Part shown: positions 1 to 64,000 of the stretch, one piece after another | Layout: every line of letters begins with the position of its first letter | How positions within the stretch are numbered: the stretch's first letter is position 1 | Origin: Macrostomum lignano | Taxonomy: Eukaryota | Reading direction: 5' to 3' | Assembly: GCA_002269645.1 (NCBI GenBank) | Contig: NIVC01000160.1 | Span: forward strand, 1-64,000 | DNA length: 64,000 nucleotides | Position numbers and translations under genes: made by a program | Notes under the pieces: generated by a model | Databases searched by the model: none | What the model saw: only the letters and a program-made list of their open reading frames with translations | Told to the model about the DNA's origin: nothing

Positions 1-2155
1 TAGAGTCAAATAATTCATTTAGAGTCAAGGATTTCATTGTAGAAGTCAAAGACTTCATTGTAGAGTCAAGGACGTCATTGTAGAGTCAAGGACTTCATTG
101 TAGAGTCAAGGACGTCATTGTAGAGTCAAGGACTTCATTGTAGAGTCAAGGAATTCATGGAGAGTCAAGGACCTCCCTGATAGAGTCAAGCGAATTCATG
201 GAGAGTCAAGGACTCCCTGATAGAGTCAAGGACTTCATTGAGAGAGTCAAGGACCTCCCTGATAGAGTCAAGGACTTCATGAGAGAGTCAAGGACCTCCC
301 TGATAGAGTCAATGACTTCATTGTAGAGTCAAGGACATCATTGTAGAGTCAAGGACTTCATTGTAGAGTCAATGACTTCATTGTAGAGTCAAGGACTTCA
401 TTGTAGAGTCAAGGACGTCATTGTAGAGTCAAGGACGTCATTGTAGAGTCAAGGACGTCATTGTAGAGTCAAGGACTTCATTGTAGAGTCAAGGATTTCA
501 TTGTAGAGTCAAAGACTTCATTGTAGAGTCAAGGACGTCATTGTAGAGTCAAGGACTTCATTGTAGAGTCAAGGACGTCATTGTAGAGTCAAGGACTTCA
601 TTGTAGAGTCAAGGACGTCATTGTAGAGTCAAGGACTTCATTGTAGAGTCAAGGAATTCATGGGAGAGTCAAGGACCTCCCTGATAGAGTCAAGGAATTC
701 ATGAGAGAGTCAAGGACCTCCCTGATAGAGTCAAGGACCTCCCTGATAGAGTCAAGGACCTCCCTGATAGAGTCAAGGACCTCCCTGAGAGAGTCAAGGA
801 ACTCCCTGATAGAGTCAAGGACCTCCCTGATAGAGTCAAGGACCTCCCTGATAGAGTCAAGGACCTCCCTGAGAGAGTCAAGGACCTCCCTGATAGAGTC
901 AAGGAACTCCCTGATAGAGTCAAGGACTTCATGAGAGAGTCAAGGAACTCCCTGATAGAGTCAAGGACTTCATGAGAGAGTCAAGGACCTCCCTGATAGA
1001 GTCAAGGACCTTCCTGATAGAGTCAAGGACCTCCCTGATAGAGTCAAGGACCTTCCTGATAGAGTCAAGGACCTCCCTGATAGAGTCAAGGACCTCCCTG
1101 ATAGAGTCAAGGACCTTCCTGATAGAGTCAAGGACCTCCCTGAGAGAGTCAAGGAACTCCCTGATAGAGTCAAGGACTTCATGAGAGAGTCAAGGAACTC
1201 CCTGATAGAGTCAAGGACTTCATGAGAGAGTCAAGGAACTCCCTGATAGAGTCAAGGACTTCATGAGAGAGTCAAGGACCTTCCTGATAGAGTCAAGGAC
1301 CTCCCTGATAGAGTCAAGGACCTTCCTGATAGAGTCAAGGACCTCCCTGATAGAGTCAAGGACCTCCCTGATAGAGTCAAGGACCTTCCTGATAGAGTCA
1401 AGGACCTCCCTGATAGAGTCAAGGACCTTCCTGATAGAGTCAAGGACCTCCCTGATAGAGTCAAGGACCTCCCTGATAGAGTCAAGGACCTTCCTGATAG
1501 AGTCAAGGACCTCCCTGAGAGAGTCAAGGAACTCCCTGATAGAGTCAAGGACTTCATGAGAGAGTCAAGGAACTCCCTGATAGAGTCAAGGACTTCATGA
1601 GAGAGTCAAGGAACTCCCTGATAGAGTCAAGGACTTCATGAGAGAGTCAAGGACCTTCCTGATAGAGTCAAGGACCTCCCTGATAGAGTCAAGGACCTTC
1701 CTGATAGAGTCAAGGACCTCCCTGATAGAGTCAAGGACCTCCCTGATAGAGTCAAGGACCTTCCTGATAGAGTCAAGGACCTCCCTGATAGAGTCAAGGA
1801 CCTTCCTGATAGAGTCAAGGACCTCCCTGATAGAGTCAAGGACCTCCCTGATAGAGTCAAGGACTTCATGAGAGAGTCAAGGACCTCCCTGATAGAGTCA
1901 AGGACCTCCCTGATAGAGTCAAGGACCTCCCTGATAGAGTCAAGGACCTTCCTGATAGAGTCAAGGACCTCCCTGATAGAGTCAAGGGCCTCCCTGATAG
2001 AGTCAAGGACCTTCCTGATAGAGTCAAGGGCTTCCTGATAGAGTCAAGGGCTTCCTGATAGAGTCAAGGACCTCCCTGATAGAGTCAAGGACTTCCTGAT
2101 AGAGTCAAGGGCTTCCTGATAGAGTCAAGGACCTCCCTGATAGAGTCAAGGGCTT
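1..2155. repeat. Minisatellite, 20-bp unit TAGAGTCAAGGACTTCATTG grading into 21-bp unit TAGAGTCAAGGACCTCCCTGA (runs off the window start)
   Basis: Direct tandem periodicity; explains the IESRTSL / SLTLSGR ORFs at 699-1871. Confidence 0.97.
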
Positions 2156-2663
2156 TAGCTCGTATTGTAAAATCAAGGACTTCCATGGTCCATGTTAGAA
2201 GTTTTTGCTTGCACTGACACGGAAATGACAAAAAGACAAAGACATCCCATCACCTTTCTTATTTATAAGCGGCACATTTATTATTGCACAGTTGATGTAC
2301 GCTTGTATTATTAATTTCATTTTTTAATTCGGTGTTAAAATTCGACTTTGGCGCAGATATTTTCTGGTAAAAGCGCTAGGGAGGAAAATTTTATTGATGG
2401 CGATTAAGGAAAAAAATCAAAACGAATATCGGGATTCGTTTTGCGGGAATATTTATCAAAAAAAAAAAATCGAATTTAACTATGCAAGAGAATTTTGTTT
2501 GCGAGTAAACATTTCTAGCTCGCTGTAGAGGTAAATATGAGTGCGCATTGGGGATAAGCATGATTGAATAGTTTTTATAATTTGCTAAGCTGCATTTAGC
2601 CTATCTGTAAAAACCCGGCAATTTGGTCACAGTTCAGGCTCCACAGGACTGTCGATCGACAGT

Positions 2664-4948
2664 CTACCAGAGTCGGCACTTGCTAGCCGGGTTCATGCCG
2701 CTGCCAGCCTTGCAGGAGAACACCCTGGCGAACTCCTCGGAATTCTTCAGGCTGCCTAGGATCCGCAGCTTCGGCGGGCTGTGAGTCGGCTGCTTGTATC
2801 TGGTCACGTACACCTCTGGTGGCACCTTCTCGCACCAGATCTGAGCGAACTGCACGAAGAACATCATCTCTGGCGTGAGGCTCTTTAGTGCTCCCGGCAG
2901 GCGCTTCGGCTCCGTGCTGCCTGGCCGTTTGAGCTGGTTTTGCAGAGCTCTGTAGGCGCTGCTTATGCCCAGGACATCCGCAATGTTGTTGCCCAGAGTG
3001 GCGTTTCCATCCAGACGCGTCCCCTTGCCGAGCTCCATGGCGCTGAATGAGTCCACTAAGCAGCCAGTTCGGTTGAGGAAGCCCGCCTCGGTGCTGTTGT
3101 CCCAAAAGTGGCCCTCCGATCCACTGTCGGTCAGGATGTGGCCAGCGTCATCAAAGCTGTGCCCGATCTCGTGCCCGATGACGGTGCCGATGCCGCCATA
3201 TCGCAAGTACACCGGATACTTTGGATCGTACAGATACGGACCAAGGATGCCCATCGGGAAGATTATTGTGTTTCGTTCCATAAAGTTGAACGCGTTCACC
3301 TGCAGCGGATTTGTAACGAAAAAGTAGGACACGGTGGAATTGGCTGTCATTACCTGGGCTTGCTTGCTAGTTTCAATCAGCTGGTAGAGGCCAACAAAGT
3401 GTCCAAATCCTCTGTCCTTCTTGTACAGCTTCCTGACGGTGGAGAAGTACGCTTTAATGCTCTCGGGCTCATCGGGTCGTAGCCCACGGATTGCTTTACC
3501 GAGCGGATTTTCGACTTTATAGACAGCTTGCCCTTCTCTGAGATCCACGTCTCGTCGTCGACATTCTGTTCCATCGCCTGCTTAACGTCCTCTATGATGC
3601 GGTGAATGTCCGAGAAGCCCTGTTTAATGAACGCGCGGGTGAACATGTCAACAACCACCGGCTGCATGCTGGTCATGGCGAACAGCATGCAAAACTTGGG
3701 ATAGGTGGCTTCGTCCGTGGTTGACTGAACCTCCTGCACATTTATGCCCGTCTGCTTCAGCTTGGTCACCTGACCGCGCAGCGGCTCCGGGAAAAACTTG
3801 GCAAACGAAAGGACAGAGTCGAGTAGGAGGAAGGCGCACTCTGGTCTGTATTCGTCAACGCCAAACGTGGCTGTTTTGGCCAGATTGTCCAGCACGCGGT
3901 ACAGAATGCTGACGTTCTGTACGGAGACTCCGTGGTCCGGTGGGATTTGTCGATCAAATGCATAGAAAAGCAGGCGGCTCCAGTTGAAGGTTGCTCCGGG
4001 CTTCAGCTGCTGGAGGCTTTCCAGCGTGCCGTTGTACAACTCGTCTATTGCTGCGTCAGCTGGCAATTGTTTAGTGAGGTCGAACAGCTGATTTTGAGTG
4101 CGAATCAGTTTGTCAACGCCTCCCTTCAGACGAAGGATCTTGGCAAAGTTGAGGGTAATGTTGACTGTCAGAGCGTCCAGCACCGGTTGCAGGTCCTCGC
4201 GAGTCCATCTACTGGTGAAGCCGAACAGGTCAGTTTTGATGCTGATTTTGGTGTCGTTGAACTCACTGCTCCCATCGGACTCAGCCGACAGGATCACCGA
4301 GTACTCGCTGTCCGTCAGCGCCAGCTTCACCAAACCGGTGGCCCCGCGCTTCATCAACTGACCCAGAAGCTGCTCCACGGAGCTCAGCTGGTTCGTTCGG
4401 ATTCCGTCTGTGGCAAACTCGAACAGCGGATCGACAAAGGACGACAGAACACTGGAACCTGTCCAGAAGGCATCATGCCAGGACATGCAGGAGTGGAACA
4501 TGGATCGGCTGATGTTGTACAGAACGGCCATCTCGGGATCGTCCGTGCTCACCATGCCGTCAATGTAGAGCAACTCAAAGATCTTGCTCTGCAGGCTCTT
4601 GATCATGTCCACGTAGGCTCCTATGCCTGTCTTGATCGACTGGCTGTTGTACCGGTTCCTGTCTGCGTAGCCGCCACACGCATATTCAAAGAAGTCCTCG
4701 CACGGGTCGGCAGTCAAATTAACGTTCTGTGTGATAAAAGCGCCCACCTCGATGCACTCCCTGGTGGTGCAGACGTCAGGACCGCAGTCTCGAGCAGGCA
4801 GGTACACGAACAGCAGGAAAATTACCACGGCAAGCAGCACGGTTGTCAATACGAAGAACATCAGGCAGAAAGCCAGCAATCTGTTCAGTTTGCTCGGCGG
4901 AGGCTGCAGCTGCAGCGTCTCCTCCTCGACCGCGTGAGAAGCCGCCAT
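2664..4948 (-). CDS. Neprilysin/ECE-like M13 family type II membrane metallopeptidase homolog, intronless, interrupted by a single-base frameshift near 3474-3476 (about 761 aa if restored)
   Basis: ATG at 4948 (ORF track starts at TTG 5002). N-terminal TM helix LLAFCLMFFVLTTVLLAVVIFLLFVYL; CTTREC..DPCEDFFEYACGG; WISE..VGY; NAF; HEIGH (HExxH); GNNIAD; HSP..R; C-terminal CRLW; TAG at 2664-2666. Two overlapping ORFs (3377-5002, 2664-3548) join around the VGYDP motif. Confidence 0.9.
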
Positions 4949-6482
4949 GCTGTTGTCACTGCGCAAGCGGGACGAAACGGGGACTTCAGATAACTTATCC
5001 AAGCACTTTACATGTTAACGTACAATAGATTACTGGAAAATGGGCGGCTGTCTTAGTTTCAAGAGACTTTCACCAATCGAAGTCTGCACTATCTTTCTGT
5101 GCAACTGTGGGCTTGCCCGCCTTGGGATACAAAGGAGGTGTACTATTGAAAACCAAGCGGCCCAGAAGAGGACTGGGAAACGCTTTTCTAATCGCTCTTT
5201 CCAGCTCGCACTCGCCAGCGTCCTTTTAGGCCAGTCCGTCGAGAGAGCGTGGGGAATTCGTGTCTAAGTGCGGCCCGAAAAGGTCTATCCCCACCAGTCT
5301 GTGGATAAATAGTATTTTACGCGAATCTTCCATCAGCAGTAGGTTTAATGGTGAGGGCTACGAGAGGCGAAGCTGCCCGCAACGTACCTGATGCTGATCT
5401 TCAACAGGAATGGTTGACAGATGACCCAGTAAATGCGCTGTTAGGAGAGGGAATCGAATGAGTGGAAAGGATAGATTCACAACTTGGATGCGCAAATTTT
5501 GTCGTTTGTGAAACCGATACAGACCTAGAGCTGCGGCCACCCGTTTTAATACCGAGGCTAAATTATTCTGCCCGAGATATTTGCTAGGCCATTGGGCCGG
5601 CCTATCGGACGGGGATTCGCATCGGTCCCGTCACAGAGAGTAAAATCGAAACTGAGCTGGAAATTTTTATGCCTCGAAAGTTGCACAGCGGATGCAGCGG
5701 AATGGAATGGGGCGAAATTGAGATTGTAGCGCACAGATAGGCCTTCGGGTCGGCCAGAGGAGGCCCAGCTATCGACTGGGCCGCCGCCCCATGGGAGAAG
5801 TCTGTTTTGAATTTTGCAGCACGTCCCAACGCAGCAATTCCCTTTCAGCCCCATTGGCATGACAGCTCATGCAGACACAAATTTTGATGCTCAGGCAGGC
5901 TATCAAACTCACTCGCTGCATGGTCGCTTCAGTTCCAGCGTTGTAAAACATCGTCCATGGACTACTCGTACGCGCGTATTTGGACACTCCACTGCTTTCC
6001 AGATACAAATTTTTAGAACGCCTTGAATCCGCATAAACCAATATCGTAGCAAGCACACTTCACTCGGCGATTTCGAAGCCGCTTCTATGTGAGCAGTCTA
6101 TCGGAATTTGATTTCGTTATCCGCAAACCGGCGAGGCGGCAAGTCTATGTGTGCCGATCTTATAGACGCTTGATGCTAGCTATACTCCTGAGTGCTCAGC
6201 TTACTCATGTCTCGTGTCTCTTTCTGTTATAAGATTTTGTTAGCTTACCCCAAACTGCCTTGCCTGGCTGTAGCGTTAGAATTGCAGGACACACTGCGGT
6301 CCGAATGGAACGGAATCTAAGGCATCGATAGCAGTGTATTTTATTGTGCTTATTTCTAATAATGCGGAAGCAGAGTTTGTAATGAGTAATTTCACATTTC
6401 TACCTAGCGGTACACTTCATTTGGCAGTAAGAACTACCTGCTCAAATTAGCTGAATTGCTTTTTTTAAGCTAAAGATTTGGT

Positions 6483-9432
6483 TGACACTGGCACCCTTCT
6501 AGTGACACTGGCACCCTTCTAGTGACACTGGCACCCTTCTAGTGACACTGGCACCCTTCTAGTGACACTGGCACCCTTCTAGTGACACTGGCACCCTTCT
6601 AGTGACACTGGCACACTTCTAGTGACACTGGCACCCTTCTAGTGACACTGGCACCCTTCTAGTGACACTGGCACCCTTTCAGTGACACTGGCATCCTACT
6701 AGTGACACTGGCACCCTTCTAGTGACACTGGCACCCTTCTAGTGACACTGGCACCCTTCTAGTGACACTGGAACCCTTCTAGTGACACTGGCACACTTCT
6801 AGTGACACTGGCACCCTTTCAGTGACACTGGCATCCTACTAGTGACACTGGCACCCTTCTAGTGACACTGACACCCTTCTAGTGACACTGGCACCCTTCT
6901 AGTGACACTGACACCCTTCTAGTGACACTGGCACCCTTTCAGTGACACTGGCACCCTTCTAGTGACACTGGCACCCTTTCAGTGACACTGGCATCCTACT
7001 AGTGACACTGGCACCCTTCTAGTGACACTGGCACCCTTTCAGTGACACTGGCATCCTACTAGTGACACTGGCACCCTTCTAGTGACACTGGCACCCTTTC
7101 AGTGACACTGGCACCCTTCTAGTGACACTGGCACCCTTTCAGTGACACTGGCACACTTCTAGTGACACTGGCACCCTTCTAGTGACACTGGCACCCTTTC
7201 AGTGACACTGGCACACTTCTAGCGACACTGGCACACTTCTAATGACACTGGCATCCTTCTAGTGACACTGGCACCCTTTCAGTGACACTGGCACCCTTTC
7301 AGTGACACTGGCATCCTACTAGTGACACTGGCACCCTTCTAGTGACACTGGCACCCTTTCAGTGACACTGGCACACTTCTAGTGACACTGGCACCCTTCT
7401 AGTGATACTGGCACCCTTCTAGTGACACTGGCACCCTTCTAGTGACACTGGCATCCTTCTAGTGACACTGGCACCCTACTAGTGACACTGGCACCCTTCT
7501 AGTGACACTGGCACCCTTTCAGTGACACTGGCACACTTCTAGTGACACTGGCACCCTTCTAGTGATACTGGCACCCTTCTAGTGACACTGGCACCCTTTC
7601 AGTGACACTGGCATCCTACTAGTGACACTGGCACCCTTCTAGTGACACTGGCACCCTTTCAGTGACACTGGCATCCTACTAGTGACACTGGCACCCTTCT
7701 AGTGACACTGGCACCCTTCTAGTGACACTGGCACCCTTCTAGTGACACTGGCACCCTTCTAGTGACACTGGCACACTTCTAGTGACACTGGCACACTTCT
7801 AGTGACACTTCTAGTGACCTTTCAGTGACACTGGCACACTTCTAGTGACACTGGCACCCTTCTAGTGACACTGGCACACTTCTAGTGACACTGGCACCCT
7901 TTCAGTGACACTGGCATCCTACTAGTGACACTGGCACCCTTCTAGTGACACTGGCACCCTTTCAGTGACACTGGCATCCTACTAGTGACACTGGCACCCT
8001 TCTAGTGACACTGGCACCCTTCTAGTGACACTGGCACACTTCTAGTGACACTGGCACACTTCTAGTGACACTTGTACCCTTTCAGTGACACTGGCATCCT
8101 ACTAGTGACACTGGCACCCTTCTAGTGACACTGGCACCCTTTCAGTGACACTGGCACCCTACTAGTGACACTGGCACCCTTTCAGTGACACTGGCACACT
8201 TCTAGTGACACTGGCACCCTTTCAGTGACACTGGCACACTTCTAGTGACACTGGCACCCTTCTAGTGATACTGGCACCCTTCTAGTGACACTGGCACCCT
8301 TCTAGTGACACTGGCACCCTTCTAGTGACACTGGCACCCTTCTAGTGACACTGGCACCCTTCTAGTGACACTGGCACCCTTTCAGTGACACTGGCACACT
8401 TCTAGTGACACTGGCACCCTTCTAGTGATACTGGCACCCTTCTAGTGACACTGGAACCCTTCTAGTGACACTGGCACACTTCTAGTGACACTGGCACCCT
8501 TTCAGTGACACTGGCATCCTACTAGTGACACTGGCACCCTTCTAGTGACACTGGCACCCTTTCAGTGACACTGGCACACTTCTAGTGACACTGGCACCCT
8601 TCTAGTGATACTGGCACCCTTCTAGTGACACTGGCACCCTTCTAGTGACACTGGCATCCTTCTAGTGACACTGGCACCCTACTAGTGACACTGGCACCCT
8701 TCTAGTGACACTGGCACCCTTTCAGTGACACTGGCACACTTCTAGTGACACTGGCACCCTTTCAGTGACACTGGCATCCTACTAGTGACACTGGCACCCT
8801 TCTAGTGACACTGGCACCCTTTCAGTGACACTGGCATCCTACTAGTGACACTGGCACCCTTCTAGTGACACTGGCACCCTTTCAGTGACACTGGCACCCT
8901 TCTAGTGACACTGGCACCCTTTCAGTGACACTGGCACACTTCTAGTGACACTGGCACCCTTCTAGTGACACTGGCACCCTTTCAGTGACACTGGCACACT
9001 TCTAGCGACACTGGCACACTTCTAATGACACTGGCATCCTTCTAGTGACACTGGCACCCTTTCAGTGACACTGGCACCCTTTCAGTGACACTGGCACACT
9101 TCTAGTGACACTGGCACCCTTTCAGTGACACTGGCATCCTACTAGTGACACTGGCACCCTTCTAGTGACACTGGCACCCTTTCAGTGACACTGGCATCCT
9201 ACTAGTGACACTGGCACCCTTCTAGTGACACTGGCACCCTTTCAGTGACACTGGCACCCTTCTAGTGACACTGGCACCCTTTCAGTGACACTGGCACACT
9301 TCTAGTGACACTGGCACCCTTCTAGTGACACTGGCACCCTTTCAGTGACACTGGCACACTTCTAGCGACACTGGCACACTTCTAATGACACTGGCATCCT
9401 TCTAGTGACACAGGCACCCTTCTAGTGACATT
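6483..9432. repeat. Minisatellite, 20-bp unit AGTGACACTGGCACCCTTCT (~147 copies) with higher-order variant blocks
   Basis: Direct periodicity, with one phase slip near 7801-7824. Confidence 0.98.
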
Positions 9433-9594
9433 AGCACAAGAAGTCGAAGCAGTCGAAGAAGTGTTTGTTTAGACAAATGAATTCAGGGCGAAGAGGTTTG
9501 TACTGGAATCTCTTCTAGCCTTGTAGATGCAACAGTTGTGTTTACACTGAGACTTGCTTCCCCATTCTGCAAGCATTGAGAAGCAAGCATCTGC

Positions 9595-9650
<56 letters not shown>
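9595..9650. repeat. (AGAT)n microsatellite
   Basis: Direct. Confidence 0.97.
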
Positions 9651-10069
9651 GCACCAATTGACCCGGGCGGGTGCAGAGGTTGGCGCGGACCCTCGCAGCG
9701 GTTCTTCGCACCGCAAAGCCAGCAGCATTGGCTGGCCGCACACAGCAGTGCGGGGAGTCCACAGAGGGAGAGGCAAAATTGACAGCGCCAGATGGCCGGG
9801 TGCAGACGGGAAGAAATTCTGGAAGTGGATTTCAATCCCAGCTTTAAATCTGTCTTATACTTGTGTTCCCTCGCGGCAGTCCACTCGAAGGCGACGACAT
9901 TGGAACAGAAAGTCAAGTCAAGCGAAACGTGAACCAGCGTCTGAGAGTTTGCGCTGCTGCATCAGCTGAGAAGAGCGTCCGCAGTACAAACCAGCCAGTG
10001 ACTGCTCCTGGCCGAGGATTCACTGACGCCACCTGCTAATTACAGGTGCGTTTGCGAGGTAAAAAACTG

Positions 10070-10840
10070 AGACAGACACTAAGACAGACACTAAGACAGA
10101 CACTAAGACAGACACTAAGACAGACACTAAGACAGACACTAAGACAGACACTAAGACAGACACTAAGACAGACACTAAGACAGACACTAAGACAGACGCT
10201 AAGACACACTAAGACAGACACTAAGACACACTAAGACAGACACTAAGACAGACGCTAAGATACACTAAGACAGACACTAAGACACACTAAGACAGACGCT
10301 AAGACAGACACTAAGACAGACACTAAGACAGACACTAAGACAGACACTAAGACAGACACTAAGACAGACACTAAGACAGACACTAAGACACACTAAGATA
10401 GACGCTAAGACAGACACTAAGACAGACACTAAAACAGACACTAAGACAGACACTAAGACAGACACTAAGACACACTAAGATAGACGCTAAGACAGACACT
10501 AAGACAGACACTAAAACAGACACTAAGACAGACACTAAGACAGACGCTAAGACACACTAAGACAGACACTAAGACACACTAAGACAGACACTAAGACAAA
10601 CGCTAAGATACACTAAGACAGACACTAAGACGCACTAAGACAGACGCTAAGACAGACACTAAGACAGACACTAAGACAGACACTAAGACAGACACTAAGA
10701 CAGACACTAAGACAGACACTAAGACAGACACTAAGACAGACACTAAGACAGACACTAAGACAGACACTAAGACAGACACTAAGACAGACACTAAGACAGA
10801 CAATAAGACAGACACTAAGACAGACACTAAGACAGACGGA
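10070..10840. repeat. 12-bp minisatellite AGACAGACACTA, probably inside a 5'UTR intron of the GTPase gene (donor at 10046 or 10059, acceptor CACAG 10908)
   Basis: Direct periodicity; flanking CAG|GTGCGT / GAG|GTAAAA and CACACAG| sites. Confidence 0.93.
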
Positions 10841-10961
10841 CACGGATTACAAGAATCCACACAGGCCGTACCTCAGCTGACCTGATTGTCAAATTCACAC
10901 ACACACAGGCCCAGTCAGAACAATCGGGTTTAATTAAAGGTAATTAAAGGTAATTAAAAAT

Positions 10962-15512
<4,551 letters not shown>

Positions 15513-15949
15513 ATTAATGCTGAGCCATGGCGCTCAGAATGTCACTAATTTGCATTGCTTAGTTTTTAGCTGTCTGTTCTCTAGGTTGACACTGGTAATT
15601 GGTTAGAAATTGGTACAGTAGCTACTGTGTTACTTGTACATGTACATGTAAATGATTATAAAGTGCAAAATAGAAAACTTTGAACAGCAATGGTTTTTAT
15701 TTAAACTACACCCTTACGTACGATATTTGTCGATACAAATAAAACTGAGCTTTCGTAAACTTTCTTTCATGCATGCATACATGTACATGTATGCTGTACT
15801 GTACGGAGCGTAAATGAGCTACATGTACGTACGATTACAATAAGTTCAGAGACATGTTCGATTGAAACTTGTGCTGCCTAAGTTTTGGCCTTCAATTTCA
15901 CAGGTTTCTGTTAGACTGCTGCGGTTGACTTTAATTTCGACAAATATTA

Positions 15950-16171
15950 AATTTCATTCTCGGGTTTTTAGTACCATGCTTTTTCGGCACCGCATGTACT
16001 CTTTTTGGCGCCGCAGGCGCTTGAATTATATTTTGACAGTCCAAAAGCAAAACTCGTGATTTCGATAAAGAGTTATAAGGTGGGGTGGGGAACAAAGCAT
16101 AACATGTCCCCCCCAACAGCTCTTACTGGGGCATTTCCACTGCCCTCTCCCCAGTGACATCGACGCCCTTG
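15950..16171. mobile_element. Partial copy of the MITE family seen at 24662-24935
   Basis: Shares GGCGCCGCAGGCGC, GGTGGGGTxGGGGxACAAAGCA and a terminal CGACGCCCTTG with the 24.7-kb element. Confidence 0.55.
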
Positions 16172-18305
16172 CCGTTAAGTTTGTGTCTGAGATAATAAAA
16201 TTCTATTGGTTCGCGTGGGGAAGGTTGTGTCTATGGAGTTATTTGAAGCTAGCTTGAAGAAAATGATTAGCTTTTCTGTACTGTACTTTAGCCGGCTAGT
16301 TGGTGAAGAGATGTGTGGCAGGTATTGTTACATGTGCGTACGTTCGCTACCGAGGTTCAATTAACGCGCCCATGCACTAAAGTTTTTATATATATTTTAC
16401 TCACGATGCAAAAAAGACTATTGTAAAATACGTCGTACAATCATAAACAAAATTTTCCTCATTTTATAGAATTGGGGTATTAGTAGAGTCTTGAGGAATG
16501 CCTAATTTCCTTTGCATGACCATTCATGAGTTAAATAAAATAATATCGGTGTAATTTAGTTTACGTTTTGCAGTAAAACAACTTCTATTTATTTTTGCCT
16601 AAAGATGTAAGTTGTTCAAAACAACTTTATGATTAAGTTTTTTCATACCTGCAAGAATATAATTGACATAATTTCTAGAGTATTTATTGTTGCTAGGTTA
16701 CATTTAGTTAAATTTAACAATCATTAAGGTAAATGATTTTTTCAGTACTTTTCAATGACAAAAAACGATTTTGTCTGAGTCTGTGTTCTTAAGATGTGTC
16801 AAAAAGTCTGGTAAGGTAACGAAACACGCAGTTTTCAGCCACTTTCCCAATGATATTTGATTATGTACTACTTAGATGTAATACTCAAGACAATGTTTTA
16901 AGTTCAGTTTATGAACACTGCTTTCGGTCGTTTCAGACTATTTGACAGCAATCCTCTTGTTTCGCACGTTTAATTATTTTATAAAAAGTAACAACGTCCT
17001 TAGTTACCAGTAAATACTGGTTCAATGAATAAATTTAGTACAAGCATATTCTACCTTCTGTGTAAACCGTCAGATTATTCATTTTCAAAATCTTAAGGTG
17101 TCTTTTAAGCATTAAAAACAGACAGGTTTTGAATTAATTTTTGACTAGATTCATTAATTTAAATATTTTTCCATGCGTTAAAATTCTAGGTTGCAAAGTT
17201 ACTACAGATGATTCTGTTGTGGCTGCATTTGTGTTGCACTCATTTCAAATGGAATCAATAATGATGATTTTTGTTAATGAGGCAGCAGTATGTATATGCT
17301 ATAGATTTACATATTTTATATAGTGTTATATAACAACTCAAACCATTTTTCTTTGAGGTAGCCATTTTATTCATTTGCAAAGGTGATTAGGGTCTTGCTG
17401 TAAAAGAAATTGTTGTATGTTTTTTTATTTTTCATTAAGTAACATATGCTTTTTATTCTTATGAAGCAATATTTGAAAATTTCATTGCATGACTGTGGAT
17501 CCAATATTATTTGGAATATTGCAGTCATAAGACAATTGTTAATTTAATTTAATTTTAAAATGTTTTAGCAGTCTCAAAACATATTCTATACTTTTAGTGG
17601 CTTTGAAACATTCTAACAATGTTAGAATTCAGAGTGCACAGGTATTTTCATGCATCTTTCTAACTTAGGTGATTTCAGCTCCACTTCAGCCAGTTGCAAT
17701 GTTGCATGTGTATTTGCATTATTGCTGGCTGTAACACTGAAACCCTGTCACTGTCAGCAAATGCTCATGTCATGAAGATCTGCCTCTAACTGGTTGGAAC
17801 AGACATCACTCACTTTGTCTCTTTGCCTTTTTGCATGTCAGCGGCATCCCCTCACCGCCAGAACGCTGCAGGGGGACTTGAAAGAGAAAATTTGGGTGGC
17901 GGTTCCCGCTTGGAGAGCTGCTGTGGGAGTCCGGATAGACAGGCTGTGTGCATGGGATAGGCAAGCTTATTAATAATTAATTAGGAGCGGGTTGAGGCCT
18001 TCCCAGCTGGAAGCCTTCAGCGCGAGATAATTGGGTAGATTGAAAATGGCTGGGGTTTGGTAAGGGAGTAGAGTGAGACGCTGTGGAGGGCACAGTAAAG
18101 TTAAATGCACTAGAGTGCGGTTGAGGAAAAGGAAAATATCCCCACTTATGCTGCCTCCGACCGTAGCCTCCCACTCCACCAGGCAGCCCCAATACCGTAA
18201 GCTCCGGCGGTGTCTCCAAGCATCCCATTGTCTCAGACGGCTTGGACAGACATCCCAGCTCTCTCCCTCTTTGCTCCAACCCCCTTTCCACTTCATCCCC
18301 GCCCC

Positions 18306-18320
18306 GTTGCTAAGGGCAAC
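18306..18320 (+). promoter_or_regulatory. RFX X-box upstream of tektin (GTTGCTAAGGGCAAC)
   Basis: Matches the RFX inverted-repeat consensus GTTRCY-N(0-3)-RGYAAC, about 220 bp upstream of the ATG of a motile-cilium gene. Confidence 0.7.
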
Positions 18321-18536
18321 GGCGTCTCTCCCTGGGGACCGGGCCGGCGGCAGATTTGAAAACTCAGCGCGCGGGAAGTTGAAGCCATCAAGAAGCCGAG
18401 TTTCATCTCAGTTTTGGCTCAGTCAGTTTTTGTTTGACTTCCGTTCATGCTTCGCCGGACAAACAGCCGCTTGATTTGTTTCTGAGCCGTCAGATTCTTT
18501 GAACTCAGCTCCGAAATCGTCTAGCTCGAACCACCC

Positions 18537-21500
18537 ATGGAATACCTGGGCCACACGCAGACCGCCAGCTACACCACCGGACCGCGGACCGCACAGTCCG
18601 CCTGCTTTCTGCCAGCCGTCGGTGCGCAGAAGACCTTCGACACCATGCCGGGTCCGTCACCGCTGAGGCGATCACTGACCTCGTTGCCATGGCGACCGAG
18701 CACCTATTACCAGACGGCTAAGGTGAGCCCGACAACGGCCCTAATGCAGAGCCAGTCGGGCCCACTGAGCGCTCGGGCCAACTTGGCTGAGCTGGAGGGC
18801 ATCAAGGTAAGAAGTTCTTGCTTACTGAGTCAAATAGCTCTTCAAGGTCTATGGATTAGGGTGCATTGAGAGCTCAGCGGTAACGAGTCGACTGAAAGCG
18901 CAGGCACATGAATTCGGAATTTGAAAGTGCCAATCCTTCAGGGCATAGAGCATGCACATTGTGCCTGACATAGGAAAATTCGGATCGTTGTACAACCTGT
19001 GCGAGAGTGTAAGTGTCTAAGTATCAAAATCCCCTGCACACTAATCCTAACTGGCGACAGGTGCCGCCAGTGTTCTCAGCGGCGCGCAACGCTCTCTACA
19101 CTCGCTACACGCCCAACGACTGGATGAGCGCCAACCTCAGCAACTACTCGGTGTCCGACCGAGTGCGCGGCAACGCGGAGCGCATCCGCTACGACACGTT
19201 GCGACTCTGCCGCGAAGGCGAGGACCGGACCAAGCGAGCCCAGGAGGAGAGCGGCAAGCGTCTCGGCGAGCGGGTCACGGACATCAACTTCTGGAAGACG
19301 GAGCTGCAGCACGAGACCGACAACATGGTGACCGAGATTTCTAGCCTGCAGGAGGCCAAGCGCATCGCGGAGAAGGCCCTCGGCGAGACCGAAAACCCGC
19401 TGCACGTGGCGCAGGAGTGCCTGTACAACCGCGAGAAGCGTCAGGGCATCGATCTGGTGCACGACTTGGTCGAGAAGGACCTGCTTAGGGTGAGCTGGAA
19501 AATTTGGACAAGCATTAAAGTATATCAAAAAACGTGATAAATGGAGAAATTTAGCTAAATGTAGACCTGTATCTTTTTATTGCCATTGCTCTGGAAATGT
19601 AGTTCAAAAAATGCTGTGAAATGAATGCTTGAGGAATGTGGGCGAGGGCAGACTTGTGTAGAGGGTGTGCAATCTAACCGTGACTTTTTGGGTCACTTTC
19701 TGTTCAACATCATGCGATGCCGGAATGCATTAGTGCTGTTATTGGACAAAAACTCCGATAATGGGATATATAGATTGCTGTACCTGTAAGGGGATTCGAG
19801 ATAATGGCGCCAAATTATGAATTGGCCACCAATAAAAACGGTGTAAAATTTCTTGCTTTATCGTTTTATTTTAGGGCTGAATAGCTTTGGTTAAGTGGGC
19901 TTTTGTGCACGGAAATTAGCACAAAGCGAGTACTCATCCACTTCAAGGCACAAGAGTGTGCTGTGAGCATACCTGACTATGCTAAAGGCAAAGCCGCTGT
20001 ACACACTGTGTCAGCTTGTGCCGTCTAGGCTCATAAAGATGAGCATGAATAACTACCTGCCTTAAGTCTATTATCTAAGTCCTAAGTCTCATAGTCCTAA
20101 GCTTGTTGTCTACATAAAGTACATATATGATTCCAAAAAGTTAAGTTACCGTTCTAATTCTAAATAATTAATAAATATGTTCCATTAACAGGAGGTCGAT
20201 GTTATCAAACAATGCCAAGACAAGATCAGGGCTGTTATTGACAAGGCCAATGTGCAGCTAAAGTGAGTTTTTCAAGTGATCACCGTGCTATAAATACGAG
20301 TATAGTGCATGGCATTTCGATTTGCTTGACAGTCCCTGTTCCACCCCACCCCATTGTAAAGCTTTATCCACGGCCGACTAGCACCCCGCCAACTGTCCAG
20401 TGTCCAAGTCCACTAACCCCCCACATTTGTGCACAGCCCTATTCAAGGCCGCCTAACTCCCCGCCAATGTCCAACTCCACTAACCCCCACCCCAGTGTAC
20501 AGCCTTATCAACGGCCGCCTAACCCCCTTCCCCCGCCACTGTCCAACTCCACTAACCCCACACCAGTGTACAGCCTTATCAACGGCCGCCTAACCCCCCG
20601 CCACTGTCCAACACCGCTAACCACCTCCACCCCAGTCTACATGCAGCCTTATTCAAGGCTAGATGTGTATACCTTCTCAAACTCCACTCCCTCACTCTCA
20701 GCCTGAACCGAGCTGCCCAGCACGAGTTGGAGAAGGACACGGCCGACAAATTCTCAGCCCAGCACCTCGACGAGAAGTGCCACGGCCTGCGCAACGCATC
20801 CGGCGGTATCGCATTCCACAACGGAATCGAGCAACTCGACAGAACGTAAATACTCTTAGGTTAATAAAAATGGCGCTGAAAGTATAGCGTATACATTACG
20901 CTCGTAATAACTCATCCGGTACCGTTTGCTACCTTGACAGGCTGTCTGTCCCGGAGACCTGGGCCAAGTTCAGCAACGAAAACATCCAGCGCTCGCAGGC
21001 TGAACGGGCGGCTAGCAAGAACCTCCGCGCCGAGCTGGACAAGGTGCTCAACGATTGCGCCAACGACATGTGGAAGCAGTTCAACTGCGTCAACACGGCG
21101 CTGAGCGAACGAGTCCAGGAGTGCACCGACGCCAGGAATAAGCTGCAGACTCACCTGGGAAAAGTGCTGCAGGAGGTCTTCGATATGGAAAAGAACATCG
21201 AGTTCTTGAAGAAGTCTATCAAGGACAAGGAGGCGCCCTACCAGGTGGCGCAGACTCGCCTGGAGACTCGAATCCACCGGCCAAACGTTGAGCTCTGCCG
21301 CGACCCAGCGCAGCACAGGTGAGCATAGCCTGTTGGCGCCAAGCACACCAAACACTTAAGTTTATGGCAGGCAAATGAAGTTGACTTTTGACTTCAAGAA
21401 AACAAACAAATTGTAGTACCTTTGGTCTCTATTTTCAGGGGGCTAAAATAAATACAGAATCTCAATCCTGGCTGATCGGCCAATCAGATCTCTAGGAGTG

Positions 21501-21825
21501 AGGTGGCTGTCGGCCAATCAGATCTCTAGGAGTGAGGTGGTCGTCGGCCAATCAGATCTCTAGGAGCGAGTTTACTATGAAGGAATGTCATACTTTACCT
21601 CTATCTTCTTCCAGGCTGGTTTCTGAGGTTCAGGAAATTCGCGAAACCGTGGAGCAGCTGCAGGCAAAGCTTCGAGAAGCTGAGAACGCTCTGCAACACC
21701 TGCTGAAGACGAAGTCGGCCCTGGAACACGACCTGTCAGTGAAGAACAACTCGCTGTTTATCGACCGCGAGAAGTGCCTCGGCATTCGCAAGACCTTCCC
21801 GATGGCCCCGCGAGGGTCCTATTGA
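18537..21825 (+). CDS. TEKT3: Tektin-3 (tektin-3/5 class) ciliary microtubule inner protein, 500 aa; exons 18537-18806, 19061-19489, 20192-20262, 20702-20845, 20941-21318, 21615-21825
   Basis: SLPWRPSTYY N-terminal motif, RYTPNDW, FWKTEL, ECLYNREKRQGIDLVHD, tektin signature RPNVELCRD, NNSLFIDREKC. All junctions are GT-AG and in frame. Confidence 0.95.
20335..20660. repeat. Degenerate ~60-bp tandem repeat (CCACTAACCCC..CAGCCTTATCAACGGCCGCCTAAC) in tektin intron 3
   Basis: Four to five imperfect copies visible. Confidence 0.75.
21470..21570. repeat. 34-bp repeat CGGCCAATCAGATCTCTAGGAGTGAGGTGGCTGT x3 in tektin intron 5
   Basis: Direct; related to the arrays at 31860 and 32865. Confidence 0.9.
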
Positions 21826-22436
21826 AGCTGTCGACTGTGAGCCGATCTGGGGAACGAAGGTGACTTCACGAATAGTTAGTTAAACTGTCGAGTTTCTGAA
21901 ATAGCTTTCGCTCTCTCTCCCTGCCCTGGCCTGCCCTGGAATAAGCCAGAAATTTTGTTACTTTCCTTGTTGCTTGCTTTGCCACTAATGGAAACAGCTC
22001 TCGTCCCACAGTTGTCTGCTTGACACTTTGTGTCCCCTCCACTGAACTTCGCTGTGTCCAAAGGAACTTCAATTCTATTGAAGCAAATCAAACCTGCCCG
22101 CCCCCGATTTTCCTTTGTCGCTTCAGATTTTACTTTAGATCTAGAAATATTTTGTTCAAACTGTGATGACTGCCGCTTATCCGGGCTGTTCAATCAACGA
22201 ATAGTTTTTTTCTACGTTATTCTTTTTTCCGGAGTTTTTTTCGCTATTTTTCATTCTGTCTACTCTTTACACTGCTGATACAAGTACTATCTATAGATAT
22301 TAGGTCGTATAATACGCAGATTTGAATCTTTCTTTCAAGCGCTTTTTTATTTTTTTGACTCTTTTGTTTTACTGTAGCTAAAAGTTTTGTTTTGTTCCCT
22401 TCGCCGATCTGAAGTCCTCGTTGTTCCAGTCTGCTC

Positions 22437-22891
22437 CACAGATTCTAAAATAAGTAGATGGGCCACTCAGCCACATATACTTAGTAAAACAGCTTTCTAC
22501 TTTCAGTTCAGTAGCAATGAAGAATACACAAGCCATTTTATAAAAATAAAGGCAGCTGACATGACTTGGATAAATGTAAGTTTAGAAGCCCAAAGCTTGC
22601 AGATGTAAACAACTTGCTAATTGGTTCAGCAATAATGTACATTAGTCAGTCCACTGAAATGTACATGGCAGCTTTAGTCTTGGAATTCCGGGAAAGGCAA
22701 TAAAAATTGGGGGGTGGGCGAGGGTAGAGTGGAAAGACACGGTTGGAGGGTTTAGGCTGGGGGTGAGAGCCAATGAATAAGCCTTGGCTTTAAAAATACA
22801 TTAAAATTCTTCAGTTTAACTTACTGCTGAACTGAAAGTAGTTTACACGCAAATGTGCTGAGTGGCTCATCTAGTTATTTTAGTATCTGTG
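22437..22891. mobile_element. Non-autonomous DNA transposon (MITE) with CACAG...CTGTG termini and 3-bp TSD CTC (CMC/EnSpm-like), copy 1
   Basis: ~35-bp TIR CACAGATTCTAAAATAAGTAGATGGGCCACTCAG / CTGAGTGGCTCATCTAGTTATTTTAGTATCTGTG; subterminal inverted CTACTTTCAGTTCAG; CTC on both flanks; second copy at 37116-37559. Confidence 0.85.
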
Positions 22892-24661
22892 CTCTGCTCT
22901 CTTGGACTGACAGTGAAACTCCTAGAAATGAAACCTTCAAGGTTGGGACAATACAAGACATCCCTACATCATCATTCAATTTTTCTGTTTACCAAGTTTT
23001 TTTTTTCGATCACTCTTTCGGTATTTTTTCTGTTTGCGTCATTGGTCATCAACTTGCACCTCTGGAACTGCTCCGTGGATTTGTTGCCAGCGAAGCTGTT
23101 GGTTTTGCTATTCCACTAAAATTTTCTGGTTGCTCTACAACACCGAATGTTATAACACTCGGATTGCAGTAGATTAGTTGCATAACACTTTTGGCTGCCT
23201 GAAAGTTTACAATAACCCAGCTGCTGTGCATGAATGAATGCATTCAGCAGCTTAGATTAATTAGTATGCGTAGACTAGCCACTGCCCCCCTGCCAACTCT
23301 GTCATGTATTTCTGTGTTTCGCTCATTTGCTCAAGCCATTGCCTTTTTTCTTTGCTTGGCCAACAACACACAAACTGCTGATTAATTTACGAGTTATAAG
23401 ACAAGACCAATTCAAAACAGCAATGGAATTTAAAAGTTGTGTTTTTTCTCTCCTCCTCTATCTTTATTGCGCTCCCAGACTCTCGCACAAACCGAATCTC
23501 TTTTAAAGCTGCAAAGAGTTAAAATCCAGTGTCGGCAGTACCGGTTGCCTTTGCACGGTCGCGAACGGAAGTTGGAGTTTTTTTACAAAGAAAACCTGGT
23601 ATTGACTACTTAAAGTACTATTCTGTACACAAGCGCGTTAATTGCTGTCACTCAACAACAGTTTTTTTGTGCTCCTGTGTTTTTTGTTTCTCTTTCATCC
23701 GTATTTTTGTTGCCTAAACTTCTCTTTTGCTGCTGAACAATTTCCTGCTCCCACACCGCTTCTCGCTCTGACAAACTGCTGATCTTTGCCTTGGTGAACG
23801 CTGCTGAAACAATTACAAAAGATATTAAATGTAGCTGGAAGAGATTACACAGACATGGGCTGAATATCTATAGAAATTATTTTAAAATACAAAAATTAAT
23901 ACTCCTTTTTTACTGTCCCGTTCCCCTGTTATACGCCCAGCGCTTTTAATTTCTGTAAAAAATAATTTAACCACGTTGCTGACGTTAAAGACTGATGGAC
24001 TCTGATTATTTTCAACTGTTCTGTTGTGGAAATAAGGGGCAGGGGGCAAAGGCAGCTCTACGGTAGAAGGGCCGCGACACCTGGTTCGATTAAAGTCGTG
24101 CGATTCACAGCCAAGAGGGCCAACCCCCCTAGGCACAGAGAGTGTACATGTCACTCAAGAAAGTCAGGGCCGCTGTACATCCTATGTGAGCGTGTGCACA
24201 TGAATCGCGTACATGTCCAAATACATACGTGTATATAGCAGCCTGTCCCGCTCTACCTGTAAATCCGCAGAGTGGCCTGCGACCATGTGTATGCATGTTA
24301 TTTTTTAGTGCCATGCAGCTTTTAAGTCGTCAGAGGTTTTGCTATATAGTGACTTGAATTGTAGGTCAGAAGCTGCATGTAGTTTTTTTTTCAAAAATGT
24401 TTATTTTATTCTTTTGCCTTACCAACGGGGGCGCTGATTGTTACGCTCGTAGTTTCACAATACTGTTAATGTAAATATAAAACGTATTTTCGTAGTTACA
24501 AGTACTGTGTACATGCATGTACACAAACTGCAGTCGTAACACTACATGCATGTCCGCATGTACGTGTAAGACTCGCGAATATTAAATAGAATCTAAGAAT
24601 CCTACCTTATAATAGGTGTCGGCGATGGATTTCGAATTACCTGTACTTCTACAGAATCAGC

Positions 24662-24935
24662 CAGGGGCGTCGCCATGGATTTCATGATGGGGGGTCAAAG
24701 TAAAAATTCAGCTAAATGTACACAACTAAGTACATTATTTTGTGAATGGGTGCATTGTCCGCACTCATTATAGGCGCCGCAGGCGCTATATTTTTGGCGC
24801 GACCTGAAGCAATTGATTTCACGGTTGACAAGGTGGGGTTGGGGGGACAAAGCATTAATTAATGGTATCTCCCCCTATATAGCTTTTACTAGGGGGAGAT
24901 GTCCCCCCTGTCCCTCCCCGGAGGCGACGCCACTG
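24662..24935. mobile_element. hAT-like MITE with TIRs CAGGGGCGTCGCC / GGCGACGCCACTG
   Basis: 13-bp near-perfect TIR related to the 49191 element; no TSD retained. Confidence 0.7.
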
Positions 24936-27079
24936 GATCTTCATATGCAGAATTCGGCATATGGACGACGACATATCTGCAGTTATCGATGATGGCACGT
25001 ATGGCCAATTGCTTCTGAAAGTAGCAGTTAAGTATTAAACGTTCGATTGTCCTAAATAGCTGCGGAATTTTAAGTTTAAGTCAAACTACAAGAAATAGCG
25101 TAATATTGTACTCAACTATATCGGGTTTACAGGCGAATATGCGCAGGCCCCAATTGGAATTAAACATTATTATATATATCTATCTTAAAAAATAAAAATT
25201 AAGTATCTTGCAGAAAGCTATGTATAGTGCCATATCTTTTAAAAATAAGTTTAATGTTTTGTTTGACTGTTTATGCAGTAAGTTCGAAATTAAACTTTGT
25301 AAGAATTATTACCCGTTGTTCTTAGAAAGTGCTCTGAAATGTGCGTGTTCCTGACTGCCAGACTCACAGCCCAGGCTTTCTATGCAGCTTCTTGTAGCGT
25401 GGGCCGTAGTTGTGATGCATGAAAATACGGCCATATGAATCATAGAAGACCAAACAGTTGAAACAATATTTGAAGATAACTAACTAAGAGAAAGGGGGGG
25501 GGGTCGGCACCAGACCCCTTGCCCTTGGCAGCCTGGGGGACAGGGCCACTTGGTTCTAGGTATATCAGTAAATTATTCGAAAATTACTATTTTTTATAGG
25601 CTGCTGGTCTGCTGCTAATTCATTAGCCCTTATCATTCACTTGTTTTCCAACTGTTTAACCTATCCATCACCATCATTCCATCATTCCTAAACATAGCTG
25701 AAATTGGTGTTTGCTTTAGAGGTTTGGATTTAGGCTGGACTGGAGGACCAAGGTACATGTAGAATTAAGGCTTATCTGTTGTTGTTTGTTGTTCTCTATT
25801 TTGGATTTTTGCATAATAAATTTTGATTAAAGCCAAAGGTTGTCATATTTAATGTAGGTAAGTAGGTTTATAAATTTATAACACTTTATAAAAGAGGAAT
25901 TTAATCATGCAACTAGGTCTAGGCCATGTCTATATAATATTAATAATTATTTTACATATTTTAGTTAACTAAAATATTTATTAAAATTAGTTAGGCCTAA
26001 TATTATAATAGGCCTATTTGTTACTTGCTTTGTTAGTTATCTTTAAGCTTTTAAATCAAGTTCAAGTTTCTTAGCTCATAGATAAAGCCTAGGGCCTACT
26101 TGAATTTACTAACTAAAGGCAAAGCTAAACAAAATATTACAATATAAAATGTTATATAAATCTTTTGATTTAGATTTGTTAATTTAAACTAGGATAGGAA
26201 AAAGGCTTAAAGAACTGGCTTTACAAATATTAGAAAAAAATAAATTAGTAATATATAAAGTAGGGGGCTATGCCCCCTCCCCAATTGCCTAAGAAAGGAT
26301 AGATATTATTGTTCATTGCACTGGCTTCCAAAAAGGTCTTTCATTGCCATAATTACAAAAAGGTATTTAATTGCTTCTTTCCTAAAATGTTTAGGATATT
26401 CTGGTTCTGCACTATCTATCATATGCCCTCAATAGAAAATCCTGGGTATGCTACTGATTTTTTATTTAATCAAAACAATAAATCAAGACAAGATCTAGAT
26501 ACCTTAAAAATGACTTCTATTTATCTATCAACTAATCTATCAACTAATAATGGCTAACATTACTTAAAATTTTGTATTTGCAGATGGAAAAATATTTTTC
26601 TACTAGGCTAACAATTGTTTGTCTACTATTTAATAGCAAATATATTAGTCATATATTACTTATATCTTTAAAATTTATAGCCTAAAACAGCTAGCATTGT
26701 ACAATATATAGCCTATAAAATTAATAAAAAAATTGTTAAAAATGAGAATTGTTTAAAACAAATCTAGGTATGCACATGCTACTATCTCATGGTACTATAA
26801 CTATCACATAGCACATGGTAGATTGCTGCCACTACTAAGTAGCCCGCCCTCTGTGTAGACTGTTGCCCCTGTCTTCTGAGAAGAGCCCTCTGTTACTGGA
26901 CTGTTACCCCTGTTCTCTAGGCAGCCCTCTGAGTAGACTGTTGCCTCTGCTCTCTAATTAGGCGGCTACATTGTTTTCTAAAACAGAACTGAGTTATTAG
27001 CAAATGGCCGCAGAACAGATGGATAATCTATTTGATTAAGCTGGCACTCCTGTTGCTCCCTGTCTCACCTGCAGCTGTC

Positions 27080-30000
27080 ATGCCTGGCAGAGTACGAGTG
27101 AAAATCCTGTCAGCTCGCAACCTGCCTGTGATGGACAGGGCCAGCTATTCCACTGACGCTTTTGTCGAACTGAAACTCGGCAATGCGTCTTATAAAACAG
27201 AAGTCGCCAGGCGCAGCTTGAATCCGCAGTGGAATACGGAATGGTTTAAGTTTGAGCTGGACGATGAAGAGCTGCAGGATGAGGCCTTGCAGATTCGGGT
27301 CCTGGACTATGACACCTACAGCTCACACGATGCTATTGGGAAGGCAAGTGAGACTTGTGAGAGCCTGGGAGACTGAAGAATGTGCATGCAGTCTTAGCGA
27401 ATAAGGATTTTATGATTAGGAATCTAGAGTTATGGGATCATTAGATAGTGATCTATCCGAACTAACCAAATCCAGAATTAGAGATCTAGAGACACTTGAA
27501 TGCTTAGAATTATACATCTAGTTATATATCTAGAGACAAGTGATTCAATAAGTAAAGATTTGAAGACAAATTGTTCAATTTTTTAAAATCTAGAGACAAA
27601 TGATTCAAGGATTAAAGATTTGAAGACAAATGGTTTAATGATTAGAGATCTAGAGACATGTGGTTCAATGATTAGAGATCTAGAGACATGTGGTTCAATG
27701 ATTAGAGATCTAGAGACATGTGGTTCAATGATTAGAGATCTAGAGACAAGTGATTCAATGATTAGAGATCTAGAGACACGTAATTCAACAATTAGAGATC
27801 TAGAGACACGTGATTCAATGATTAGAGGTCTAGAGATAAGTGATTCAATGGTTAGTGATCTAGATACAGGTGATTCAATGATTAGAGACTATAAGAATTC
27901 CAATGGAACTTTCACCGCCCAGGTGTACATCGACTTGAACCCGTTGCTGGGCAAAGACGGCAGCCGGGGCATGTCGGGCTGGTTCCCCCTATACGACACG
28001 ATGCACGGCATCAGGGGTGACATCCAGATCTCGGTGAACCTGGACCTGTTCAGCGACACCAACAGGTACAGGGAGTCGTCTCTAGGCGTGAAATTCTTCT
28101 ATCACCCGGGCGTACCGGTCGGCCAGACCCTGCTGCAGCTGCTCGGCTTTGTTGAAGAGCTGGTTGTCAACGACGATCCCGAATACCAATGGATAGAGAA
28201 GCTTCGAACTTCCAGGGCGTCTAATGAGGCCAGGTAGGGCCAGTGAGGCACAACTGTTCTCGAGCTGACATAGGTTCGAATCAGGCTTCTCTCAGAATTA
28301 AGCATATGAATTCAATTTTCTCTGCTTTAAAATTATTGTCTCTACATATCGGCAAATGAAATCAAATCCTTTCTTGGGGTTCGATTGATTGTTTCATTCA
28401 TACCTTCATATCTAATTAATAATAATGATGATTGATCACAACTGCCCCAATGGGCAGATGTGCAACCGACAGCTCAGCCGCAGCTACTGCCCGTCCCATC
28501 TAAAGGCTGCATACGACTGTTCAGTCCAAGGACGGGGGGGTCGCCACACATCTTTAATTACCCCAGCTAATGCTGACACTCATTTTACAGCTGGGTGAAC
28601 TGAAGCAATGCAGAGTTAAGTGTCTTTCTCAAAGACACAAATTGTTCCGAGTGGGATCGGTAATCGAACCCCCGACTTTTCAGTCGTAAGTCCGCCGCTC
28701 TAACCACACAACCCCCACTAGGCCACAACCCCCACTAGGCCACAACCCCACTAAGCTACAACTCCCACTAAGCTACAACTCTCACTAGGCTACAACCCCC
28801 ACTAGGCTACAACCCCCACTAGGCCACAACCCCCACTAAGCTACAAGCCCCACTAGGCCACAACCCCCACTAAGCTACAAGCCCCACTAGGCCACAACCC
28901 CCACTAAGCTACAAGCCCCACTAGGCTACAACCCCCACTAGGCCACAACCCCCACTAGGCCACAACCCCCACTAGGCCACAACCCCCACTAAGCTACAAC
29001 TCCCACTAAGCTACAACCTACAACTCTCACTAGGCTACAACCCCCACTAGGCTACAACCCCCACTAAGCTACAACCCCCACTAGGCCACAACCCCCACTA
29101 AGCTACAAGCCCCACTAGGCCACAAACCCCACTAAGCTACAAGCTCCACTAGGCTACAACCCCCACTAGGCCACAACCCCCACTAAGCTACAACTCCCAC
29201 TAAGCTACAACTCTCACTAGGCTACAACCCCCACTAGGCAACAGCTCCCACTAAGCTACAACTCCCACTAAGCTACAACTCTCACTAAGCTACAACTCCC
29301 ACTAAGCTACAACTCTCACTAGGCTACAACCCCCACTAGGCTACAACCCCCACTAGGCAACAGCTCCCACTAAGCTACAACTCCCACTAAGCTACAACTC
29401 TCACTAAGCTACAACTCCCACTAAGCTACAACTCCCACTAAGCTACAACTCCCACTAAGCTACAACCCCCACTAGGCTACAACCCCCACTAGGCTACAAC
29501 CCCCACTAGGCCACAACCCCCACTAAGCTACAAGCCCCACTAGGCCACAACCCCCACTAAGCTACAAGCCCCACTAGGCTACAACCCCCACTAGGCCACA
29601 ACCCCCACTAGGCCACAACCCCCACTAGGCCACAACCCCCACTAAGCTACAACTCCCACTAAGCTACAACCTACAACTCTCACTAGGCTACAACCCCCAC
29701 TAGGCTATAACCCCCACTAAGCTACAACCCCCACTAGGCCACAACCCCCACTAAGCTACAAGCCCCACTAGGCCACAAACCCCACTAAGCTACAAGCTCC
29801 ACTAGGCTACAACCCCCACTAGGCCACAACCCCCACTAAGCTACAACTCCCACTAAGCTACAACTCTCACTAGGCTACAACCCCCACTAGGCTACAACCC
29901 CCACTAAGCTACAACCCCCACTAGGCCACAACCCCCACTAAGCTACAAGCCCCACTAGGCCACAAACCCCACTAAGCTACAAGCTCCACTAGGCCACAAC

Positions 30001-33000
30001 CCCCACTAAGCTACAACTCCCACTAAGCTACAACTCTCACTAGGCTACAACCCCCACTAGGCTACAACCCCCACTAGGCAACAGCTCCCACTAAGCTACA
30101 ACTCCCACTAAGCTACAACTCTCACTAAGCTACAACTCCCACTAAGCTACAACTCTCACTAGGCTACAACCCCCACTAGGCTACAACCCCCACTAGGCAA
30201 CAGCTCCCACTAAGCTACAACTCCCACTAAGCTACAACTCTCACTAAGCTACAACTCCCACTAAGCTACAACTCTCACTAGGCTACAACCCCCACTAGGC
30301 TACAACCCCCACTAGGCTACAACCCCCACTAGGCCACAACCCCCACTAAGCTACAAGCCCCACTAGGCCACAACCCCCACTAAGCTACAAGCCCCACTAG
30401 GCTACAACCCCCACTAGGCCACAACCCCCACTAGGCCACAACCCCCACTAGGCCACAACCCCCACTAAGCTACAACTCCCACTAAGCTACAACCTACAAC
30501 TCTCACTAGGCTACAACCCCCACTAGGCTACAACCCCCACTAAGCTACAACCCCCACTAGGCCACAACCCCCACTAAGCTACAAGCCCCACTAGGCCACA
30601 AACCCCACTAAGCTACAAGCTCCACTAGGCTACAACCCCACTAGGCCACAACCCCCACTAAGCTACAACTCCCACTAAGCTACAACTCTCACTAGGCTAC
30701 AACCCCCACTAGGCTACAACCCCCACTAGGCAACAGCTCCCACTAAGCTACAACTCCCACTAAGCTACAACTCTCACTAAGCTACAACTCCCACTAAGCT
30801 ACAACTCTCACTAGGCTACAACCCCCACTAGGCTACAACCCCACTAGGCAACAGCTCCCACTAAGCTACAACTCCCACTAAGCTACAACTCTCACTAAGC
30901 TACAACTCCCACTAAGCTACAACTCTCACTAGGCTACAACCCCCACTAGGCTACAACCCCCACTAGGCTACAACCCCCACTAGGCCACAACCCCACTAGG
31001 CCACAACGCCCACTAGGCCACAACGCCCACTAAGCTACAAGCTCCACTAGGCTACAACCCCCACTAGGCCACAACCCCCACTAAGCTACAACTCCCACTA
31101 AGCTACAAGCCCCACTAAGCTACAAGCCCCACTAGGCTACACCCCCACTAGGCTACAACCCCCACTAGACTATAACTCCCCAGTAGGCTACAACCCCTCA
31201 CTAGGCTACAACGCCCCCACTAGGCTACAACGCCCCACTAGGCTAAAACCCCCCACTAGGACACAACCCCACTCTAAGATTTCTTAGAAACTTGGCTTAA
31301 AATAGTTTTCTACTCTACATATCGGCAGTCAGTCACAATTTCGCTCTATCCGTGCAGGCAGCGCTTATTCAGCCGTTTAAACGGCCAATTGCAACGCAAG
31401 CTCGGCCTTCGAGTCCTCGGCATGGGCGGCAACGCCGTGATTGGCTACCGGCTGCACTTCGATTTGGAAGGCGAGTCCGGTATTGTTGTCCGCGGCATTG
31501 GCACGGCCGTCAGCCTGACAGCATCGAAATCTGCTGCTCACCTGGCTACGGAGACTTCGCTTACTGTGCAGTCTTCGCTGTCTGTTGCTGCCGCTCCGGC
31601 TGCAGAGCCTGCCGGTGACTCTGCAGCGACTAACGGCACCTTGGAACAGCAGTCCGCAGTTCAGCAGCAACAGTCCGCTGATGTGGCCGACGCTGGCCCC
31701 GGATTTAACAAATTGCTGGTTGTCGCCACTTCTGCCTCGGAATCCGCCAATCTGCGGCCACTGGCGTCTCTGATGACTGCCGGGGCCCCCAGCGCTGCCG
31801 CTGAATGTGTGAGAATGACTTTCATAGCCATGCTGAAATCAGTTTGATTTTTGCTATCTGTGATTGGCTGTTTGGTACCCCAGGACAGTCCTGCGATCTC
31901 TGATTGGCTGTTTGGATAGTCACCCACCTCACTCCGATTCTGCGATCTCTGATTGTCTGTTTGGTTAGTCACCTACCTCACTCCGATTATGCGATCTCTG
32001 ATTACTTGTTTGGATAGTCACCCAACTCACTCCGGTTCTGCGATCTCTGATTGTCTGTTTGGTTAGTCACCCACCTCACTCCGATTTTGCGATCTCTGAT
32101 TACTTGTTTGGATAGTCACCCACCTCACTCCGATTCTGCGATCTCTGATTACTTGTTTGGATAGTCACCCACCTCACTACGGTTCTGCGATCTCTGATTG
32201 GCTGTTTGGATAGTCACCCACCTCACTCCGGTTCTGTGATCTCTGATTGGCTGTTTGGATAGTCACCCGCCTCACTCCGGTTCTGCGATCTCTGATTGGC
32301 TGTTTGGATAGTCACCCACCTCACTCCGGTTCTGTGATCTCTGATTGGCTGTTTGGTTAGTCACCCACCTCACTGCAGTTCTGCGATCTCTGATTGGCTG
32401 TTTGGTTAGTCACCCACCTCACTGCAGTTCTGCGATCTCTGATTGGCTAGGTTTGATATCAATCAAAATTCGCACCATAACTATACTCCACAATTTAGGA
32501 CACACCATTTGTGACTATGTCCTGTCTGCCAACGGGTCTAGTCGCCAGCCTTGGTGGCACAGTGGCCGCCAAATCCGTGAAACTCCTGGTTCACAGCCCG
32601 GATGCACCAGACGCGCGCGACGCCTGGTGGTCTGAGATACGCTCCGAGGTTCGCGCCCACGCGCGCGCTTTTGGCTGCTCGACCGTGATAGGCTATAACG
32701 AGGAGACGTGCATCGCCGATGATCTTATTGTGTTGAGCGCATACGGCACGGCTGCTAAGCTGAACTCTCTAGAAGATGTTCAGAGTGAGTTGCAAAGCTT
32801 TTTTGGATGGCAAGATAGCAGCTGGAGAAACTTAGCCAGCCAATCTGGTGGAAGTGAGGTGGGTAGCCGGCCAATCGGAATGAGAGCGGTTATTAGGAGT
32901 GAGGTGGGTACCCAGCCAATCAGAATGAGAGCTGATAGGAGTAAGGTGATTAGCCAGCCAATCAGAATGAGAGCTGTTAGGAGTGAGGTGGGTAGCCAGC

Positions 33001-36000
33001 CAATCAGGATTAGAGCTGGTAAGGAGTAAGGGGGTTAGCCAGCCAATCAGAATGAGAGCTGGTAGGAGTAAGGTGATTAGCCAGCCAATCAGAATGAGAG
33101 CTGGTAGGAGTGAGGTGAGTAGCCAGCCAATCAGGATTAGAGCTGGTAAGGAGTAAGGGGGTTAGCCAGCCAATCAGAATGAGAGCTGGTAGGAGTGAGG
33201 TGGGTAGCCAGCCAATCAGTATTAAAGCTGGTAGGAGTGAGGTGGGTAGCCAGCCAATCAGGATTAGAGCTGGTAGGAGTGAGGTGGGTAGCCAGCCAAT
33301 CAGTAGGAGAGCTGGTAGGAGTGAGGTGGTTAGCCAGCCAATCAGAATGAGAGCTGGTAGGAGCTGCTATCTTGATTGCTCACCACTTTTTCTTCCAGAT
33401 TCCCAGCAGCCGCCATCGAGCTGTCGCGCTCTGCACGTGCTGTACAGCCAGTCCAGCCCGCCCTTCCCCGTGTCCTTCAGCCGTTGCGCCGTCTGCGGCC
33501 GCGGCAGCGTCCCGGACATCCTGCTGGCCACTTCGGACACTCCGGCCGAACTGGCCACCTGCGGACAACCGGCGCTCATTCAGGCCAGGTGACTGAGCTA
33601 AATGGGATTTAATCTGCAGTGACTGAGCTATTATAAATGGGATTTTTATCCCTAATCTCCCCACAAACAGAGTCTGGCGGCCCAAGCGAGACGCCAAAGG
33701 CGAGGCGAACGCTCGCGAGGTGAGCGACCGGCTGCCCTTCATCGAGTACGAGCTGCACAGCCAGCTGGTGCAGAAGCTGCGCCTGCGCGGCATGAACGGC
33801 CTGTTCGGGCTTCGAACCCGCATGTCGGTGGCCAGCTGCGGCATTCTGGTGACGGCCACCGGCACCGGGGTCCACCTGCTGGCGTTGCCCGCGCCCTGCG
33901 AGCCGCAGCTCGTGTCTAAAGGCGATCAACGGCTGCTGTCCAGTCTGCAGGCCAAGGTGTCCGAGTTTGTGTCCAGGTGGGCAGCTTGTTCGGGTATTTG
34001 ATAAGAAACATTTCGATGCATTTGTGAATAAAAAGTTGCGATTATTTGGTGCCATTTTTCTGTGCGTTTTTGATGCGGCTAGGCTATTTTTGTAGAAATT
34101 ATTAATAGTTATTAATAGTAGTTATAAAAACTTACACAGAACCACAATGTTGAATAAAAACATATGTTACTCGTAGCACTTTTCGAACTACCCTCCAGCT
34201 GCATCGATGCGCTTCCTCTCATCTTCTCAAGCCACGTAAAAAAGCAGCTACCCCACTCCAACTGAGTAGTGTCAAACAGGATGTTGGAGGATGTCTCAAC
34301 AGCGTCTCAACTCTAACTCCCCTGAGCAGACGCTTGGCCCGTAAAGAAGTCGAAGAAGTAAAGATGGACGCGGTTCTGCTTCATGAACTCGATAGTTTTT
34401 TAGCTGTGTGGGCCGGGGCGTTGTCCTGGGGGAGTTGGAGCCCCCCGATGTCGCGTGTTTGGACGTCTCTCTCTCTCAGCCCCAGCTTACAACACCTGGA
34501 GACGTTACACACAGTCACATACCAGTTAGCAGTCACTCAGTCACTGTCTGCTGGGTGACGCTTCTTGACCAGAGAAATTTGAATTCGGGCTGCTTCCTAC
34601 AAGGACCCATTGCGACATTTCATTCGACACGTCATTTCAAACAACCCTCTAGGGACTCTAGCGACATTTAGGCGGTTCTTGTGACTTTCTAAAAACTCAA
34701 ACGACTCACGTACGACGCCCCAGTGTGTGTCCCTTGCGTCACACCAGAGTCTCAGACAATGAAGCACCTTTACAACTCAAGACAATTTTGCGAATTTACT
34801 GGATGAATCTGGGCACCGTTTTCATCGGGTCAAAATTGCACACCCAACTATCGTTTCCACTGATGACCTCCCAGCCCCATGAAAACGTTACCTGGGCCAA
34901 GAAGCGCCCCCCCCCCCTTGGAGTCGTTTCGGAGTCGTTGCAGGTAACACAGGTAAAAACGGAAAGAAGCGACTCTATACGACTCTAAAACGACGAGATG
35001 TCACGGTACAAGTCAATTTGAGGCGTTTTATTGTGTGCGACACTGGGACGTTTCTAGAATGACTATGGGCCGTAGGGTCGTATCTGTGGCTGCTGGAGTC
35101 GCTTTAGAGTCACTTTAGTTGCGTCTGAAGAGCACCTGCGTTACCTTATGAATTGTAATAGCATTTCGCATTTAGTATATGAACTCGATTTAGTCAACTT
35201 AATTGAAGCGCTTCTTAGACTAGGCTGTTTCGGGACTCTTTTTCCAACTCTACAACTCAACAATCGCCTCTCCGTCGCATGCAGTCGTTTGAGTCTTGTC
35301 ACGGTAAATATTTTCAACAATTGATTGCAAACCGCCCCGTAACCTCATTTATCCAGGAGTCGCGAGGTGCACGGCCTTGATCGGGCCCAAGCGCTCGCAG
35401 CCATCTCAGCCTCATCAGGCGCATCAGTTTCCAACGCATCAGCCAGTAACAGCGACTCGGGAGGGGCGGCTGAGGATGCTGAGGCTTCCCCGCCCATCGA
35501 TCTGCAGTCAAATCAGCGAGACAACTTCATCATCTCCTTGGCTGACGACTGCGAAACTGACGAGATGGAAGCCTTGTTGGTTGACTATCCTCTGATGGAC
35601 AGTCTGCAGCTCACCTGCTCCCCTGCCTGCCGCTCTGAGGACACCAACTTCTTTGTGAGGATTCTGCGATGCCCGCTGGACGATCCCGAGGCTAACAGTA
35701 GCAGACAGGTGAGGTTGGGCGTCTCCGGGTTATGATTTTTGAGCTCCGGGTTATGATTTCTGAGCTCCGGGTTATGATTTCTGAGTTCCGGGTTATGATT
35801 TCTGAGTTCCGGGTTATGATTTTTGAGCTCCGGGTTATGATTTTTGAGCTCCGGGTTATGATTTCTGAGTTCCGGGTTATGATTTCTGAGTTCCGGGTTA
35901 TGATTTCTGAGTTCCGGGTTATGATTTCTGACTTCCGGGTTAGGATTTCTGAGTCCCGGGTTATGATTTCTGACTTCCGGGTTAGGATTTCTGAGCTCCG

Positions 36001-37018
36001 GGTTTTTTATTTTTTAGTTCCGAGTTATGATTTCTGAGTTCCGGGTTATAATTTTCGAGTTCCGGGTTATAATTTTCGAGTTCCGGGTTATGATTTCTGA
36101 GTTGCGTGTTATGATTTTTGAGTTCCCGGTTATGATTTCTGAGTCCTGGGTTATTATTTCGCATTATGGTTAAATATGTGAGCTGCTTTGGTATGATCTC
36201 ATAAATTCAGGTTATGATCTCATAAATTCAGGTTATGATCTCATAAATTCAGGTTATGATCTCATAAATTCAGGTTATGATCTCATAAATTCAGGTTATG
36301 ATCTCATAAATTCAGGTTATGATCTCATAAATTCAGGTTATGATCTCATAAATTCAGGTTATGATCTCATAAATTCAGGTTATGATCTCATAAATTCAGG
36401 TTATGATCTCATAAATTCAGGTTATGATCTCATAAATTCAGGTTATGATCTGAATTCTAATTGACCTCAGAATCCTAGCAAAATCAAGTTCAACAACTTC
36501 CCCCTCCCACTCCCCAGGTGAACTCCCTCCTAGCGGACATGCTGCACTCCACCTGTTTCCACTTCCGGCACAGCCTGCCCTGCACTCTGGCAGCTCTGCA
36601 CTTCCACACGGAGGTCACGGACGAGAGCTGCCTGCAGACGGTGCTGACAGGCGACTGCGTCAGGCAGACCGCGCCTCAGGGCGGCCTGTTGCTGGGCACA
36701 GCCAGTGGGGTGCTGCTGTGCTCCGGCTGCCATCCGCCGGGCCGGTCCGTGGCCAACTACCTGGGCAATTTGGACTTTTTCTTCATCCGCGAGACCAGCT
36801 CCGTGAGAGACTGCGGCGGCTCGCAGGCCTTCCTGCACACCTGTCTAGCCGAGGTGATGGCCGTGGTTCGAGCCCACGCCGCCGCTTTGGGCGGCCAAGC
36901 CGTGACCTCGTTTCACCTGAGCGAAGTGCTGCTGCTGGATAACCCGAGCAGAGGACACGCCCAGTGCCTGCTGAACGTGTGCGGTGATGTGGTCCAGCTG
37001 CCGGTGGCTGAGGCCTGA
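27080..37018 (+). CDS. C2CD5: C2 domain-containing protein 5 (C2CD5/CDP138), 886 aa; exons 27080-27343, 27923-28233, 31358-31808, 32499-32784, 33399-33588, 33671-33976, 35357-35708, 36518-37018
   Basis: MPGRVRVKILSARNLPVMDRAS..DAFVE..SLNPQWNTEWFKFE..DAIGK|VYIDLNPLL..GWFPLYDTMHGIRG..GFVEELVVNDDPEYQW..RASNEARQRL..GGNAVIGY..FDLEGESGIVVRGIGTA..RDAWWSEIR..LPFIEYELHSQL..VRAHAAALGGQAV..AQCLLNVCGD, colinear with vertebrate C2CD5 as recalled. Phases are consistent and intron 1 is GC-AG. Confidence 0.95.
27470..27890. repeat. 30-bp minisatellite TGGTTCAATGATTAGAGATCTAGAGACATG in C2CD5 intron 1
   Basis: Direct periodicity; source of the MIRDLETCGS ORF prefix. Confidence 0.92.
28414..28707 (-). mobile_element. 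tRNA-derived CORE-like SINE, copy 2, with (ATC/ATT)n 3' tail
   Basis: Its reverse complement aligns along its length with 14894-15170; simple-repeat tail at 28414-28433. Confidence 0.85.
28708..31273 (-). repeat. 17-bp minisatellite GGGGGTTGTAGCCTAGT (~150 copies) equal to the SINE 5' head/A-box
   Basis: The + strand unit is ACTAGGCTACAACCCCC; it is contiguous with the SINE copy 2 head and identical to the head of copy 1. Confidence 0.95.
31860..32450. repeat. ~49-bp minisatellite TGATTGGCTGTTTGGATAGTCACCCACCTCACTCCGGTTCTGCGATCTC in C2CD5 intron 3
   Basis: Direct periodicity. Confidence 0.93.
32865..33365. repeat. 42-bp minisatellite AGCCAGCCAATCAGAATGAGAGCTGGTAGGAGTGAGGTGGGT in C2CD5 intron 4
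   Basis: Direct periodicity; partial reverse complement of the 31860 array. Confidence 0.93.
35722..36160. repeat. 21-bp minisatellite CCGGGTTATGATTTCTGAGTT
   Basis: Direct. Confidence 0.94.
36190..36450. repeat. 21-bp near-perfect minisatellite ATAAATTCAGGTTATGATCTC
   Basis: Direct. Confidence 0.96.
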
Positions 37019-37115
37019 TGACAGCTTCTGTTGATTGCGCATCAACTTTTCTCCCTCAATTCCAGTAGGTATTTTATTGTCAAATTCCACAGTCTGCTAA
37101 AGGCTAAGTTGTGAT

Positions 37116-37559
37116 CGCAGATACTTGAATAACTAGATGGACCACTCAGCACATTTGCGTGTAAACTACTTTCAGTTCAGTAGTAAGTTAAACTGAAGCA
37201 TTTTAATGTATTTTTAAAGTGAAGGCTAATTTATTGGCTCTTAACCCCAACCTAAACCCTCCAACCGCGCCTTTCCACACTACCCCCCCCCGCCGCGCCA
37301 CAATTTTTATTGCTTTTCTCGGAATTCCAGCCTTAATCTGCCTTGTACATTCAGTGGCCAATGTACATTATTGCTGAACCAATTAGCAAGTTGTTCACGC
37401 CTGCAAGCTTTGGGCTTCTAAACTTATCAAAGTCATTTTAGCTGTTTCTGTTTAAAAAATTAGCTTATTTATTCTTCTTTACTACTGAACTGAAAGTAGA
37501 AAGCTGTTTTACTAAGTATATGTGCCTGAGTGGCCTATCTAGTTATTTTAGAATCTGTG
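37116..37559. mobile_element. CACAG-ended MITE, copy 2, inverted relative to 22437-22891
   Basis: Internal sequence is the diverged reverse complement of copy 1; termini CGCAG...CTGTG; flanks GAT/GTT (possibly a decayed 3-bp TSD). Confidence 0.8.
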
Positions 37560-37689
37560 GTTATTATAAAATCCGGAATTGCAAATCAAGCTTAGATTTA
37601 ACAGCTAGTTAATCGTCTGTCACGGTTGCATTGCAGAGGAAATTTGACTTTCATAGCCCCCTGCTTTTATAGTGACCATTCTTTTCGAG

Positions 37690-38220
37690 TGACTTTTTAG
37701 AGTGAGCCTTCAGAGTGACCCTTTATAGTGACCCTCCCTTCAAAGTAACCCTACCTTAAGAGTGCCCCCACTTCAGAGTGTCCATCCCTTCAGAGTAACC
37801 CTTCCTTCGGAGTGACCCTCTCTTCAGAGCGACCCTCCCTTCAGAGTGACCTTTTCTTCGTATTGACCCTCCCTTCAGAGTGTCCATCCCTTCAGAGTGA
37901 CCTTACCTTCGGAGTGACCCTCTCTTCAGAGTGACCCTCCCCTCAGAGTGATCTTTCCTTTGGAGTAACCCTCCCTTTCGAGTGAACCTCCCTTCAGAGT
38001 GACCCTCCATTCAGAGTGACCCTCCCTTCAGAGTGACCCTCCCTTCAGAGTGACCTTTCCTTCGTATTGACCCTCCCTTCAGAGTGACCCTCCCTTCAGA
38101 GTGACTCTCTTTTCAGAGGGACCCTTTCTTCGGGTGACTTTTCCCTCAGACTCAGGACTGTTCCCTCGGATTGACCCTCTCCATCAGAGTGACCCTGCAT
38201 TCAGAGTGACCCCCCATCAG
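37690..38220. repeat. Degenerate 17-bp minisatellite TCAGAGTGACCCTCCCT
   Basis: Direct. Confidence 0.88.
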
Positions 38221-38639
38221 CAGTAGAAGTTTGTAAAAAGTACTATCGGCACCCAGACCTTTAGCAGATCTTCAGCAGACCGTGTACTTTATTAACATAC
38301 CTTAGTACGAATTAGTGTCTTGGTAGCAAAATTGACCGGCTGAATAGTTTCTGCTTTTATTGTTGTCAAATTGTCCTCTGATTCATTGTGTAGCGCATTT
38401 CCAATAAATCCGATTTAACTGGATCTGATTTTTTGCCATTTATTGTTTCCAGTCTTGTTTAATTGTCCTGTTTTAATGCTCGTAATTGGCGCATAATTAT
38501 CTTCAACCGATTCTGTTTTCATTCAAGTAGTAGTGGTATGTGCTTATTTTATTGTTTGTCACCTGCTTCGGCTAGTATGATTATGCTGCAATAATTGCTT
38601 TTTGTTCTATTAAAGAGGGAGCAATTGTACATTGGGTTA

Positions 38640-38940
38640 GAAAGGGAACCGTGTGTACATTTGGGGGTAGACAGGGAACCGTGTGTACATTGGGGGGTAG
38701 ACAGGGAACCGTGTGTACATTTGGGGGTAGACAGGGAACCGTGTGTACATTAGGGGGTAGACAGGGAACCGTGTGTACATTGGGGGGTAGACAGGGAACC
38801 GTGTGTACATTGGAGGGTAGACAGGGAACCGTGTGTACATTGGGGGGTAGACAGGGAACCGTGTGTACATTAGGGGGTAGACAGGGAACCGTGTGTACAT
38901 TGGGGGGCAGACAGGGAACCGTGTGTACATTTGGGGTAGA
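38640..38940. repeat. 30-bp minisatellite ACAGGGAACCGTGTGTACATTGGGGGGTAG
   Basis: Direct, ~10 copies. Confidence 0.95.
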
Positions 38941-39164
38941 AGTCTTACAGTTGTTTCAATGGTCCTCAGTGTTTTTTAAAGTGCTTGCTTTAATTATTGC
39001 CCTGTTTGTAGTGTAAGGTATCAACTGATATTAATATTATCTATCAATTTGTGCTTAATTTATTGAAATAGCAAGATTATACTAAATACATTGAGACTGT
39101 AATTTTGGCGGATTTTGATTTTAAATGGTTGGTTTAATGTTTATCGTGACTTAAATTATGTCCT

Positions 39165-40075
39165 ATAGACTATGCCTCCCCAAGAATCGCCCTATGCCTC
39201 CCCAAGAATCGCCCTATGCCTCCCCAAGAATCGCCCTATGCCTCCCCAAGAATCGCCCTATGCCTCCCCAAGAATCGCCCTATGCCTCCCAAAGAATCGC
39301 CCCTATGCCTCCCAAGAATCGCCCCTATGCCTCCCCAAGAATCGCCCCTATGCCTCCCCAAGAATCGCCCCTATGCCTCCCAAGAATCGCCCCTATGCCT
39401 CCCAAGAATCGCCCCTATGCCTCCCAAGAATCGCTCCTATGCCTCCCCAAGAATCGCTCCTATGCCTCCCCAAGAATCGCTCCTATGCCTCCCCAAGAAT
39501 CGCCCCTATGCCTCCGTAAGAATCGCCCCTATGCCTCCCCAAGAATCGCCCCTATGCCTCCCCAAGAATCGCCCCTATGCCTCCCAAGAATCGCCCCTAT
39601 GCCTCCCCAAGAATCGCTCCTATGCCTCCCCAAGAATCGCCCTATGCCTCCCCAAGAATCGCCCCTAAGCCTCCCCAAGAATCGCCCCTAAGCCTCCCCA
39701 ATAATCGCCCCTATGCCTCCCCAAGAATCGCCCTATGCCTCCCCAAGAATCGCCCCTATGCCTCCCCAAGAATCGCCCCTATGCCTCCCCAAGAATCGCC
39801 CCTATGCCTCCCCAAGAATCGCCCCTATGCCTCCCCAAGAATCGCCCTATGCCTCCCCAAGAATCGCCCTATGCTTCCCCAAGAATCGCCCCTAAGCCTC
39901 CCCAATAATCGCCCCTATGCCTCCCCAAGAATCGCCCTATGCCTCCCCAAGAATCGCCCCTATGCCTCCCCAAGAATCGCCCCTATGCCTCCCCAAGAAT
40001 CGCCCCTATGCCTCCCCAAGAATCGCCCTATGCCTCCCCAAGAATCGCCCTATGCTTCCCCAAGAATCGCCCTGA
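39165..40075. repeat. 21-23-bp minisatellite ATGCCTCCCCAAGAATCGCCCCT
   Basis: Direct; source of the MPPQESP / LCLPKNRP ORFs. Confidence 0.96.
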
Positions 40076-40223
40076 ACTTTCCAATTAATCTTGCCTTGAC
40101 CTTCAAACCTTCATTTGTCAATTTTTTCTGGTCTAGCGAGATTCGCAACAGAAGTGTATTTTTAAAAATTCGAATCCTCTCACTGAGAAGACAGGCAAGC
40201 GGTGAGCTCCGCAAGCAAAGCCA

Positions 40224-43200
40224 ATGCCCTGCTTTCACTGCAACGGGTTCTACAGCGCGTGCGATGACCAGCCGGTGTGCCCCGTGTGCCACTCCTTCCT
40301 CTATCAGTACCAGTGCACCGCCCTGAAGCGCGACGACGAAGACGGAGACTCCGGCACCGAGGAGGAAGCCGCTGCTCACGCTGCTGCCGCCGCCGTCGGC
40401 CCGTCGGGTGCCGCTTCTGACGATGAGGCCCAGCAGCTGCGGCAGTTGCGACAGCAGCAGCAGAAAAAGTTGTTGCAGCAACAGCTGCGGCAGCAGCAGC
40501 AACAGCAGCCTCTGCCATCTAGCAGTGTAAATGCGAGAGCCAGTGACCTGGAGCTTCAGAGTTTGAGTTCCGGAGTGACTTTTGGGGCTTCAGTGTTTGA
40601 GTTCCGGAGTGACTTTTGGAGCTTCAGTGTTTGAGTTCCGGAGTGAATTTTGGAGCTTCAGAGTTTGAGTTCCGGAGTGACTTGGAGCTTCAATGTTTGA
40701 GTTCCGGAGTGACTTTTGGAGCTTCAGTGTTTGAGTTCCGGAGTGACTTGGAGCTTCAATGTTTGAGTTCCGGAGTGACTTTTGGAGCTTCAGTGTTTGA
40801 GTTCCGGAGTGACTTGGAGCTTCAGTGTTTGAGTTCCGGAGTGACTTTTGGAGCTTCAGTCTTTGAGTTCCGGAGTGACTTTTGGAGCTTCAATGTTTGA
40901 GTTCCAGAGTGACTTGGAGCTTCAATGTTTGAGTTCCAGAGTGACTTGGAGCTTCAATGTTTGAGTTCCAGAGTGACTTGGAGCTTAAATGTTTGAGTTC
41001 CAGAGTGACTTGGAGCTTCAATGTTTGAGTACTATCTCAGAGCACCATCGCACCCCCTCCGCAGAGCTCAGCGCAGTCGCGCGGTGCCCGCCTTGACGCC
41101 CTGCCAACCGAGCTGATTCTGGCCGTGTTGGCTCACTGCGACGACATGGCGGTCTGGTCGCTGCTCCGCCTTGGCAACCGGCGGCTGACCCAGATTATCG
41201 AACGGGAGTTCTCCGACGCCTACTGGCAGCGGCAGCTCAGCCACCGGTGGCCCCTGTTCACCCTGCGCCGGCCCCTGGGCGCCGGCACCTGGCGCTCTCT
41301 CTACTCGGATCTGCTGCTGAGCGCGCCCTGTCTCGCCTGTCTCGCCAGCGGGCCCTCCAGTTGGGACGTCGACGAAGCGTCGTCGTGGCGACAGCGCCGG
41401 CTGAGGCTGGAGTACCGCAGCCTTATACAGGAGCCGCCCTACGGCGTGGCGGCCGTGCCGACGCCCGTGGACAGCGGCCGGCTGTCCCAGTGGCATGCCG
41501 TCATCTGCGGCCCGCCCGGCTCCCCCTATCAGGGCGGAGCCTTCTTCCTGTCTCTGACTGTGCCGCACAGCTACCCGCTGCGACCGCCGTTGATTCGCTT
41601 CCTGACTAAGGTGGGCGAGGGGGTGAACTGTGTTTGCGTTTTACCCGCCTTGAAATCGTTTCTAAAACCATCGGGAAATCGCCCCAAATTTCATGAGAAT
41701 CGTCCCTAAACAGTTTTATACAAGGTAAATTAGTTAACCACCTAAAAATCACACAATCACACTAACCCACCCCAAGAATCAACCCTAGGAATCAACCCAA
41801 TAATCGCTCCTAAGCCCCAAAAATCGCCCCTAAACCACCCCAAGAATCGCCCCTAAACTACCCCAAGAATTACCCCTAAACTACCCCAAAAACTGCCCCT
41901 AAACCACCCCAAGAATCGCCCCTAAACTACCACAACAGTCGCCCCTAAACTACCTTAGGAATCGCCCCTTAACTACCACAACAATCACCCCTAAACTACC
42001 ACAACAATCGCCCCTAAACTACCCTAAGAATCGCCCCTAAACTATCCCTAGAATCGCCCCTAAACTACCTTAGGAATCGCCCCTTAACTACCACAACAAT
42101 CACCCCTAAACTACCCTAAGAATCGCACCTAAACTATCCTAAGAATCGCCCCTAAACTACCCTAAGAATCGCACCTAAACTACCCTAAAAATCGCCCCTA
42201 AACTACCTTAGGAATCGCCCCTAAACTACCCCAAAAATCGCCCCCAAACTATCCCTAGAATCGCCCCTAAACTACCTTTGGAATCGCACCTAAACTACCC
42301 CAAGAATCGCACCTAAACTATCCTAAGAATCGCCCCTAAACTACCCCAAGAATTGCCCCTAAACTACCACAACAATCGCCCCTAAACTACCACAACAATC
42401 GCCCCTAAACTACCACAACAATCGCCCCTAAACTACCCACAGAATCGTCCCTAAATCACCCACAGAATCGCCCCTAAATTATCCCAAGAATCGCCCCTAA
42501 ACCACCCCAAGAATCGCCCCTAAACCACCCCAAGAATCGCCCCTAAACTACCACAACAATCACCCCTAAACTACCACAACAATGGCCCCTAAACTACCAC
42601 AACAATCGCCCCTTAACTACCACAACAATGGCCCCTAAACTACCACAACAATCGCCCCTAAACTACCACAACAATCGCCCCTAAACTACCTTAAAAATCA
42701 CCCCTAAACTATCCCTAGAATCGCCCCTAAACTACCTTAGGAATCGCACCTAAACTACCCCAAGAATCGCACCTAAACTATCCTACGAATCGCCCCTAAA
42801 CTACCCCAAGAATCGCCCCTAAACTACCACAACAATCGCCCCTAAACTACCACAACAATCGCCCCTAAACTACCACAACAATCGCCCCTAAACTACCCAC
42901 AGAATCGTCCCTAAATCACCTACAGAATCGCCCCTAAACTACCACAACAATCGCCCCTAAACCACCCCAAGAATCGCCCCTAAACCACCCCAAGAATCGC
43001 CCCTAAACTACCACAACAATCGCCCCTAAACCACCCCAAGAATCGCCCCTAAACTACCACAACAATCGCCCCTAAACTTTATCCTTAAATCCTTTAATCG
43101 ACAGTGAACCCTGCGTAAACTAGTCAAATACCCCGAATTAACTGCCACCCCAGGTGTTCCACCCCAACGTGAGTCGTCACGGAGACGTGGGCCTGGACGC

Positions 43201-43447
43201 CATCTTGCCAACCAACTGGAGCCTGGCCCTCACCCTGGCCAAAGTGCTGGTCTGTGTTCAGAGCCTACTCACGGACCCCTACACCGAGGTGAGCATGGAG
43301 CCCAGGATCGCCCGGCTGTGCATCGAAAACCGGCCAGAATTCGAGCGGCTGGCCCGCCTGTGGACCTGGAAGTACGCCATGCACGACTTTGTCGGGCCTT
43401 TGGCTGCGACCGACGAACCGGCGGGTGACGGCGGTGGTGACTTGTAA
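40224..43447 (+). CDS. morgue: Morgue-like ubiquitination protein (zinc finger + F-box + E2 variant lacking the catalytic Cys), 380 aa; exons 40224-40526, 41065-41610, 43154-43447
   Basis: N-terminal CFHC-x12-CPVC; F-box LDALPTELILAVL; UBC fold RRLRLEYRSL..WHAVICGPPGSPYQGGAFFL..YPLRPPLIRFLTK|VFHPNVSRHGDVGLD..WSLALTLAKVL..SLLTDP..WTWKYAM, with Gly at the catalytic Cys position. Phase-0 junctions AGT|GTAAAT..CGCAG| and AAG|GTGGGC..CCCAG|. Confidence 0.9.
40540..41030. repeat. 32-34-bp minisatellite GAGTTCCGGAGTGACTTTTGGAGCTTCAGTGTTT in morgue intron 1
   Basis: Direct. Confidence 0.94.
41770..43075. repeat. 23-bp minisatellite CCCTAAACTACCCCAAGAATCGC in morgue intron 2
   Basis: Direct; shares CCCCAAGAATCGCCCCTA with the 39165 array. 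Confidence 0.95.
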
Positions 43448-43611
43448 TTTGTTGGCGTTTTCGTTTAATCTTCTCTTCAAGCATTTCCGCCTTGCACTCG
43501 TCAGCCCCGTTTAGCACTCGCTGTTTTTGTTTATGGTTACTGCGTGTGTGAAATATTTTCTCACCTTGCAATCGTCACTGCAGTTTTTGGCCTTCTTATT
43601 TTAATTTCACC

Positions 43612-44480
43612 CGCCCTAATTAGCCTCACGCCCACCTGGACTAATTAGCCTCACGCCCACCTGCAATAATTAGCCTCACACTCACCTGCAATAATTAGCC
43701 TCACACCCACCTGCACTAATTAGCCTCACACCCACCTGCCCATATTAGCCTCACGCCCACCTGGACTAATTAGCCTCACGCCCACCTGCAATAATTAGCC
43801 TCACACTCACCTGCAATAATTAGCTTCATATCCACCTGTCCTATTTAGCCTCACACCCACCTGCACTAATTAGCCTCACGCCCACCTGCACTAATTAGCC
43901 TCACACTCACCTGCAATAATTAGCTTCATATCCACCTGTCCTATTTAGCCTCACACCCACCTGCACTACGAGCTAATTAGCCTCACACCCACCTGCAATA
44001 ATTAGCTTCATATCCACCTGTCCTATTTAGCCTCACACCCACCTGCACGAATTAGCCTCACACCCACCTGCACTAATTAGCCTCACACCCACCTGCACTA
44101 ATTAGCTTCATATCCACCTGTCCTATTTAGCCTCACACCCACCTGTACTAATTAGCCTCACACCCACCTGCACTAATTAGCCTCACACCCACCTGCACTA
44201 ATTAGCCTCACACCCACCTGCACTAATTAGCCTCACACCAACATGCCCTAATTAGCCTCACACCAACATGCCCTAATTAGCCTCACACCAACATGCCCTA
44301 ATTAGCCTCACACCAACATGCCCTAATTAGCCTCACACCAACATGCACTAATTAGCATCACACCAACATGCCCTAATTAGCATCACACCAACATGCCCTA
44401 ATTAGCATCACACCCACCTGCACTAATTAGCCTCACACCCACCTGGACTAATTAGCCTCACACCAACATGCCCTAATTAG
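43612..44480. repeat. 25-bp minisatellite TAATTAGCCTCACACCCACCTGCAC
   Basis: Direct. Confidence 0.94.
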
Positions 44481-45239
44481 TCTCAAACACGCCACCCCTC
44501 GTTGGCGCCGTCAAACAGTTGTTTAGTTTTGTAAGTTGTACAATTTTACTGTTATAATCTGTTATATTTATTTAAGTATTCTGATTCAAACCCATAGTGC
44601 ATTTGTCTCCGTACTGTTGCTTACGTCATAGTTGCTTTGCTAACTATTACAAGGTGTAGTGCAAGTGCGCTATGCCTTTCTTTGTTAAATCGTGAAGTGT
44701 GCGGTAACTTATCCACATTTATGTATGATATAATCAGTTAGTTATGTGTAATAGTTTTAGATGCAGCAACAAAAAAACTTTTAATAGAATCGATGGTAGA
44801 TGTCATATATCCTGTTTAAAAAATACATAAAGCCCAACTTCTCCGTTTGCACTTTCATAATGGGGATTATCTATCCATAGAGCTATTTAAATAATATAAA
44901 TTCTGCTCAGTCAATCCTTCACAAAATTTGTTCAGTAAAATTCAGCAGATTTCAGCAGTTTTTTCTCTTTTTTGTCGCTTAAATTCTTGCATTTCTACTC
45001 ACAGTAGCCCAGAACTGTGAGGAGGCCTGGCCATGTGCTTTGCACTGCTTGGTATAACAATTTCAGCAATAGAGAAATTCTGCTGTTCCATGCATTGCTA
45101 TAAGTATTTAAAAGTACAGAACTACAGTACTCGTTTCTAGGAATTAGTATCCGAAATTGGCCCAGAGGCGCTTTTACCTTTCATAGGATCGAAGATTTAA
45201 CATACTCGAAGACAGTAAATCTCATAGCTCAAAACTTCG

Positions 45240-45292
45240 TGATGTGTCTGTGAGTAATGAGTATGTGTGTGTAATTGTATGTGTCTGTGTGT

Positions 45293-45354
<62 letters not shown>

Positions 45355-45890
45355 TGTGTCTTTGTGTATGATGTGTCTGTGTGTTTGATTGTGTGATGTG
45401 TCTGTTGTGTTTGATGTGTGCGATGTGGCTGTGTGTATGATGTGTCTGTGTGTATGATGTGTGTGATGTGTCTGTGTGTATGATGTGTGTGATGTGTCTG
45501 TGTGTATGGTGTGTGTGATGTGGCTGTGTGTATGATGTGTGTGATGTGTCTGTGTGTATGATATGTGTGATGTGTCTATGTGTATGATGTGTCTGTGTGT
45601 ATGATGTGTGTGATGTCTCTGTGTTTGATGTGTGTGATGTGGCTGTGTGTATGATGTGTGTGATGTGTCTGTGTGTATGATGTGTCTATGTGTATGATTT
45701 GTCTGTGTGTATGATGTGTGTGATGTGTCTGTGTGTATGATGTGTCTATGTGTATGATTTGTCTGTGTGTATGATGTGTATGATGTCTCTGTGTGTATGA
45801 TGCGTGTCATTGTGTGTGACGTGTCTGTTTGTTTGACATGTGTGATTGTGGGATGTGTTAACTTGTGTTTTATGTGTGTGTAGGTAATAT
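45240..45890. repeat. (TG)n and degenerate TG-rich microsatellite
   Basis: Direct. Confidence 0.95.
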
Positions 45891-46435
45891 TTGATGCATG
45901 TGTGTGTACTCAAGCAGACTCACCCAGTGCAACTCAGCAGCCCGTGCATACTCTTACTCAAGAGAATATGAATCCGAATTGGAGTTTAGCACAGCTGATA
46001 AACTTTCATTTCTAACTCTCTCTCATCAGAGCTCTGGCTGCTCTCTGTTTGAACTGCTGGTTGTTCATTCAGCATGCAGCCCTTTCTGCATGGCCATTTT
46101 GCCCGATCATGTGGGCATATTTATCTAATTACACAATTAGCAGAAGTGGCTTCGACAATGCAGCAATGCAAGGCAACGCAGACGATAGAAACCGGCTGTG
46201 CAAAAGACAAGACTCTTCTTCTTCTTTTTGCGAGGCTCTCAAAATATTCTGCCCATATATTGGCACAGGCTATATTAGAAAGCCGAAAAGAAGAGAAGGG
46301 AGAGAGTGTTTTGAGCAAATTGTTTATAAATCTGTTTCAGTGCTGTCGTGTCATTTTTTTAATCTTTGAATGTAGAATTTATGGAATTATTAATCATTGC
46401 TGCCTGAGTACAGCTGGTATCGGTAGTTTTCATTG

Positions 46436-46613
46436 ATGGCATCCAACAGCGGCAGCAGCAATATCAGGCGATTCAGTTTGAAGCCAACAACAACTGGCGC
46501 TTCTCCTAGTAGCAGCAGCGCCGGCAGCAATGCTGCAACAAGTAGCGCGGGACCGGGTCCTCAGTTGCTATCGTCTGCTAGGGGTGTTGGCGGAAAGACG
46601 GCCAGTTTGAGAG
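46436..46613 (+). CDS. Candidate alternative first coding exon A of the nesprin-like gene (MASNSG...TASLR|D)
   Basis: ATG-initiated, strong donor GAG|GTAAGT, phase 1 matching the acceptor at 60061; joins to give [14 protein letters not shown]. Confidence 0.7.
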
Positions 46614-46654
46614 GTAAGTCGCCCGATCCTTGGCAGCTTTTGGATGCGATTTCA

Positions 46655-46910
46655 TCCTGTACTGTGTTTGGGTAATCCTGTACTGTGTTTGAGTAATCCT
46701 GTACTGTGTTTGGGTAATCCTGTACTGTGTTTGGGTAATCCTGTACTGTGTTTGAGTAATCCTGTACTGTGTTTGGGTAATCCTGTACTGTGTTTGGGTA
46801 ATCCTGTACTGTGTTTGGGTAATCCTGTACTGTGTTTGGGTAATCCTGTACTGTGTTTGGGTAATCCTGTACTGAATTTGAGTAATCATGTAATGTATTT
46901 GGTAATCCTG
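46655..46910. repeat. 21-bp minisatellite AATCCTGTACTGTGTTTGGGT
   Basis: Direct. Confidence 0.94.
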
Positions 46911-49190
46911 TACAGGTACACTTGTCCTGTATTCGGGTAGTGTACTGTGACCTGATGTACTTTACTGAAACTAAATGTAATGTGCTCTGGACAAATCATG
47001 TACAACTGAACTGTTACCTGATCAACCTGTACTTTGCATTTACAGTACATGTATCTGGGATATATGCGGGTATACTGGGTAGTACAGGTACTGCGTAATA
47101 TACATTAACTGTCAATTTTACACACACGTGTAAAGAGATCGAGACTCCCAAAAACAGCTGACTCATGCATGGTTTACAATTCTCTAATACGTACATTGCT
47201 CGTACTACATGGGACTACTGGTTAGGTAGTAGCGAGTATCGGCTTAACATATTATTTTTTTAAATATTTAACTTTTAACTGTAGCCATGATCAAAACCCC
47301 TCAATTCAAATTCATAGTTAATACCTGACTTAAAATAATGTTGATTGACTTGTTAAACTGTTTAAATAGTAAAAGCGAAAAGCTAAACTAAATTTCGGAA
47401 CACCTATGCTATTATCAGACTGGAAATCTCATGCGCATGGCAAGAAGACCGATTCTATAGTCCTGTACATGTCCAGCGCTTACTTTTCGCGTAAACATAA
47501 TTTATGCGCTAAAATAGCTAGTACAATGCGAATTGGCTCCCAAGCAGTTCTATTCTACAGTAGAAGCTGGATGGGTTGGCCGTGGGAGAATCGCATTTAT
47601 TTAAGCGGGCTTGAGTGGAGCTTTACGTCGTAATATTGACTCTATTGAGTCACGACTCACTCCACACTACTCTTGAAAGCACTTTGTTCTGAAACTGTGA
47701 CCCACCTCCACAAGTCGCAACCCTAAATCCGACCTTGACCTTGAGTTCCTACAAAGCGTTGTTCTTAAGTAGGAAATTGACAAAGACAGTTTACTGGAAG
47801 CCTATGCTTGAGTATTGAGTTCACTCAAGCCCCCCCCCCGGACCGGAATAAAGAACGAATCATGAAAACCTATTATTAGCCCTTCCCTACGCCGATAAGA
47901 ATACAACCTTATCAATCAAACGTATTCCTCATATTCCGAAATTTATAGGGATTTTCTACGAGCTTTTCCTCATGTTTGGCAAATTTCGGCAAAGTTTGGC
48001 ACTCCAGCCCCTCAAAAAAGCGCATTACCGTAACGTGTAATGTTTTCCGTACTTTATCTACTGATTTCGTATGTACATTTAAAAATAGGGCCCTACCTAA
48101 TAATAAAGAACCGTTTATAGTATCTACATTGACTTTCTCTTGGGGAGGGTTCAGGGCTTTTCCCTAACAGTCCACCCCAACCCCTCAACCCCCAATTCCG
48201 AAACCCCCGAACAAACCCTTATTTCCTACGCACGTATTGGAGGAGGGGGGGGGTTTGGTCTCCTCACCAAGTCCCCCAAATCGGTTTGAAAAAAAAAGTA
48301 ATAGGGCTTCAGTTCAGAATAAGGAAAGGCTTCTAAACCGATTGGGCTCCCCCCGCTGTGCGTGTTTAGTAATGTGAAATTATATGCGAGAGACGGCGCC
48401 CCCCAGACCAACCACCCCACCCGCCTCCTCAAAGCTGTCCCCCCTGGGCTATACAACTGAACTTGAACTGAAACTGCAACACAAACCCCGGACCAACCAA
48501 CCTATAATATAATATTAGGCGTGCAACCAACAAACTCGTACTGAATTCATTCCAAAACAGTGCTGAATTAAGAGGAGAGTCAGGGTGTTTTTTGTTATTT
48601 AGCAGCGAGCAAACAATTGATTAATTTATATAGATTGTTTACTTTTTTACAAGTACACTCGACCTTGCTACTTTGAAACCAATCTGCATTTTAACTTGCT
48701 TCTTCAACTTCCTGACCTGAGACGAAGTTTTCTTAGCTACTTCCTATTGCACTTAGCTGGCTTATGAGTTGGTAATCTTTACCTCTTAGCTTCTTATTTG
48801 CTTAAATTAAATGCTTAAAATTAAATCCTGAACTGAATCTGCGCATGAGCATTTAAATTGGCCAATTAAGTTATTTTTTAATTATTGCAACTACGTTTCG
48901 AGGTGGAACTCTATTTTTTTCCTGACCATCAACACAGACGACACTTGACGAACTCTGACCATGGTTTACCGTTACTATTTCTCCTGGACTGATTTATTTT
49001 TATATTGACATTCTGAGCTAAACCAATTAATGATATGAGCGTATCAGTGGCGTATCACCGATTAAGAGGTAAGGCTTTATAATATCGCTTTGTAAGTGTA
49101 CAATTATTAATTTATTATTTATTTATATTGAATACGTACAGAAAATCCAGAGGCAAAAGTACAATAATTCATTCGTGACGATACTTTGTG

Positions 49191-49385
49191 CAGGGGCGTA
49201 GCCAGGAATTTCCTACGGGGGGGGGATACACCAAGGTGAATTTCCTACGGGGGGGGGATACACCAAGGTAAAAGTGCTCACATGGTAGCATGTATAGCGA
49301 AAAAGTGCAACAAAAAAGTTTTGGTCAGGCTCTTCGGGGGGGGGGGGGGATACATCCCCCCTGATCCCCCCTCCCTACGCCACTG
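49191..49385. mobile_element. hAT-like MITE with 8-bp TSD ACTTTGTG
   Basis: Termini CAGGGGCGTAG / CTACGCCACTG; ACTTTGTG at 49183-49190 and 49386-49393; internal ~31-bp tandem duplication. Confidence 0.88.
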
Positions 49386-50454
49386 ACTTTGTGTGCAAAC
49401 ACAGGCTGAGACAGCTGACTCAAATTAATTTACTTGAAGATTATTAACGAGTTTTTTATATAATTTTCGTTTTGGCTTTAGTTTATGTATTGATTTGAAT
49501 TCAGAGTACTATCTAAGGAATTCATATACCTATTACCTTAATGCCTTATGCCTTATGGCGTAAACGTACAAGCGTAAATTAACATCTACTGATCTTATGA
49601 TGACCAAAAAACAATTTGAATTGGTGCCAAAACTGATGATTATTATTGATCACGTGCTATATATCAAAGGGTTTTCCCTTCGAGTAAAAATTAAAGTCAA
49701 AGAAGCTTAACGCCGTCTCCCCGCAATTAAAGCAGAGTTTTTTTTTCGTTACAATTTTTTGTCGAAGTTTTCTCGCATTTTTACTATCAGTAGCGCAAAT
49801 CGAGAATTTCGCTCACTTTCTGATTGTTCGCAAGGGATTGTTTGATGAACCATATTTAGCTTAGACAATAAAGAGCTTTACAAAATTCTCCTAGAGAGTG
49901 CTCTGGGAATGACATCGGAGCGATGATAAGGGAGGGACTCAGGATCGCTCCCATTCACTCACTCACAGTCTCACACTTCTGTATAGGCTGTATCGGGAAA
50001 TACCTAACCTTGAATATATTGCAAATGCATAGCTCATTGTTTATGTGCTGTAACACTGCTGTGCGAGGGACAATGGGACTCTAGGACTAAGGAGTGCGTA
50101 TTTAAAGAAGCTTTTAACGCGCACTCGTTGCTTGAGGCTGGATGAAAAAACCTTTAGCCATTGAGTTGAGGGCAAAGCCGGATGTCTATGCATTTCAGTT
50201 CCTTGTCATTCTTTTTTGGAGTTTTTTAACTTCTTTGACTCTGCAGCTGTTTGTCTTCTCAGACTGCCAGAATTGCAGAAATGCTTTGAATTTGCTGAAG
50301 ACTGTAGTGGAGTAGCGCTCATCCATCCATCAATGTCTGCTCCGTCATCTGTCTAAGACATCTATTTATAGAAACAACTGAAGCACTGGCAAACAAGACC
50401 AGAAACTGTTCTATTTTTTCGTCTTTTTTACCAACAGTTTTGTGTCAAGAAGAG

Positions 50455-50895
50455 CGAGGAGTGCCAAGATAGGCATTCAAGGAGTGCCAAGATAGGCATG
50501 CGGAGAGTGCCAAGATAGGCGAGCTAAGAGTGCCAAGATAATCATGCGAGGAGTGCCAAGATAGGCGAGCTAGGAGTGCCAAGATAGGCAAGCTAGGAGT
50601 GCCAAGATAGGCGAGCTAGGAGTGCCAAGATAGGCGAGCTAAGAGTGCCAAGATAATCATGCGAGGAGTGCCAAGATAGGCGAGCTAGGAGTGCCAAGAT
50701 AGGCAAGCTAGGAGTGCCAAGATAGGCGAGCTAGGAGTGCCAAGATAGGCGAGCTAGGAGTGCCAAGATAGGCGAGCTAGGAGTGCCAAGATAGGCGAGC
50801 TAGGAGTGCCAAGATAGGCGAGCTAGGAGTGCCAAGATAGGCGAGCTAGGAATGCCAAGATAGACGAGCTAGGAGTGCCAAGATTGGTATGCGGG
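50455..50895. repeat. 23-bp minisatellite GAGTGCCAAGATAGGCGAGCTAG
   Basis: Direct. Confidence 0.94.
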
Positions 50896-51424
50896 AGTGC
50901 AGTTACTTTTACCGTATGAAGAGTACTTAAAGCACTTAGTTACCCACCATCATAAACGGTCATAGGCCATAGCCCCACACTGCCACTAACAAAAAAAATG
51001 CTATTCTACTCGTGTATGCTTAAACTCATATATATCAAAATATTACTCTCAACTTTCTGAGGCCAAACCAGTGCTAAAAACTCGAACAATAGAACAAATG
51101 GAAGTTAGTTATTAGAAGAAAGATAGTCGGGGGTGTGACTGCAATTCTTAGTCAGGGTGTGATTTAATTAATTGACACCCTCTGACCACTTGCGAACCAC
51201 TTGAGTTGCTTCAGATTCATTATGCCTTCACATGAACTACGGAATTGTGCTAGCTTAGGCTCAATTTCGAGTTACATATGGAACATTGCTGAACTTTCTC
51301 TTTTGTAAAATGGTATGAAAACTTTTTGTTTAGTGATTGACAGGTAACGCATTTTGATGCGTTTTGTGTTATTATTTCTTAAATACTTTATTTATTGAAT
51401 GAGCGTTGGTTGGTTAGCTAGCTA

Positions 51425-51992
<568 letters not shown>

Positions 51993-53271
51993 CCGGACAT
52001 TGATTTCGACATAATAAAAAATAAAATAGGATTTCTCATTCTTTATCAGCCCGGCAGGTAAACGAATCGGAGAAAGGCGAGCAATTATCCGCACAGTGAG
52101 CGGTGCAGACTATAGCACTATATATACCTATACGAGACCTAAGTATGACCTCATTCACGGAAATGGACGGGGCGGGGCATGCAGGGGTGGACGCGTCAGC
52201 TGAGAGAGGAGGAGAAATTAGGAGCGGCTCGCCAAAGGTATATATGAGCTCTTCCCTTACCTCCCAGGTGACTTGCAGTCCCCAATTCCATTTCCGTACG
52301 AGTACTTCTGTGTGCGGGGAGGGGCACGGGGAGGTTATCTGTCATGCAGTTGCTGGGAGCTAAACCCCCGATGCGTTCCCATTTTCCTGGCTTGCATTGA
52401 GGAAGGAAAGACCTTGGAGGAGCGGGGGTGGGTGTTGCCCAGATACAGCCGTGAGCAGTTGCTACTCTTCTCTGTGGCAACTCATGGATAGGCAGTGCAG
52501 AGGGGAAATGTACTCAAAACTCCACCCCCTCGGCAACCAACCCAGCTATAGTGATTCAAAATCCTAAGTCCTGTGCTTCTCTACCTCCCACCTTTTTTAA
52601 CTGGCCTATCGCTCACCCACCCGCACGTGGGCTCAGCTTAGCAACTATCTCAGGAATTTGCGCACACCGTACACCGCGGGTTTTGCAATTTCTATACAAT
52701 TTTTACATCGTTTCATTTCCCTTGTGGCAGGCTGGTATAAACGCAAGACAGACACGGACAGACAGGCGCAGGAACGCCCAAAAAGAAAGTTTTTTATATT
52801 GTAGATTTCCTCGTCCCAAATTTGCCTCACCAGTAAATTCCGAGCACTGAGTGAGAAGACAGAGAGCAGGAAGTCCGGCTCGCTGCTGCGCCTTACATTT
52901 CTTAGAATTTCTCTGATTTAAGATAAGTAGATCGAGAACAGTTTAGGGGTCCACCGTATTGGTCTTTCATTTCACCCCCCAGAAACTTGCTCAGCAACCC
53001 GCGGCCCTCCAATTGCGGCGGCCACCATTTCCTGTCGATTCTCTCTCCCTCCTTCTCCCCCTCACTTAAATAAAAAGAAAAGTCTTGAAAAAGGTTTTTG
53101 CACTGCGCCATTGCGTTATATAGCTCAGACTGACTTGAAGCGCTGGAACCCCTCACAGCAAGAGACGTCATCGCAGAATTAATTGACAGAATGAAAGCTT
53201 TGAATGTTAAAGTAATTTACGTACAAGGTTAAGATTCAGCAAGCAGGTGTGTATTGAAGTACAGCTAGAAC

Positions 53272-53374
53272 ATGAGTTGGATAAGACGCGAATCGTCAGA
53301 TGACAGTTCAGGAGGTCGGCGGCGTATTGACAAACGAAGGTCAGAAATTGAGTCGAGGGCATTGTTCTACAGAG
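53272..53374 (+). CDS. Candidate alternative first coding exon B of the nesprin-like gene (MSWIRR...LFYR|D)
   Basis: ATG, perfect donor GAG|GTGAGT, phase 1. Confidence 0.62.
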
Positions 53375-53394
53375 GTGAGTACCGGCTTCTGGGT

Positions 53395-54725
53395 TCTATG
53401 GTTTCCCAAGTTCAAGGTCATCGATCTTCAAGGTCATTTCTTGTAGGGTCACTGGATTTTATGGTCCCCCAAGTTCAAGGTCATAGGTCCTTAAGGTCAG
53501 TTTTTATAGAATCACTGTATTCTATGATTCCCCAAGTTCAAGGTCATAGATCGGCAAGGTCATTTCTTGTAGAATCACTGTATTCTATGGTCCCCCAAGT
53601 TCAAGGTCATAGGTCTTCGAGGTCATTTCTTGTAGGGTCACTGGATTCTATGGTTCCTCAAGTTCAAGGTCATAAGTCCTCAAGGTCATTTCTTGTAGGG
53701 TCACTAGATTATTTGGTTCCCCAAGCTCAAGGTCATAGGTCCTCAAGGTCATTTCTTGTAGGGTAACTAGATTATTTGGTTCCCCATCCCAAGTTCAAGG
53801 TCATAGGTCCTCAAGGTCATTTCTTGTTGAATCACTGTATTCTACGGTTCCCCAAGCTCAAGGTCATAGGTCCTTAAGGTCATTTCTTATAGAATCACTG
53901 TGATCGAGTGATCGAATCACTGTATTCTATGATTCCCCAAGTTCAAGGTCATCGATCTTCAAGGTCATTTCTTGTAGGGTCACTGGATTTTATGGTCCCC
54001 TAAGTTCAAGGTCATAGGTCCTTAAGGTCATTTCTTATAGAATCACTGTATTCTATGATTCCCCAAGTTCAAGGTCATATATCGGCAAGGTCATTTCTTG
54101 TAGAATCACTGTATTCTTTGGTCCCTTAAGTTCAAGGTCATAGGTCCTCAAGGTCATTTCTTATAGAATCACTGCATTCTATGATTCCCCAAGTTCAAGG
54201 TCGTAGATCGGCAAGGTCATTTCTTGTAGAATCACTGTATTCTATGGTCCCCCAAGCTGAAGGTCATAGGTCCTTAAGGTCATTTCTTATAGAATCACTG
54301 TATTCTATGATTCCCCAAGTTCAAGGTCATAGATCGGCAAGGTCATTTCTTGTAGAATCACTGTATTCTATGGTCCCCCAAGCTCAAGGTCATAGGTCCT
54401 CAAGGTCATTTCTTGTAGAATCACTGTATTCTATTATTCCCCAAGTTCAAGGTCATAGATCGGCAAGGTCATTTCTTGTAGAATCACTGTATTCTATGGT
54501 TCCTCAAGTTCAAGGTCATAGATCGGCAAGGTCATTTCTTGTAGAATCACTGTATTCTATGGTCCCCCAAGCTCAAGGTCATAGATCGGCAAGGTCATTT
54601 CTTGTAGAATCACTGTATTCTATGATTCCCCAAGTTCAAGGTCATAGATCGGCAAGGTCATTTCTTGTAGAATCACTGTATTCTATGGTCCCCAAGGTCA
54701 TAGATTCAAGATCACTAGGTCCTCA
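53395..54725. repeat. 63-bp minisatellite CCCCAAGTTCAAGGTCATAGATCGGCAAGGTCATTTCTTGTAGAATCACTGTATTCTATGGT-type
   Basis: Direct; source of the 21-aa repeat ORFs at 53272 and 54181. Confidence 0.94.
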
Positions 54726-55249
54726 AAGTCATATTTTCCATGTCGGTGCAGTTAAGTCAGAATTTTAATATCGCCGACAACTTAAGTTGGTGGCTTCATG
54801 CATCATCAGATTTTACTTTGGAAAACTGATTTTCTCTCTAACCCATGTGTTGCTAGGGCAGTACAGCTCTGCCTTTGTGGGCAATTCTCAAGTAGCAAAT
54901 TCTGTTATTTCAGTCATTAAGCTAACAACTCTCTGCAAGCGTGTTGAGATGATGAAGTTTTTTTCAAGTAGCAATTTGAGTGAGTAGTCAGTGCAGTGCA
55001 GGCAGAGTGGAAAATTGGCTTGCATTATGAGTAGCAGTGTACTGGTTTATTGCTACCGGGTCACTGTTACTGGTCTTGCAGGTGCTGGGTTAGTTCAATA
55101 AGTTTCCCAAGGCTATTTTGTGACCAGATTGAGAAGGCTTAAATTTGCCTTGTAAACTTTACTACATTTATTGTGCCGTTATAAAATTTTCTGAGGATAG
55201 TTTTGAGAGAATAAACGAAATCCTATTGAAATCCCAATAGCTAATTCTA

Positions 55250-55420
55250 GTCCCATCCAGATCCCAAATTCTGAATGTCTCATTATCCTATTTAGATCCA
55301 AATTCTGAATGTCTCATGATCCCATTTAGATCCAACTTCTAAATGTCTACTGATCCCATTTAGATCCTAATTCTGAATGTCTCATGATCCCATTTAGATC
55401 CCAATTCTAAATGTCTCATG
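55250..55420. repeat. Short ~35-bp tandem repeat GATCCCATTTAGATCC.AATTCTGAATGTCTCAT (4-5 copies)
   Basis: Direct. Confidence 0.85.
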
Positions 55421-57167
55421 ATCTCTGTAGTCAATGTAGTCAAAAGTACAACAAAGCTCGTATAGAAGTACATTGACGATAGCCAAACTATTAACCATAT
55501 AGGCAAGCATCCGAAGGCATCAATTGTTTAAATTCACCTCGGGCGCATGCATGCAGGATGGTTCACTCAGGTAGCAAGTGAGTGAGTGAGTGAGCGAGTG
55601 AAGGTGAGAGCGGGAGAAGCGTGAAATGGGAATTTCAGTTGCGTGTTTTCCGAACAGGGGTGGGCGAAGCAAAGCGCCAGTTCAACAACAATAGCTGCTG
55701 CTACTCAACTCACGGATCCATCTATGGCTCCTCGTCATGCATGAAGTATTAATATAGATAGAGTTGGCAAACACTCAGCCGTTCCTATATGCTGGAAAAC
55801 CGCCTTTGTGCGTTCAGTAAGTAGCCGGGTCGATGTGTGGGGATAAGGCAACGCAGGACATACAAGCAGCATTGTTACTGACTTGCCTATTGCCACTGGG
55901 TTCTTCTCTAGTGGCATGTTAATCAACTGCATCTCTGGAGGCTGCGCGGGACACCAGAAATGTCGGCGCTCCATTTTCTAACAGAAAGAAAAGCCAGACC
56001 AGGTGCTTGAACTTCTCAAACTTGAAAAAACTCTGCCCTACCCCCTACCCCGGGAACTTTGAGTCGTGTTTCTGCATGGCATGCAAAAGTCTGAGTTATT
56101 ATTCAGCTAGAGGTTCCGGAGTGTTTCTTGAACCTGAACCTCTCCGATTGTTGAACTTCCTGACTCCTTTGGATGATAATGTGGAGATTGGGATTGCGCG
56201 GTGCCTTCGTGATGGATCTTTCTTCTGCCGGGGCCAATTTGAGGCTTTGCGCATTTTGAAAATTTTTTCCTAATTGTTCAATTATAGTGCAGAAATTCTG
56301 GCAAGCACAAATGAGTGCTTTTAGAATATAAAATTTTCCCCATAGTTTTTTGCGTTTTCTTTGATAAAGGATGAATTATGTAGGTAAATTCCTTATAATC
56401 CTTACTCAGAGCTGTCTACTTGCAGTAGAATAATTTGCATATTTTTCATTTCTCTTCCATTTCTCTCATCGTAATTCACTATCTGCATGCAATGCTTGAT
56501 CTACAGAACAACGAATTGACCAACGTAGGTTTAAAATTGCAGGCAGTTCTTTCTGATTTCACTCATTACCTCTCCCGCTAGTATTTATAATCTTTGCCGC
56601 GCTCAATAAGTTATGAGTATGTCAATAACTCTGAATAAAATGGTGAGCTCAATGTTGACTTTAGCCTTGCTCTGCTGCTATAAATACGCGCCGGGCCGGC
56701 CAGAGATTGACTCTTTCGCCATTTTGTCTGGCAAAAATGCCATCGAATAGAAATGTCTCCCCCCCAATGCGCTCTCTTGACCTGAGCAATCCCAGTTATT
56801 ACCTATCCAAGTTTATAGTTACCTATGCGGGCTTACCTTGGGAACGCGGAGTTTTAAGTACTGCCAAAGCCTCCACTATAAGAGCTCGGACGCCAGTTGC
56901 CTCAGCTCTGTATCGTCCGTAGCAATCTGCCCCGTGCACCAGAAGACAAGTTACACAAAATTAGCATAATTCAAGCTTAGTCATAGCTATCTTTGACTTA
57001 GAGATAAGATATGCGATTACATATAAGTACAATGCGACTGGCTCAGCCTTGACTCTTGTTCGTCAGTGTTAAAGAATTCGCAGTTGAACACACTGAAATC
57101 CAAAGTTACTGGAGCAAATTGCAATAGGTTCCATTTCTTTGCCCCATCGAGAGATGTCGTAGGTGCA

Positions 57168-57228
57168 ATGCTGGATTTATTGGCAAAGAATGGCAGATAT
57201 TATGCTAGAGGACAACCCATTCCGGAAG
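57168..57228 (+). CDS. Candidate alternative first coding exon C (MLDLLAKNGRYYARGQPIPE|D)
   Basis: ATG preceded by a TAG| acceptor, strong donor AAG|GTAAGC, phase 1; no homology support. Confidence 0.4.
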
Positions 57229-57502
57229 GTAAGCTGCTCAAACAGGAAGGTTTTGAGATTGGCGCAATGCAAGTACACAGTGGGTTATTGAAGATTGTAC
57301 AGCGAAACTGCTCTGAGTCGTCTCATGGCTCAGCTATACGAGCTGTTTAGGTTAAATTATTAATTAGGACCTGGCTCCTAGCTCCAATGCCACCGCGATA
57401 AAATACGCTAGAAGAGGGTGTGTAGATACAAAATTTCTAATTTAAACTTGGTTTGAGTATAGAGAAAGACCCTCGTGCCTCAGAGGCTGAGGACTCAAAG
57501 GC

Positions 57503-58046
57503 ATGGCTACTCAAGAGCCCGACCCGGATGACGTCAACTTTCCGGCTTTCTACGAAATCAACGACCGAATTTCGCAACCTGAGGAGGAGAATGAGCTGCT
57601 ATTGTTGCCGATCAACGAGTTGAGTGACAGCTTGGTGTTGCACCGGGCCAGGTGGCTTGAGGCGTTCAGTACTACAGAGGTTACAGAGGCTGCTGATTTT
57701 GAACATCCTGACAATATCGATGGCCAAGAAGTGTCATCGAGCCGTCCTAGACTAGGCGCGCTCAAGGTGAAGTACAATCCAATCTACCAGTCCGAGGATG
57801 TGCCCGAGGGTTCCTTGATCCCGTGGCAATTCAAGTCTCATTTGTCGAATTCCACCAGAAAGCAATCCAGCAATTCCTTAGTAAGGCAGCAGGTAGACAC
57901 TGCCGAGGAAACATCCTTGATAGAGCCAAGAAGCCGCCGTCAGGTTAGCTGGCCTTCGCCGCGCGATGTTTTGAATCGGGCGGGCCTGCCGGAGGAGCCG
58001 CAGGACATCACAGATTTAATGGATGCCGCCATCGTTATTTATCGAT
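57503..58046 (+). CDS. Candidate long alternative first coding exon D (181 aa, MATQEPD...AIVIYR|Y); unspliced ORF continues to the stop at 58105
   Basis: 200-codon non-repetitive GC-rich ORF, upstream in-frame stop, donor GAT|GTGAGA in phase 1 (same hexamer as the C2CD5 exon 3 donor). Confidence 0.55.
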
Positions 58047-59215
58047 GTGAGAGCTCAATAGAGGAACTTCGTTTAGATTGTAAACATATTGAGCGCATAT
58101 CTTAGTATGGATGGATCTATTGGCTAACGGAGTCCGGTGCTATAGGTATGGGAACCCAGTACGGTGCAACATGTACGGAAACTCACTCAGTACAGTGCTA
58201 CGCCGTCTAGCTGTACATTACGGGAGTTCGTTGCTGGTGTGGTGAAGATTAGATAAAATAGTTAAGCTGCTGTTAAACAAGCGGAATTTTTATTTACTGA
58301 ATTTCTAACCGTTTCATAGAACAGGCAGATGACAGGTAAAAATTATATTTTGTATTATTCCATTTCACTAAGACTCAAGATGTGAAAATCTGTTTCTCAG
58401 GAAATAAGCAAGATTTTATTTAGTAAAATAAGCAAATGCCACGGTGTTTATTAATGCTAATTGTGTGCTATCCACAACTGTAGAAAATACAAACGAAAGC
58501 TGCGCTGTGCTATACAGGTGTCCCTGGACTGGACTCACCCTGTGTGCGCACCCACGCACGGCAAGGGTGTGTGTGCAGCTTGTGTGTGTACCTGCCCCAG
58601 TTACTACCTCAGTACTCTTCTCTACCTTTACCGAGCTCAAATCTAATTGGGCGACAGACGGGAAAGTTATAAGAACAATAATAATAGTAATAAACTATTG
58701 AGTACTTCGTTGCGCTACTGTGCTCAAAGCTATGTAGTTCGTACAAAGCTACTCGTGGTTGGTAGCCTCTGGTAGGTCAGCGAATTCAATGTCGAACTTT
58801 GTTATTTCGGCCGCTCACTTTGAAGACCGTTTCTTTCCATCCTATTATTTGGTTTGAAATAATAAAGACGAACGCTTGGGCAGAGAGGTTTGAGAACTCG
58901 CTCGGTGGCAGGTAGTTTTTCTTACCTGCTGTGTACAGCGAGCGGCGGGTCAGTGGATCAGTTTTGAGACCTGTTTAAAAACTGTGGAAAACAGCTTCTC
59001 ATAGGGTGGCAGTCTGAGACTGAGAGCAGAGTCAACACTCATAAATTTATAAAGATTAGAATAAACGTAAATCAGATCCTAACAGGTGTGTTGCTCCTCA
59101 GTCAAACGCTGACTCGAGGGGTCAGTGCGTGCATCTTCCTGAACCCCCTACCAATTTCCCAGTATTAATTTAGACTTTCATCTTTCTACAAAAAGCACCT
59201 GCGTCATTTTAAAAA

Positions 59216-59261
59216 ATGCAACGTCGCCAGAGTTTCATGAGCAATGTGAAAAACCTGCGAG
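59216..59261 (+). CDS. Candidate alternative first coding exon E (MQRRQSFMSNVKNLR|D)
   Basis: ATG, donor GAG|GTAAAA, phase 1; gives [14 protein letters not shown], matching the LQDEQE context of nesprins. Confidence 0.6.
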
Positions 59262-60060
59262 GTAAAAGCGGCCTTTCTAACTCTGATTCAGTGATACTTT
59301 TTCCGGATTTTGAACCCTTCCGCTACTTTAAAAATAGATCTTACATCCGCGCAAGGGTCAATTGCTACCGCAAACGCAATAGTTATTGCCAGGGGGAACT
59401 TGTATCCCCAACCCTAAAGAGCGTGTGCACCTTCACAGGAAATGTACGCAGAACCAAAGCCATGCAAGCTATAGGGGAAGATTCCACAGTAGGTGTTTTC
59501 TTCCCCAGGTTGCAGAAGACCCGACCTGCTTCCCCCCTAAACCCGCTGAAGCTGCTGTCCCCATCTGCTATTCGGGATGCTGCATTGAAAGTCAGCCAGC
59601 CTTGTTGCTAGGGGGGGGGGCGGTTCTCTGCGCATCTGCGCGCACGTTTGGCAAAAGAGAAAAAAATATTGCCTGGTACAGCGAAGGAATCCTGCGGGTT
59701 AGGCTGGGTTATAAATGGAACCGAGGGGAAGAGCGGGGAGAGGTCCATAGCCTGCCTTGACCTTGGCTTCTTCAGCAGCCCCGCATTATTGAAGCCAGTC
59801 TTCCAGTCCCGGCTTCATCATTAGCGTGGCCGCTTTATTGACTTGGTCTGGCGAGTTCTGCATTGACTGAGTCACTGGCTATGGCACAATTGGGCAGATT
59901 TCTTATATATTAGAACAAAGACTTTGAACGGAAGCTCGGCCATACAGTGTAGAATTTCTGGCGGAAGCTTCAATTATGAAGCGGTTCCGAAAGCGACTGA
60001 CGGCTTCCCTTCGAGCGTTTGATGCCGCACTGACTTTAACTCCTCACTCAACTCGCGCAG

Positions 60061-62888
60061 ATGAGCAGGAGCGAGTCCAGAAGAAGACCTTCACCAACTG
60101 GATCAACACCTACCTCATCCAGTGCCAGCCGCCCTGCAAGATTGCCGACTTGTTCCCCGAGGTCAAGGACGGCATCAAGCTGCTGCTGCTGCTGGAGGTG
60201 CTGTCTGGCCAGAAGCTGCCGCACGAGTCGAGAAAAGTCATGCAGCGAGTGCACTGCCTCAGCAATGTTCGAACTGCGCTCAGCTTTCTCGAGAGCAAAA
60301 AGGTGAGCCCTACTCATCAGATGTATGTTTTTTGGGCTGTATTAATTAATATTGAGTTGAGTCTTCTGGTTGAACTTAGATGTACTAGAAATTACTAATA
60401 CTTTTTACTCCCGCCATGCACTTTTGACGCATTTTGTGAGGATTCTGTAGTCTGAAAAGAAAACCTACATACCTACCTACCTACCTACCTACTTACCTAC
60501 CTACCTATCTACCTACCTACCTACCTGGCTACCTACGTACCTACTTACCTACCTAACTACCTACTTACCTACCTACCTACCTATCTACCTACCTACCTAC
60601 CTACCTACTTACCTACCTACCTACCTAACTACCTGCCTACCTACCTACCTACCTACTTACCTACCTACCTGGCTACCTACGTACCTACTTACCTACCTAA
60701 CTACCTACTTACCTACCTACCTACCTATCTACCTACCTACCTACCTACCTACTTACCTACCTACCTACCTAACTACCTGCCTACCTACCTACCTACTTAC
60801 TTACCTACCTACCTACCTACCTACCTATCTACCTACCTACCTAACTACCTGCTTACCTACCTACCTACCTACCTACTTACTTACCTACCTACCTACCTAC
60901 CTATCTACCTACCTACCTACTTACTTACCTGCCTGCCTACCTACCTACCTACTTACCTACCTACCTACCAACTACCTACCTACCTACCTATCTACCTACC
61001 TACCTAACTGCCTGCCTACCTACCTACCTACTTACCTACCTACCTACCAACTACCTACTTACCTACCTATCTATTTTCCTACCTACCTGCCTACTTACCT
61101 ACCTACTTACCTACCTACCTACCTACCTACCTACCTACATACCTACTTACCTACCTACCTACCTACCTACCAAAATTGTACTTTTGAAAAAAAAATGAAA
61201 AGGAAATCACTGGAAAGTTTACAAAAAACAGATCTGCATTTTGCTCCTAACGTTTCCTGTCGCTGAGCTGTACTATAATAAATTTTCTACTCAAACTGCG
61301 AACTGAGCCCAGTTTAAACCGCATCAACTGACTCGAGAACTAGATATCAGATTACCCCTGAAGAGGCAGGGTCTCGGCAAAAGTTAATTAACAATTTTTC
61401 TCGGCACAAACGTCTCTGCTGTTATTTTTGTTAGTTTGAAGCCACTTTGCGCTTCCGCTGGCATCGGGCTGGCCTCTACAGCCTCTCAAACACACCTCGG
61501 CTCGCTTCTTCATCGGCACGAAGAAGAGATTGCTTTCTAAAACAGAGCTGAGAGAGAAAGAGAATGAGACTGAGACCGAGGTCTAGATGGGTGTAACTAT
61601 CTCCGCATCACCTGCTGTGAGAGCCGTGCTGACAGACTCGGAGGCAGAGTTGAAAGAGACAAATTAATAGACCCCTAAGCTCAGGTAGCCAGCACTACCT
61701 GCCTGTCCCGCTCGCCACCCAGTCTCAGGGGGGTTGGCGTAGACTTCCTAGCCCAGTAGCTCAAGTGCAGCTCATAGTAGCGCATAGCTGTCAAACCCAT
61801 ATATAATAAGTTGCAGTTGCCATGGCGACCGTAGGCGCTATAGGCGAGAGAATATGCCATTCTGCCATTCTGTTTGGAGCGACTGCACTGCCGAGTTTTG
61901 TGCGTAGATCGCTCAATGGGTGGCTGTCTGGAGCCGAGTGCCACGTGAGGAATGCGCTTCGCATAGCGGGTTAGCGATGGCCAGTGTGCTCATATTTCTG
62001 GCCACAGGCTCTGGCTGCTGCTGCCTGTCTGCTAGCTAATTGGCTGCCAGAATTCTCTATCTATCTATCTATCTATCTATCTATCATCTATCTACCTACC
62101 TACCTACCTACCTACCTACCTACCTACCTACCTACCTACCTACCTACCTACCTACCTACCTACCTACCTACCTACCTACCTACCCACCTATCTGCTCACG
62201 AGTACCCATAGCTATCATCATATCTAGCGACTACATCTACCTACCTATCTACCTTTCTATCTACATCTACCTGCATATCTGCAGCTAACAATACCAATCT
62301 GTTTTATGCACCTGCATCTATCTACTTAGTGTGCTTGCAATTGCCTATTCTCTTGTCTTCCCGTGTCTATCATTAACCAAGGGTAATTTAATTTCGCCTA
62401 AAAGTTCACTGATCACCCCCCTCTTGAATCTTGATGACTCACTGCTGTGCTGGGTCTGACAAATCTGTGGCGCAGAAGATTTATCTGCGCATTTTTTGGG
62501 TTTCGAAATGAATCGACTTTTTTGCTGTTCACTTAAGCATTCGCCTTGATCGTCGAAAATGCCATGCATTCTTCCGTACCTGTTCTTTCAAAAGTAGTTA
62601 TACCTTTAAATCCCAGGTGTATAAATTCAATACTGCTGCAGAGTCAATATTCATTAAGGCCGACCCACTTTTTCATTTAGTGAAATAATTAGACCAACCG
62701 ATTAACACCCTGGAATAATAATTAAGCCATAAAACTCAGCCCAGGCAGAACTGATAAAGATCGAACCATTTTCACCTGCCGCAGATCAAGCTAGTCAACA
62801 TCAACCCGGCCGACATTGTGGACGGCAAACCTTCCATTGTGCTGGGCCTTATCTGGACAATTATCCTGTACTTCCAGCATTTCCCCAG
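60061..62888 (+). CDS. SYNE1: Nesprin-1/Msp300/ANC-1-like giant spectrin-family protein, N-terminal CH1 actin-binding domain; exons 60061-60302 and 62785-62888; gene continues beyond the window
   Basis: [61 protein letters not shown]|[31 protein letters not shown]. The [15 protein letters not shown] and [18 protein letters not shown] motifs fit nesprin/Msp300 better than plakins ([14 protein letters not shown]). Confidence 0.85.
60466..61171. repeat. (CCTA)n degenerate microsatellite
   Basis: Direct. Confidence 0.97.
61816..61829 (+). promoter_or_regulatory. Near-perfect palindromic RFX X-box GTTGCCATGGCGAC in a nesprin intron
   Basis: One mismatch to the GTTGCCATGGCAAC consensus; identical to the 14-mer at 18683. 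Confidence 0.45.
62055..62275. repeat. (TCTA)n/(CCTA)n compound microsatellite
   Basis: Direct. Confidence 0.95.
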
Positions 62889-63704
62889 GTGAGCAAACTG
62901 GGGTGGCGGCGCTCTTTATTGTAACAGCTGTAATAATTAACCTGTAATTATAGCTAAAATATATAATTGACTAATTGCTTTCGATAAACTATTACCTGAA
63001 CAGCTTGATCAGCCAATCATGGACTTGAGCCAATTGGTAATACAACCTACTCAAATCTGATCATTAATATGTTCTATGAGAATATATTTTACTCTCGATA
63101 AAAACATTTCATTGCTGAACTAATTTTATTTTTCTTTCAGGAATTGGTTGGTTAATTTTATATGCTTCTATACCCCCGTATTCGTATAGGATTGCCCTGG
63201 AATTTGAGGCAAATTTCACCTATCCATGTTTATCCACGAAAACGTAAACTGGAAAAGGTAGAAAGTTGGAAAAAGTTTTAAAAACTGAGGCTGTAGGGTG
63301 TTGGAACCCCGGAGCTATGAAAACCTTGGCAAATGGATAGATAGTGGCTGCTGCAAGTATTGCGTAACAAGTAATTGATTATCTGTCCCTCCCAATGCGA
63401 TTACGTCATCGCTTATTGCACACTGGATGGAGAAAAAGCCACAAATATGTTATTACTCCAGTTTCTGTTGCCAGTAAACTTTTTTGCGTCATTTTTATCC
63501 ACCAGAGTCTTCTGGAGCCTGTTTTTACTCCTTCGTTGATATTATTCTGCATAATAATGAAGACCCACAAAGTTTTCGTTTGCCCTATGACTGACGTCTG
63601 TCTATGCATCCTATGCTATCTGAAGAACATGTTTTTTAAACCTCCGAATGGATTCAGTATTTCTTTTTGTAGCAGTTTTGCGAAGCTTTTTGCGAAGCTG
63701 TTTT

Positions 63705-64000
63705 CCTGCAGTACAGCCTCCCGTCTCTACTCTACAGCTTCCCACCCCTGTACTACAGCCTTCCCATACCTACTCTAAGGCCTTCCTATCCCTACACAAC
63801 AGCCTTCCCAACCCTACACTATAGCCTTCACATCCCTACTCTACAGCCTTCCTATCCCTATTCTAAAGCCTTCCCATGCCTGCAATACAGCCTTCCTATC
63901 CCTACTCTACAGCCTTCCTTTCCCTACACTACAGCCTTCCTATCCCTACTCTACAGCCTTCCTTTCCCTACACTACAGCCTTCCTATCCCTACACTACAG
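63705..64000. repeat. 22-bp minisatellite CAGCCTTCCTATCCCTACTCTA (runs off the window end)
   Basis: Direct. Confidence 0.93.

What the first reader, a model, noticed from the sequence alone, without database searches (positions are those of the whole stretch)
40224..43447. Morgue-type zinc finger/F-box/inactive E2 fusion in a probable flatworm
Seen: C-x2-C-x12-C-x2-C at the N-terminus, an F-box (LDALPTELILAVL), and a UBC domain whose HPN motif is followed by VSRHGDVGLD, with Gly where active E2s have Cys (ICLD). Established: this architecture and the Cys->Gly change define Drosophila Morgue, an IAP-antagonising pro-apoptotic ubiquitination factor with a patchy invertebrate distribution. Inference: if the host is a platyhelminth, this extends Morgue's range. 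The Reaper/Grim-type partners known from flies are not expected there, so its role (for example SCF-linked turnover in regeneration or apoptosis) is open. Automated annotation would likely mislabel it as an active UBE2D.
Basis: partly seen in the sequence, partly recalled or inferred. Interest (0 to 1): 0.72.

Follow-up and report, generated by a model that had tools for sequence, protein, structure and literature searches.

The report
Flatworm Morgue gene, already annotated
This is a real three-exon gene of the flatworm Macrostomum lignano encoding the orthologue of Drosophila Morgue (zinc finger, F-box, catalytically dead E2 domain), but the gene is already in GenBank and Morgue is already known from flatworms, so it is an ordinary, merely mislabelled, family member.

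Summary
Window 40224-43447 (+) carries three phase-0 exons with canonical GT..AG introns. They encode a 380-aa protein with C-x2-C-x12-C-x2-C, an F-box-like segment and a UBC fold. In that fold HPN is followed by VSRHGDVGLD, with Gly296 (GGC, 43190-43192) aligned to UBE2D2 Cys85.

The window is Macrostomum lignano contig NIVC01000160.1, positions 1-64000. My model is residue-for-residue identical to the deposited CDS PAA66448.1/PAA89204.1 ("hypothetical protein"; UniProt "E2 ubiquitin-conjugating enzyme"). That annotation was built from RNA-seq.

It is a Morgue orthologue: 40-44% identity over about 96% of its length to proteins with the same architecture, some named morgue. All 121 aligned sequences have the Gly.

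The claim that this extends Morgue's range is not supported. The literature already lists Platyzoa, and databases hold orthologues from at least seven trematode and cestode genera.

One mild peculiarity is that the M. lignano F-box is the most eroded one sampled: no Pfam F-box hit, and Trp to Leu at a conserved position. Whether it still binds Skp1 is open.

Low interest: a new member of a known kind.

The parts
40224..40526 (+). Exon 1 (codons 1-101): start codon, C4 zinc finger, acidic DSGTEE motif, Ala/Gln-rich linker
   Evidence: ORF and GT donor at 40527. Identical to the first 101 residues of deposited PAA66448.1/PAA89204.1.
40230..40289 (+). Zinc finger C3-x2-C6-x12-C19-x2-C22
   Evidence: The four Cys are conserved in 115-118 of 121 aligned homologues. 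The motif is described as essentially invariant in Morgue (PMC3787007). AF2 pLDDT is about 80.
40347..40364 (+). DSGTEE acidic motif (residues 42-47)
   Evidence: D, S, G and the final E are conserved in 117-118 of 121 homologues.
40527..41064 (+). Intron 1 (538 bp), largely a 32/66-bp tandem array (40542-41030)
   Evidence: GT..AG boundaries and TRF array. It is 609 bp in the second copy, which has one extra C in the polypyrimidine tract.
41065..41610 (+). Exon 2 (codons 102-283): F-box-like segment, Trp-rich helices with conserved CxxC, N-terminal half of the UEV domain
   Evidence: The exon 2/3 junction restores the family-invariant RFLTK|VFHPN without any indel.
41092..41226 (+). F-box-like segment (residues 111-155, LDALPTELILAVL...)
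   Evidence: It aligns to the F-box of orthologues that do hit Pfam F-box. It scores 33.3 bits on a Morgue F-box HMM. AF2 predicts helices with pLDDT above 90. It has no Pfam hit of its own.
41227..41361 (+). Trp-rich linker helices and invariant SxPCxxC (C190, C193)
   Evidence: W155, R162, P164, W177, S187, C190 and C193 are invariant or nearly so.
41398..41610 (+). UEV (inactive UBC) domain, first part (residues 213-283)
   Evidence: Pfam UQ_con at 1.5e-35 over residues 213-353. Foldseek TM 0.94 and rmsd 1.7 A to UbcH5.
41611..43153 (+). Intron 2 (1543 bp), mostly a 23-bp tandem array (41815-43078)
   Evidence: GT..AG boundaries and TRF array. It is 1083 bp in the second copy.
43154..43447 (+). 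Exon 3 (codons 284-380 plus TAA): HPN motif, Gly296, C-terminal helices of the UEV domain
   Evidence: It is 100% identical at the DNA level in the second copy.
43190..43192 (+). GGC codon for Gly296, at the position of the catalytic Cys of active E2s
   Evidence: It aligns to the Cys of UbcH5B ICLD. Gly is present in 121 of 121 homologues. The same GGC is in the second contig.

Best explanation
The locus is the Macrostomum lignano orthologue of Drosophila Morgue. It is a transcribed three-exon gene encoding a 380-aa protein with three modules: an N-terminal C4 zinc finger, a diverged F-box followed by Trp-rich helices, and a C-terminal UBE2D-like domain. In that domain the thioester-forming Cys is replaced by Gly, making it a ubiquitin E2 variant (UEV). 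What is shown: the protein has no Cys at the catalytic position, so it cannot carry ubiquitin as a thioester there. What is inferred from the Drosophila protein: it acts as a non-catalytic ubiquitin-system adaptor that binds Lys48-linked polyubiquitin through the UEV and N-terminal regions. If its F-box still works, it also docks on Skp1 in an SCF-type complex and so influences proteasomal turnover of partners such as IAP-type proteins.
For: - Gene structure and motifs.
- The model is identical to deposited M. lignano proteins PAA66448.1/PAA89204.1, and the window is identical to NIVC01000160.1.
- The GenBank annotation of that assembly was derived from RNA-seq and transcriptome assemblies (PMC5730564).
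- The best non-self hits (E 1e-87 to 1e-71, 40-44% identity over about 96% of the length) all have the ZF, F-box, UEV order. They include insect proteins named 'morgue' or 'modifier of rpr and grim' and trematode proteins named 'morgue'.
- The Gly, HPN, the four zinc-finger Cys and DSGxEE are conserved across 121 sequences.
- The UEV domain is 53-64% identical to other Morgue UEVs versus 43% to UBE2D2. It shares Morgue-specific substitutions at UBE2D2 positions C85G, P95L, N114Y and D117V.
- The predicted fold superposes on UbcH5 (TM 0.94).
- Functional properties of fly Morgue (SkpA binding, K48 polyubiquitin binding by both the N- and C-terminal halves, association with DIAP1) come from PMC3787007.
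- IAPs are described in flatworms (titles of PMC6078320 and PMC7188921).
Against: - Nothing functional was tested. Even in Drosophila the biochemical role is unsettled, and substitutions of the Gly did not change over-expression phenotypes (PMC3787007).
- The M. lignano F-box is the most diverged one sampled. It has no Pfam F-box hit and only 30% identity to the family consensus. It scores 33 bits on a Morgue F-box HMM, against 42-62 for parasitic flatworms and at least 76 for the other taxa, which were scored in-sample. The conserved Trp of the '(K/R)RW' position is Leu.
- Structural matches of the F-box segment to F-box proteins are statistically weak (E 0.1-10).
- Transcript support is indirect, resting on how the deposited annotation was made. 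I did not see reads.
Confidence: 0.85

Rival explanations
1. The protein is still a Morgue orthologue, but its F-box has decayed and no longer binds Skp1. In M. lignano, and perhaps in flatworms generally, it would then act only as a stand-alone zinc-finger/UEV polyubiquitin-binding protein, independent of SCF.
For: - No Pfam F-box, F-box-like or F-box_4 hit at E<=10 for the isolated segment, whereas the trematode, cestode and snail segments do hit.
- It has the lowest score and lowest consensus identity of all sequences compared.
- Substitutions W142L, F123L, L126C and C138G, plus a 1-residue insertion.
- Several other flatworm orthologues also lack a precomputed Pfam F-box hit.
- In flies the F-box was dispensable for the over-expression phenotypes (PMC3787007).
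Against: - The L-P-x-E core and the following hydrophobic positions are kept (LPTELILAVL).
- The segment is confidently predicted as the helical bundle seen in the family (pLDDT above 90).
- The best structural neighbours, though weak, are Skp1-bound F-box proteins (Fbw7, FBXW8, Fbs2).
- Four of the five conserved Trp remain.
Confidence: 0.2
2. It is an active UBE2D-type E2, and the Gly codon is a sequencing or assembly error.
For: The UBC domain is closest to UBE2D2 among solved structures (E about 1e-35), and UniProt names it an E2 enzyme.
Against: - GGC is present in two independently assembled contigs.
- Gly is invariant in 121 of 121 homologues.
- Other Morgue-specific substitutions accompany it.
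- The N-terminal ZF and F-box modules are absent from UBE2D.
Confidence: 0.01
3. The three-exon model is a chimera or a decaying duplicate. Either exon 1 belongs to another transcript, or the locus is a pseudogene copy in the redundant DV1 genome.
For: - An older M. lignano model (A0A1I8GCS3, 293 aa) lacks exon 1 and starts inside intron 1.
- The DV1 assembly is highly redundant (PMC5730564).
- The intron positions are not shared with Paragonimus or Capitella.
Against: - Exon 1 carries two Morgue-specific conserved motifs (zinc finger, DSGxEE), on the same strand and 538 bp upstream.
- All exons are phase 0, with canonical splice sites.
- In Paragonimus, residues 9-420, covering ZF to UEV, are encoded by one continuous exon.
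- The truncated model is explained by one extra C in the intron of the other copy.
- Both copies have intact ORFs, and their only two coding differences are synonymous.
- The deposited transcript-based CDS equals the model.
Confidence: 0.03

Closest known systems
Drosophila Morgue (modifier of rpr and grim, ubiquitously expressed) and its invertebrate orthologues
   Same: It has the same three modules in the same order: CX2CX12CX2C zinc finger, F-box followed by Trp-rich helices, and a UEV domain with Gly at the catalytic Cys position. It also has the signature HPN(V/I)SRHGD(V/I)G(L/I)D and the DSGxEE motif (PMC3787007).
   Different: - It is shorter than the fly protein (380 aa; Gly296 versus Gly421 in fly).
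- The zinc finger starts at residue 3.
- The linker is Ala/Gln-rich.
- The F-box is the most diverged one sampled, with Leu at one of the five conserved Trp and no Pfam hit.
- It has single-residue insertions after G138 and after I300, found only in M. lignano.
- It has Cys317 where 119 of 121 sequences have Ser.
Parasitic-flatworm Morgue orthologues (Paragonimus, Calicophoron, Opisthorchis, Dicrocoelium, Schistosoma, Taenia, Sparganum)
   Same: They belong to the same phylum and have the same architecture, at 37-42% identity over about 95% of the length. They have also lost the Trp of the '(K/R)RW' F-box position, where they carry Cys.
   Different: - M. lignano does not group with them in a UEV-only neighbour-joining tree, though it sits on a long branch and the placement is not resolved.
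- The Paragonimus gene is essentially one coding exon, whereas M. lignano has two repeat-filled introns.
- The neodermatan F-boxes still reach Pfam thresholds when scanned alone.
UBE2D (UbcH5) family of active E2 enzymes
   Same: It has the UBC fold (TM 0.94, rmsd 1.7 A), 43% identity, and the HPN motif and Asp87 equivalent are kept.
   Different: - The catalytic Cys85 is Gly.
- The E3-contact and active-site-rim positions differ in the Morgue-specific way (F62L, P95L, N114Y, D117V).
[quoted passage not shown]

Membership tests
Morgue | N-terminal C4 zinc finger with CX2CX12CX2C spacing | tested here: met
   C3, C6, C19 and C22. The columns are conserved in 115-118 of 121 homologues. The definition comes from PMC3787007.
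Morgue | Central F-box, homologous to that of other Morgue proteins and at the same position | tested here: met
   It aligns column-for-column with orthologue F-boxes, with P115 and E117 invariant. It scores 33.3 bits on a 49-column HMM built from non-flatworm Morgue F-boxes. Helices are predicted with pLDDT above 90.
Morgue | F-box recognisable as a generic F-box (Pfam PF00646/PF12937) | tested here: not met
   There is no F-box family hit for the whole protein at E<=1 or for the isolated segment at E<=10. Three orthologue segments scanned in the same call hit at 7e-11 to 2e-5. Foldseek matches to F-box proteins are weak (E 0.1-10).
Morgue | Five conserved Trp in and after the F-box ('typically', per PMC3787007) | tested here: not met
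   Four of the five are present (W132, W155, W163, W177). Position 142 is Leu where 115 of 121 sequences have Trp. Other flatworms have Cys there.
Morgue | C-terminal UBC-fold domain with Gly replacing the active-site Cys | tested here: met
   Pfam UQ_con at 1.5e-35. Gly296 lies opposite the catalytic Cys of UbcH5B. Gly is present in 121 of 121 homologues.
Morgue | Best database relatives are Morgue-architecture proteins rather than stand-alone E2s | tested here: met
   The top 120 hits all cover about 66-98% of the length with ZF, F-box and UEV, at E 1e-87 to 1e-71. The UEV domain is 53-64% identical to Morgue UEVs versus 43% to UBE2D2. A multi-subfamily E2 phylogeny was not made.
Morgue | Binds Skp1 via the F-box, binds K48 polyubiquitin, associates with an IAP | not testable with these tools
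   These are known only for the Drosophila protein (PMC3787007).
Active E2 (UBE2D-type) | Catalytic Cys in the HPN...C(L/I)D context | tested here: not met
   GGC (Gly) at 43190-43192 in this contig and in the second copy.

The most novel reading that the evidence does not exclude
In Macrostomum lignano, an early-branching free-living flatworm, the Morgue F-box has eroded past the point of Skp1 binding. Morgue's conserved core function would then be SCF-independent polyubiquitin recognition by the zinc finger and the Gly-UEV domain. M. lignano has RNAi and transgenesis, which would make it a convenient system to find that core function outside the fly Reaper/Grim context.
Probability: 0.2. Interest if true: 0.35.

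Novelty: new member of a known kind. Interest (0 to 1): 0.15.

Why it matters
It matters little beyond annotation hygiene. The gene is already deposited, though only as a "hypothetical protein" and as an "E2 ubiquitin-conjugating enzyme". Morgue is already reported from Platyzoa and is present in many parasitic flatworms.

Three modest points follow:
- The M. lignano entries, and many orthologues labelled E2 D3, UBC9 or UBE2O, should be renamed as catalytically inactive Morgue-type UEV proteins.
- UniProt A0A1I8GCS3 is a truncated model that starts inside an intron.
- M. lignano is experimentally tractable, so it could be used to ask what Morgue does in an animal where the fly partners are not expected, and whether the eroded F-box still engages Skp1.

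Tried and rejected
- Zhou et al. 2009 (Mol Biol Evol 26:2245), the primary paper on Morgue distribution, is not held. I relied on its citation in PMC3787007 and on database hits.
- A literature search for Morgue plus Macrostomum, and for the gene ids Mlig033795 and Mlig002393, found nothing. A broad flatworm/Morgue search was uninformative.
- Intron-position conservation cannot be used as support for the gene model. Paragonimus encodes residues 9-420 in one exon, and the Capitella introns lie elsewhere. This neither supports nor contradicts the model.
- A UEV-only neighbour-joining tree rooted on UBE2D2 placed M. lignano on a long branch outside the neodermatan clade. No support value was returned for that node. 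I draw no conclusion on within-Morgue placement.
- The selection test between the two genomic copies has no power. There are only 2 synonymous and 0 non-synonymous differences, and the noncoding flanks are about equally similar.
- Foldseek of the isolated F-box segment returned F-box/WD40 proteins only at non-significant E-values.
- The source organism of the closest-looking unnamed relative, P0132 (Logan runs ERR14224706 and ERR14224704), could not be determined.
Full report
**What is in the sequence.**
Window 40224-43447 (+) holds three coding segments joined by canonical introns:
- Exon 1 is 40224-40526 (ATG ... AGT|GTAAAT).
- Exon 2 is 41065-41610 (CCGCAG|AGC ... AAG|GTGGGC).
- Exon 3 is 43154-43447 (CCCCAG|GTG ... 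TAA).

Each exon is a multiple of three, giving a 1143-nt CDS and a 380-aa product. An in-frame stop lies 18 nt upstream of the ATG. The CDS is 66% G+C in a 46% G+C window.

Both introns are mostly tandem repeats. Intron 1 carries a 32/66-bp unit at 40542-41030. Intron 2 carries a 23-bp unit at 41815-43078.

The protein starts MPCFHCNGFYSACDDQPVCPVCH, which is C3-x2-C6-x12-C19-x2-C22. It has LDALPTELILAVL at residues 111-123. It has HPNVSRHGDVGLD at residues 286-298, with Gly296 encoded by GGC at 43190-43192.

**Where the window comes from, and whether the gene is known.**
The best database hit is a 293-aa Macrostomum lignano UniProt entry at 99% identity. Its 90% cluster also contains a 380-aa protein, P0144. 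This is GenBank PAA66448.1 and PAA89204.1, "hypothetical protein BOX15_Mlig033795g1 / Mlig002393g1". In UniProt it is A0A267EY49, "E2 ubiquitin-conjugating enzyme".

P0144 is identical to my model. The locus fetched for it, NIVC01000160.1 positions 30224-53447, is base-for-base identical to window 30224-53447. So the window is M. lignano Mlig_3_7 contig NIVC01000160.1, positions 1-64000. The annotated gene span equals the finding's coordinates.

Wudarski et al. 2017 state that the GenBank annotation of this assembly was derived from a genome-guided transcriptome. They built it from RNA-seq with StringTie/TACO plus the de novo assembly MLRNA150904 (PMC5730564). The deposited three-exon CDS is therefore transcript-based. 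This is indirect but real evidence that the exons are co-transcribed.

**A second copy.**
Contig NIVC01001557.1 (locus L006) carries a syntenic duplicate, with the same C2CD5-like gene upstream, encoding the identical protein. The coding DNA differs at two synonymous sites (40382 T>C, 41538 A>C). Exon 3 is identical and the Gly codon is again GGC.

The introns differ in length because of repeat copy number: 609 versus 538 bp for intron 1, and 1083 versus 1543 bp for intron 2. This copy has one extra C in the polypyrimidine tract just before exon 2. That extra base puts the intron tail in frame with exon 2. This explains why the older UniProt model A0A1I8GCS3 begins "FEYYLRAPSHPPPQSS..." inside the intron and lacks the zinc finger.

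The DV1 line is known to carry extra large chromosomes and about 180 Mb of duplicated sequence (PMC5730564), so a near-identical second copy is expected.

**What it is.**
Outside M. lignano, the 120 best hits (E 1e-87 to 1e-71) are 350-640-aa proteins matching 66-98% of the query. Their precomputed Pfam domains are F-box plus UQ_con. They come from molluscs, annelids, nemerteans, arthropods, flatworms and one hemichordate. Several insect entries are named "morgue" or "modifier of rpr and grim, ubiquitously expressed".

In a 121-sequence alignment:
- The four zinc-finger Cys are present in 115-118 sequences.
- The DSGxEE motif is present in 117-118 sequences.
- HPN, S290, H292, G293 and D298 are present in all 121.
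- Gly at the catalytic position is present in all 121.

PMC3787007 defines Morgue by exactly these features. It names an essentially invariant CX2CX12CX2C finger, an F-box with typically five conserved Trp, and a UEV domain with Gly for the active-site Cys, "no other UEV" having that Gly.

Among solved structures the UBC domain is closest to UBE2D2/D3 (E about 1e-35). The printed alignment puts Gly296 opposite the Cys of ICLD. The domain is 43% identical to UBE2D2 but 53-64% identical to other Morgue UEVs. It shares the Morgue-specific replacements at UBE2D2 positions C85G, P95L, N114Y and D117V, with L or M at F62.

An AlphaFold2 model of the full protein has mean pLDDT 80.8 and pTM 0.69. It shows an ordered finger, a disordered acidic/Ala segment (residues 36-64), a long Gln-rich helix (67-94), a confident helical F-box region and a canonical UBC fold. 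That fold superposes on UbcH5 with TM 0.94 and rmsd 1.7 A. The protein is a Morgue orthologue, not an active E2.

**The range claim.**
PMC3787007, citing Zhou et al. 2009, says Morgue is conserved in "Lophotrochozoa, Platyzoa, and Ecdysozoa". I could not read the 2009 paper. My recollection that its abstract names Platyhelminthes is unverified.

Independently, a profile search seeded with flatworm sequences returned full-length orthologues from seven named genera. Paragonimus heterotremus and Calicophoron daubneyi are both labelled "morgue". The others are Opisthorchis felineus, Dicrocoelium dendriticum, Schistosoma spindalis (a 31-member cluster), Taenia crassiceps and Sparganum proliferum. 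Several unnamed transcript-like contigs also came back.

So a platyhelminth Morgue is not a range extension. No paper in the searchable library mentions Morgue together with Macrostomum. At most, then, this is an undescribed member in a free-living, early-branching flatworm.

**What is slightly unusual.**
The F-box is real by homology but eroded. Pfam reports only UQ_con for the whole protein. It reports nothing for the isolated residues 106-200, even at E<=10. In the same call the equivalent segments of Paragonimus, Sparganum and Littorina hit F-box models at 7e-11 to 2e-5.

| Group | Score on an HMM of non-flatworm Morgue F-boxes | Identity to the family F-box consensus |
|---|---|---|
| M. 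lignano | 33.3 bits | 30% |
| 15 neodermatan sequences | 42-62 bits | 36-45% |
| Other taxa | at least 76 bits (in-sample) | mean 69% |

Specific changes are F123L, L126C, C138G, a one-residue insertion (N139) and W142L. The last removes one of the five conserved Trp; other flatworms have Cys there.

The L-P-x-E core is retained, however. AlphaFold2 predicts the segment as a confident helical bundle (pLDDT 91.5). Its best PDB neighbours, though not significant (E 0.1-10), include Skp1-bound Fbw7, FBXW8 and Fbs2. Whether Skp1 binding survives is therefore open.

Other M. lignano-only features are a one-residue insertion after I300 and Cys317 in place of a near-invariant Ser.

**How it most likely works.**
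One thing is shown: there is no thiol at the catalytic position, so the protein cannot form an E2~ubiquitin thioester there.

The rest is inferred from Drosophila (PMC3787007). Fly Morgue co-purifies with SkpA and with Lys48-linked ubiquitin multimers. Both its N-terminal (ZF plus F-box) and C-terminal (UEV) halves bind K48 chains. It associates with DIAP1 in vitro and may lower DIAP1 levels. The authors themselves say the precise biochemical role is unsettled, and that replacing the Gly with Cys, Ala or Ser did not change over-expression phenotypes.

My best reading is that the M. lignano protein is a non-catalytic polyubiquitin-binding adaptor that may dock on Skp1. IAP-type proteins are plausible clients, since IAPs are described in flatworms (titles of PMC6078320 and PMC7188921). 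I rate identity as a Morgue orthologue at above 0.95. The adaptor mechanism rates about 0.5, and loss of the SCF link about 0.2.

**Rivals.**
- A sequencing error hiding an active E2 is excluded. The second contig carries GGC and the Gly is invariant across the family.
- A chimeric or pseudogene model is unlikely, for these reasons:
  - Exon 1 carries two Morgue-specific motifs.
  - In Paragonimus the finger-to-UEV span is one exon.
  - Both M. lignano copies are intact, with only synonymous differences.
  - The deposited transcript-derived CDS equals the model.

**Verdict.**
The identity call is right and the mislabelling prediction is right. The novelty claim is wrong. This is a new, previously unnamed member of a known kind, and the interest is low.

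Noticed in passing
window 1-64000: The window is Macrostomum lignano assembly Mlig_3_7 (GCA_002269645.1), contig NIVC01000160.1, positions 1-64000. Locus L005, fetched from that record at 30224-53447, is identical to the same window coordinates.
   Followed up: yes
L006 10001-12835 (NIVC01001557.1, reversed): This is a syntenic second copy of the gene encoding an identical 380-aa protein. It has 2 synonymous differences and the same GGC codon. Its introns differ in length through tandem-repeat copy number (609 vs 538 bp; 1083 vs 1543 bp), and the same C2CD5-like gene lies upstream. This is consistent with the duplicated large chromosome of the DV1 line.
   Followed up: yes
window 41030-41064 / L006 10879-10912: UniProt A0A1I8GCS3 (293 aa) is a truncated model that starts inside intron 1. 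The other copy has one extra C in the polypyrimidine tract (C6 vs C5), which puts the intron tail in frame with exon 2.
   Followed up: yes
window 39170-40072, 41815-43078, 43608-44485: The gene is embedded in satellite arrays. The 23-bp unit upstream (CTATGCCTCCCCAAGAATCGCCC) and the 23-bp unit filling intron 2 (CCCCAAGAATCGCCCCTAAACTA) share the core CCCCAAGAATCGCCC. A 25-bp array starts 160 bp after the stop codon.
   Followed up: partly
window 1-64000: By my sum of the non-overlapping TRF rows, about 21.5 kb (roughly a third) of the window lies in about 27 tandem arrays with TRF score of at least 200.
   Followed up: partly
window 2667-5014 (-), 11860-12100 (+), 19013-21822 (+), 26993-37015 (+), 59928-60395 (+): Pfam on ORF fragments identifies the neighbouring genes. 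They are an M13 (neprilysin-type) peptidase, a Ras-family GTPase exon, a tektin, a C2CD5-like protein (C2 plus YbjQ-like domains; 887 aa in the deposited annotation), and a calponin-homology-domain exon.
   Followed up: partly
P0072 (Glandiceps talaboti, LOC144437407, 28-Mb contig): A hemichordate, that is a deuterostome, encodes a full-length Morgue-architecture protein with zinc finger, F-box and Gly-UEV, 40% identical to the M. lignano protein. Morgue is usually described as a protostome protein.
   Followed up: no
window 41329-41340 (C190-x2-C193) and 43178-43180 (H292): Besides the N-terminal C4 finger, all aligned Morgue proteins keep an invariant S-x-P-C-x2-C just before the UEV domain. 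They also keep an invariant His (SRHGD) four residues before the Gly; UBE2D2 has NSNGS at the position of SRHGD.
   Followed up: no
L003 (Paragonimus, 6199-7434) and L004 (Capitella): Morgue intron positions are not conserved. Paragonimus encodes residues 9-420 in one exon. Capitella has introns at other positions (for example after MMLQ and inside IPN|NYP). The two M. lignano introns, in the linker and at FLTK|VFHPN, were seen in neither.
   Followed up: partly
P0132 / L001 270-1553 (Logan ERR14224706): This is an unnamed 427-aa Morgue relative encoded without introns on a 5.9-kb contig. Like M. lignano, its zinc finger starts at residue 3 (MTCRFCNGFY...) and it has no Pfam F-box hit. The organism is unknown.
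   Followed up: partly
hit tables: Morgue orthologues are widely misnamed as active enzymes in public databases, all despite the Gly at the catalytic position. Examples are 'Ubiquitin-conjugating enzyme E2 D3', 'E2-17 kDa', 'E2 5A', 'SUMO-conjugating enzyme UBC9' and '(E3-independent) E2 UBE2O'.
   Followed up: no

Follow-up and report, generated by a model that had tools for sequence, protein, structure and literature searches.

We analyzed a 64,000-nucleotide stretch of the Macrostomum lignano genome (hereafter, the window) and found that at least three first coding exons (e2, e4 and e5) probably feed, in a mutually exclusive manner, the common CH1 exon of a nesprin-type gene. In plectin, dystonin, MACF1 and Drosophila shot, the actin-binding domain opens with a common exon to which any of several alternative first exons can be spliced. 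In M. lignano, each of e2, e4 and e5 would supply its own ATG and one extra nucleotide at its end (phase 1), which leaves the phase-1 acceptor of CH1 at 60061 as the only one that it could join. The products would share the same actin-binding domain and differ in N-terminal tails of 34 (e2), 181 (e4) or 15 (e5) residues. The conserved residues of these tails end in Arg and, by prediction, extend the first helix of CH1; by analogy with plectin, the tails may alter where or how the domain binds.

The window covers the 5' region of a nesprin/Msp300-type actin-binding-domain gene, and a ubiquitin-conjugating-enzyme gene, with its last matched coding exon at 43151-43381, lies upstream of the first-exon region. 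The common CH1 exon (60061-60302, + strand) opens at a phase-1 acceptor, GCAG/AT (GAG CAG), and closes at a phase-0 donor, AAG/GTGAGC; its translation, which ends in LESKK, matches Pfam CH. Identity was 64-69% to nesprin-1/Msp300-type proteins (64-71% to Msp300-like ORFs), with nesprin-1 the best named match, and 51-55%, below the nesprin-type range, to plakin and spectrin CH domains. The alignment with vertebrate nesprin-1 had zero gaps across CH1, with YFQIEE and AKKALL.W.Q in common; the alignment with plectin (~53% identity) needed two 2-residue gaps. By identity and gaps, CH1 is not closest to the domains of the plakin type, to which MACF1, dystonin, plectin and shot belong. On these comparisons, the CH domain of the window is nesprin-type and not spectraplakin/plakin-type. 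In Schistosoma curassoni, an Asp codon is split in phase 1 at the CH1 junction, as in the window, and, judged from this species, the phase-1 junction before CH1 is ancient.

One deposited M. lignano protein, UniProt A0A1I8HKJ9, matched the window over e2, CH1 and CH2 with 100% identity. Pfam CH matched it twice, and it thus has the paired N-terminal CH domains of nesprins; the deposited model ends after CH2. The spectrin-repeat rod and the C-terminal KASH domain expected of a nesprin would fall outside the window. A look-up of its encoding contig gave no record, and a literature search with the gene id Mlig010703 gave no match. Our first CH-domain search missed A0A1I8HKJ9 despite the 100% identity, and absent matches in word-filtered searches are therefore weak negatives. 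The second CH1-domain exon (62785-62877, + strand) is 100% identical to residues 116-146 of A0A1I8HKJ9. It is followed, before the first GT, by an 11-nt insert (62878-62888) that differs from the paralogue described below, and, given this insert at the donor, the window copy might be damaged or mis-assembled.

To assess the first exons, we used a paralogous locus (L001) of the same species, which provides one independent comparison. The CH1 exons of the two loci are 84% identical. A DNA comparison of 16 kb of the window with 10 kb of L001 gave only three collinear non-repeat blocks at E≤1, namely CH1 and the ends of e2 and e4; at this threshold e5 is too short to register. We also scored the last 10 residues before each phase-1 GT against the paralogous locus, with 478 control exon ends. 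The scores were 37 for e2, 36 for e4 and 35 for e5, against a control maximum of 25, and each of the three is individually far above chance; e1 (10) and e3 (6) were both under the control mean of 13. The phase nucleotides of e2, e4 and e5 (G, T and G) are conserved in the paralogue, and among the codons that differ within the conserved exon ends some changes are synonymous. The conserved part of each tail comprises the last 8-14 residues only, and the DNA around the three exon ends is unalignable between the loci. These alignments showed that the exon ends, donors and phases of e2, e4 and e5 are conserved between two old paralogues.

The first of these exons, e2 (53272-53374, + strand), runs from an ATG, with an in-frame stop 3 nt 5' of it, to a phase-1 donor, GAG/GTGAGT, and encodes 34 aa (MSWIRRESS...ESRALFYR plus the phase nucleotide G). 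Its junction to 60061 is present in the deposited gene model A0A1I8HKJ9, which may be partly ab initio. The paralogue retains EARALFYR plus G/GTGAGA at this end, again with synonymous codon changes among the differences. In the AlphaFold2 model of A0A1I8HKJ9, residues 13-53 form a single helix (pLDDT 94 at residues 21-30), and the predicted helix of the e2 tail runs on without a break into helix A of CH1. A protein search with e4, e2, e3 and e5 and a read-through extension returned only A0A1I8HKJ9, via e2.

The proximal exon, e5 (59216-59261, + strand), encodes 15 aa from its ATG, MQRRQSFMSNVKNLR plus G, and ends at a phase-1 donor, GAG/GTAAAA. Its ATG in the window follows an in-frame TAA by 3 nt, and there can be no phase-1 acceptor; e5 therefore cannot be an internal coding exon. 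PAA63879.1, a transcript-derived NCBI protein from the paralogous locus, starts with MRRSSLMTNVKSLR/DEQERVQKK, that is, with an e5 homologue joined to CH1. The annotation behind this protein was built from RNA-seq assemblies (PMC5730564).

The deposited models are of one kind per locus, with e2 in the window copy and the e5 homologue in the paralogue, and no model uses e4. This is consistent with a single real first exon at each locus, a different start having been retained by each paralogue since the old duplication (e2 here, e5 in the paralogue), the other conserved pieces being relics or regulatory DNA. However, we consider this explanation unlikely, since all three exon ends are kept in both loci, with donor, phase nucleotide and amino-acid-preserving substitutions amid unalignable surroundings, and relics would not retain an open frame of ~180 codons in both.

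That frame belongs to e4 (57503-58046, + strand), the longest non-repeat ORF within 43.5-60 kb, which runs from an ATG to a phase-1 donor, GAT/GTGAGA, and encodes 181 aa ending in the conserved tail DITDLMDAAIVIYR plus T. At the collinear place, the paralogue has a corresponding ATG-to-donor frame of 178 codons. The last 14 aa of e4 are 79% identical in the paralogue, several of the differences at this end being synonymous third-position changes; the phase nucleotide is kept, as is the donor, T/GT[GA]AGA, at which similarity stops. There is a second collinear similar block in e4, WL.AF, and outside the last 14 residues the overall similarity to the paralogue is not significant (z about 0). Structure prediction for e4 alone gave a mostly disordered chain, with low-confidence helices at the two conserved blocks. 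Database searches matched e4 to no gene model, protein model or transcript. When e4 was searched with HMMER through 1.8 billion representatives, the one match was a repeat protein, aligned in 10 short stretches, and we judged it spurious.

It is conservation, then, that argues for e4, and from it we infer the splicing of e4 to 60061. Most of e4 is fast-evolving and predicted to be disordered, and no model or homologue links it to a CH domain, as might be the case for a separate small gene or an upstream open reading frame unjoined to the CH1 exon. We regard this as decidedly unlikely: the similarity to the paralogue ends exactly at the conserved phase-1 GT, beyond which the read-through tails differ, and CH1 is the only productive partner of e4 in the window because a splice to e5 would run into a stop codon.

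The first-pass annotation had listed five ATG-started segments with phase-1 donors, together with the CH1 acceptor, and all of its coordinates were correct. Arg precedes the junction in four of the five, as it had noted; the junction codons of e1 to e5 are, in order, D, D, D, Y and D. Between 46000 and 60060, the + strand has 18 GT[AG]AG sites; when ATG-started open frames of at least 15 codons before such sites were counted, phases 0, 1 and 2 had 2, 4 and 0 on the + strand versus 1, 2 and 3 on the - strand. By itself, the pattern of an ATG segment with a phase-1 donor is not significant. These counts, and the lack of conservation of e1 and e3, would fit a battery that arose entirely as a post hoc chance pattern, with only the annotated first exon real. 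Nevertheless, this is very improbable, as e2, e4 and e5 each exceed all 478 controls by at least 10 score units and are collinear in the paralogue, and two of the three are in deposited models. The chance reading is refuted where e2, e4 and e5 are concerned, and continues to hold for e3 and perhaps e1. The proposal that five first exons feed one CH1 exon is supported in part, for e2, e4 and e5, by gene models or conservation, but found no support for e1 and e3.

The candidate distal first coding exon, e1 (46436-46613, + strand; ATG, phase 1, donor GAG/GTAAGT), encodes 59 Ser/Ala-rich aa in an open frame of 59-62 codons. Its donor is perfect and is one of just two AG/GTRAGT sites on the + strand at 43.5-60 kb. 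In the exon-end test, its end had no conservation in the paralogue, and its sole similarity was a weak reciprocal match to positions 8181-8313 of L001, which is low-complexity and non-collinear. The DNA alignment with the paralogue exon at this place was without a codon-wise pattern, and we dropped this homology as unproven. The protein search found e1 in no database protein, and e1 is a candidate first exon. The 20-aa candidate segment e3 (57168-57228, + strand; ATG, phase 1, donor AAG/GTAAGC) had no homologue in the paralogue and no protein match in database searches. An open frame of 20 codons such as this is expected by chance, and e3 is most likely a chance match. As protein queries, e1, e3 and four paralogue exons returned nothing at E≤10. 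We also considered an in-frame ATG at 59976, which reads through the acceptor, as a sixth start; the paralogue intron is 73 nt and not alignable, and this start was rejected as being without support. Ten guessed isoforms, in which each first exon was combined with CH1 and one of three possible C-termini, had no record in exact look-ups.

In each of e2, e4 and e5, the start codon is the first ATG past an in-frame stop, which lies 3-12 nt 5' of it. For e5 there is no stop-free phase-1 acceptor; any at e2 lack a pyrimidine-rich tract, and at e4 all are weak and unconserved. The upstream stops and the missing or poor acceptors argue against serial splicing. A single long N-terminus built from the exons in series (e1-e2-e4-e5-CH1) is scarcely credible. 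All donors are in phase 1, which would in principle allow the chaining of exons whose length is divisible by 3; against this stand the acceptors just described, the in-frame stops 3-12 nt before the ATG in each of e1, e2, e4 and e5, and the direct joining of e2 and of the e5 homologue to CH1 in deposited models.

We therefore favor mutually exclusive first exons. As in a plectin-type module, e2, e4 and e5 are 5' exons that have their own starts and appear to exclude one another. Evidence for the same acceptor comes from A0A1I8HKJ9 for e2 to 60061, from the paralogue model for the e5 homologue to its CH1, and from phase, donor conservation and partner exclusion for e4. Flatworm spliced leaders end in ATG, and a leader added at 60061 would place this terminal ATG out of frame with the CH domain. 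Each exon may be driven by a promoter of its own, as opposed to a single promoter combined with alternative 5' splicing or the addition of a spliced leader. RNA-seq, 5'-end and spliced-leader data exist for M. lignano (PMC5730564); the RNA-seq accessions SRP082513 and SRR2682326 are given in that paper, and the 5'-end libraries are of the RAMPAGE type.

The M. lignano locus is similar to plectin in having several ATG-containing first exons upstream of one common CH1-start exon, and in the short-to-medium N-terminal tails that these would place on an otherwise identical actin-binding domain. In plectin, exon 2 receives twelve first exons, and these determine the isoform expression profile (PMC8468861). 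Unlike in plectin, the M. lignano CH domain is nesprin-type, and three exons are supported, not a dozen, as known here from sequence and gene models. Drosophila Msp300 is likewise a nesprin gene with different start exons for CH-containing isoforms, exon 1 for isoforms H-K and exon 3 for D/L (PMC8616381), and has further internal starts at exons 18 and 21 (PMC8616381; PMC11230431). However, just two upstream starts have been described in Msp300, and these were presented as one aspect of overall isoform complexity rather than as a module for switching tails. The Msp300 start-exon sequences had no detectable relation to e2 or e4. The many alternative 5' ends of mammalian nesprin-1/-2 (PMC3388047) differ in that they do not give the CH domain alternative tails. 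The nesprin literature that we searched focuses on isoforms without the actin-binding domain, and not on differing tails on that domain.

The two CH-feeding starts of Msp300 mean that the first-pass annotation overstated its case in calling the switch an unrecognized nesprin feature, but in the papers searched we did not find a plectin-like set of at least three coding first exons spliced directly to CH1 described for any nesprin. The plectin-like arrangement is only partly new for nesprins. The fuller proposition is that flatworm nesprin has a plectin-like set of at least three (possibly four, with e1) coding first exons, kept in two old paralogues, each ending in a conserved helix-forming, Arg-terminated tail that abuts CH1; it is as apt to be right as wrong.

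The first exon of plectin decides the place of the protein in the cell, and isoform-specific mutations lead to distinct diseases. If the fuller proposition is true, switching among N-terminal tails on this domain would be a trait under selection in nesprins, besides plakins and spectraplakins. The advance would be modest, as alternative promoters are common and Drosophila Msp300 is already known to have two CH-feeding starts. In a flatworm that regenerates and is amenable to transgenesis, a conserved switch among three tails would make it tractable to ask whether N-termini also address the actin-binding domains of nesprins to different structures. The annotation of the gene would also improve, as current models give one start per locus.

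The common CH1 exon of the nesprin-type gene (60061-60302, + strand) starts GCAG/AT GAG CAG (slash, splice junction), ends AAG/GTGAGC, and requires one nucleotide from the upstream exon (phase 1). The next exon (62785-62877, + strand) encodes 31 residues. In a protein search, nesprin-1 was the best named relative of the window CH exons; Msp300-like ORFs were 64-71% identical to them, and plectin, dystonin, MACF1, and beta-spectrin 51-55%. Searched as one concatenated query, the candidate peptides retrieved a sole protein, the M. lignano "CH domain-containing protein" A0A1I8HKJ9 (UniProt), whose residues 1-146 are window e2, CH1, and the next exon at 100% identity, which identifies the window as M. 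lignano. This protein has two CH domains (Pfam) and aligns gap-free with vertebrate nesprin-1 through CH1, with YFQIEE and AKKALL.W.Q in common; the plectin alignment needs two gaps. Judged by sequence, the window's actin-binding domain is nesprin-type, with the rod and KASH parts falling beyond the window.

The first-pass annotation had proposed that five alternative first exons feed CH1, and on re-reading the window all the coordinates were as claimed: e1 (46436-46613, 59 aa, donor GAG/GTAAGT), e2 (53272-53374, 34 aa, GAG/GTGAGT), e3 (57168-57228, 20 aa, AAG/GTAAGC), e4 (57503-58046, 181 aa, GAT/GTGAGA), and e5 (59216-59261, 15 aa, GAG/GTAAAA), all on the + strand. Each starts with ATG and ends one nucleotide beyond a codon ahead of GT, and four of the five (e1, e2, e4, and e5) end in Arg before the junction, again as described. 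Taken alone, the phase-1 pattern shows no excess over chance. Of the 18 GT[AG]AG sites in 46000-60060 (+ strand), we counted those that follow an open frame of 15 or more codons beginning with ATG: two in phase 0, four in phase 1, and none in phase 2; the same count on the opposite strand gave one, two, and three. The annotation's own caveat, that phases can match by chance and that the segments were chosen post hoc, stands on these counts, and independent evidence must therefore decide. In 43.5-60 kb, the + strand has just two perfect AG/GTRAGT donors, those of e1 and e2.

Such evidence came from a second M. lignano locus. The closest other protein, PAA63879.1 (BOX15_Mlig010703g3), is encoded on scaffold NIVC01001808.1, where the CH1 exon is 84% identical to that of the window in protein and 81% in DNA; the sequence around the exons is unalignable, and we therefore regard this locus as an old paralogue. 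We compared the last 10 residues before each donor with every phase-1 "exon end" preceding a GT on the + strand of scaffold positions 1-10116, using as controls 478 stop-free peptides preceding GT from 46-60 kb of the window. The ends of e2, e4, and e5 scored 37, 36, and 35, against a control maximum of 25 and mean of 13; e1 and e3 scored 10 and 6. At the DNA level, a sensitive comparison between 16 kb of the window and 10 kb of the paralogue showed collinear blocks in just three places, CH1 and the ends of e2 and e4; all other matches were simple repeats. The order e2-e4-e5-CH1 is identical in both loci; the paralogue is more compact, its exon-to-CH1 distances ranging from about a tenth to less than half of the window's. 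Between the paralogue's e2 and e4 homologues lie further ATG-started segments with phase-1 GTGAG donors (8181-8313 and 8480-8639), contained in no protein model in a database search. Within scaffold positions 1-20371 the nesprin 5' region is present twice, as inverted and nearly identical copies flanking an N gap (10393-13078); this palindrome is either a true duplication or an artefact of how duplicated copies were assembled.

For e2, whose junction to CH1 is thus already in UniProt, the window end ESRALFYR+G/GTGAGT faces EARALFYR+G/GTGAGA at the collinear place in the paralogue, and the differences include synonymous codon changes (AGG versus CGG, GCA versus GCG, TTG versus CTC, AGA versus CGA). 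For e5, PAA63879.1 begins MRRSSLMTNVKSLR/DEQERVQKK, the homologue of window e5 (MQRRQSFMSNVKNLR) joined to CH1. RNA-seq assemblies (StringTie/TACO/TBONE/TransDecoder) underlie its annotation (PMC5730564), and this junction therefore rests on paralogue transcripts. Window e5 has an in-frame TAA 3 nt upstream of its ATG and no possible phase-1 acceptor, so it can only be a first coding exon. Because it loosely resembles the vertebrate nesprin-1 start (..SFMSNVKNLR/DEQE versus ..DIANVMQRLQ/DEQE; N-V and L in common), this very short sequence may be the ancestral proximal first exon.

The 181 codons of e4 end DITDLMDAAIVIYR+T/GTGAGA; its paralogue counterpart, a 178-codon open frame that also starts with ATG, ends DITDVIDAAIVIFR+T/GTAAGA. 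Upstream of CH1, neither locus has a longer ORF outside repeats. Within the conserved block, several codon differences lie at third positions and are synonymous, both loci have T as the phase nucleotide (junction residue Tyr), and the match breaks off precisely at the GT, with unrelated read-through sequence beyond it. A second collinear block, L.L..A.WL.AF, is common to both loci; outside the blocks e4 shows no significant similarity between them. Spliced to e5, e4 would meet a stop, which leaves CH1 as its only productive partner within the window. Protein searches found e4 in no deposited protein and found no distant homologue.

The alternative-first-exon interpretation is thus supported for three of the five: e2 by the UniProt model and a conserved end, e5 by the paralogue model and a conserved end, and e4 by conservation. 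The other two found no support. For e3 there is a donor only; chance alone would yield an open frame of 20 codons, and no homologue was found in the paralogue. e1 is an open candidate: its donor is perfect, and a 62-codon frame is open in phase 1 but not in the other two phases. Its sole match, to paralogue 8181-8313, is reciprocal best but weak, of low complexity, and not collinear (E ~0.1-0.2), with no codon-wise DNA alignment.

A start within the e5-CH1 intron could use an ATG at 59976, in frame with CH1 through the acceptor (59976-60060; MKRFRKRLTASLRAFDAALTLTPHSTRA+DEQ...); no counterpart was found in the paralogue, where the intron is only 73 nt. Splicing of e1, e2, e4, and e5 in series is made very unlikely by the in-frame stop that precedes each ATG by 3-12 nt, by lacking or weak acceptors (no stop-free phase-1 acceptor for e5, none with a pyrimidine tract for e2, only weak, non-conserved ones for e4), and by the two deposited models, each joining its first exon directly to CH1.

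The phase-1 junction recurs in Schistosoma curassoni, whose nesprin-type gene (exons at 7413-7482 and 8490-8556 of its locus) has a first coding exon ending ...NHRL+G/GTATGG and a CH1 exon starting CATAG/AC GAA CAA. The Asp codon of DEQ is split alike in both genes; on this comparison, flatworm first exons added upstream had to end in phase 1. The S. curassoni CH1 domain is divided into more exons.

Plectin, of a different family, has a like architecture, with twelve first exons spliced into exon 2 (PMC8468861). In Drosophila Msp300, start exons 1, 3, 18, and 21 are described, and exons 1 and 3 each yield CH-containing isoforms (PMC8616381; PMC11230431); a nesprin CH domain reached from alternative starts therefore already has a precedent. 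The suggestion that this is not a recognised nesprin feature must be narrowed to the conserved trio of coding first exons spliced directly to CH1, of which we found no description in the literature searched.

Most probably, three or more mutually exclusive first coding exons place 15, 34, or 181 residues ahead of one actin-binding domain. Selection has kept 8-14 residues at the end of each tail, hydrophobic ones and then Arg. In the AlphaFold2 model of A0A1I8HKJ9, the e2 tail and CH1 helix A are continuous in a single helix (residues 13-53; pLDDT 94 for residues 21-30). e4 alone is predicted to be disordered (mean pLDDT 38), with two of three low-confidence helices on the two conserved blocks. 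Each tail would extend and decorate the first CH1 helix and bear a variable, mostly disordered arm. By analogy with plectin, the tails might tune binding or address the protein. Starts might be set by a promoter per exon, or by a single promoter with alternative 5' splicing or spliced-leader addition.

Upstream on the same strand lie genes for a tektin (19013-19537), a C2CD5-like protein with C2 and YbjQ-like domains (27032-37018), and a ubiquitin-conjugating-enzyme-like protein with an N-terminal extension (41395-43381); the last matched coding exon of the latter (43151-43381) ends at 43381, so the nesprin 5' region begins past ~43.4 kb. An M13 (neprilysin-like) peptidase gene occupies 2664-5002 on the - strand. 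Minisatellites are very heavy at 1-45800 and 46654-64000 (48 tandem-repeat rows; for example, a 20-mer x147 at 6483-9430 and a 17-mer x150 at 28708-31270) and give rise to many long spurious ORFs; a 63-nt unit at 53389-54700 begins 15 nt past the e2 donor. At 62867-62896, CATTTCCCCAG separates the exon end ...ILYFQ (62877) from GTGAGC; the paralogue shows TTCCAG/GTAATT there, and the UniProt model reads on as YFQ/IEEQ. Use of the GT at 62889 would lengthen the exon by 11 nt and shift the frame; an insertion, an indel from assembly, or a lesion confined to this copy could account for the extra 11 nt. The following exon is located past the window end.
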